Positions 1 through 64,000 of a DNA stretch of 64,000 nt are shown here, one piece after another (position 1 is the first letter of the stretch; every line of letters begins with the position of its first letter). The stretch lies in the NCBI RefSeq assembly GCF_003334355.1, contig NZ_QOWP01000017.1. One strand, written 5' to 3'. The DNA comes from Escherichia coli. GTDB lineage: Bacteria; Pseudomonadota; Gammaproteobacteria; Enterobacterales; Enterobacteriaceae. The notes beneath the pieces are model-generated. The model was not told the origin of the DNA and ran no database searches. It worked only from the letters and a program-made list of their open reading frames with translations. The position numbers were made by a program, and so were the translations under genes.

Positions 1-903
1 CCATCCCTGTGGTGGGTTCGGGAGAGGCCACGGAACCGGTACGCCCACCGGTAGCGCGGAGCCTTCTCCCAAACCAAGGTATGCGAGAAGACCGGCAACA
101 TCCTTTCCACTCAAATGAGTCAGCGTCTCATCCAGTGGCTGCTTACCTGACAGCGCATTGTTAATGGTGGTACTGAATTTCGGGTCATTGTTAATGGCTG
201 CGGCAATTTCTTTCAGTGTGTCCAGCGTGGCTGGCGCACCGTTAATCAGAGCGGTAATAGCGGCCTGAACAAACTCAGTGGTCGCAATCCGCGTGGTGTT
301 ATTTCCTGCGGCAGGCGTCGGCGCTTTTGGTTCTCCGGTAAATGTCGGATTATGTTTCTGTGCATACTGGGTATGAGGATCCTGTGCGGCAATGTGGTTT
401 CTCATCTGGTCATCCACATACAGCCTTAATTCCAGGACTTCATCATCCACGTATTTACGGGTCGCCAGTACCACCGACGGGTCGATTTTCAGCGTAATAG
501 CTTCGGTATTCGTGACAACCAGAATCATGCGGATAGTCTGGGTACGACCACTGCCTTCCTGCAACTGCGGTTTGTACGTTTCCGGGCAGTTCGCCACCGC
601 AATGAGTACGCCTTCATCATCATAAAGCCCAATCTCACGGATCCAGAATCCGCCCTCGTTCTCAGGGATGATTTGCTCCGCAATAATCTGGCTCTGGTTG
701 TTCGGGTCAACACTCAGAAGATTCAGCGGCGCGATGCGTTTCTGGTTAATCAGTTTTGTCTGTGCCGGGTCTGGTGTCGGCAAGACACCATTCGCATCAC
801 CAACGGCCATTTGCGTCAGATTCAGCTTACTGCCGAGCATCGTCGCGTTAGCCAGCCGTGCTGCGCCCTGATTAGTCAGAATGGCGTAGTATTTCACTGT
901 CAT
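1..903 (-). CDS. H: P2-like tail fibre protein gpH, N-terminal ~300 codons (gene runs past window start)
   Basis: Minus-strand reading from ATG at 903..901 (overlaps gpI stop) gives MTVKYYAILTNQGAARLANATMLGSKLNLTQMAVGDANGVLPTPDPAQTKLINQKRIAPLNLLSVDPNNQSQIIAEQIIPENEGGFWIREIGLYDDEGVLI, translated by hand for ~100 codons without a stop; resembles P2 H N-terminus and lies downstream of I as in P2 gene order. Not in ORF track because it has no stop inside the window. Confidence 0.8.
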   Translation of the reverse strand, partial: MTVKYYAILTNQGAARLANATMLGSKLNLTQMAVGDANGVLPTPDPAQTKLINQKRIAPLNLLSVDPNNQSQIIAEQIIPENEGGFWIREIGLYDDEGVLIAVANCPETYKPQLQEGSGRTQTIRMILVVTNTEAITLKIDPSVVLATRKYVDDEVLELRLYVDDQMRNHIAAQDPHTQYAQKHNPTFTGEPKAPTPAAGNNTTRIATTEFVQAAITALINGAPATLDTLKEIAAAINNDPKFSTTINNALSGKQPLDETLTHLSGKDVAGLLAYLGLGEGSALPVGVPVPWPLPNPPQGW

Positions 904-1511
904 GCGTTTACTCTCAGGTTATCAATTAAATGAATGGCCGAGGCCGGGAAATAATCCCCTCCGACAATAATGGCCTCCGGGGTGTAGGGATAAACCGTCA
1001 TGGCGTCGCCGTGATAGCATCCCGCACCGGCAAAAATGTTGCCGGTTGTACTTAAGCTGATAGCCAGTCCCGTCAGATGGCGGCTTGCCGGTTTTGCATC
1101 AGCAACGAGACGCTCCAGCTCCTGATACATTTCTTCGGTAATACCCTGCTCAAGCACGCCAACAACGATACGGAACGTCCCCGGCTCCTCGTTGAGCTGC
1201 CACCACTCCCTCACCTCAATCAGATAGCCGAGCGGCTCCACCACACGGCGAATCGCACCAATAGTGCCCTTATGGCAGTGAATGAAATACGCATCGCGGA
1301 TAACAGCGCGTTTTGTCGCTTCCGGCCATTTATCATCCCAGCGGTCAACCGAAAATGACCACGCCAGCCACGGCAGCAGATTTGCCGGACAGGTATCCGG
1401 GTTCCACAGCTCACGAATACTGACCGGTGTTTTTTCAATTTCCGCACAGGCTTTTGCGGCGGCAACTTCAAGCGGTGATGAGCCGGTCGGCAGCAGTCGC
1501 GAATCACTCAT
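900..1511 (-). CDS. I: P2-like baseplate assembly protein gpI
   Basis: ORF track 203 aa MSDSRLLPTGSSPLEVAAAKACAEIEKTPVSIRELWNPD...; recognised as P2 gpI family; position between J and H. Confidence 0.85.
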   Translation of the reverse strand: MSDSRLLPTGSSPLEVAAAKACAEIEKTPVSIRELWNPDTCPANLLPWLAWSFSVDRWDDKWPEATKRAVIRDAYFIHCHKGTIGAIRRVVEPLGYLIEVREWWQLNEEPGTFRIVVGVLEQGITEEMYQELERLVADAKPASRHLTGLAISLSTTGNIFAGAGCYHGDAMTVYPYTPEAIIVGGDYFPASAIHLIDNLRVNA

Positions 1512-2412
1512 CCGAGCCTCCGGTCACGACGCGGTATTCGGTACAGAAAGACGCCTGCGTACTGTTGAGCACGATGTCGGCCAGTGGTGCGGCCAGCTCG
1601 ACACGCTGCACGCCTTCCACATGCAAAGCGGCATAAATGGCAGACAGACGGATGTCGCGCCCAAGCCGGTGCTGTGCCGTGATGTACGCTTCCAGTTTTT
1701 TCACGGCGGCAGCGCGTATGGGTTCGCTTTCGGGACCAGGGTAAAGGTAAAGCGTGGCGTTTATCTGGTATTCAACGATGGCGGCAGACTGCACGGTCAC
1801 GCGGTCGGCCACCGGCCTGACGTCCTCGCCATTAAGGGCGTTACGCACCACGGCCAGCAGGTCTTCGGATGCGACGCCGTTATTTTCACGGGACAGCACA
1901 GAGATGGTGACGCAGGCAGGAGACGGACTGGTGACAGAGATATCCGCGACACGCCCGTCGGCACTGCGACCATGATACTGATAAGCACCCACCGACCCGG
2001 CAACGCTTAAACCTTCAAACGCCTGCTGAATACGCAGACGATAATCAGTATCAGATTCCATCACTGCCGGTGTCGGCGGGATGGTCGAATCATCTGCCGG
2101 GGTGATAGTCAGGCGCGTGGTGTTGTAATTGGCACCAATCACATCAAGGTCATTACCGGCGGCACAGGCCAGCATTACCGCCCGTGCGGCCTCATTCACA
2201 CGCTGACGCCAGATAAGCTCACGATAAGCATTTTCCTCCAGCAGTTTGACGAGAGGCTCGGATTCCAGCGTCAGGGTACGGGCAACCGCCTCCTGCTGGT
2301 CTTCCGGGTAAAGGGAAATCAGTGTCGCCTTGCGTTCAGCGAGAATGGTTTCAAAGTCCAGCTCCTCGACCACATCCGGTGCAGGTAGCTGGTTCAGGTC
2401 GATAATCGGCAT
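1504..2412 (-). CDS. J: P2-like baseplate assembly protein gpJ
   Basis: ORF track 302 aa; recognised as P2 gpJ family; synteny W-J-I. Confidence 0.9.
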   Translation of the reverse strand: MPIIDLNQLPAPDVVEELDFETILAERKATLISLYPEDQQEAVARTLTLESEPLVKLLEENAYRELIWRQRVNEAARAVMLACAAGNDLDVIGANYNTTRLTITPADDSTIPPTPAVMESDTDYRLRIQQAFEGLSVAGSVGAYQYHGRSADGRVADISVTSPSPACVTISVLSRENNGVASEDLLAVVRNALNGEDVRPVADRVTVQSAAIVEYQINATLYLYPGPESEPIRAAAVKKLEAYITAQHRLGRDIRLSAIYAALHVEGVQRVELAAPLADIVLNSTQASFCTEYRVVTGGSDE

Positions 2413-2416
2413 GGTT

Positions 2417-2764
2417 TCAACTCACAGGGATGGTTAACGAAAGTGGCTGGCCGGTGTCGTTGTGCTGACCGGTTAACGTGACCGTCATTCGCCCGTCAAA
2501 ACTGCGCTCAGTGGTGACGGATGACAGGGTGACGCGGGGTTCCCATTTCAGCACAGACATGTAACAGGCGACCTTAATCTGCAACTCAAGCGCCGGGGTC
2601 TGCGGCTGGTCAATCATTGACGCCAACAACGAGCCGTAATCACGACGCATCACCCGTGAGCCGACCGGTGTGCGCAGGATATCGCCGATACTCTGGCTGA
2701 TATGCTCAAGGTCAGTGACAGTCAGGCCATCACTGCAATTCATTCCGAGATAACGCGCTGTCAT
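2417..2764 (-). CDS. W: P2-like baseplate protein gpW
   Basis: ORF track 115 aa; size and position match P2 gpW. Confidence 0.85.
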   Translation of the reverse strand: MTARYLGMNCSDGLTVTDLEHISQSIGDILRTPVGSRVMRRDYGSLLASMIDQPQTPALELQIKVACYMSVLKWEPRVTLSSVTTERSFDGRMTVTLTGQHNDTGQPLSLTIPVS

Positions 2765-3396
2765 AAAGGACTCCCGGTTGTGCCGCCGCTGTCGCCGGGG
2801 TGTTTATGGGTATGCAGTACCTTACCGTTTGATGAGAGTTCACCGCCGGTGTGTTCAATGTTGCCGCGCATCGTCCCGCCCTTCTGCACTTCCAGCGTGC
2901 CGGTAGTCAGTTTGTTAGTGCAGACCACCTCCGGTGTGTCCAGTGTGATGCGGGTTGACGCTTTCACCATGACCACCGGCACCGTGGCAGTAACAGAATC
3001 AGAAGCCGTCACGCTGGCCGTTTTAATTCCGCTTGCCGTGAGTGCACTGGTTTCGGGTTCATACTCAATCACCGCCCCGTCAGGGAAACGGATATGCAGG
3101 GCATCCGCCGACGCAGACGGCGCGGGGTTATCGCCGGAATAAATCCCCGGCAGAACGAACGCCGTGTCGAGTTCGCCACCCACGGCCAGAATCAGCACCT
3201 GTTCCCCCACGGAAGGTGCCCACCATGTGCGCGAACGCCCGGCGCGATGGGTCAGCCACTGAAGCCAGTCGGTGCACATGCCGCCGGTCTGCACACGGCA
3301 GCGACCGGCATTAAGGTCGGTTTCGACGATAATGCCGGTGCGGATCATGTTGCGCAGTGCGCGCGCGAGTTCCTGAATATTTGCGAGAGTGTTCAT
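2761..3396 (-). CDS. V: P2-like baseplate spike protein gpV
   Basis: ORF track 211 aa; size and position match P2 gpV. Confidence 0.85.
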   Translation of the reverse strand: MNTLANIQELARALRNMIRTGIIVETDLNAGRCRVQTGGMCTDWLQWLTHRAGRSRTWWAPSVGEQVLILAVGGELDTAFVLPGIYSGDNPAPSASADALHIRFPDGAVIEYEPETSALTASGIKTASVTASDSVTATVPVVMVKASTRITLDTPEVVCTNKLTTGTLEVQKGGTMRGNIEHTGGELSSNGKVLHTHKHPGDSGGTTGSPL

Positions 3397-3462
3397 AACG
3401 GGAAGAATGCCGCCGGGTCATACCGGCGGCAATGTGACGATGAGGTGTCGGGAATGGCACAA

Positions 3463-3915
3463 CTAACGGTCGAGGTGCGCCAGAATAATCTCTTCAATCA
3501 TCTGCACATCCTCACCGGTAAAGCCGAGCAGGGGACGCGCCGGATAATCAATTTTCTTACCGTCTTTTCGGTTTTCTTCCGACAGACCGAACTGATGCAC
3601 GCTCGCAATTCTCGGTGACTTTCCGCCGTAAAATTCCATTGATGCCTGTTCCGGGCTGGCGCGGATATGCAAAAAACGACTGGTGATAAGTTTCGCAAAC
3701 ATTTTTCGCTTAACGCGACCGGTCTTTTTTCTGGCGCTCTGCTGCTGACGTGGCGCGTAGGGTGTGCCGTCCGGGGCTTTCTGTGCCATCACCCGACGCT
3801 GCTGACTCTGCCGCAGACGTTTCGCCAGTTCGGCACTCAGTCGCCGACGCCCTGACGGTGACAGCGATTCAATCAGTCCGGCCAGCCGGTCTTCAAAACG
3901 CTTAAACTCATTCAT
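3463..3915 (-). CDS. S: P2-like tail completion protein gpS
   Basis: ORF track 150 aa; position between R and V. Confidence 0.85.
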   Translation of the reverse strand: MNEFKRFEDRLAGLIESLSPSGRRRLSAELAKRLRQSQQRRVMAQKAPDGTPYAPRQQQSARKKTGRVKRKMFAKLITSRFLHIRASPEQASMEFYGGKSPRIASVHQFGLSEENRKDGKKIDYPARPLLGFTGEDVQMIEEIILAHLDR

Positions 3916-4375
3916 CCCACTTGCTCACCAGTTCGCCATTGATATAAAGCTCCATCGGGCGGGTGACCGGCTCTGGCGGCGGAGGTTCCGGGATATTCTT
4001 CACATGCAGCGAGCCGTCCACCTCACTGACCAGCGTGCGCTCGGTCAGCATCAGGCTGATGCTGATATCAAAGCTGCTGTCATTGTTGATGTCTGCATAA
4101 AACGTGAAGCCCTTTTTCTGGCCTGCGTCGGTGGTCATGATGTCGGGCTGATTTTCCCGCAGCCACGCCAGCACCGGCACGATGAGCAGGTCAAAATCAC
4201 CGGTAAAGTCGGTCACAATGACATTGAGCGTGTAACGCTTTTCGAATGACAACGACGCCGCCAGTGTGGAGGCAATACTCCCGTTATCCACGAATATCCG
4301 CAGCATATCGGGGTTAGTTTTCAGCACCGTGACGGCATCAGTCAGCGCCCTGCGCAGGCTGTCGGGTTTGAGCAT
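3908..4375 (-). CDS. R: P2-like tail completion protein gpR
   Basis: ORF track 155 aa; position after lysis cassette. Confidence 0.85.
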   Translation of the reverse strand: MLKPDSLRRALTDAVTVLKTNPDMLRIFVDNGSIASTLAASLSFEKRYTLNVIVTDFTGDFDLLIVPVLAWLRENQPDIMTTDAGQKKGFTFYADINNDSSFDISISLMLTERTLVSEVDGSLHVKNIPEPPPPEPVTRPMELYINGELVSKWDE

Positions 4376-4628
4376 CGTTTTCGTCCTGACAGTGTTTAAT
4401 CATTTTTACCTGGCTGGCACAGCGTGCCAGCGCGTTCTCAAGCTGCCGGATATCAGCACTTAAATCGCCGTTCGTCTGCGGGTCACTGCCCGGCATCGGG
4501 CAAAGGCTCACTTTCGGGCAGGCGTTGTGGACAATCACTGGCGTCGGCGCAGGCCGGGCGCTGGTGCAACCGGCGCACAGCATCAGGCAGGTCAGTGCCG
4601 TACCAGCGGCGAAAATCTTCGTTTTCAT
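4338..4628 (-). CDS. lysC: LysC, Rz1-like outer-membrane spanin lipoprotein, embedded in lysB in another frame
   Basis: Internal Met at codon 40 of the 135-aa track ORF gives MKTKIFAAGTALTCLMLCAGCTSARPAPTP... (signal peptide plus Cys lipobox); overlaps the 3-prime part of lysB. Confidence 0.75.
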   Translation of the reverse strand: MKTKIFAAGTALTCLMLCAGCTSARPAPTPVIVHNACPKVSLCPMPGSDPQTNGDLSADIRQLENALARCASQVKMIKHCQDENDAQTRQPAQGAD

Positions 4629-4908
4629 TGAGTAACCTCGTGATGGCTTTCTCGCGCTGTGCTTCACGCTTCGCGGCGTTCTCCAGTTCCTGACGCAGTG
4701 CCACCTGCGCCAGCTCGTTTTTGTCTGCCCTGGTGAGGGCAACATGAAGCTGATTTTTCAGCATGGTGATGGTCGTCTGCTGCCCGCTGGCGACGTTGTT
4801 CGCCCTGTCCAGCGAGGCGCGCAGGCTGGCGTTTTTGTGTTTCACCAGAAACAGCCCCGCCACCGCCAGCGATAACAACACGACCAGCACAATCATCAGC
4901 CTTGACAT
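4483..4908 (-). CDS. lysB: LysB, Rz-like inner-membrane spanin
   Basis: ORF track 141 aa with N-terminal TM helix MSRLMIVLVVLLSLAVAGLFLV and coiled-coil-like remainder; between lysA and R. Confidence 0.85.
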   Translation of the reverse strand: MSRLMIVLVVLLSLAVAGLFLVKHKNASLRASLDRANNVASGQQTTITMLKNQLHVALTRADKNELAQVALRQELENAAKREAQREKAITRLLNENEDFRRWYGTDLPDAVRRLHQRPACADASDCPQRLPESEPLPDAGQ

Positions 4909-5321
4909 GGTTCCCGCTCCTCAAGACGCTGACGACAGGCTTTACGTACCAGCCGGAAGAACACCGATACCACGAGATAAATCAGCGCGGTAAAAATCCA
5001 CCCGGCAGCGACCAGCGAGATAAACGTCGCCACCATCACTACCAGAGCCGCCGCCCGTCTGCGCCACGGCACCGGCTGCAAAAACAGCGACGTGACAATC
5101 TTCACGGCCAGCGATTCCGGTGGCAGCTCCCGCCCGTAGCGTTCCAGCACATACTCAGTGGCATACACGCCGACACCACCGGCAACCACACAGATAACCG
5201 TCGCCAGAATCGCCCAGGCGGCGACAAAATTGACGGCCACGCTCTGCGGGTAAATCAGGGACAGTGCCAGCATCAGCGCCAGCGACACATTCAGCATCAG
5301 TGAAAGGGATAATTTCTTCAT
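4896..5321 (-). CDS. lysA: LysA, P2-type lysis timing membrane protein
   Basis: ORF track 141 aa, multi-TM hydrophobic; immediately downstream of endolysin K. Confidence 0.8.
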   Translation of the reverse strand: MKKLSLSLMLNVSLALMLALSLIYPQSVAVNFVAAWAILATVICVVAGGVGVYATEYVLERYGRELPPESLAVKIVTSLFLQPVPWRRRAAALVVMVATFISLVAAGWIFTALIYLVVSVFFRLVRKACRQRLEEREPCQG

Positions 5322-5335
5322 GGTGTTTACTCCGT

Positions 5336-5833
5336 TTAAGCTGGTACACCGCCGGCGGTACGCCAGACGGTGACCAGTTTTTCCAGTGAATGCTCACGCT
5401 GACCGTAACCGGCACCCGGCAGGGACGCCCAGATATTGCGACAGCGTGAAATGGCGCGCTCAATGCTTCCCGCCCGGATGTCATCCAGTGCACCGCGTTC
5501 GCGGATCAACTGAATGGCAAGTCTGTCCTGTGACAACGGACTGAAATCCGGCAGGGCAAGCTGTTTGCGGTAGTGCGGCCAGAACAGGTAAAGCTGCTGA
5601 TAGCGACCGGAGGCCGTGGATTTTTCACCGCGACGGTTAAACACCTTCGCCGGTCGGCCATGCGCGAACGGGTGGTCACTGTAGTCAGTGAAAATTTCCG
5701 GCTTCCCGTCCAGTCCGGTGACTATCACGTCATAGCCCCGGTTTTTCGTCAGCGGATGATTCGCCGTCCCTTCGGACACGGCCAGCATGTCGAGAAAGGC
5801 GGCGATATTCTGATGCGTGTTAATTACCGGCAT
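5336..5833 (-). CDS. K: Endolysin gpK (phage lysozyme)
   Basis: ORF track 165 aa MPVINTHQNIAAFLDMLAVSEGT...; recognised as P2 K family; ATGA overlap with Y. Confidence 0.9.
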   Translation of the reverse strand: MPVINTHQNIAAFLDMLAVSEGTANHPLTKNRGYDVIVTGLDGKPEIFTDYSDHPFAHGRPAKVFNRRGEKSTASGRYQQLYLFWPHYRKQLALPDFSPLSQDRLAIQLIRERGALDDIRAGSIERAISRCRNIWASLPGAGYGQREHSLEKLVTVWRTAGGVPA

Positions 5834-6114
5834 TACGGTTTCCCCCTGCCCTTAAAGCGGCGCTGAATGGCAATCTCAATCACCTGATAACCGGCGATAC
5901 CCAGCATGGAGCCGATGCCGCACACCGCAGGCAGTGACAGGTCAGGAAACTGAACCAGAACAACACCGGCAACCATCGAGACAAAACCACCGAGCAACAT
6001 GCGCCCGATAAACAGACGCGGGGTGATGGGTTCACCACCGGCAAGCACCTTGCCGACAACAATCAGCACCCCAATCATGAAAAGCGACAGGACGCTTTTT
6101 TCTTCTGCTGTCAT
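5833..6114 (-). CDS. Y: Holin gpY
   Basis: ORF track 93 aa with TM segments; position X-Y-K. Confidence 0.85.
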   Translation of the reverse strand: MTAEEKSVLSLFMIGVLIVVGKVLAGGEPITPRLFIGRMLLGGFVSMVAGVVLVQFPDLSLPAVCGIGSMLGIAGYQVIEIAIQRRFKGRGKP

Positions 6115-6117
6115 GCG

Positions 6118-6321
6118 TTACTCCCACAGATTGACAGTTTCAGCCACGGGCGCGGTCTGAACGTCGGGCAGTTCGACGGCGGTGCCGTGTGGCAGCACCG
6201 CACCCAGTTCAGCCAGTCCCGGATTTGCGGCGAGCACGGTCTCAACCACGCCCTCAGTGCGCCCGTAATACCGGACACAAATGGCGTCGAGCGTGTCGCC
6301 CTGTAGCGCAAAGGTCTTCAT
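6118..6321 (-). CDS. X: Tail protein gpX (LysM-like)
   Basis: Internal Met of track ORF gives 67-aa MKTFALQGDTLDAICVRYYGRTEGVVETVLAANPGL..., the size of P2 gpX. Confidence 0.85.
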   Translation of the reverse strand: MKTFALQGDTLDAICVRYYGRTEGVVETVLAANPGLAELGAVLPHGTAVELPDVQTAPVAETVNLWE

Positions 6322-6830
6322 CAGATTTGACTCACGATGCAGCGCGGCTTGTCCTGGATACGCGCCACCGCCCAGCGCATATCCCGCCACAGTTCATCAA
6401 TGGTGCTGTCAATGCTGTCGGCCTTCTTGTCGCCTTTCGCACTGGCATCCACGCCGCGATAACGCTCATAAAGCGACGCGGTCGCCATCGCGCACACGGC
6501 GCGCTCGTAGTAAAAAACCTTGATGCTTTCACCGTCGATGTCGTCCGCCGGAACGTCCGCCAGACGCGTAAAACCGGCAGCAATTTTCTGTTCGCGGTAC
6601 TCGTACAGCTCCGCATTCGTCTCCGCCATGCCTGACTTGATGGCCTCACGCAGACGGGCGGGGGCGACGGTCTGCTCAAGGCGCATACGTTCCCGGACGC
6701 GCTTCGGGTCGATATCGGGAAAAAAGAACGTGTTTTTAATCACCGGCTCGTCGCCTGCCGGTTGCGGGATGACCACCGTACCCTCACCGGACACGGGAGC
6801 CTCCTTTCGCGGAATAATCAGCGTCATCAT
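6321..6830 (-). CDS. L: Head completion protein gpL
   Basis: Internal Met of track ORF gives 169-aa MMTLIIPRKEAPVSGEG..., the size of P2 gpL. Confidence 0.85.
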   Translation of the reverse strand: MMTLIIPRKEAPVSGEGTVVIPQPAGDEPVIKNTFFFPDIDPKRVRERMRLEQTVAPARLREAIKSGMAETNAELYEYREQKIAAGFTRLADVPADDIDGESIKVFYYERAVCAMATASLYERYRGVDASAKGDKKADSIDSTIDELWRDMRWAVARIQDKPRCIVSQI

Positions 6831-6929
6831 GACTACCTCTGAAAAGTCGGGCGGTGGACGCCGGTGCAGTGTCAGGTGATTCACCCTCACTGACCGGCGT
6901 GCCGCCCTGGCGCGGGGCGCATTCGGTTG

Positions 6930-7673
6930 TTAACTGGCTTTTTTTTTCGGGCGTCCACGTTTTGCCGGTGTCACGCTCCGGATCTTACGCGGGGCGCGGG
7001 TGGCCGCTTTGGGCTGCGGCTCCGGCTTCGGTTTCAGTTCCCGCTCCAGTCGTTCAATCTCTTTTTTGACGCCTGCCTGACAGTCGAGCTGTGTCGCACG
7101 TTGCAGGTGAGCCAGCGCACCGGCGGCATCACCACCGTCACGCAAAAACAGACCGGTGATTTTGTGCAGCTTTGCGCGCACTTCATCAGGCATGTCAGCC
7201 GTGGCGGTCAGTTCAAGGGTCTCCGTCAGCAGGCGGGTATCCACAGACTCACCGGCAGCGTGAGCGCGCATGGCCGCAAGCGCCACCTCCTCGGTGAACA
7301 TGTACGGCGGGGTACGGCGGTGTTTACCCGGCATGGTCAGACCGTACTTCAGGGCATAACGGGCAATCTCCAGCGCACCGGCAATATCGCCGGTATCCAG
7401 ACGCCACAGCATGACCGTCATCAGAATGTCATCCTGTGCACCTTTGCCCTGCTCCAGCACGCCGTTCACCCACGGCAACCAGAACGGCAGCAGTTCGCGT
7501 TTTTTCGCGGCCTTCAGCTCTTTTGAATAAATCGCTTTCAGTGTGCGCTGGTCTGCGGCGAGCTTAACCAGCATCTGCTCATAGACAGTTGCATGTCGCA
7601 GCGGGGCGGCTTCCCGCTGCGCGGTCATCGCTGCCGAGACCCGCATCATGTGGCGCTGTGCGGGACTCGTCAT
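6930..7673 (-). CDS. M: Terminase small (endonuclease) subunit gpM
   Basis: ORF track 247 aa; recognised as P2 gpM family; synteny. Confidence 0.9.
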   Translation of the reverse strand: MTSPAQRHMMRVSAAMTAQREAAPLRHATVYEQMLVKLAADQRTLKAIYSKELKAAKKRELLPFWLPWVNGVLEQGKGAQDDILMTVMLWRLDTGDIAGALEIARYALKYGLTMPGKHRRTPPYMFTEEVALAAMRAHAAGESVDTRLLTETLELTATADMPDEVRAKLHKITGLFLRDGGDAAGALAHLQRATQLDCQAGVKKEIERLERELKPKPEPQPKAATRAPRKIRSVTPAKRGRPKKKAS

Positions 7674-7676
7674 CGG

Positions 7677-8750
7677 TTACGCTCCCGGCTCTGCGGTCGC
7701 TTTAGCCAGTGTGGAGAAATCACCGACCTTAATTTTTTCCACCAGACAACCGGCGGCGTAGTCTTCCACCACGTAATCAATGTTCATTGACTCGTAGTTC
7801 TCCACGCGGTCGAGTTTCGGGTTTTCCTCAATCACGCGGCGATGGCTGTCATCCATGTAGTAGATGGACAGGTTTTCCAGCTTTGTGATGAGCATCGCAT
7901 CCGCCGGGAAGTACGGGACGCGTACCGCCGGCAGGTTACCGATGCGTTTCTGGCTGATGATGACGTCAGCGGCCAGCATTTCGCTGTTGTCCTGCTCCTT
8001 GTTGACGATGGGAAAATACTTGTCCGCCAGTAGCTGACGTCCCACAATCACCACAAGGTCAGGGTCTTCCTGATACCACGGCTCAATCAGGTTGTTGGTC
8101 GCATCCATCACCAGTGCGTCAAGGCTGGCATAATCACCGCCCTTACCCACGCGGATAACCTCAGAGGTGGTGTGCCCTTCCTCGTCAGTAACCTTGCTCA
8201 TCACGCGCGCCGGGGCTTCATTGCGGTATTTCTGCAGCCAGCCGACCGCCACATCCTGCAGCATCGGATTGCTGCTGCGGTCAGAGGTTTCGGCACGCCT
8301 CACGCCGTTAAAACCGGCCATGATTAAATCAAGGGACTGGCGTTTGATAATGGCGTTACGGACACGGAGCTGGAAATCCTGATAACGCGCCCACAGGTCC
8401 AGCGTTTTGTAGCGGATATAAAAATCGAAGTTAATCTGGTCGCATTCGTACTTGTTTGACGCCAGCTTCGAGAAGTCCTTCGGCTGACGCTCGGTGCCAC
8501 CGGCGGTGTCGGTGGTGCTGGCGATAGAGCCGGTGACACCGATGCCAATTTTTTCCCCTTTCATTTCGCTGACCGGCACAATGTTGATGCGGGTCAGAAA
8601 GTCAGAGGACTCCTGCATGGTGTTCATCAGGGTCTGGGTGACCGACGGTTCAACGGTGAATTTTTTCGACACATCACCGGCGTCGATGCCGTTCAGTTCG
8701 GCAACACGGGACAGGTAGGCATTAAATTTAAAGCGGGTTTCCTGGCGCAT
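7677..8750 (-). CDS. N: Major capsid protein gpN
   Basis: ORF track 357 aa; recognised as P2 gpN family. Confidence 0.9.
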   Translation of the reverse strand: MRQETRFKFNAYLSRVAELNGIDAGDVSKKFTVEPSVTQTLMNTMQESSDFLTRINIVPVSEMKGEKIGIGVTGSIASTTDTAGGTERQPKDFSKLASNKYECDQINFDFYIRYKTLDLWARYQDFQLRVRNAIIKRQSLDLIMAGFNGVRRAETSDRSSNPMLQDVAVGWLQKYRNEAPARVMSKVTDEEGHTTSEVIRVGKGGDYASLDALVMDATNNLIEPWYQEDPDLVVIVGRQLLADKYFPIVNKEQDNSEMLAADVIISQKRIGNLPAVRVPYFPADAMLITKLENLSIYYMDDSHRRVIEENPKLDRVENYESMNIDYVVEDYAAGCLVEKIKVGDFSTLAKATAEPGA

Positions 8751-8808
8751 AGTTTTTCCTGAAATTAAGGGTTAATCGTGAAGGTTTTCCCGGACTGACT
8801 GACGCCGG

Positions 8809-9663
8809 TCAGCAGTTCGTCATCAGGGCGTCACCGCCACCACCGGTGGCCTTGCTGCGGCGCTGCTGGGTCAGACTTTCGGTGTGGTCGAGACTGTTTT
8901 TCAGGCGGGTGAATGCCTGGCTGGTTTCATCCGCCCTGTCAGTCACATCCTGCTTAAGTGCGGAAAAAGCGGTTTCCATCTCAGCGAGGCGCTGCTCAGT
9001 GGCGCTCAGTTTTTCCTGCACATGTTCAGCAACAGCGGTCACCGCTTCATGCACGTCATTCAGACGGGCGTCATCGCTGGCCTGTTTGCGGCCAAAAATG
9101 GACTTCACCTTTTCGGTCAGGGCGGTGAACACGGTTTCAGGCAGGTCTTCAAATTCCAGCTCAACGGGCGTTGCCACTGAAATCAGGTTTTCAGGGCTTA
9201 ATTTGAAGCGGTTCAGGGGGTTGTGTTTTGCCGTGCGGCAGAATTCCAGGTATTCCGTGCCGAGGCTTGCCGGGTCATCGGTGACGGCCAGACCCACCAG
9301 ATAACATTTGCCGGTATTGGCAAAGTTCGGCTGAATTTCCATTGAGGTATAGACCTTCTGCGCGGCCTTGTTCATCGCGATAAGGTCATCGGTCGGGGTG
9401 ATTTTCGCAAACAGCGCCCATTTGCCTTTCAGCGCCGAATCATCGTCAATCTTTTCGGCCTTCAGTTCGGCCACATCGCCATAACGCTTAAAAATACCGT
9501 CAGGCAGGATGCCGCGCAGATGTTCCAGGTTAATGCGGCAACCATAGACTCGCGGGTCAAAGGTTTCGGCCATTTCCTGAATATCCTGCGCACTGATGAC
9601 ACGCCCGTCACAGGTGTCACCCTCAACGCCGATACGAAAGAATTTTGAGACTTTTTTTGCCAT
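8809..9663 (-). CDS. O: Capsid scaffolding protein gpO
   Basis: Internal Met gives 284-aa MAKKVSKFFRIGVEGDTCDGRVISAQ..., the size of P2 gpO. Confidence 0.9.
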   Translation of the reverse strand: MAKKVSKFFRIGVEGDTCDGRVISAQDIQEMAETFDPRVYGCRINLEHLRGILPDGIFKRYGDVAELKAEKIDDDSALKGKWALFAKITPTDDLIAMNKAAQKVYTSMEIQPNFANTGKCYLVGLAVTDDPASLGTEYLEFCRTAKHNPLNRFKLSPENLISVATPVELEFEDLPETVFTALTEKVKSIFGRKQASDDARLNDVHEAVTAVAEHVQEKLSATEQRLAEMETAFSALKQDVTDRADETSQAFTRLKNSLDHTESLTQQRRSKATGGGGDALMTNC

Positions 9664-9836
9664 TGTCAGGAGTCCTGAATAGTGATTAGAGGAGTCACAT
9701 GTCGGCATCAGTTTCCCGACGATGCGCATCCTCCGCCATCAGTCCCGGATGGCTTATCACTGACACAACAGCACCTTAGCGAATCGCGGGGCGCGACTCA
9801 GTAGCCTTGCCGTGTATTCATCACGGCGAGGTATTC
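9664..9836. promoter_or_regulatory. Divergent late promoter region between O and P (Ogr-dependent in P2)
   Basis: Position between divergently transcribed late operons; from P2 biology, motif not pinpointed. Confidence 0.45.
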
Positions 9837-11609
9837 ATGACCATCACCACAGACACCACTCTTTTACACGACCCGCGTCGTCAGGCGGCGCTGCTGTACT
9901 GGCAGGGGTTTTCCGTGCCGCAGATTGCCGCCATGTTGCAGATGAAACGCCCGACGGTGCAGAGCTGGAAACAGCGCGACGGCTGGGACAGCGTTGCCCC
10001 CATCAGCCGTGTCGAAATGAGTCTGGAAGCGCGGCTGACCCAGCTCATCATCAAACCGCAGAAAACCGGCGGTGACTTCAAGGAAATTGACCTGCTGGGA
10101 CGCCAGATTGAACGGCTGGCGCGGGTCAACCGCTACAGTCAGACCGGCAACGAGGCAGACCTTAATCCGAACGTCGCTAACCGCAACAAAGGCGGGCGTC
10201 GCAAACCGAAAAAGAATTTTTTCAGTGACGAGGCCATCGAAAAGCTGGAGCAGATTTTCTTTGAGCAGTCTTTCGACTATCAGTTGCACTGGTATCGCGC
10301 CGGGCTTGAGCACCGCATCCGCGATATCCTGAAATCCCGCCAGATTGGCGCGACGTTTTATTTTTCCCGCGAGGCGCTGCTGCGCGCCCTGAAAACCGGT
10401 CATAACCAGATTTTTCTGTCGGCCAGTAAAACGCAGGCGTATGTGTTCCGCGAATACATCATCGCCTTTGCCCGGCTGGTTGACGTTGACCTGACCGGTG
10501 ACCCGATTGTCCTGGGCAATAACAGCGCAAAACTGATTTTTCTCGGCACCAACTCCAACACCGCGCAGAGCCATAACGGCGACCTGTACGTCGACGAGAT
10601 TTTCTGGATCCCGAATTTTCAGGTACTGCGTAAGGTGGCATCAGGTATGGCCTCACAGAGTCACCTGCGTTCGACCTATTTCTCCACCCCGTCCACGCTG
10701 GCGCACGACGCCTACCCGTTCTGGTCGGGTGAACTGTTTAACCGGGGACGCGCCAGCGCCGCCGAACGCGTGGAAATCGACGTCAGTCATAACGCCCTTG
10801 CCGGTGGACTTCTCTGTGCGGACGGCCAGTGGCGGCAGATTGTCACCATTGAGGACGCCCTGAAAGGCGGCTGCACGCTGTTCGACATTGAGCAGCTCAA
10901 ACGCGAAAACAGCGCCGACGATTTTAAAAACCTGTTCATGTGTGAATTTGTTGACGACAAGGCGTCGGTGTTCCCGTTCGAGGAGCTGCAACGCTGCATG
11001 GTCGACACGCTGGAAGAATGGGAAGACTATGCGCCGTTTGCCGCGAATCCGTTCGGCTCCCGCCCGGTATGGATTGGTTACGACCCGTCACACCGTGGCG
11101 ACAGCGCCGGATGCGTGGTACTGGCACCGCCGGTGGTAGCCGGTGGCAAATTCAGAATACTTGAGCGTCACCAGTGGAAAGGCATGGACTTTGCCACTCA
11201 GGCTGAATCCATCCGCAAACTCACCGAGAAATACAACGTCGAATACATCGGTATTGATGCCACCGGCCTCGGTGTCGGCGTGTTCCAGCTCGTGCGCTCG
11301 TTCTATCCCGCCGCACGCGACATCCGCTACACGCCGGAAATGAAAACCGCAATGGTGCTCAAGGCAAAAGACGTTATCCGCCGTGGCTGTCTGGAATATG
11401 ACGTCAGCGCCACCGACATCACCAGCTCGTTTATGGCTATCCGCAAGACCATGACCAGCAGCGGACGCAGCGCCACCTATGAGGCCAGCCGCAGCGAGGA
11501 AGCCAGCCACGCCGACCTCGCCTGGGCGACCATGCACGCCCTGTTAAATGAGCCACTCACCGCCGGTATCAGCACCCCGCTGACATCCACCATTCTGGAG
11601 TTTTACTGA
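9837..11609 (+). CDS. P: Terminase large (ATPase) subunit gpP
   Basis: Internal Met gives 590-aa MTITTDTTLLHDPRRQAALLYWQGF..., the size of P2 gpP. Confidence 0.9.
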   Translation: MTITTDTTLLHDPRRQAALLYWQGFSVPQIAAMLQMKRPTVQSWKQRDGWDSVAPISRVEMSLEARLTQLIIKPQKTGGDFKEIDLLGRQIERLARVNRYSQTGNEADLNPNVANRNKGGRRKPKKNFFSDEAIEKLEQIFFEQSFDYQLHWYRAGLEHRIRDILKSRQIGATFYFSREALLRALKTGHNQIFLSASKTQAYVFREYIIAFARLVDVDLTGDPIVLGNNSAKLIFLGTNSNTAQSHNGDLYVDEIFWIPNFQVLRKVASGMASQSHLRSTYFSTPSTLAHDAYPFWSGELFNRGRASAAERVEIDVSHNALAGGLLCADGQWRQIVTIEDALKGGCTLFDIEQLKRENSADDFKNLFMCEFVDDKASVFPFEELQRCMVDTLEEWEDYAPFAANPFGSRPVWIGYDPSHRGDSAGCVVLAPPVVAGGKFRILERHQWKGMDFATQAESIRKLTEKYNVEYIGIDATGLGVGVFQLVRSFYPAARDIRYTPEMKTAMVLKAKDVIRRGCLEYDVSATDITSSFMAIRKTMTSSGRSATYEASRSEEASHADLAWATMHALLNEPLTAGISTPLTSTILEFY

Positions 11610-12643
11610 TGAGCAAGAAAAAAGGGAAAACACCGCAACCTGCGGCAAAAAAAATGACCGCCAGCGCCCCGAAAATGGAGGCATTCACCTTTGGTGAGCC
11701 GGTGCCGGTACTCGACCGCCGTGACATTCTGGATTACGTCGAGTGCATCAGTAACGGCAGATGGTATGAGCCACCGGTCAGCTTTACCGGTCTGGCAAAA
11801 AGTCTGCGTGCTGCCGTGCATCACAGCTCACCGATTTACGTCAAACGTAATATTCTGGCCTCGACATTTATCCCGCATCCGTGGCTTTCCCAGCAGGATT
11901 TCAGCCGCTTTGTGCTGGATTTTCTGGTGTTCGGTAATGCGTTTCTGGAAAAGCGTTACAGCACCACCGGTAAGGTCATCAGACTGGAAACCTCACCGGC
12001 CAAATATACCCGTCGTGGCGTGGAGGAGGATGTTTACTGGTGGGTGCCGTCCTTCAACGAGCCGACAGCCTTCGCGCCCGGCTCCGTGTTTCATCTGCTG
12101 GAGCCTGATATTAATCAGGAGCTGTACGGCCTGCCGGAATATCTCAGCGCCCTTAACTCTGCCTGGCTGAATGAGTCGGCCACGCTGTTCCGCCGCAAGT
12201 ATTACGAAAACGGCGCACATGCCGGATACATCATGTACGTCACCGATGCCGTGCAGGACCGCAACGATATCGAAATGCTTCGCGAAAACATGGTGAAGTC
12301 GAAAGGCCGCAACAACTTTAAAAACCTGTTTCTCTATGCCCCGCAGGGGAAAGCCGACGGCATTAAAATTATCCCGCTCAGTGAAGTGGCGACGAAGGAC
12401 GATTTTTTTAATATCAAAAAAGCCAGCGCCGCTGACCTGCTGGACGCGCACCGCATCCCTTTTCAGTTGATGGGCGGCAAGCCGGAGAACGTCGGATCGC
12501 TGGGCGATATTGAGAAAGTGGCAAAGGTCTTTGTCCGCAATGAGCTTATCCCGCTACAGGACAGAATTCGGGAAATAAACGGCTGGCTCGGCCAGGAGGT
12601 CATCCGCTTTAAAAACTACTCACTGGAGACTGACAACGGCTGA
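11609..12643 (+). CDS. Q: Portal protein gpQ
   Basis: ORF track 344 aa MSKKKGKTPQPAAKKM...; recognised as P2 gpQ family. Confidence 0.9.
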   Translation: MSKKKGKTPQPAAKKMTASAPKMEAFTFGEPVPVLDRRDILDYVECISNGRWYEPPVSFTGLAKSLRAAVHHSSPIYVKRNILASTFIPHPWLSQQDFSRFVLDFLVFGNAFLEKRYSTTGKVIRLETSPAKYTRRGVEEDVYWWVPSFNEPTAFAPGSVFHLLEPDINQELYGLPEYLSALNSAWLNESATLFRRKYYENGAHAGYIMYVTDAVQDRNDIEMLRENMVKSKGRNNFKNLFLYAPQGKADGIKIIPLSEVATKDDFFNIKKASAADLLDAHRIPFQLMGGKPENVGSLGDIEKVAKVFVRNELIPLQDRIREINGWLGQEVIRFKNYSLETDNG

Positions 12644-12648
12644 ACATC

Positions 12649-12670
12649 GCCGCCTGCGGGCGGCTTTTTT
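12649..12670 (+). terminator. Intrinsic terminator after Q
   Basis: gccgcc-tgcg-ggcggc hairpin followed by T6 at 12665..12670, 5 nt after Q stop. Confidence 0.7.
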
Positions 12671-12812
12671 ACACCCCGCCATCACGCCCTCACACGCTCA
12701 TCACCGCACAAAAAATCCCGCAGACACACCAACGCCTCAACTGGCAGACTAAACGCCATCACGACGCGCTCAGACGCTGAAAAAATAAAATCAGCACCAC
12801 CGCCAGCGCGCA

Positions 12813-12831
12813 GTGCTTTCCCCGCCTCGCC
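12813..12831. other. cos: P2 cos site (19-nt cohesive end, joined in prophage)
   Basis: gtgctttccccgcctcgcc is the reverse complement of the P2 cohesive end GGCGAGGCGGGGAAAGCAC (from memory); lies between Q and A as expected. Confidence 0.85.
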
Positions 12832-13116
12832 CGCCCGCTTCATGGGGCGGTTTTAATGCAGTTGCATAGATACTATGGATCCGCACCAGTCCTGACCGCA
12901 CGCAGCCTGAACGGACATCCCCAACGCATGCAAAAACATTCACTTGTTGCATGCATAGCTTTTTAAGTACGCCATACCGCAACTGTACATTTTTAAGCAA
13001 TTGGCAACCTTAAAAAATTTACATTGCTTTCAAGACCTTATCATCCGTAGTCTCTGTTTTTTACTTTGAGCTACATCAATAAAATCTCAAACATGTTTAA
13101 TGCAAAGCCCTTGTTA

Positions 13117-13169
13117 CACAACATAGAATGTATGTCTAGAAACAACGACATACTATATGTTGTGTTTTT
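13117..13169 (+). terminator. Interrupted 15-bp stem-loop plus T5 (terminator-like or operator)
   Basis: cacaacata/tatgttgtg outer stem and tatgtc/gacata inner stem, 10-nt loop, then ttttt. Confidence 0.3.
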
Positions 13170-13231
13170 CCGGCTCTCTGTTCGGTGATATGCCAAATCA
13201 CTTTGCGTTTAAACAGAGCATTATTTCAGGG

Positions 13232-13246
13232 CAAGACTTCGCTCAA
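13232..13246. repeat. Direct repeat copy 1 (caagacttcgctcaa)
   Basis: Exact 15-mer also at 13496..13510. Confidence 0.9.
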
Positions 13247-13309
13247 AAGTCATTCCACCTAAGAAGCGCATATACCGGTGGAAGTTGCCCTCTACTTACA
13301 GGAGGCAAT

Positions 13310-13423
13310 ATGAAGAAATGCTATTACTGCATTCTCGTTCTGGCCCTCTTTGGCTATCCAAACGGTAGTCCGAGTGGTTTGTCAGTAAACGTCAGTAATA
13401 TCAATGTCAGCATTATGCTTTAA
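13310..13423 (+). CDS. Hypothetical small hydrophobic peptide (37 aa) in the P2 old/tin hotspot
   Basis: aggagg at 13300..13305, 4-nt spacer, ATG; MKKCYYCILVLALFGYPNGSPSGLSVNVSNINVSIML; terminator directly downstream. No homolog recognised. Confidence 0.4.
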   Translation: MKKCYYCILVLALFGYPNGSPSGLSVNVSNINVSIML

Positions 13424-13440
13424 TATGCTTCAAACAAAAA

Positions 13441-13465
13441 AACCACCTGCCAGGGTGGTTTTTTT
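13441..13465. terminator. Bidirectional intrinsic terminator
   Basis: accacc/ggtggt stem with A-run upstream (13434..13442) and T7 downstream (13459..13465). Confidence 0.65.
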
Positions 13466-13495
13466 GCGCCCATCATCAATACGATGAAAGACTGA

Positions 13496-13510
13496 CAAGA
13501 CTTCGCTCAA
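13496..13510. repeat. Direct repeat copy 2 (caagacttcgctcaa)
   Basis: Exact 15-mer identical to 13232..13246. Confidence 0.9.
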
Positions 13511-13725
13511 GACGAATTATGCGTCGACATAAGGTTACCCGCAATGATTTTATTAGACTAAATGGATGGCCTTTTATGACCCGGATCAAACGGCTGTCCT
13601 TACCGACATGCTAGTCACTCAATAGCATTTAGCCTTCTAATTCAGCATGCTATTGACCTTCTGCTGCCCCATAACTGCTCCGCATAAGCCATTCAATGCC
13701 ATATCAAATCACGTTGTATTTTTAC

Positions 13726-16002
13726 TCAAATTGGTAACGAGAACCCCGGCCACTCATCAGCAACCGGATACGTGAATTTTTTCCCGTCATAATTTACGGT
13801 CGCGCCACGCGCCAGCGCCTCAAGCTCCCATCGTTGCGGCCTGATACCGTTCTGAGCGAGGTCAACGCGGATACGGGTAATTTGCAATCGTTCAGACCTG
13901 GTCAGTCTGGCAGATGGTGCAATTTCATGCGGTTTTAACGGGATTCCGTTTCTTTGCTGACGATTTGGTGTTCTCAGTCCGTGTTTTAATGCGCCCCTGA
14001 GCGCCATCACGACCTCCGGGTCACTCCATTCGATAACACCGTCATCTACCAGATTAAGCACTGCTGCGGCGTGCTCAGAAGGTGTGGGAGCCGGTAACGA
14101 AGTATCACCACCGGTGAGCTTTCCACAGTTATTGACAGGACTCCGAGGCGCGGCGATGCCGCTTTTTAAAGTCAAAGGCTCAACGACCGGAACTTTCGGC
14201 ACAATGCGCCAGTCCGTCGTTCTGGTGATATGAATATGACGCGCGCCGAGATGCGGCGCGTAAATGCCGACCACTCTCTCGACTTCTTCCTCGTACTCGT
14301 TAACGTCATCCGACGGGCTACGGGCAACCCTGACAGTCTGACAATCGCGCGGGACATTTGCCCCACCCTGCGCGCTGATATACAACGCAAAATCACCACT
14401 GTCTGCAGCAGCGCGAGCAGCCTCGACGCGTTCGTCAAACTCATTAGCAATACTGACGCCGCGAGGCAATTTGCGTAGTTCACGGTAAGCCCCCATTGTC
14501 GGCAGGCCAACCGTTTTAAATTGCGGGATGCGCCACGTTGACGCCCATGCGGTAACAGCCGCCGCTGTGTCTTTCAGCGGTCTGCCGGTATCGTTATCGA
14601 GCTGACCATCCAGTGCATAGCCGTCGATGTTTTTTGAAATGTATTTCGCGATATATCCCGCAGCACCGCCCCGGTTAAGGTATTTTGCCTGAAAACGGTT
14701 TCGCGCGGCTCCTCTTTCGTCGCCATCCTCTTTGAGCGCATAGCGACGCATGATTTCGATAATCTGGTTGCGCTGGCGTGGATTACAAAAAAGCATCATA
14801 TGCCAGTGCGGCGTTCCGTCGTGGTGTGGCTCGACGACACGCAAACCGTAGGCCTGTAAATCATTATCCTTGAATGCCGTGCGCATCAGGCTCCAGATAC
14901 GGCAGAGATAACGCTGCGCATCCTTTGGATTAAATGCCTCATCGTTCCAGCCGTGATTAAGCTGAACGGTTTTACTTTCGCCTTTTCCGACCTGACGTGT
15001 CGGGTGATACTTTGACGGCGCGGTCAGCGTGATAAACATCCCCACATCACCCTCTGCGGCGGCGTAACGCTCAATACCGGCAATGGTGTTCATCAGCTCC
15101 ATCCGGCGAATTTCAGGATTAGAAATACTGCCCATCACCTTACTGATAAGGTCGATGCGCTCGCCGGTTTCCCTGTTTTCAAGGTCACACGATTTAAGAA
15201 ATTCCAGATTTGCCTGGCGGCGCGCACGCACATCACGAATGGCATGTTTACTGGCATAAGGAGAACGGTCTTTATTGACCTCCCCGACAGCAATCAGTAA
15301 CGCCTCATGCCAGCGCATACGCTGGCCTTTAAGCTGATGAGTCCACCACTCATCGTTAAACAGGCGGGCAATGGCAGAATATGCCTGCCTCGTGGTCATC
15401 TGTCCTTTACGGTATTTTTTCCAGTAGAGCGGGGAAATATTGAAAGCACGTGCAGCGCCAGCAACATGACCATAGAGGTGAGCCTGCGCCTCATCCGTAA
15501 ACAGCGATTCTTTTTCGCCATGTGCATCAACCCAGGCATCGCAGAGTTCCTCATACATCATGAAAAGCTGCGATGAGATACGGGCAGCAAACTTTTTCAG
15601 CTCCTTGTCATTCATTCCTGGCAGGCGCGCATAGTGGTCACGCTCTGCCAGAAACAGCAACGACGCGTCGGTGTTCATTTCATGGCGCTGATTCACACGC
15701 TCAATGCGCGGCCATAAACGACGCTGAAAAGTGGATGTGAGGAAATAAAACCCGTGCACCGGGCTTTTATTGCGCCGGATGTAGTCATAGCGTGAAGTAA
15801 ACAGCGAGCGCAAAAAGTAAGGCAGGCGGTTAATCGTGGATAAAACACCTTGCACCTGACGCATCTCGTCACGTGTAAGGGGTCTTTCGCGCCCGACAGC
15901 CTCGCGTGGCGCGTTCCATGCATAAGCACCGGTAAACGCCTTACCGGTGCCTGCGGCAAATGCTGACGGAGGGACAAAACGCCCGGAGGCTTTAACGGCC
16001 AT
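13726..16002 (-). CDS. A: Replication initiation protein gpA (rolling-circle nickase)
   Basis: ORF track 772 aa (track start is TTG at 16044); ATG at 16002 gives MAVKASGRFVPPSAF..., matching P2 gpA as recalled; start uncertain. Confidence 0.9.
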   Translation of the reverse strand: MAVKASGRFVPPSAFAAGTGKAFTGAYAWNAPREAVGRERPLTRDEMRQVQGVLSTINRLPYFLRSLFTSRYDYIRRNKSPVHGFYFLTSTFQRRLWPRIERVNQRHEMNTDASLLFLAERDHYARLPGMNDKELKKFAARISSQLFMMYEELCDAWVDAHGEKESLFTDEAQAHLYGHVAGAARAFNISPLYWKKYRKGQMTTRQAYSAIARLFNDEWWTHQLKGQRMRWHEALLIAVGEVNKDRSPYASKHAIRDVRARRQANLEFLKSCDLENRETGERIDLISKVMGSISNPEIRRMELMNTIAGIERYAAAEGDVGMFITLTAPSKYHPTRQVGKGESKTVQLNHGWNDEAFNPKDAQRYLCRIWSLMRTAFKDNDLQAYGLRVVEPHHDGTPHWHMMLFCNPRQRNQIIEIMRRYALKEDGDERGAARNRFQAKYLNRGGAAGYIAKYISKNIDGYALDGQLDNDTGRPLKDTAAAVTAWASTWRIPQFKTVGLPTMGAYRELRKLPRGVSIANEFDERVEAARAAADSGDFALYISAQGGANVPRDCQTVRVARSPSDDVNEYEEEVERVVGIYAPHLGARHIHITRTTDWRIVPKVPVVEPLTLKSGIAAPRSPVNNCGKLTGGDTSLPAPTPSEHAAAVLNLVDDGVIEWSDPEVVMALRGALKHGLRTPNRQQRNGIPLKPHEIAPSARLTRSERLQITRIRVDLAQNGIRPQRWELEALARGATVNYDGKKFTYPVADEWPGFSLPI

Positions 16003-16267
16003 ATGAGCCAAAAGCCTCTGAACAACGCCTGCTGAGTTGCTCAACCTGCGCGTTTAAATCAGCAAAAGACTTTGCGCTTCCGGTCAGAATATCGTGATGC
16101 ATCAGGCCGGAAACGAGCTGGCTTAATTTCGGATAATAACCAACCACCGCCAGCCATTCCTGACCGGCGTTTTTACCGCTTTCCGCTCTCTTTTTCTCGT
16201 GGAGAATAAACTGAAAGCTGTCACTGGTAACGACATAACGTTCGCCAATTTCAATACGAATACTCAT
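15992..16267 (-). CDS. P2 early-operon small protein (orf83-like)
   Basis: ORF track 91 aa; position just upstream of A. Confidence 0.6.
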   Translation of the reverse strand: MSIRIEIGERYVVTSDSFQFILHEKKRAESGKNAGQEWLAVVGYYPKLSQLVSGLMHHDILTGSAKSFADLNAQVEQLSRRCSEAFGSYGR

Positions 16268-16488
16268 GCCGTTCTCCGGTAATGTTTGTTTTTTGCTTCA
16301 AAGACTGACTGGCAGGAAACACAACGCGTGGCTGACGGATAAGCCGCACGACGGGCAGCAGGTATTGGCGCGTCACACTCTTCGCAAACCAGCGCAGAAG
16401 CACCGCAATGTTTTACCCTTGCCGCGTTAATCTGACGCTCCAGTAATTCAGCCTGTTGTTCCTGAATAAAATCCACGTTGTCCGGCAT
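16264..16488 (-). CDS. DksA/TraR-type C4 zinc-finger protein (P2 orf82-like)
   Basis: ORF track 74 aa with CxxC...CxxC (CEECDAPIP...CVSC). Confidence 0.75.
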   Translation of the reverse strand: MPDNVDFIQEQQAELLERQINAARVKHCGASALVCEECDAPIPAARRAAYPSATRCVSCQSVFEAKNKHYRRTA

Positions 16489-16793
16489 TACCAGCTCCTT
16501 TTGTCGTTAAGTTTTTTAAATTCATCAGCGCAATAGCTGGCAATTTCTGTCGTTAATTTCGTCAGTTCATCCACGGAGGAGATTTGCTTGTGAAATACAG
16601 CGCGTTTAACAAGTAAATTGACCACATCAGACAGGATATTTAATTCATTCTGATAAATCGCGATAACAGACTCAGTTATTTCGCGTTTTTCTTTATCAAG
16701 ACCAAGTTGAATAAGAGATAGATCGCCATTTTTCATAACGGTGATTTTTAAGGCGTTATTCAGTAATACAACTGAACGAGAACAGGACATCAA
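16488..16793 (-). CDS. Hypothetical early-operon protein, AT-rich
   Basis: ORF track 101 aa, K/N/I-rich, visibly lower GC than flanking genes; start and stop overlap neighbours. Confidence 0.55.
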
Positions 16794-17014
16794 AGCACCT
16801 CCCCGCGAGACAATCCGATATTGTGAAATTTTTCCGACTCCTGACTGAGCAGCTCGACTATCTCTACGCGGGATAACTCCGCCTTTGTGATGTGTCGAAT
16901 CATGGCGTCAAGATGAGAAGAAAAGCGCGTCGCTGCATCGGCCTGTGCTTCGGTTCTGGCCTGTTGCAGCAGTAATGCGTATTTACCGCACTGATTTTCA
17001 GAAACTGTATGCAT
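16790..17014 (-). CDS. Hypothetical early-operon protein (orf80-like)
   Basis: Track ORF 85 aa; ATG at 17014 preceded by ggaga. Confidence 0.55.
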
Positions 17015-17077
17015 GACTTTCTCCAGGCAAAAAGAAGCCCCGCACAATTAAGTGCGTTAAAAACTCTGGTTAATTAC

Positions 17078-17584
17078 TTAATGCAGATATTGCTCTGGTT
17101 TTACCGACGTCAGAATTGTCGGTGCATACTCAAACAGGCTGAATAATTCACGTAATGCACGGAATAAAGCATCACGCCAGTAACATGATTCTTCATTAAT
17201 TCGCCAGTATGGCTGGTTGAATTCTTTTTCAGTCAATCCGGCATGCATAAATAAAGTACGACGCTGACTGACTGTTAAAAAACTAATATATGCATACTCA
17301 CTTGCGCCAACCTGACGGCGTTTTGAGAATGCCCCACGCAATTCATCAATTGCACAAACCAGCCGTTCACGTTCGACGTCGTTCATTTCTTCAAAACGCA
17401 TCGTTGCGTGACGTTGTTTTAACTGCGCATGAAAGCAAACTGTTAGCCGTTCGCGCTCCATCATCTGATTATAATAATCACATGTATCCTGCCAGCGAGG
17501 GACGGCCAGATGCTTACCAATTATCCGGCGCATAGCTGCTGGCTGTTTTTCAACGAGATTGAGCGTCATCACTGTCATTTCCAT
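17078..17584 (-). CDS. B: Replication protein gpB (helicase loader)
   Basis: ORF track 168 aa ...MTVMTLNLVEKQPAAMRRIIGKHLAVPRWQDTCDYY...; recognised as P2 gpB family. Confidence 0.85.
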   Translation of the reverse strand: MEMTVMTLNLVEKQPAAMRRIIGKHLAVPRWQDTCDYYNQMMERERLTVCFHAQLKQRHATMRFEEMNDVERERLVCAIDELRGAFSKRRQVGASEYAYISFLTVSQRRTLFMHAGLTEKEFNQPYWRINEESCYWRDALFRALRELFSLFEYAPTILTSVKPEQYLH

Positions 17585-17772
17585 ACCCTCCGGCTTTTCA
17601 GAAAGGTCAGAGCCTTTTTTAACGGACTCTGTTTTTTGGTGCGGATAATGATTCCCTTACGCCCCTTACCGTGGGTGATGGTGAAGTCAATCGCCCTGGG
17701 GCTTTCGTTACGCAGTAACTGCGCAATACAACGCGGCTCATTCATAATCACAACCCCATCCACAAAAGCCAT
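17575..17772 (-). CDS. Small early protein between cox and B (orf78-like)
   Basis: ORF track 65 aa; position. Confidence 0.5.
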   Translation of the reverse strand: MAFVDGVVIMNEPRCIAQLLRNESPRAIDFTITHGKGRKGIIIRTKKQSPLKKALTFLKSRRVWK

Positions 17773-18020
17773 GCATCACGCTGTTCAACCGGTCGGTTAT
17801 AAAACGCCTCACGTACAGCGCGATTAAACTCTGGAATGAAAACCCATTTCTCACCGGCGCGGGCCTTCGGCTTATTTGGATCTCGAAGCTCGATAACCGG
17901 TAGCTTGTTAGCCTTTATCATTTCTGTAACTGCGGTTTTTGGTTTACCCAATAAATCTGCAAACTTTTCCGCATGTACCGCATCAAGCGGGTACTTAATC
18001 ACATAATCATTAACTTCCAT
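17748..18020 (-). CDS. cox: Cox (excisionase / switch regulator)
   Basis: ORF track 90 aa MEVNDYVIKYPLDAVHAEKFADLLGKPKTAVTEMIKANKLPVIE...; divergent from C. Confidence 0.85.
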   Translation of the reverse strand: MEVNDYVIKYPLDAVHAEKFADLLGKPKTAVTEMIKANKLPVIELRDPNKPKARAGEKWVFIPEFNRAVREAFYNRPVEQRDAWLLWMGL

Positions 18021-18155
18021 CTATGTTACCCTCATAGGATCCAGCCCCTTAAAAACCGCTTGGAACCGTTTAAGCGGCGCTGGACTCACGCCCGAAAAGG
18101 TTCTGGATTAATGACCTTTTCGGGGAATATAGTCATTAAGTCAGGACTATGTCAA
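18021..18155. promoter_or_regulatory. Immunity switch region (Pe/Pc promoters and operators)
   Basis: Intergenic between divergent cox and C; from P2 biology, sites not pinpointed. Confidence 0.5.
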
Positions 18156-18449
18156 ATGAATATCGCACAGAAATTAAGAGCAATAAGACAATCGGAAGGG
18201 CTAACTCAAGCAAAATTCAGTGAAATCAGCGGCATAGCGTTAGGAACGCTAAAGAATTACGAAGGAGGCCATCAAGACCCTGGCATCCAAGTTGTGTTGC
18301 AGGTCACCAATGCACCTCAGTTCCAAAAATACACACTATGGCTCATGACAGATAAAACAGCGCCGGAAGCGGGACAAATCGCACCGGCTCTCGCGCACAG
18401 TGGGCCAGAGTCAACAGAATCCAACCACTCCGCGAAAAGGATTGGCTAA
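18156..18449 (+). CDS. C: Immunity repressor C
   Basis: Internal ATG at 18156 gives 97 aa MNIAQKLRAIRQSEGLTQAKFSEISGIALGTLKNYEGG... (HTH), C-terminal half like P2 C as recalled. Confidence 0.8.
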   Translation: MNIAQKLRAIRQSEGLTQAKFSEISGIALGTLKNYEGGHQDPGIQVVLQVTNAPQFQKYTLWLMTDKTAPEAGQIAPALAHSGPESTESNHSAKRIG

Positions 18450-18518
18450 CTCTATATAAAAATTACATTTTCACCATTTGCCACCAAGATGGTGAATACA
18501 GCGCCGGAGGGCTTTCTT

Positions 18519-19499
18519 ATGGCAATTAAGAAGCTCGATGATGGTCGCTATGAAGTGGACATTAGACCTCGCGGTCGCGACGGAAAACGCATCCGCAGGA
18601 AATTTGAAAGAAAAGCTGAAGCACTAGCATTTGAGCGATACACAATCGCCAATGCCAGTCAGAAAGAATGGGGAGGCCAGCGAGCAGACCGCCGAACTTT
18701 GACAGAATTGCTCGACATCTGGTGGAAATACCACGGGCAAAACCACGAGCATGGGACAAAAGAGTTTAATCATCTGCTCAAAACCATCAGCGGCATAGGT
18801 GATATACCAGTGAGTCGGATGAACAAAAGGGCTTTGATGGATTATCGCTCCATGCGACTACGTGATGGCATCAGTGCTGCAACGATAAACCGCGACATGT
18901 ACCGATTATCCGGCATGTTCACAAAATTAATTCAATTGGATGAATTTTCCGGGCAACACCCAATTCACGGACTGCCGCCACTGACGGAGGCTAACCCTGA
19001 AATGACGTTCCTGGAAAAAGCAGAAATCGAAAAACTGCTAAATGTTTTGACTGGTGATGACTTACTTGTCGCGCTTTTATGTCTGAGCACTGGAGGAAGG
19101 TGGACGGAAGTTGCCACACTAAAACCAGCACAGATTACAAGTTGCAGGGTTACCTTCCTGAAAACCAAAAACGGTAAAAAGCGAACAGTGCCGATTTCTG
19201 AGGAACTGGAGAAAAAAGTTAAAGAGGAGGCCAGCGCCAAATTGTTCAAGGTAGATTATGAGAAGTTTTGCGGGATTTTACGCAGAGTGAAACCTGATAT
19301 ACCTCCCAATCAGGCAACCCACATTCTGCGGCATACATTCGCAAGCCATTTCATGATGAATGGGGGCAACATAATTGCACTGCAACAGATTCTGGGGCAT
19401 GCGAGCATTCAGCAGACAATGACCTATGCGCACCTTGCGCCTGACTACCTGCAGAACGCCGTCGCTCTGAATCCACTAAAAGGCGGAGTGACGTTATAA
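18519..19499 (+). CDS. int: Tyrosine integrase (P2 Int family)
   Basis: Internal Met gives MAIKKLDDGRYEVDIRPRGRDGKRIRRKFERK..., like P2 Int N-terminus; C-terminal catalytic region ...HILRHTFASHFMMNGGNIIALQQILGHASIQQTMTYAHL. Confidence 0.9.
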   Translation: MAIKKLDDGRYEVDIRPRGRDGKRIRRKFERKAEALAFERYTIANASQKEWGGQRADRRTLTELLDIWWKYHGQNHEHGTKEFNHLLKTISGIGDIPVSRMNKRALMDYRSMRLRDGISAATINRDMYRLSGMFTKLIQLDEFSGQHPIHGLPPLTEANPEMTFLEKAEIEKLLNVLTGDDLLVALLCLSTGGRWTEVATLKPAQITSCRVTFLKTKNGKKRTVPISEELEKKVKEEASAKLFKVDYEKFCGILRRVKPDIPPNQATHILRHTFASHFMMNGGNIIALQQILGHASIQQTMTYAHLAPDYLQNAVALNPLKGGVTL

Positions 19500-19513
19500 A
19501 TTTCCCCTCTGAG

Positions 19514-19532
19514 TGTCCACATAGTGTCCACA
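19514..19532. promoter_or_regulatory. Integrase arm-type binding sites (two direct TGTGGACA repeats on the minus strand)
   Basis: tgtccaca at 19514..19521 and 19525..19532, 11-bp phasing, just after int stop; TGTGGACA is the P2 Int arm motif from memory. Confidence 0.55.
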
Positions 19533-19617
19533 CTCAAGAAATTTTGAAACCGCTCCAGACCCTTACAGCTTTCGATAAATGACTGTTTTTACTATTGATT
19601 GCATGTAAGTGATTGAT

Positions 19618-19675
19618 AAAAAAAACCCCCACATCATGTGGGGGAAGACAGGGATGGTGTCTATGGCAAGGAAAA
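19618..19675 (-). ncRNA. cpxQ: CpxQ sRNA (cpxP 3-prime UTR-derived) including cpxP terminator
   Basis: Minus-strand sequence uuuuccuugccauagacaccaucccugucuucccccacaugauguggggguuuuuuuu matches CpxQ as recalled; hairpin cccccac/gtggggg plus U8. Confidence 0.65.
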
Positions 19676-19684
19676 CAGGGTTTA

Positions 19685-20185
19685 CTACTGGGAACGTGAG
19701 TTGCTACTACTCAATAGCTTCAACGATGAACTTTTTTGCCATTGCGTCACGTCACGCAACTGCTCCATTCGTTGTTGATGTTTCTCGTTTAAAACCGCTT
19801 GCTGCTCCGGCGTTAACAGGCGATACATTTGGTTGCGGACTTTTGCCATCTCAACCTGACGAGCAATTTGCTCATTCGCCATTTTTTCTGCCTGTGCGCG
19901 CACAGCGTTTTCATCAAAATTTTCTGCGGTGACAAGGCGATGCATTGTCTCCAGTTCGCTAACATTAACAGGAGGCTGTTCGTGCCGGGCCTGTTGCATA
20001 AGATCTCGCATCTGCTGACGCTGATGTTCGGTTAAACTTATGCCGTCGAACATATGGCTCTGCGTACTGCGCTGCGTAAGTTCTTCACCCGGATGCCAGT
20101 TATCGCCTGAACCGACTTCAGCAGCGTGGCTTAATGAACTGACTGCCAGCGTTGAGGCCATGACGGCAGCGGTAACTATGCGCAT
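19685..20185 (-). CDS. cpxP: Periplasmic stress adaptor CpxP
   Basis: ORF track; [36 protein letters not shown]... 166 aa from second Met. Confidence 0.95.
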
Positions 20186-20264
20186 CATTTGCTCCCAAAA
20201 TCTTTCTGTCGCGATTCAACGATAGAGAGTTTACGATTCAGGCTGCAAACATGCGTCAGGGGGT

Positions 20265-20279
20265 GTAAAACAACGTAAA
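20265..20279. promoter_or_regulatory. CpxR box (GTAAA-N5-GTAAA) in cpxP/cpxR divergent promoter region
   Basis: gtaaaacaacgtaaa; consensus from the literature. Confidence 0.7.
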
Positions 20280-20334
20280 GTCATGGATTAGCGACGTCTG
20301 ATGACGTAATTTCTGCCTCGGAGGTATTTAAACA

Positions 20335-21033
20335 ATGAATAAAATCCTGTTAGTTGATGATGACCGAGAGCTGACTTCCCTATTAAAGGAGCTGCTCGAG
20401 ATGGAAGGCTTCAACGTGATTGTTGCCCACGATGGGGAACAGGCGCTTGATCTTCTGGACGACAGCATTGATTTACTTTTGCTTGACGTAATGATGCCGA
20501 AGAAAAATGGTATCGACACATTAAAAGCACTTCGCCAGACACACCAGACGCCTGTCATTATGTTGACGGCGCGCGGCAGTGAACTTGATCGCGTTCTCGG
20601 CCTTGAGCTGGGCGCAGATGACTATCTCCCGAAACCGTTTAATGATCGTGAGCTGGTGGCACGTATTCGCGCGATCCTGCGCCGTTCGCACTGGAGCGAG
20701 CAACAGCAAAACAACGACAACGGTTCACCGACACTGGAAGTTGATGCCTTAGTGCTGAATCCAGGCCGTCAGGAAGCCAGCTTCGACGGGCAAACGCTGG
20801 AGTTAACCGGTACTGAGTTTACCCTGCTCTATTTGCTGGCACAGCATCTGGGTCAGGTGGTTTCCCGTGAACATTTAAGCCAGGAAGTGTTGGGCAAACG
20901 CCTGACGCCTTTCGACCGCGCTATTGATATGCACATTTCCAACCTGCGTCGTAAACTGCCGGATCGTAAAGATGGTCACCCGTGGTTTAAAACCTTGCGT
21001 GGTCGCGGCTATCTGATGGTTTCTGCTTCATGA
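20335..21033 (+). CDS. cpxR: Response regulator CpxR
   Basis: ORF track 232 aa MNKILLVDDDRELTSLLKELLEMEGFNV... Confidence 0.97.
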   Translation: MNKILLVDDDRELTSLLKELLEMEGFNVIVAHDGEQALDLLDDSIDLLLLDVMMPKKNGIDTLKALRQTHQTPVIMLTARGSELDRVLGLELGADDYLPKPFNDRELVARIRAILRRSHWSEQQQNNDNGSPTLEVDALVLNPGRQEASFDGQTLELTGTEFTLLYLLAQHLGQVVSREHLSQEVLGKRLTPFDRAIDMHISNLRRKLPDRKDGHPWFKTLRGRGYLMVSAS

Positions 21034-22403
21034 TAGGCAGCTTAACCGCGCGCATCTTCGCCATCTTCTGGCTGACGCTGGCGCTGGTGTTGATGTTGGT
21101 TTTGATGTTACCCAAGCTCGATTCACGCCAGATGACCGAGCTTCTGGATAGCGAACAGCGTCAGGGGCTGATGATTGAGCAGCATGTCGAAGCGGAGCTG
21201 GCGAACGATCCGCCCAACGATTTAATGTGGTGGCGGCGTCTGTTCCGGGCGATTGATAAGTGGGCACCGCCAGGACAGCGTTTGTTATTGGTGACCACCG
21301 AAGGCCGCGTGATCGGCGCTGAACGCAGCGAAATGCAGATCATTCGTAACTTTATTGGTCAGGCCGATAACGCCGATCATCCGCAGAAGAAAAAGTATGG
21401 CCGCGTGGAACTGGTCGGTCCGTTCTCCGTGCGTGATGGCGAAGATAATTACCAACTTTATCTGATTCGTCCGGCCAGCAGTTCTCAATCCGATTTCATT
21501 AACTTACTGTTTGACCGCCCGCTATTACTGCTGATTGTCACCATGTTGGTCAGTACGCCGCTGCTGTTGTGGTTGGCCTGGAGTCTGGCAAAACCGGCGC
21601 GTAAGCTGAAAAACGCTGCCGATGAAGTTGCCCAGGGAAACTTACGCCAGCACCCGGAACTGGAAGCGGGGCCACAGGAATTCCTTGCCGCAGGTGCCAG
21701 TTTTAACCAGATGGTCACCGCGCTGGAGCGCATGATGACCTCTCAGCAGCGTCTGCTTTCTGATATCTCTCACGAGCTGCGCACCCCGCTGACGCGTCTG
21801 CAACTGGGTACGGCGTTACTGCGCCGTCGTAGCGGTGAAAGCAAGGAACTGGAGCGTATTGAAACCGAAGCGCAACGTCTGGACAGCATGATCAACGATC
21901 TGTTGGTGATGTCACGTAATCAGCAAAAAAACGCGCTGGTTAGCGAAACCATCAAAGCCAACCAGTTGTGGAGTGAAGTGCTGGATAACGCGGCGTTCGA
22001 AGCCGAGCAAATGGGCAAGTCGTTGACAGTTAACTTCCCGCCTGGGCCGTGGCCGCTGTACGGCAATCCGAACGCCCTGGAAAGTGCGCTGGAAAACATT
22101 GTTCGTAATGCTCTGCGTTATTCCCATACGAAGATTGAAGTGGGCTTTGCGGTAGATAAAGACGGTATCACCATTACGGTGGACGACGATGGTCCTGGCG
22201 TTAGCCCGGAAGATCGCGAACAGATTTTCCGTCCGTTCTATCGGACCGATGAAGCACGCGATCGTGAATCTGGCGGTACAGGATTGGGGCTGGCGATTGT
22301 TGAAACCGCCATTCAGCAGCATCGTGGCTGGGTGAAGGCAGAAGACAGCCCGCTGGGCGGTTTACGGCTGGTGATTTGGTTGCCGCTGTATAAGCGGAGT
22401 TAA
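21030..22403 (+). CDS. cpxA: Sensor histidine kinase CpxA
   Basis: ORF track 457 aa; overlaps cpxR stop. Confidence 0.97.
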   Translation: MIGSLTARIFAIFWLTLALVLMLVLMLPKLDSRQMTELLDSEQRQGLMIEQHVEAELANDPPNDLMWWRRLFRAIDKWAPPGQRLLLVTTEGRVIGAERSEMQIIRNFIGQADNADHPQKKKYGRVELVGPFSVRDGEDNYQLYLIRPASSSQSDFINLLFDRPLLLLIVTMLVSTPLLLWLAWSLAKPARKLKNAADEVAQGNLRQHPELEAGPQEFLAAGASFNQMVTALERMMTSQQRLLSDISHELRTPLTRLQLGTALLRRRSGESKELERIETEAQRLDSMINDLLVMSRNQQKNALVSETIKANQLWSEVLDNAAFEAEQMGKSLTVNFPPGPWPLYGNPNALESALENIVRNALRYSHTKIEVGFAVDKDGITITVDDDGPGVSPEDREQIFRPFYRTDEARDRESGGTGLGLAIVETAIQQHRGWVKAEDSPLGGLRLVIWLPLYKRS

Positions 22404-22411
22404 ACTCCGCA

Positions 22412-22505
22412 TTTGTAGGCAGGATAAGGCGTTTACGCCGCATCCGGCATTTGAGCAGGATGCCTGATGCGACGCTGATAGCGTCTTATCAGGCCTACAC
22501 TCCGG
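22412..22505. repeat. REP element pair
   Basis: gcctgatgcgacgctg...cgtcttatcaggcctac type palindromic units after cpxA. Confidence 0.7.
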
Positions 22506-22508
22506 GGG

Positions 22509-23183
22509 TTATTTTCCCCACAACCGCCGTGAAAAATCTTCGATCTTGCCGCTCAGTCGGCGCTTTTGCATCGTTCGCGTCCAGCTTTTCGATAACCCGG
22601 CGGCGGAGAGTAAACGGTGATACTGATCGTCATCAAACGGCATATGCCATGCGATGGCGGCAGCCTCCTGCACGGTCACATCGCTGACACGGGAAACCAA
22701 CTCCAGCGTCGCGTCCGCAGACACTTTCCCTGGCGCTATCACGCTATACAACCACCCCACTTTACCCGTGTTTTGCATCAACTGCGCTATGTCACTGATA
22801 TCAAAATGGTAATTGAGTTTATAGCAAGGCGAGCGCGGCTGACTGACCTGAATTAATGCCTCTCCCCAGCGGAAAATATCGCCCATATAAACATTACTTT
22901 CCGTGAGACCGTCGGTTGAGAGGTTTTCACCAAACGCAGGCGCAACAAACAACTCCGCCTGTTCCGGGAATTCCCGCGCCCAGTAGAGATAATGCTCACG
23001 AGGATAATGACACAGCGCTCTGTCTGGCCCGCCGTGAACCTTTTTCTCCGCCTGCTCGTCACCTTCCAGCCCCAGCTCCGTCAGCATCAACTCACCATCA
23101 ACCTGGATTTTGGCAATTGCGCTGGGTTTGCCTTCGGGATAAGCCTGAATCTTGCCTGTGTATACATCAACCGGATATCGCAT
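22509..23183 (-). CDS. yiiM: MOSC-domain protein YiiM
   Basis: Track ORF; 224 aa from MRYPVDVYTGKIQAYPEGK. Confidence 0.9.
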   Translation of the reverse strand: MRYPVDVYTGKIQAYPEGKPSAIAKIQVDGELMLTELGLEGDEQAEKKVHGGPDRALCHYPREHYLYWAREFPEQAELFVAPAFGENLSTDGLTESNVYMGDIFRWGEALIQVSQPRSPCYKLNYHFDISDIAQLMQNTGKVGWLYSVIAPGKVSADATLELVSRVSDVTVQEAAAIAWHMPFDDDQYHRLLSAAGLSKSWTRTMQKRRLSGKIEDFSRRLWGK

Positions 23184-23331
23184 CTGTTCCCTCTCCACGA
23201 GAAATTTCCCCATTAGACCATATTTATTTTATGTCAGGCGTGCTGTTTTCGCGGTAAGTATCCAGGCAGGAACTCAATAGCAAACCGGACGAACGTTAGT
23301 TCATCCGGCTGTGGGGATTAAGGAAGCAGGT

Positions 23332-24315
23332 TTATTTCACCGTACCTAAAATTTCGATTTTCGCTGCTCTGGCTTTGACTTTACGTGACCAGATAGAGGT
23401 AAGAATTGGCACCAGAATCGAAGTCACAATGACCGCCGTCGCTACCAGCGAAGTTGCTGCCGGAGCCATCGGTTTAAACGCAGGCACCATTTCTGCAATC
23501 AGCACAGGTGTCGCTACCGCGGCCCCTGCGGAACTGGAAGCGGCAATTCCGGCAGTGCCATCGCCACCGCCAATCAATTTATCGGCGATAATCAACGGAA
23601 TACCGGTCACGATAATTACTGCCACACCCAACAGGATCCCCAGCAAACCTGTCTGGGCAATTACAGTCAAATCAATGGTATTGCCCAGCGCGAAGGCAAA
23701 AAATGGAATCAGCGTCTGCACCGCTTTGCTGAAAAATTCTCGTAATTCAGGGTCAAGGTTCCCAAGGGCAAAGCCCACCAGGAACGGTAATACTGCGCCG
23801 ACGAAAACATGCGGTTCAAACGAGGCAATCCCGGCAGTGCCCAGAATAATCATCGTCATGAGCGGCCCGGACTCCAATGACATCAACACAAATGCCCCAG
23901 CTTCTTCTTTTGTGCCGTACTGCTGCATGATGGAAGCGTAAAGTCCGCCGTTGGTCATATCCATCGCCGCCACCAGCGCCAGCGTTGAAAGTCCGGCAAA
24001 GAATCCAACTTCAACACCATGTTCCGGAATAATGCGCGAGGCAATTGCCGCAACCACCCACGCGACGGCAATTTTTGTTACCACCAGCGTACCGGATTTA
24101 CGCAGTACCGTTCCCGTCGCGCTTAATTTTATTGACGCCCCCATGCAAAAAAACCACACCGCCAGAATGGGCACCGTACCGGTAATCATCCCGTTGGTGA
24201 ATGATCCAAAATATTTCCCCGCCCCCGGCGAGAAGGTGTGGCACAGTGCGCCAAGGAATAGCGGGACGAGCATCATCCCCCCCGGGATTTTCTCAATCGA
24301 GCGTTTTATCTGCAT
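23332..24315 (-). CDS. kdgT: 2-keto-3-deoxygluconate permease KdgT
   Basis: Track ORF 330 aa; 327 aa from [24 protein letters not shown]. Confidence 0.93.
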
Positions 24316-24574
24316 TTCCATCACCTGTCGGCATATTTTTAAGGGCTGATGCGTAATTCCTCAATGGAGCATCAGTGTTGATGGAAACGAAGATAGACAT
24401 TCATTTAATCAATAAAAGTGATCAAAACCACATCAATTGAAACACTGTTTTATTTTTATCGGATCATTGTTTTTATTTTGAAATTGATCACAAAAAAACC
24501 ACCGCCGTTGGCGATGGTTCATTTTTTAAGCTGATATGCGGCGTAAACGCCTCATTGCAGCAGGCGGCAAATGA

Positions 24575-25195
24575 TTATTTTTTCGCCGCGAAACGTGCCG
24601 CTGCTTCATCCCAGTTCACCACGTTCCAGAACTCTTTGATGTAGTCCGGACGGCGGTTCTGGAATTTCAGGTAGTAAGCATGTTCCCACACATCCAGGCC
24701 CAGAATCGGGAAGCCGGAAGCGCCAGAAATAGCTTCACCCATCAGCGGAGAATCCTGGTTAGCAGTAGAAACCACCGCCAGTTTATCGCCTTTCAGCACC
24801 AGCCATGCCCAGCCGGAACCAAAGCGGGAAGCTGCCGCTTTTTCAAATTCTGCTTTGAAGTTATCAACGGAGCCGAAGTCACGTTCGATAGCCGCTTTCA
24901 GGTCACCCTGCAGGGTGGTGCCTTTTTTCAGACCTTTCCAGAACAGGCTGTGGTTAGCGTGACCGCCAGCGTTGTTGCGCAGTACGGTTTTCTTGTCTGC
25001 TGGCAGCTGGTCCAGTTTGGTGATCAGCTCTTCAACCGGCAGGTTGGCAAATTCTGGCAGGCTTTCCAGCGCCGCGTTGGCGTTGTTTACGTAGGTCTGA
25101 TGGTGTTTGGTGTGGTGGATTTCCATGGTCTGCTCATCGAAGTGCGGTTCCAGGGCATCGTAAGCATACGGCAGGGATGGCAGGGTATAGCTCAT
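24575..25195 (-). CDS. sodA: Manganese superoxide dismutase SodA
   Basis: 206 aa [38 protein letters not shown]... Confidence 0.97.
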
Positions 25196-25479
25196 ATTCA
25201 TCTCCAGTATTGTCGGGCGGCCGATTGTTAATGCCGCGTAAGCAGTTGGTTCATTATAGTTAATTAAATGATATTGAAAATGATTATCAATGCCGTACTT
25301 TTCGTAAGGGTATGGTTTTGCAGGAAAATGCCCGAGATGTGAAGCAAATCACCCACTTAATGCCGTGATTGCCAGTAAATCGACAACGGCGGCAACAGGC
25401 GAAAGGTTAATCGACAGCACGATTTTTACACTCATCTCGTCGGAGATGTGAAGCGACGAAAAATGATGAGGATAAGAAG

Positions 25480-26514
25480 ATGAGTAACGCGATTACGATG
25501 GGGATATTTTGGCATTTGATCGGCGCGGCCAGTGCAGCCTGTTTTTACGCTCCGTTCAAAAAAGTAAAAAAATGGTCATGGGAAACCATGTGGTCAGTCG
25601 GTGGGATTGTTTCGTGGATTATTCTGCCGTGGGCCATCAGCGCCCTGTTACTACCGGATTTCTGGGCGTATTACAGCTCGTTTAGTCTCTCTACGCTGCT
25701 GCCTGTTTTTCTGTTCGGCGCTATGTGGGGGATCGGTAATATCAACTATGGCCTGACCATGCGTTATCTCGGCATGTCGATGGGAATTGGCATCGCCATT
25801 GGCATTACGTTGATTGTCGGTACGCTGATGACGCCAATTATCAACGGCAATTTCGATGTGCTGATTAACACCGAAGGCGGACGCATGACGTTGCTCGGCG
25901 TTCTGGTGGCGCTGATTGGCGTAGGGATTGTAACTCGCGCCGGGCAGTTGAAAGAGCGCAAGATGGGCATTAAAGCCGAAGAGTTCAATCTGAAAAAAGG
26001 GCTGGTGCTGGCGGTGATGTGCGGCATTTTCTCTGCCGGGATGTCCTTTGCGATGAACGCCGCAAAACCGATGCATGAAGCCGCTGCCGCACTTGGCGTC
26101 GATCCACTGTATGTCGCTCTGCCAAGCTATGTCATCATCATGGGCGGCGGCGCGATCATCAACCTCGGTTTCTGTTTTATTCGTCTGGCAAAAGTGAAGG
26201 ATTTGTCGCTAAAAGCCGACTTCTCGCTGGCAAAACCGCTGATCACTCACAATGTGTTACTCTCAGCACTGGGCGGGTTGATGTGGTACCTGCAATTCTT
26301 TTTCTATGCCTGGGGCCACGCCCGCATTCCGGCGCAATATGACTACATCAGTTGGATGCTGCATATGAGCTTCTATGTATTGTGCGGCGGTATCGTCGGG
26401 CTGGTGCTGAAAGAGTGGAACAATGCAGGACGCCGTCCGGTAACGGTGTTGAGCCTCGGTTGTGTGGTGATTATTGTCGCCGCTAACATCGTCGGCATCG
26501 GCATGGCGAATTAA
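25480..26514 (+). CDS. rhaT: L-rhamnose-proton symporter RhaT
   Basis: ORF track 344 aa, multi-TM; synteny with rhaRS. Confidence 0.95.
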
Positions 26515-27359
26515 TCTTTCTGCGAATTGAGATGACGCCACTGGCTGGGCGTCATCCCGGTTTCCCGGGTAAACACCACCGAAAAATAGTTACTATCTTC
26601 AAAGCCACATTCGGTCGAAATATCACTGATTAACAGGCGGCTATGCTGGAGAAGATATTGCGCATGACACACTCTGACCTGTCGCAGATATTGATTGATG
26701 GTCATTCCAGTCTGCTGGCGAAATTGCTGACGCAAAACGCGCTCACTGCACGATGCCTCATCACAAAATTTATCCAGCGCAAAGGGACTTTTCAGGCTAG
26801 CCGCCAGCCGGGTAATCAGCTTATCCAGCAACGTTTCGCTGGATGTTGGCGGCAACGAATCACTGGTGTAACGATGGCGATTCAGCAACATCACCAACTG
26901 CCCGAACAGCAACTCAGCCATTTCGTTAGCAAACGACACATGCTGACTACTTTCATGCTCAAGCTGACCGATAACCTGCCGCGCCTGCGCCATCCCCATG
27001 CTACCTAAGCGCCAGTGTGGTTGCCCTGCGCTGGCGTTAAATCCCGGAATCGCCCCCTGCCAGTCAAGATTCAGCTTCAGACGCTCCGGGCAATAAATAA
27101 TATTCTGCAAAACCAGATCGTTAACGGAAGCGTAGGAGTGTTTATCGTCAGCATGAATGTAAAAGAGATCGCCACGGGTAATGCGATAAGGGCGATCGTT
27201 GAGTACATGCAGGCCATTACCGCGCCAGACAATCACCAGCTCACAAAAATCATGTGTATGTTCAGCAAAGACATCTTGCGGATAACGGTCAGCCACAGCG
27301 ACTGCCTGCTGGTCGCTGGCAAAAAAATCATCTTTGAGAAGTTTTAACTGATGCGCCAC
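26511..27359 (-). CDS. rhaR: AraC-family activator RhaR
   Basis: GTG start at 27359 gives 282 aa (M)[37 protein letters not shown]... Confidence 0.9.
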
Positions 27360-27432
27360 CGTGGCTACCTCGGCCAGAGAACGAAGTTGATTATTCGCAA
27401 TATGGCGTACAAATACGTTGAGAAGATTCGCG

Positions 27433-28269
27433 TTATTGCAGAAAACCATCCCGTCCCTGACGAATATCACGCGGTGACCAGTTAAACTCTCGGCGAAAAA
27501 GCGTCGAAAAGTGGTTACTGTCGCTGAATCCACAGCGATAGGCGATGTCAGTAACGCTGGCCTCGCTGTGGCGTAGCAGATGTCGGGCTTTCATCAGTCG
27601 CAGGCGGTTCAGGTATCGCTGAGGCGTCAGTCCCGTTTGCTGCTTAAGCTGCCGATGTAGCGTACGCAGTGAAAGAGAAAATTGATCCGCCACGGCATCC
27701 CAATTCACCTCATCGGCAAAATGGTCCTCCAGCCAGGCCAGAAGCAAGTTGAGACGTGATGCGCTGTTTTCCAGGTTCTCCTGCAAACTGCTTTTACGCA
27801 GCAAGAGCAGTAATTGCATAAACAAGATCTCGCGACTGGCGGTCGAGGGTAAATCATTTTCCCCTTCCTGCTGTTCCATCTGTGCAACCAGCTGTCGCAC
27901 CTGCTGCAATACGCTGTGGTTAACGCGCCAGTGAGACGGATACTGCCCATCCAGCTCTTGTGGCAGCAACTGATTCAGCCCGGCGAGAAACTGAAATCGA
28001 TCCGGCGAGCGATATAGCACATTGGTCAGACACAGATTATCGGTATGTTCATACAGATGCCGATCATGGTCGCGCACAAAACAGACCGTGCCACCGGTGA
28101 TGGTATAGGGCTGCCCATTAAACACATGAATACCCGTGCCATGTTCGACAATCACAATTTCATGAAAATCATGATGATGTTCAGGAAAATCCGCCTGCGG
28201 GAGCCGGGGTTCTATCGCCACGGACGCGTTACCAGACGGAAAAAAATCCACACTATGTAATACGGTCAT
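27433..28269 (-). CDS. rhaS: AraC-family activator RhaS
   Basis: ORF track 278 aa [39 protein letters not shown]... Confidence 0.95.
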
Positions 28270-31282
<3,013 letters not shown>

Positions 31283-31289
31283 ACACTGC

Positions 31290-31520
31290 CGGATGCGGCG
31301 CGAGCGCCTTATCCGGCCTACGGGTCGGCAACAGTTGTAGGCCTGATAAGACGCGACAGCGTCGCATCAGGCATTGATTGCCGGATGCGGCACAAGTGCC
31401 TTATCCGGCCTACAGGTCGGCAATAGTTGTAGGCCTGATAAGACGCGACAGCGTCGCATCAGGCATTGATTGCCGGATGCGGCGCGAGCGCCTTATCCGG
31501 CCTACGGGTCGTGCATCCGA
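31290..31520. repeat. BIME/REP cluster with ~98-bp unit repeated about 2.5 times
   Basis: gccggatgcggcgcgagcgccttatccggcctacgggtcggcaacagttgtaggcctgataagacgcgacagcgtcgcatcaggcattgatt repeated with few substitutions. Confidence 0.85.
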
Positions 31521-31548
31521 CAACACCGAATTTACAGGAACACAGAAC

Positions 31549-32373
31549 ATGCAAAACATTACTCAGTCCTGGTTTGTCCAGGGAATGATCAAAGCCACCA
31601 CCGACGCCTGGCTGAAAGGCTGGGATGAGCGCAACGGCGGCAACCTGACGCTACGCCTGGATGACGCCGATATCGCACCATATCACGACAATTTCCACCA
31701 ACAACCGCGCTATATCCCGCTCAGCCAGCCCATGCCTTTACTGGCAAATACACCGTTTATTGTCACCGGCTCGGGCAAATTCTTCCGTAACGTCCAGCTT
31801 GATCCTGCGGCTAACTTAGGCATCGTAAAAGTCGACAGCGACGGCGCGGGCTACCACATTCTTTGGGGGTTAACCAACGAAGCCGTCCCCACTTCCGAAC
31901 TTCCGGCTCACTTCCTTTCCCACTGCGAGCGCATTAAAGCCACCAACGGCAAAGATCGGGTGATCATGCACTGCCACGCCACCAACCTGATCGCCCTCAC
32001 CTATGTACTTGAAAACGACACCGCGGTCTTCACTCGCCAACTGTGGGAAGGCAGCACCGAGTGTCTGGTGGTATTCCCGGATGGCGTTGGCATTTTGCCG
32101 TGGATGGTGCCCGGCACGGACGAAATCGGCCAGGCGACCGCACAAGAGATGCAAAAACATTCGCTGGTGTTGTGGCCCTTCCACGGCGTCTTCGGCAGCG
32201 GACCGACGCTGGATGAAACCTTCGGTTTAATCGACACCGCAGAAAAATCAGCACAAGTATTAGTGAAGGTTTATTCGATGGGCGGCATGAAACAGACCAT
32301 CAGCCGTGAAGAGTTGATAGCGCTCGGCAAGCGTTTCGGCGTTACGCCACTCGCCAGTGCGCTGGCGCTGTAA
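31549..32373 (+). CDS. rhaD: Rhamnulose-1-phosphate aldolase RhaD
   Basis: Internal ATG at 31549 gives 274 aa [39 protein letters not shown]...; upstream part of track ORF is REP sequence. Confidence 0.95.
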
Positions 32374-32382
32374 GGAGCAAAC

Positions 32383-32697
32383 ATGATCCGCAAAGCCTTT
32401 GTCATGCAGGTAAACCCCGACGCCCACGAAGAGTATCAGCGTCGGCATAATCCCATCTGGCCAGAACTGGAAGCAGTGCTGAAATCTCACGGTGCGCATA
32501 ACTACGCCATCTATCTCGACAAAGCGCGTAATCTGCTGTTTGCCATGGTAGAGATTGAATCTGAAGAACGCTGGAATGCGGTTGCCAGCACTGATGTTTG
32601 CCAACGTTGGTGGAAATATATGACCGATGTTATGCCCGCTAACCCGGATAACAGCCCGGTGAGTCGCGAGCTGCAAGAAGTGTTTTACCTGCCGTAA
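32383..32697 (+). CDS. rhaM: L-rhamnose mutarotase RhaM
   Basis: ORF track 104 aa [37 protein letters not shown]... Confidence 0.95.
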
Positions 32698-32997
32698 TTG
32701 CCCAATGTGCCAGAGATGCCTCCGGCACAATATTTTAAATTTCGATTTGAAAAATTAAACATATTACATCTCCCGGTAAGTTATATTTCCCTGATACATT
32801 GTGAGTAAATCACAAAAATAATGAATAACCCATTAATGATTCATGTGGTTTATTTAAATAACCATTATGTGCATTACTCCGCAAATCTGACCTTTCACTC
32901 TGTCTCAAATTGTCATTGTTTACCGACATATCGCCTCTCATCACTTAATCGCTCCACCATTACAATTGATTAAAATATATTTTATGGAGTCCGATTA

Positions 32998-33444
32998 ATG
33001 GCAGCTCTTACTGCAAGCTGTATTGACCTGAATATTCAGGGCAATGGCGCTTATTCCGTTCTGAAGCAGTTGGCGACAATAGCGTTACAAAACGGTTTTA
33101 TCACCGACTCACACCAGTTCCTGCAAACCCTGCTGCTGCGCGAAAAAATGCACTCTACTGGATTTGGTTCCGGTGTCGCCGTGCCGCACGGTAAAAGCGC
33201 CTGCGTTAAACAACCGTTCGTATTATTCGCCCGCAAAGCGCAGGCTATTGACTGGAAAGCCAGCGATGGCGAAGACGTCAATTGCTGGATCTGCCTCGGC
33301 GTGCCGCAAAGCGGCGAAGAGGATCAGGTCAAAATCATCGGCACACTGTGTCGCAAAATTATTCACAAGGAATTTATTCATCAACTGCAACAGGGCGATA
33401 CCGACCAGGTGCTTGCCTTGTTAAATCAAACCCTCAGCTCATAA
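32998..33444 (+). CDS. frvA: PTS fructose-like EIIA component FrvA
   Basis: ORF track 148 aa; synteny with frvBXR. Confidence 0.9.
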   Translation: MAALTASCIDLNIQGNGAYSVLKQLATIALQNGFITDSHQFLQTLLLREKMHSTGFGSGVAVPHGKSACVKQPFVLFARKAQAIDWKASDGEDVNCWICLGVPQSGEEDQVKIIGTLCRKIIHKEFIHQLQQGDTDQVLALLNQTLSS

Positions 33445-33454
33445 GGAAGTGGCG

Positions 33455-34906
33455 ATGGAGTCATCCTTACGTATTGTCGCGATCACCAACTGCCCCGCCG
33501 GGATCGCTCACACCTACATGGTGGCGGAAGCCCTGGAACAGAAAGCCCGTTCTCTCGGTCATACCATAAAAGTGGAAACTCAAGGGTCCAGTGGCGTTGA
33601 AAACCGCTTATCCAGCGAAGAGATTGCCGCTGCCGATTACGTCATTCTCGCTACCGGGCGTGGCCTGAGCGGTGATGATCGCGCGCGGTTTGCCGGGAAG
33701 AAAGTTTATGAGATTGCCATCTCCCAGGCGTTGAAAAATATCGACCAGATTTTCAGCGAATTACCGACAAACTCGCAGCTTTTTGCCGCAGATAGCGGCG
33801 TGAAGCTTGGCAAACAGGAAGTGCAAAGCGGTAGCGTGATGAGCCACCTGATGGCGGGCGTCTCTGCGGCGCTGCCGTTTGTCATCGGCGGTGGTATCCT
33901 GGTGGCGCTTGCCAACATGCTGGTGCAGTTCGGTTTGCCGTATACCGATATGTCGAAAGGCGCGCCGTCGTTTACCTGGGTAGTTGAATCCATCGGTTAC
34001 CTTGGCTTCACCTTTATGATCCCCATCATGGGCGCTTATATTGCCTCGTCGATTGCCGATAAACCGGCTTTCGCTCCGGCGTTTCTGGTTTGCTATCTGG
34101 CGAACGACAAAGCGCTGCTCGGCACCCAGTCGGGTGCGGGATTCCTCGGCGCGGTGGTGCTGGGGCTGGCGATTGGCTATTTCGTCTTCTGGTTCCGCAA
34201 AGTGCGCCTTGGCAAAGCATTACAACCGCTGCTCGGTTCAATGCTGATCCCGTTCGTTACTCTGCTGGTTTTCGGCGTGCTCACTTACTACGTTATCGGG
34301 CCGGTGATGTCCGACCTCATGGGCGGGCTGCTCCACTTCCTGAATACCATTCCTCCATCAATGAAGTTTGCGGCAGCGTTTCTGGTCGGTGCGATGCTGG
34401 CGTTCGATATGGGCGGCCCCATCAATAAAACCGCCTGGTTCTTCTGCTTCTCACTGCTGGAAAAACACATTTATGACTGGTACGCCATCGTCGGCGTTGT
34501 CGCGCTGATGCCGCCCGTCGCGGCGGGTCTTGCGACGTTCATTGCGCCCAAACTGTTTACCCGACAGGAAAAAGAGGCTGCCAGTAGTGCCATTGTGGTC
34601 GGTGCCACAGTCGCAACCGAACCGGCTATTCCTTACGCTCTGGCAGCTCCGTTGCCGATGATTACCGCCAATACGCTGGCGGGCGGCATTACCGGCGTGC
34701 TGGTGATCGCTTTCGGAATCAAACGTCTGGCACCTGGTTTGGGTATCTTTGACCCGCTGATCGGCCTGATGTCGCCGGTGGGTTCGTTTTATCTGGTGCT
34801 GGCGATTGGCCTCGCGCTGAACATTTCATTCATTATCGTCCTGAAAGGATTGTGGTTACGCCGCAAAGCGAAAGCCGCGCAACAGGAGCTTGTCCATGAA
34901 CATTGA
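33455..34906 (+). CDS. frvB: PTS fructose-like EIIBC component FrvB
   Basis: 483 aa from MESSLRIVAITNCPAGIAHTYMVAEALEQKARSLG... Confidence 0.92.
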   Translation: MESSLRIVAITNCPAGIAHTYMVAEALEQKARSLGHTIKVETQGSSGVENRLSSEEIAAADYVILATGRGLSGDDRARFAGKKVYEIAISQALKNIDQIFSELPTNSQLFAADSGVKLGKQEVQSGSVMSHLMAGVSAALPFVIGGGILVALANMLVQFGLPYTDMSKGAPSFTWVVESIGYLGFTFMIPIMGAYIASSIADKPAFAPAFLVCYLANDKALLGTQSGAGFLGAVVLGLAIGYFVFWFRKVRLGKALQPLLGSMLIPFVTLLVFGVLTYYVIGPVMSDLMGGLLHFLNTIPPSMKFAAAFLVGAMLAFDMGGPINKTAWFFCFSLLEKHIYDWYAIVGVVALMPPVAAGLATFIAPKLFTRQEKEAASSAIVVGATVATEPAIPYALAAPLPMITANTLAGGITGVLVIAFGIKRLAPGLGIFDPLIGLMSPVGSFYLVLAIGLALNISFIIVLKGLWLRRKAKAAQQELVHEH

Positions 34907-35966
34907 GTTACTGCAACAGTTGTGCGAAGCCAGCGCCGTCAGCGGCGATGAACAGGAAGTTCGCGACATTCTGATAAACACGCTGGAACCTTGCGTGAAT
35001 GAAATCACCTTCGATGGTCTGGGCAGCTTTGTTGCCCGTAAGGGGAATAAAGGTCCAAAAGTTGCCGTTGTCGGACATATGGATGAAGTCGGCTTTATGG
35101 TCACCCACATCGACGAGAGCGGTTTTCTGCGTTTTACCACCATTGGCGGCTGGTGGAATCAGTCGATGCTCAACCACCGGGTAACCATACGCACACACAA
35201 GGGAGTGAAAATCCCTGGTGTGATTGGTTCCGTCGCGCCTCATGCGTTAACGGAAAAGCAAAAGCAACAACCGCTGTCATTTGATGAGATGTTCATTGAT
35301 ATTGGCGCGAACAGTCGCGAAGAGGTGGAAAAGCGCGGCGTGGAAATTGGTAATTTTATTAGCCCGGAAGCCAATTTTGCCTGCTGGGGCGAAGATAAAG
35401 TGGTCGGCAAGGCGTTGGATAACCGCATCGGCTGCGCAATGATGGCTGAACTATTGCAGACGGTGAATAATCCCGAAATTACGCTGTATGGCGTTGGCAG
35501 TGTGGAAGAAGAAGTTGGGCTACGCGGGGCGCAAACCTCGGCGGAACACATTAAACCGGACGTCGTGATCGTGTTGGATACCGCCGTAGCGGGCGATGTT
35601 CCGGGCATTGATAACATTAAATACCCGCTGAAACTGGGCCAGGGGCCGGGGCTGATGCTGTTTGACAAGCGCTACTTCCCCAACCAGAAACTGGTAGCAG
35701 CGTTAAAAAGCTGTGCCGCACATAACGATTTACCGCTGCAATTTTCCACCATGAAAACCGGTGCGACGGATGGCGGGCGCTACAACGTGATGGGCGGCGG
35801 GCGTCCGGTTGTCGCGCTGTGTCTGCCAACTCGTTATCTGCACGCCAACAGCGGTATGATTTCAAAAGCCGATTACGAAGCTCTGCTCACGCTGATACGG
35901 GGTTTTCTGACGACCTTAACTGCGGAGAAAGTCAACGCGTTTAGCCAGTTCCGTCAGGTGGATTAA
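34896..35966 (+). CDS. frvX: M42-family peptidase-like protein FrvX
   Basis: Track ORF 358 aa (MSMNIELLQQLCEASAVSGDEQEV); start 34890 or 34896. Confidence 0.9.
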   Translation: MNIELLQQLCEASAVSGDEQEVRDILINTLEPCVNEITFDGLGSFVARKGNKGPKVAVVGHMDEVGFMVTHIDESGFLRFTTIGGWWNQSMLNHRVTIRTHKGVKIPGVIGSVAPHALTEKQKQQPLSFDEMFIDIGANSREEVEKRGVEIGNFISPEANFACWGEDKVVGKALDNRIGCAMMAELLQTVNNPEITLYGVGSVEEEVGLRGAQTSAEHIKPDVVIVLDTAVAGDVPGIDNIKYPLKLGQGPGLMLFDKRYFPNQKLVAALKSCAAHNDLPLQFSTMKTGATDGGRYNVMGGGRPVVALCLPTRYLHANSGMISKADYEALLTLIRGFLTTLTAEKVNAFSQFRQVD

Positions 35967-37714
35967 TGCTAAACGAACGCCAGTTAAAGATTGTCGATCT
36001 GCTGGAGCAACAGCCGCGCACGCCTGGCGAGCTGGCGCAACAGACTGGCGTTTCAGGCAGGACCATCCTGCGTGATATTGACTATCTCAACTTCACCCTT
36101 AACGGCAAAGCCCGCATTTTCGCCAGTGGCAGTGCGGGCTATCAGCTGGAAATCTTCGAGCGCCGCAGCTTTTTTCAGTTGCTGCAAAAGCACGATAACG
36201 ACGATCGGCTGCTGGCGCTGTTATTACTGAATACTTTCACTCCCCGAGCGCAACTCGCCTCGGCGCTTAATTTGCCAGAAACGTGGGTAGCAGAGCGTCT
36301 GCCCCGGTTAAAACAGCGTTATGAACGCACTTGTTGCCTGGCCAGCCGCCCTGGTTTGGGCCATTTCATTGATGAGACAGAAGAGAAACGCGTTATCTTG
36401 CTGGCGAACTTGCTGCGCAAAGATCCGTTTTTAATTCCGCTGGCGGGCATAACACGAGACAACCTTCAGCATTTATCCACGGCCTGCGACAACCAACACC
36501 GCTGGCCGCTCATGCAGGGTGATTATCTCTCCAGCCTGATTCTGGCGATTTACGCCCTGCGTAATCAACTGACCGATGAGTGGCCGCAATATCCCGGTGA
36601 CGAGATAAAACAAATCGTTGAACATAGCGGTCTGTTTCTTGGTGATAACGCTGTAAGAACCCTGACGGGTTTGATAGAGAAACAGCATCAGCAAGCGCAG
36701 GTAATTTCAGCCGATAATGTGCAGGGGTTGCTGCAAAGGGTGCCGGGCATCGCGTCATTGAATATTATTGATGCGCAGCTGGTTGAGAATATTACCGGGC
36801 ATTTATTACGTTGCCTTGCCGCACCAGTGTGGATTGCTGAGCACCGCCAGAGCAGCATGAATAACCTGAAAGCCGCCTGGCCTGCGGCCTTTGATATGAG
36901 TCTGCACTTTATTACGCTACTGCGTGAACAGCTCGATATTCCCCTTTTCGACAGCGATCTGATCGGTTTGTATTTTGCCTGTGCGCTGGAGCGGCATCAA
37001 AACGAACGCCAGCCGATCATTTTGCTCTCGGACCAGAACGCGATTGCCACTATTAATCAGCTCGCCATTGAGCGCGATGTTTTAAATTGTCGGGTAATTA
37101 TTGCCCGTAGCTTAAGCGAACTTGTTGCCATTCGCGAAGAGATTGAGCCGTTATTGATCATTAACAACAGCCATTATTTACTGGATGACGCGGTAAATAA
37201 TTACATCACCGTAAAAAATATCATTACGGCTGCCGGTATCGAACAAATAAAACATTTTCTGGCGACGGCATTTATTCGCCAACAGCCGGAGCGTTTTTTC
37301 TCTGCCCCCGGAAGTTTTCATTATTCGAATGTACGCGGTGAAAGCTGGCAACATATTACCCGGCAAATTTGTGCGCAATTAGTCGCACAACACCATATTA
37401 CCGCCGATGAAGCACAACGCATCATCGCCCGCGAAGGCGAAGGTGAAAACCTGATTGTTAATCGCCTCGCCATCCCACATTGCTGGAGCGAACAGGAGCG
37501 ACGTTTTCGTGGATTTTTTATTACCCTCGCCCAACCAGTTGAGGTGAATAACGAAGTCATTAACCATGTCTTGATCGCCTGCGCCGCCGCCGATGCGCGT
37601 CATGAGCTAAAAATATTTAGCTATCTGGCAAGCATATTGTGTCAGCATCCGGCGGAGATTATTGCCGGGTTAACAGGATATGAGGCATTTATGGAGTTAC
37701 TTCACAAGGGGTGA
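35966..37714 (+). CDS. frvR: frv operon regulator FrvR
   Basis: ORF track 582 aa. Confidence 0.9.
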   Translation: MLNERQLKIVDLLEQQPRTPGELAQQTGVSGRTILRDIDYLNFTLNGKARIFASGSAGYQLEIFERRSFFQLLQKHDNDDRLLALLLLNTFTPRAQLASALNLPETWVAERLPRLKQRYERTCCLASRPGLGHFIDETEEKRVILLANLLRKDPFLIPLAGITRDNLQHLSTACDNQHRWPLMQGDYLSSLILAIYALRNQLTDEWPQYPGDEIKQIVEHSGLFLGDNAVRTLTGLIEKQHQQAQVISADNVQGLLQRVPGIASLNIIDAQLVENITGHLLRCLAAPVWIAEHRQSSMNNLKAAWPAAFDMSLHFITLLREQLDIPLFDSDLIGLYFACALERHQNERQPIILLSDQNAIATINQLAIERDVLNCRVIIARSLSELVAIREEIEPLLIINNSHYLLDDAVNNYITVKNIITAAGIEQIKHFLATAFIRQQPERFFSAPGSFHYSNVRGESWQHITRQICAQLVAQHHITADEAQRIIAREGEGENLIVNRLAIPHCWSEQERRFRGFFITLAQPVEVNNEVINHVLIACAAADARHELKIFSYLASILCQHPAEIIAGLTGYEAFMELLHKG

Positions 37715-37763
37715 ACTGTGTCGGATGCGCCGCATCCGACACTGCATTTATCATCAAAAACGT

Positions 37764-38819
37764 TTAACGCAGGCTATTATAGTCATCAACCATTTCGTTG
37801 TACTCGCGTAATGCTCTCGGGAAAGAGTCTTCGACCATCCAGCTTGAGTTTGCGTCCTGAAGTTGCTCTTTATCCCAGTCAGAGTACGGGACTTTATCTC
37901 TGATGCGGCGAACGTATTTTTTAGCCTCGAGTTGATACTGGCCTGCCGAATTAATAAACGAGAAATTCATGCCGCCTTTATCCGCTTCTTTGACCTGCGC
38001 CACTAGCGTTTCCAGTTCAGACACTTTCTTCATTGCCGCTTCTGCATCAAACTTATCTTGCGATATCAGGTTATTAATTTGTTTCGCTGAAATCATGACT
38101 GCCAGAGAGTAGTAGTGGAATGTTTTCCCTTCTCTTTCTTCAATATTTTTCAGTTCCGCAAGCTGACGCTTATCATTAATTTCCTGAATCGCCGCATGAT
38201 AAGATTCGGCTACAGGTTCAAAGGCTTCCAGATTTTTTAAGAATGTCTGGTGCAGCGTTTTCCCTTTCGCAAACGCATCGTCTTTATAATTTTCCTGGGT
38301 GTAATATTTATCCATTTCGTTAATGGTATTACCCAACGCCACGGCAGCATCGATATAACTCACCGCCACGCCATCAATTGGTTGCAGCGCAGGCGTTAAC
38401 GCCACAGCACTTTTTACGCCTTTTTCACACTCAGCGAGGTTGGATTCACTAATGCCGTAGATGCCATAAACAGTACGCTCTTCACCGGTAGGCCCCTGTT
38501 TAAAATCTTTCAGCCAGTCAGCATAACGCGCCAGACTGCGCTGTACCGGGATCTGTAACTTGTTGTAGCACTTGATATAGACATCCATTTTTTCGTCGAA
38601 AACCGCTTGTTCATCGACCACCGGTTGCGCAGGTGTTTCAGGTTTAGCTTCTGCTTTTGCAACGGGAGCTTCAGTAGGTTTCGCTTCAGGAGCTGGTGCG
38701 GCAGGTTGACTATTGGCAGGCGGGAGCGTTTCTGTTTCGGCTTTTTTATCATCACAACCCGTCAGACCGAGGGACATGATGGCGACTATAATAGCGGAAG
38801 ATAATAAATTCCTTTTCAT
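37764..38819 (-). CDS. yiiG: Lipoprotein YiiG
   Basis: ORF track 351 aa with signal peptide and lipobox MKRNLLSSAIIVAIMSLGLTGCDD. Confidence 0.9.
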   Translation of the reverse strand: MKRNLLSSAIIVAIMSLGLTGCDDKKAETETLPPANSQPAAPAPEAKPTEAPVAKAEAKPETPAQPVVDEQAVFDEKMDVYIKCYNKLQIPVQRSLARYADWLKDFKQGPTGEERTVYGIYGISESNLAECEKGVKSAVALTPALQPIDGVAVSYIDAAVALGNTINEMDKYYTQENYKDDAFAKGKTLHQTFLKNLEAFEPVAESYHAAIQEINDKRQLAELKNIEEREGKTFHYYSLAVMISAKQINNLISQDKFDAEAAMKKVSELETLVAQVKEADKGGMNFSFINSAGQYQLEAKKYVRRIRDKVPYSDWDKEQLQDANSSWMVEDSFPRALREYNEMVDDYNSLR

Positions 38820-38930
38820 TTAATTGCCTTATAAATATATAGATAAGAGAGTGAACATAATAAATGAAAAAAGAAAACGCCACTACACGCATTTTGTTTA
38901 TAAATAAAATAATAAAATTCACGAAATGAA

Positions 38931-38970
38931 TAAGTCCTGCAATTTAATATATTTCGCAGGACTTATTTTA
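38931..38970 (-). terminator. Hairpin terminator downstream of fdhD
   Basis: taagtcctgc/gcaggactta 10-bp stem with U-rich flank on both strands, 5 nt past fdhD stop. Confidence 0.5.
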
Positions 38971-38971
38971 A

Positions 38972-39805
38972 TTAATTGCTCAAACGCTGCGGATGGGTAT
39001 AAACCGTTGCCCGACCCGGTTTACAAAAACCTACCAGTGTCAGATTACAGCGCTCAGCCACTTCTACAGCAAGCGTGGTCGCGGCAGACACCGCAAACAA
39101 AATCTCTACGCCGCACATCGCCGACTTTTGCACCATTTCATAACTGGCACGACTGGAAACCAGTACCGCACCTTGCTGCCAGCTTTCCCCTTCTTGTGAC
39201 CGGCGGCCTAACAGTTTGTCCAGCGCCACATGGCGACCCACGTCTTCATGCCCGCCGACCAGTTCGCCAGATGGCAACATCCAGGCAGCGGCGTGAGTAC
39301 AACCAGTCAGTTGCCCCACTGGCTGAAAATCGTTGAGATGACGTAATGCATCATCCAGTTTGTTGAGATCAAACGTCTGGGTGAACGGTAGCGGCTGCAC
39401 CGGTTTTCCGATGTCATTAAGTTGCTCCACGCCGCATACGCCACAGCCCGTACGTCCCGCCAGCGCCCGGCGGCGCTCCTTCAACCCCATAAAGCGGCGG
39501 CTGGAAAGCTCAATTTGTACTTCAAGACCATTACAGGAAGGAACGACATCCATGCCGAAGATATCGCGCGGACTTTCGATAATCCCCTCGGAAAGCGAAA
39601 AACCGAGCGCAAAGTACTCAAGGTCTTTGGGCGACGCCATCATCACCACATGCGAAATGCCGTTGTAGACCAGCGCAACGGGAACTTCTTCCGCGACCTC
39701 ATCTAACCGTGGGTGTTGTAAATCATCACGCCGCCATAACTCAATTTGACGAACACCTGTGATATTTGTCACATTTTCGATTTCTTTTCGCTGTGTTTTT
39801 TTCAC
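38972..39805 (-). CDS. fdhD: Formate dehydrogenase accessory sulfurtransferase FdhD
   Basis: ORF track 277 aa [40 protein letters not shown]... Confidence 0.95.
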
Positions 39806-39998
39806 TTTCTCTTAACCAGATAAGAACACACACACCAACATTATGGTATTCTGTTACAAACCCTTCCTGGATGGAGGGAAATTGAGCCAATTCTGGACCT
39901 TTGCGGCCCCTTCCGCAAAGAAAAATAACTCCCACTCCCTGCACACGCAGCAAGCGAATGTAAATGGGACGTGACAATGTCGAAACAAGGAGCAATCC

Positions 39999-42900
39999 AT
40001 GCAGGTCAGCAGAAGGCAGTTCTTTAAGATCTGCGCTGGCGGTATGGCAGGCACCACGGCAGCGGCACTGGGTTTTGCACCCAGCGTAGCACTCGCGGAA
40101 ACCCGGCAGTATAAACTGCTGCGCACCCGCGAAACCCGTAATACCTGCACCTATTGTTCCGTAGGCTGTGGGCTGTTGATGTACAGCCTCGGTGACGGAG
40201 CAAAAAACGCCAAAGCATCTATCTTCCATATCGAAGGCGATCCGGATCACCCGGTCAACCGCGGTGCACTTTGTCCGAAAGGCGCTGGCCTGGTGGATTT
40301 CATCCACTCCGAAAGCCGTCTGAAGTTTCCGGAATACCGTGCGCCAGGTTCTGATAAATGGCAGCAAATCAGTTGGGAAGAGGCGTTTGATCGCATCGCC
40401 AAACTGATGAAAGAAGACCGCGATGCTAACTACATTGCGCAAAACGCCGAAGGCGTGACTGTTAACCGCTGGCTCTCCACCGGGATGCTGTGTGCTTCCG
40501 CGTCGAGTAACGAAACCGGCTATTTAACGCAAAAATTCTCCCGCGCGCTGGGTATGCTCGCGGTCGACAACCAGGCGCGTGTCTGACACGGACCAACGGT
40601 AGCAAGTCTTGCTCCAACATTTGGTCGCGGTGCGATGACCAACCACTGGGTCGACATCAAGAACGCCAACCTCGTCGTGGTGATGGGCGGTAACGCCGCT
40701 GAAGCTCACCCGGTCGGGTTCCGCTGGGCGATGGAAGCCAAAATTCACAACGGCGCGAAGCTGATTGTGATCGATCCTCGCTTTACGCGTACGGCGGCGG
40801 TAGCTGACTACTATGCCCCTATTCGTTCCGGTACTGACATTGCTTTCCTGTCAGGCGTATTGCTGTACCTGCTGAACAATGAAAAATTCAACCGCGAATA
40901 CACCGAAGCCTATACCAACGCCAGCCTGATCGTGCGTGAGGATTACGGCTTTGAAGATGGCCTGTTCACCGGCTACGACGCGGAAAAACGCAAGTACGAT
41001 AAATCCTCCTGGACTTATGAACTGGACGAAAACGGCTTCGCCAAACGCGATACCACGCTGCAACATCCGCGCTGCGTGTGGAACTTGCTGAAACAGCACG
41101 TTTCCCGCTACACGCCAGATGTGGTTGAAAACATCTGTGGTACGCCAAAAGACGCGTTCCTGAAAGTCTGCGAATACATCGCAGAAACCAGTGCTCACGA
41201 TAAAACTGCCTCGTTCCTGTATGCCCTCGGCTGGACGCAACACTCCGTTGGTGCGCAAAACATTCGTACGATGGCGATGATCCAGCTGCTGCTCGGCAAT
41301 ATGGGGATGGCAGGCGGCGGCGTTAACGCCCTGCGCGGTCACTCCAATATTCAGGGGCTGACGGACCTGGGGCTGCTGTCGCAGAGCCTGCCAGGTTACA
41401 TGACGCTGCCAAGCGAGAAGCAGACCGATCTGCAAACCTACCTTACCGCCAACACGCCAAAACCGCTGCTGGAAGGCCAGGTAAACTACTGGGGCAACTA
41501 CCCGAAATTCTTCGTCTCTATGATGAAGGCCTTCTTTGGTGATAAAGCGACGGCGGAAAATAGCTGGGGCTTTGACTGGTTGCCGAAGTGGGATAAAGGC
41601 TACGACGTCCTGCAATACTTCGAGATGATGAAAGAGGGCAAGGTCAATGGCTATATCTGCCAGGGCTTTAACCCTGTTGCCTCATTCCCGAACAAAAACA
41701 AAGTGATCGGTTGTCTGTCGAAACTGAAGTTCCTCGTCACCATCGACCCACTGAACACTGAAACCTCTAACTTCTGGCAGAACCACGGTGAGCTGAACGA
41801 AGTTGACTCGTCGAAGATCCAGACCGAAGTGTTCCGTCTGCCATCGACCTGCTTCGCGGAAGAGAACGGTTCTATCGTTAACTCAGGTCGCTGGTTACAG
41901 TGGCACTGGAAAGGTGCGGACGCCCCGGGGATTGCGCTGACTGACGGCGAGATCCTCTCCGGTATCTTCCTGCGCTTGCGCAAGATGTATGCCGAACAGG
42001 GTGGCGCGAACCCGGACCAGGTGCTGAACATGACATGGAACTACGCCATTCCGCATGAGCCATCTTCAGAAGAAGTGGCGATGGAGAGCAACGGTAAGGC
42101 GCTGGCCGATATTACCGATCCGGCAACCGGTGCGGTTATCGTCAAGAAAGGCCAACAACTTAGTTCGTTCGCCCAATTGCGCGATGACGGTACAACCTCC
42201 TGTGGCTGCTGGATTTTCGCCGGTAGCTGGACGCCGGAAGGCAACCAGATGGCACGCCGTGATAACGCCGATCCGTCTGGCCTCGGTAACACGCTGGGCT
42301 GGGCATGGGCATGGCCGCTTAACCGCCGCATTCTGTATAACCGCGCCTCCGCAGATCCGCAGGGTAACCCGTGGGATCCGAAGCGTCAGTTGCTGAAATG
42401 GGACGGCACTAAGTGGACCGGCTGGGATATTCCGGACTACAGCGCAGCGCCTCCGGGTAGCGGCGTCGGGCCGTTTATCATGCAGCAGGAAGGCATGGGG
42501 CGTCTGTTTGCCCTCGATAAGATGGCGGAAGGTCCGTTCCCGGAACACTACGAGCCGTTTGAAACGCCGCTGGGAACTAACCCGCTGCATCCAAACGTTA
42601 TCTCGAACCCGGCTGCACGTATCTTTAAAGACGACGCCGAAGCATTGGGTAAAGCCGATAAGTTCCCGTATGTCGGAACCACCTATCGTCTGACCGAGCA
42701 CTTCCACTACTGGACCAAACACGCGCTGTTGAACGCGATTTTGCAGCCAGAGCAGTTTGTGGAAATCGGGGAGTCGCTGGCGAATAAACTTGGCATTGCC
42801 CAGGGCGATACCGTGAAAGTCTCCTCCAACCGTGGCTATATCAAAGCCAAAGCGGTGGTGACCAAACGTATTCGCACGCTGAAAGCGAACGGCAAAGATA

Positions 42901-43049
42901 TCGATACCATCGGTATTCCGATTCACTGGGGCTATGAAGGCGTAGCTAAAAAAGGCTTTATTGCCAATACTTTAACGCCATTCGTTGGTGATGCGAACAC
43001 GCAGACGCCGGAGTTTAAGTCCTTCCTTGTGAATGTGGAAAAGGTGTAA
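39999..43049 (+). CDS. fdoG: Formate dehydrogenase-O catalytic subunit FdoG (selenoprotein; UGA at 40584..40586 read as Sec)
   Basis: Track ORFs 39999..40586 (195 aa, Tat signal SRRQFFK) and 40635..43049 (804 aa) are in the same frame, separated only by TGA; 1016 aa read through; aaggag RBS at 39987..39992. Confidence 0.95.
40587..40630 (+). promoter_or_regulatory. SECIS stem-loop for Sec insertion
   Basis: cacggaccaacggtagcaagtcttgctccaacatttggtcg directly 3-prime of UGA, similar to fdhF/fdnG SECIS as recalled. Confidence 0.75.
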
Positions 43050-43061
43050 CGGAGACGACAT

Positions 43062-43964
43062 ATGGCTTATCAATCTCAAGATATCATTCGTCGTTCCGCG
43101 ACTAACGGTCTGACCCCCGCGCCTCAGGCGCGGGACTTCCAGGAAGAAGTGGCGAAACTCATCGACGTTACCACCTGTATCGGCTGTAAAGCCTGTCAGG
43201 TGGCGTGTTCAGAGTGGAACGACATTCGCGATACCGTCGGCAATAACATTGGGGTGTACGACAACCCCAATGATTTAAGCGCCAAATCGTGGACGGTAAT
43301 GCGCTTCTCGGAAGTGGAGCAGAACGACAAACTGGAATGGCTGATCCGCAAAGACGGCTGTATGCACTGTTCCGATCCAGGCTGCCTGAAAGCGTGCCCG
43401 GCGGAAGGTGCAATTATTCAGTATGCCAACGGTATCGTCGACTTCCAGTCCGAGCAGTGCATTGGCTGCGGTTATTGCATTGCGGGCTGTCCGTTCGACA
43501 TTCCGCGCCTCAACCCGGAAGACAACCGCGTCTACAAATGTACGCTGTGCGTTGACCGCGTGGTGGTTGGGCAAGAACCAGCCTGCGTGAAGACCTGCCC
43601 AACGGGCGCGATTCACTTCGGTACGAAAGAGTCGATGAAAACGCTGGCGAGCGAGCGCGTTGCTGAGCTGAAAACCCGCGGTTACGACAATGCGGGTCTG
43701 TACGATCCGGCAGGCGTCGGTGGTACACACGTCATGTACGTGCTGCACCATGCTGACAAGCCAAATCTGTATCATGGCTTGCCGGAGAACCCGGAAATCA
43801 GCGAAACCGTGAAATTCTGGAAAGGCATCTGGAAACCGCTCGCGGCTGTTGGCTTTGCGGCTACCTTTGCGGCCAGTATCTTCCACTACGTGGGTGTCGG
43901 TCCGAACCGTGCGGATGAGGAAGAGAATAATCTGCACGAAGAGAAAGACGAGGAGCGCAAATGA
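43062..43964 (+). CDS. fdoH: Formate dehydrogenase-O Fe-S subunit FdoH
   Basis: ORF track 300 aa with several CxxCxxCxxxCP ferredoxin motifs. Confidence 0.95.
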
Positions 43965-44596
43965 AACGACGTGACACCATCGTGCGCTACACCGCGCCGG
44001 AACGTATCAACCACTGGATCACCGCCTTCTGCTTCATCCTGGCGGCGGTGAGCGGGCTGGGCTTTTTGTTCCCGTCCTTCAACTGGTTGATGCAAATCAT
44101 GGGCACACCGCAGCTGGCGCGAATTCTGCACCCGTTTGTCGGCGTGGTTATGTTTGCCTCGTTCATCATCATGTTTTTCCGTTACTGGCATCACAACCTA
44201 ATCAATCGGGATGATATCTTTTGGGCGAAGAATATTCGTAAGATCGTCGTCAACGAGGAAGTAGGTGACACCGGGCGTTATAACTTCGGTCAGAAATGCG
44301 TTTTCTGGGCGGCGATTATTTTCCTGGTTCTGCTGCTGGTGAGCGGCGTGATTATCTGGCGTCCTTATTTTGCGCCTGCTTTCTCAATCCCGGTGATCCG
44401 ATTCGCGTTAATGCTGCATTCATTTGCCGCAGTGGCGTTAATTGTGGTTATCATGGTGCATATCTACGCCGCCCTTTGGGTGAAAGGCACGATTACCGCC
44501 ATGGTGGAAGGATGGGTTACCAGCGCCTGGGCGAAGAAACATCACCCGCGCTGGTACCGTGAGGTCCGCAAGACAACGGAAAAGAAAGCTGAATGA
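43961..44596 (+). CDS. fdoI: Formate dehydrogenase-O cytochrome b556 subunit FdoI
   Basis: ORF track 211 aa, multi-TM. Confidence 0.95.

Positions 44597-64000: not shown

What the first reader, a model, noticed from the sequence alone, without database searches (positions are those of the whole stretch)
39999..43049. fdoG is split by the ORF track at an in-frame UGA that is a selenocysteine codon
Seen: the two track ORFs are in the same frame and separated only by TGA at 40584..40586, followed by a stem-loop-capable sequence. Established: formate dehydrogenase catalytic subunits contain selenocysteine decoded via a SECIS element. This is expected biology, but worth recording so the gene is not called as two fragments or a pseudogene.
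Basis: partly seen in the sequence, partly recalled or inferred. Interest (0 to 1): 0.2.

Follow-up and report, generated by a model that had tools for sequence, protein, structure and literature searches.

The report
Selenocysteine codon in E. coli fdoG
The apparent stop codon in the middle of this E. coli formate dehydrogenase gene (fdoG) is the well-known selenocysteine codon, followed by the RNA hairpin that directs its decoding, so the gene is intact and the finding is ordinary.

Summary
ORFs 39999..40586 and 40635..43049 are in one frame and are interrupted only by TGA at 40584..40586 (codon 196). The read-through product is 1016 aa.

- **Gene identity:** The gene is 100% nucleotide-identical to E. 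coli K-12 fdoG (b3894). It sits in the canonical fdhD<>fdoG-fdoH-fdoI-fdhE arrangement, and RefSeq annotates it as a single CDS.
- **SECIS match:** Immediately 3' of the UGA lies a hairpin that matches Rfam SECIS_3 at 84.3 bits (gathering score 63). It has the apical stem-loop at nt 15-32, bulged U17 and loop G23/U24.
- **Covariation:** Across 58 distinct homologous sequences from other bacteria, the apical helix is 99.3% paired. Two of its pairs show compensatory changes and none is broken.
- **Synonymous sites:** In 31 Enterobacterales loci, codon identity is 98.5% in the hairpin against 55.5% in the flanks.
- **Structure:** The UGA aligns with the non-standard residue 196 in the solved FdnG structure.
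- **Literature:** FdoG is an established selenoprotein.

This is already known biology and of low interest. Its practical value is for annotation only: do not call two fragments or a pseudogene. PGAP labels this gene 'fdnG', but it is fdoG.

The parts
39999..43049 (+). fdoG, catalytic (alpha) subunit of formate dehydrogenase-O. One CDS of 1016 codons plus TAA, with Sec at codon 196.
   Evidence: Single-frame translation. 100% nucleotide identity to K-12 b3894. RefSeq annotates a single CDS at the same coordinates. TIGR01553 matches continuously across the UGA, profile positions 1-194 then 196-1009.
39987..39992 (+). Shine-Dalgarno sequence AAGGAG, 6 nt upstream of the fdoG ATG
   Evidence: Read directly from the sequence. 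No comparable site precedes the ATG at 40635.
39999..40097 (+). Twin-arginine (Tat) signal peptide region, MQVSRRQFFK...ALA, residues 1-33
   Evidence: Read from the translation. The motif S-R-R-x-F-F-K is recognised from established knowledge and was not tested with a predictor.
40584..40586 (+). In-frame UGA, the selenocysteine codon 196
   Evidence: It aligns with the non-standard residue X196 of the solved FdnG structure 1kqf_A and with X in 1h0h_A. fdnG has UGA at the same codon, 196; in fdhF it is codon 140.
40581..40639 (+). SECIS element, full-length match to Rfam RF01989 SECIS_3
   Evidence: 84.3 bits against a gathering score of 63, E = 1.6e-19, model positions 1-59 of 59.
40589..40629 (+). 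Complete hairpin (nt 6-46 counted from the U of UGA): lower stem plus apical stem-loop
   Evidence: MFE structure at -13.8 kcal/mol. The lower stem uses a register shifted by one relative to the Rfam consensus.
40598..40615 (+). Apical stem-loop, the inferred SelB-binding mini-helix (nt 15-32). Bulged U17 = 40600; loop G23 = 40606, U24 = 40607, C25 = 40608.
   Evidence: Fold results. U17, G23 and U24 are invariant in 58 distinct sequences. The helix is 99.3% paired, with compensatory changes at pairs 18-30 and 21-27. Determinants as defined in PMC8659212.
40581..40651 (+). 71-nt block identical between E. coli fdoG and its paralog fdnG. Synonymous sites here are frozen across Enterobacterales.
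   Evidence: This is the longest identical run in a 74.9%-identical gene pair. In 31 Enterobacterales loci, codon identity is 98.5% for codons 197-211 and 93.5% for 212-217, against 55.5% in the flanks.
43062..43964 (+). fdoH, the iron-sulfur beta subunit (context)
   Evidence: TIGR01582, 478.7 bits. Annotation.
43961..44596 (+). fdoI, the cytochrome b556 gamma subunit (context; distinguishes FDH-O from FDH-N)
   Evidence: NF007924 scores 453.3 bits (cutoff 341). The FDH-N gamma model NF007558 scores 243.6 bits, below its cutoff of 339.
44593..45522 (+). fdhE, formate dehydrogenase accessory protein (context)
   Evidence: NF002925, 604.5 bits.
38972..39805 (-). fdhD, accessory sulfurtransferase, divergently transcribed (context)
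   Evidence: TIGR00129, 340 bits. Annotation.

Best explanation
The window carries the intact E. coli fdoG gene. Its codon 196 is UGA and is decoded as selenocysteine. The mRNA immediately 3' of the UGA, still inside the coding sequence, folds into a SECIS hairpin. The apical stem-loop (nt 15-32 after the U of UGA, with bulged U17 and loop G23/U24) is bound by the C-terminal domain of the specialised elongation factor SelB. SelB carries Sec-tRNA(Sec), whose anticodon is UCA. With the hairpin tethered about 11 nt from the codon, SelB delivers the tRNA to the A site in competition with release factor 2. Sec196 is then inserted and translation continues to give the 1016-aa Tat-exported molybdo-selenoprotein. 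Shown here: the frame, the UGA, the hairpin, the covariance-model match, covariation, frozen synonymous sites, alignment of the UGA with the Sec position of solved homologues, and gene identity. Inferred from established knowledge and literature, not tested here: SelB binding, selenium-dependent read-through, and catalytic use of Sec196 as a Mo ligand.
For: One frame with a single internal TGA. 100% nucleotide identity to K-12 fdoG b3894, and a single RefSeq CDS. SECIS_3 at 84.3 bits against a gathering score of 63. Hairpin with U17, G23 and U24 at the positions published for the fdhF minimal SECIS. The 47 nt from the UGA through the hairpin are identical in fdnG, and the architecture matches fdhF. 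The apical helix is 99.3% paired in 58 distinct sequences; pair 18-30 is GC 46, AU 6, GU 6, and pair 21-27 is AU 38, CG 18, GC 2, with none broken. Sliding the 3' partner by 1-3 columns drops pairing to 26-58%. RNAalifold on 113 sequences finds the same helix independently. Codon identity is 98.5% in the hairpin against 55.5% in the flanks across 31 Enterobacterales loci, even though the hairpin uses non-preferred codons such as GGA, CCA, GTA, AGT and CTT. The 77-nt stretch occurs in 5426 of 5426 complete E. coli genomes, and the best copy is identical to the window in 5322 of 5434 matching records. The UGA aligns with the non-standard residue 196 of 1kqf_A. selA, selB and selC are annotated in K-12. 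The literature states that FdoG is one of three E. coli selenoproteins and that a selC mutant loses Fdh-N/O activity (PMC3160892; PMC4009273).
Against: Nothing substantive. Folding energy alone is only mildly better than shuffles (z = -1.6 to -2.1, and z = +0.4 with wider flanks). The E. coli lower stem fits the Rfam consensus register imperfectly, forming 5 of 7 pairs, and prefers a register shifted by one, forming 6 of 6. The Rfam seed alignment may contain this very sequence, so the covariance-model score is not fully independent evidence. The Sec machinery genes are not in the window, so they could be checked only in the K-12 reference.
Confidence: 0.98

Rival explanations
1. The TGA is a genuine stop. 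The locus is then a pseudogene, or two separate genes encoding a 195-aa N-terminal fragment and an 804-aa C-terminal protein starting at ATG 40635.
For: A mechanical ORF call gives exactly this picture. UGA is a standard stop in table 11, and published work on fdhF reports that a fraction of ribosomes do terminate at such UGAs (PMC4513850).
Against: The family profile TIGR01553 runs continuously across the stop, positions 1-194 then 196-1009. The solved FdnG is one chain with a non-standard residue at this position. Starting at ATG 40635 would delete 16 strictly conserved residues (HGPTVASLAPTFGRGA), and no Shine-Dalgarno sequence precedes it. The TGA and its context are conserved in 5426 of 5426 E. 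coli genomes and in the 119 of 120 scanned loci from many phyla whose frame continues as a formate dehydrogenase. A pseudogene would not keep synonymous sites frozen.
Confidence: 0.01
2. The UGA is read through by a mechanism unrelated to selenocysteine, for example near-cognate tRNA-Trp or Cys suppression. The downstream hairpin would then act only as a pausing or stimulatory structure.
For: RNA structures 3' of stop codons can stimulate read-through in other systems (established knowledge). Nothing computed here measures which amino acid is inserted.
Against: The hairpin has the specific SelB determinants U17, G23 and U24 at the exact published distances, and these are invariant in 58 distinct sequences. 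It matches a SECIS covariance model well above threshold. The aligned residue in solved homologues is selenocysteine. A selC mutant loses Fdh-N/O activity (PMC3160892).
Confidence: 0.01
3. The 71-nt block identical between fdoG and fdnG reflects recent gene conversion between the paralogs rather than selection on an RNA structure.
For: The block is the longest identical run in a gene pair that is 74.9% identical overall. Both paralogs carry the same sequence in several other enterobacterial genomes.
Against: The same sequence is kept in about 14 genera from Providencia and Yersinia to Escherichia, with sharp boundaries at codons 195/196 and 217/218. Purifying selection explains this more simply than repeated conversion. 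In non-enterobacterial genomes with two copies (Stutzerimonas L081/L082, Pseudomonas L036/L037, Alcaligenaceae L067/L068) the two SECIS sequences differ but keep the pairing. Compensatory changes in wider taxa point to structural constraint. Conversion could still contribute; it would not change what the element is.
Confidence: 0.05

Closest known systems
E. coli K-12 fdoG (b3894, NP_418330.1), alpha subunit of formate dehydrogenase-O
   Same: Identical at all 3051 nucleotides, with the same UGA at codon 196 and the same neighbours fdhD, fdoH, fdoI and fdhE.
   Different: Nothing within the gene. The surrounding window is from another strain: it is 99.1-99.9% identical to K-12 over 19615..63999 and carries a P2-family prophage at 1..~19.6 kb that K-12 lacks.
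E. coli fdnG SECIS (formate dehydrogenase-N; solved structure 1kqf)
   Same: UGA at codon 196. The 71 nt from 3 nt before the UGA to 67 nt after it are identical, and so is the predicted hairpin. The proteins are 77% identical (782 of 1016).
   Different: This is a paralogous gene at another locus (fdnGHI, no adjacent fdhE or fdhD). The genes are 74.9% identical at nucleotide level outside the block.
E. coli fdhF SECIS, the experimentally dissected reference element (minimal 17-nt stem-loop 11 nt from the UGA)
   Same: The hairpin starts right after the UGA. G15-G16, bulged U17, and G23-U24-C25 in the loop sit at the same distances from the UGA (definition in PMC8659212).
   Different: The apical loop is GGUC (4 nt) in fdhF. 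In fdoG it is GUC closed by a possible A22-U26 pair, so the 3' arm ends at nt 32 instead of 31. The stem sequences and encoded amino acids differ. fdoG matches Rfam SECIS_3 rather than another SECIS model (SECIS_2 scores only 28.1 bits against a gathering score of 70). Which Rfam SECIS model fdhF itself matches was not tested.
Rfam RF01989 SECIS_3 consensus (proteobacterial FDH-N/O-type SECIS)
   Same: Full-length match at 84.3 bits. The apical helix, the bulged U and the GUC loop are identical to the consensus.
   Different: In E. coli and other Enterobacterales the lower stem pairs best in a register shifted by one, characterised by A9, U42 and C45, with 6 of 6 pairs formed. In the consensus register, characterised by C9, C42 and U45, it forms only 5 of 7.

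Membership tests
Bacterial SECIS element (SelB-dependent, intragenic; Rfam SECIS_3) | In-frame UGA inside a coding sequence, at the position occupied by Sec or Cys in homologues | tested here: met
   TGA at 40584..40586 is codon 196. It aligns with the non-standard residue 196 of 1kqf_A, X in 1h0h_A, and Cys in the engineered or variant chain 9qm0_A.
Bacterial SECIS element (SelB-dependent, intragenic; Rfam SECIS_3) | Hairpin immediately 3' of the UGA, with the apical stem-loop about 11 nt from the codon (nt 15-31/32) | tested here: met
   The MFE fold places the apical helix at nt 15-22 paired with 26-32 (40598..40615). Definition taken from PMC8659212.
Bacterial SECIS element (SelB-dependent, intragenic; Rfam SECIS_3) | Bulged U17, and G23 and U24 in the apical loop (SelB contact bases) | tested here: met
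   U17 = 40600 is unpaired between G16 and A18. G23 = 40606 and U24 = 40607 lie in the loop. All three are invariant in 58 distinct homologous sequences.
Bacterial SECIS element (SelB-dependent, intragenic; Rfam SECIS_3) | Covariance-model score at or above the family's gathering threshold | tested here: met
   84.3 bits against a gathering score of 63, E = 1.6e-19, full length. Caveat: the seed alignment may include this sequence.
Bacterial SECIS element (SelB-dependent, intragenic; Rfam SECIS_3) | Helix maintained by compensatory substitutions in other species | tested here: met
   The apical helix is 99.3% paired. Pairs 18-30 and 21-27 change on both sides in 6 and 20 of 58 sequences, with no broken cell. 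None of 500 shuffles reaches the observed covariation score, and slid controls pair at 26-58%. RNAalifold agrees.
Bacterial SECIS element (SelB-dependent, intragenic; Rfam SECIS_3) | Sec-decoding machinery (selA, selB, selC tRNA-Sec, selD) present in the same genome | tested here: met
   None of these genes lies in the window; ARAGORN found no tRNA gene in the window. selA, selB and selC are annotated in K-12 MG1655, whose fdoG is identical to the window's. selD was not looked up. The window's own strain cannot be checked.
Bacterial SECIS element (SelB-dependent, intragenic; Rfam SECIS_3) | SelB binding and selenium-, selB- and selC-dependent read-through of the UGA | not testable with these tools
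   Literature only. FdoG is listed as a selenopolypeptide, and a selC mutant lacks Fdh-N/O activity (PMC3160892, PMC4009273).
FdoG (formate dehydrogenase-O alpha subunit), as opposed to FdnG | Sequence identity to the reference fdoG | tested here: met
   3051 of 3051 nt identical to b3894. By contrast it is 74.9% identical in nucleotides and 77% in amino acids to fdnG b1474.
FdoG (formate dehydrogenase-O alpha subunit), as opposed to FdnG | Operon context fdoGHI-fdhE with divergent fdhD | tested here: met
   NCBIfam matches for FdoH, FdoI, FdhE and FdhD. The FdoI model NF007924 scores 453 bits, above its cutoff, while the FDH-N gamma model falls below its cutoff. Annotation.
FdoG (formate dehydrogenase-O alpha subunit), as opposed to FdnG | Molybdopterin formate dehydrogenase alpha family profile above its curated cutoff | tested here: met
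   TIGR01553 scores 1278.8 bits for the C-terminal part alone (cutoff 814.2), plus 271.4 bits for the N-terminal part, with contiguous profile coordinates.
FdoG (formate dehydrogenase-O alpha subunit), as opposed to FdnG | Formate-oxidising activity of the FdoGHI complex | not testable with these tools
   Literature only (PMC3160892).

The most novel reading that the evidence does not exclude
In Enterobacterales, both paralogs across about 14 genera freeze synonymous sites in a block that extends about 20 nt beyond the 3' end of the SelB-binding hairpin. Codons 212-217 (40632..40649) show 93.5% codon identity against 55.5% in the flanks, with a sharp boundary at codon 217/218. The lower stem also uses a register shifted from the Rfam consensus. 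This could mean the functional recoding signal of fdoG and fdnG is larger than the described SECIS, for example an outer helix or a spacing or unwinding element that tunes Sec insertion against termination. The evidence does not exclude this. However, RNAalifold's outer pairs (-13..-10 with +63..+66, and -3..-1 with +54..+56) show no convincing covariation, and the codons concerned are all preferred E. coli codons in a strictly conserved peptide, which may suffice to explain the conservation.
Probability: 0.1. Interest if true: 0.3.

Novelty: already known. Interest (0 to 1): 0.08.

Why it matters
The value is for annotation quality only. A naive ORF caller splits fdoG at the Sec codon into a 195-aa and an 804-aa fragment, or flags a pseudogene. 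Recognising the UGA plus SECIS keeps the gene whole. There is also a naming trap. PGAP labels this gene 'fdnG / formate dehydrogenase-N subunit alpha' in RefSeq E. coli genomes because the family model does not separate the paralogs, whereas synteny and identity show it is fdoG. The cross-species data gathered here give a clean textbook illustration of dual coding: an RNA structure inside a coding sequence freezes synonymous sites and forces wobble positions to covary. They add nothing new to the biology of selenocysteine decoding.

Tried and rejected
1. **Thermodynamics as evidence.** The hairpin is only marginally more stable than shuffles (z = -1.6 to -2.1), and with wider flanks it is not (z = +0.38). 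I did not rely on it.
2. **Rfam consensus register for the E. coli lower stem.** It leaves A5-C45 and A9-G41 unpaired. A register shifted by one fits E. coli better, forming 6 of 6 pairs. Both registers are reported.
3. **Assumed collinearity of the whole window with K-12.** This failed. Only 19615..63999 aligns, and the first ~19.6 kb is a prophage.
4. **An extended outer helix to explain conservation beyond the hairpin.** RNAalifold proposes -13..-10 with +63..+66 and -3..-1 with +54..+56. The only variable pair (Gln192 wobble with His216 wobble) is GC 63, GU 18, AU 15, AC 16, which is not convincing. Rejected as unsupported.
5. **Gene conversion as the cause of the fdoG/fdnG identity.** Judged less likely than order-wide purifying selection.
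6. **One pattern hit was a chance match.** L056 (Streptomyces) has a frame that continues into unrelated sequence, so it was excluded.
It was repeated with Cys at that position.
8. **Literature searches for a paper dissecting the fdoG SECIS specifically** found none in the held library. The determinants are cited from a review of the fdhF element.
Full report
**Observation.** The + strand ORFs 39999..40586 and 40635..43049 are in the same frame. Translating 39999..43049 in one frame gives a 1016-codon product with a single internal stop, TGA at 40584..40586 (codon 196), and a terminal TAA. The second ORF is listed from 40635 only because that is the first ATG (Met213). The frame is open from 40587 onward, and the 16 residues in between (HGPTVASLAPTFGRGA) belong to a strongly conserved motif.

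**Gene identity.**
- The 3051 nt are identical at every position to E. coli K-12 MG1655 fdoG (b3894).
- A 6-kb query around the gene is found in all 5426 complete E. coli genomes.
- RefSeq annotates one CDS at exactly these coordinates.
- The neighbours are fdoH (43062..43964), fdoI (43961..44596) and fdhE (44593..45522), with fdhD divergent at 38972..39805. All score above the NCBIfam cut-offs.
- The gamma subunit matches the FDH-O model NF007924 at 453 bits, above its cut-off. It matches the FDH-N gamma model at only 243.6 bits, below that model's cut-off.
- The alpha-subunit family profile TIGR01553 aligns to profile positions 1-194 before the UGA and 196-1009 after it, so exactly one profile position is occupied by the UGA.
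- PGAP names the gene 'fdnG / formate dehydrogenase-N subunit alpha'. This is a naming artefact of that shared model. K-12's curated annotation calls it fdoG.

**The element after the UGA.**
- Rfam's SECIS_3 model (RF01989) matches 40581..40639 over its full length at 84.3 bits, against a gathering score of 63 (E = 1.6e-19). It is the only SECIS hit in the 64-kb window.
- Counting from the U of UGA as 1, the minimum-free-energy fold pairs nt 6-13 with 38-46 (lower stem) and nt 15-22 with 26-32 (apical stem). U17 is bulged and the loop is G23-U24-C25.
- In window coordinates the apical element is 40598..40615, with U17 = 40600, G23 = 40606 and U24 = 40607.
- These are the determinants described for the dissected fdhF element: a 17-nt upper stem-loop 11 nt from the UGA, bulged U17, loop G23 and U24, with U17 and G23 as SelB contacts (PMC8659212, citing Liu et al. 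1998 and Fourmy et al. 2002).
- K-12 fdhF has the same bases at the same distances. Its loop is GGUC, and its apical helix has one potential base pair fewer than that of fdoG.
- Folding energy alone is weak evidence (z about -2 for the hairpin, and no signal with wider flanks). I relied on comparative data instead.

**Comparative evidence.**
- *Paralog comparison.* E. coli fdoG and fdnG are 74.9% identical in nucleotides and 77% in amino acids. Their longest identical run, 71 nt at 40581..40651, covers exactly the UGA and the SECIS.
- *Cross-species sample.* One plain-pattern scan of the species-representative genome collection used the peptide-constrained pattern GTNTGACAYGGNCCNACNGTNGC. One, a Streptomyces locus, was a chance match and was dropped.
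- *Apical helix.* The remaining loci give 58 distinct 50-nt sequences. The apical helix is paired in 99.3% of cells. Pair 18-30 is GC 46, AU 6, GU 6, and pair 21-27 is AU 38, CG 18, GC 2, with no unpaired case. These are wobble positions of Val201 with Ala205 and of Ala202 with Leu204, so synonymous sites covary to keep the RNA helix.
- *Controls.* None of 500 column shuffles reaches the observed covariation score. Sliding the 3' partners by 1-3 columns drops pairing from 91-92% to 26-58%.
- *Independent prediction.* RNAalifold on 113 sequences of 126 nt recovers the same apical helix without being told.
- *Invariant bases.* U17, G23 and U24 are invariant.
- *Synonymous sites.* In 31 Enterobacterales loci not selected for SECIS identity (both paralogs, about 14 genera), identical codons make up 98.5% of same-amino-acid codons in codons 197-211. 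The figure is 93.5% in codons 212-217 and 55.5% in the flanks, with sharp boundaries. This holds even though the hairpin uses codons that are not preferred in E. coli.
- *Within E. coli.* The 77-nt stretch occurs in 5426 of 5426 genomes, with a median of two places per genome (fdoG and fdnG). The best copy is identical to the window in 5322 of 5434 matching records.

**A small structural difference from the Rfam consensus.** Most sequences (C9, C42, U45) pair the lower stem in the Rfam register. The enterobacterial type (A9, U42, C45, including this window) forms 6 of 6 pairs in a register shifted by one, but only 5 of 7 in the consensus register. Published work on fdhF, as summarised in PMC8659212, indicates that the lower stem modulates read-through but is not required for it. 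This is a variant of detail, not of kind.

**Protein-level evidence.**
- The UGA aligns with the non-standard residue at position 196 of the solved E. coli FdnG structure (1kqf_A) and with the corresponding non-standard residue of the Desulfovibrio gigas enzyme (1h0h_A). The adjacent His197 is conserved.
- The N-terminus carries a twin-arginine motif (SRRQFFK) and the CxxCxxxC cluster motif at C50, C53 and C57, read directly.
- A good Shine-Dalgarno sequence (AAGGAG, 39987..39992) precedes the true start. None precedes the ATG at 40635.

**Mechanism.** On established knowledge, SelB-GTP carrying Sec-tRNA(Sec) binds the apical stem-loop through its C-terminal winged-helix domains. It delivers the tRNA to the UGA in the A site, in competition with RF2 (PMC4605307, PMC4513850). 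selA, selB and selC are annotated in K-12. They are not in the window, where no tRNA gene was found. The literature states that E. coli has exactly three selenopolypeptides, FdnG, FdoG and FdhF, and that a selC mutant loses the Fdh-N/O activity band (PMC3160892, PMC4009273). SelB binding and selenium dependence were not, and cannot be, tested with these tools.

**Rivals.**
- *Genuine stop or pseudogene.* Excluded for practical purposes by the continuous profile alignment, the solved single-chain homologue, universal conservation and frozen synonymous sites.
- *Sec-independent read-through.* Contradicted by the specific SelB determinants and the selC phenotype.
- *Gene conversion as the cause of the fdoG/fdnG identity.* Less economical than order-wide purifying selection. 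In non-enterobacterial genomes with two copies, the two SECIS sequences differ while keeping the pairs.

**Verdict.** This is a textbook selenocysteine recoding site in a gene identical to the K-12 reference, so it is already known and of low interest. The only open point is why conservation extends about 20 nt past the hairpin in Enterobacterales. Codon preference in an invariant peptide may explain it, and the outer helices proposed by RNAalifold lack support.

Noticed in passing
window 1..~19614: A P2-family prophage (tail, baseplate, lysis, capsid, terminase, portal, replication endonuclease, Cox, and a tyrosine integrase at about 18.5-19.5 kb) sits directly next to cpxP. K-12 MG1655 lacks it; the K-12 alignment resumes at K-12 4106390, just after cpxQ. 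At least 80% of the 1..20500 query (the prophage plus about 0.9 kb of flanking cpxP-cpxR) is present in one place in 678 of 5426 E. coli genomes. The best match is strain EC31, at 99.3% identity.
   Followed up: partly
window 39999..43049 (annotation in RefSeq records, e.g. NZ_CP020368.1): PGAP names this gene 'fdnG: formate dehydrogenase-N subunit alpha' in the RefSeq E. coli records examined (all 8 records listed), although synteny and identity show it is fdoG. The TIGR01553 equivalog model does not separate the two paralogs.
   Followed up: yes
window 39792..40028 (+): A sub-threshold match to Rfam RF02778, the FdoG-1 5' UTR thermometer (36.4 bits against a gathering score of 50, E = 2.4e-6). 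It spans the fdhD-fdoG intergenic region and the fdoG start. It may be plain sequence homology of the leader to the family's seed sequences. No test of temperature-dependent structure was made.
   Followed up: no
window 40581..40651 and L002 (K-12 fdnG): The fdoG and fdnG SECIS regions are identical over 71 nt in a 74.9%-identical gene pair. The same sequence is kept in both paralogs across about 14 enterobacterial genera. Conservation continues about 20 nt beyond the hairpin (codons 212-217), with a sharp drop at codon 218.
   Followed up: partly
window 40589..40629: The lower stem of the enterobacterial SECIS pairs in a register shifted by one relative to the Rfam SECIS_3 consensus. The correlated bases are A9, U42 and C45, against C9, C42 and U45 in most other taxa.
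   Followed up: yes
window 22418..22495 (+), 31340..31410 (-), 31432..31502 (-); weaker at 45771..45807: REP-type repeats match Rfam naRNA4 above threshold (77-79 bits). The 31287..31515 array aligns to K-12 in several overlapping registers, which suggests a difference in tandem REP copy number between strains.
   Followed up: no
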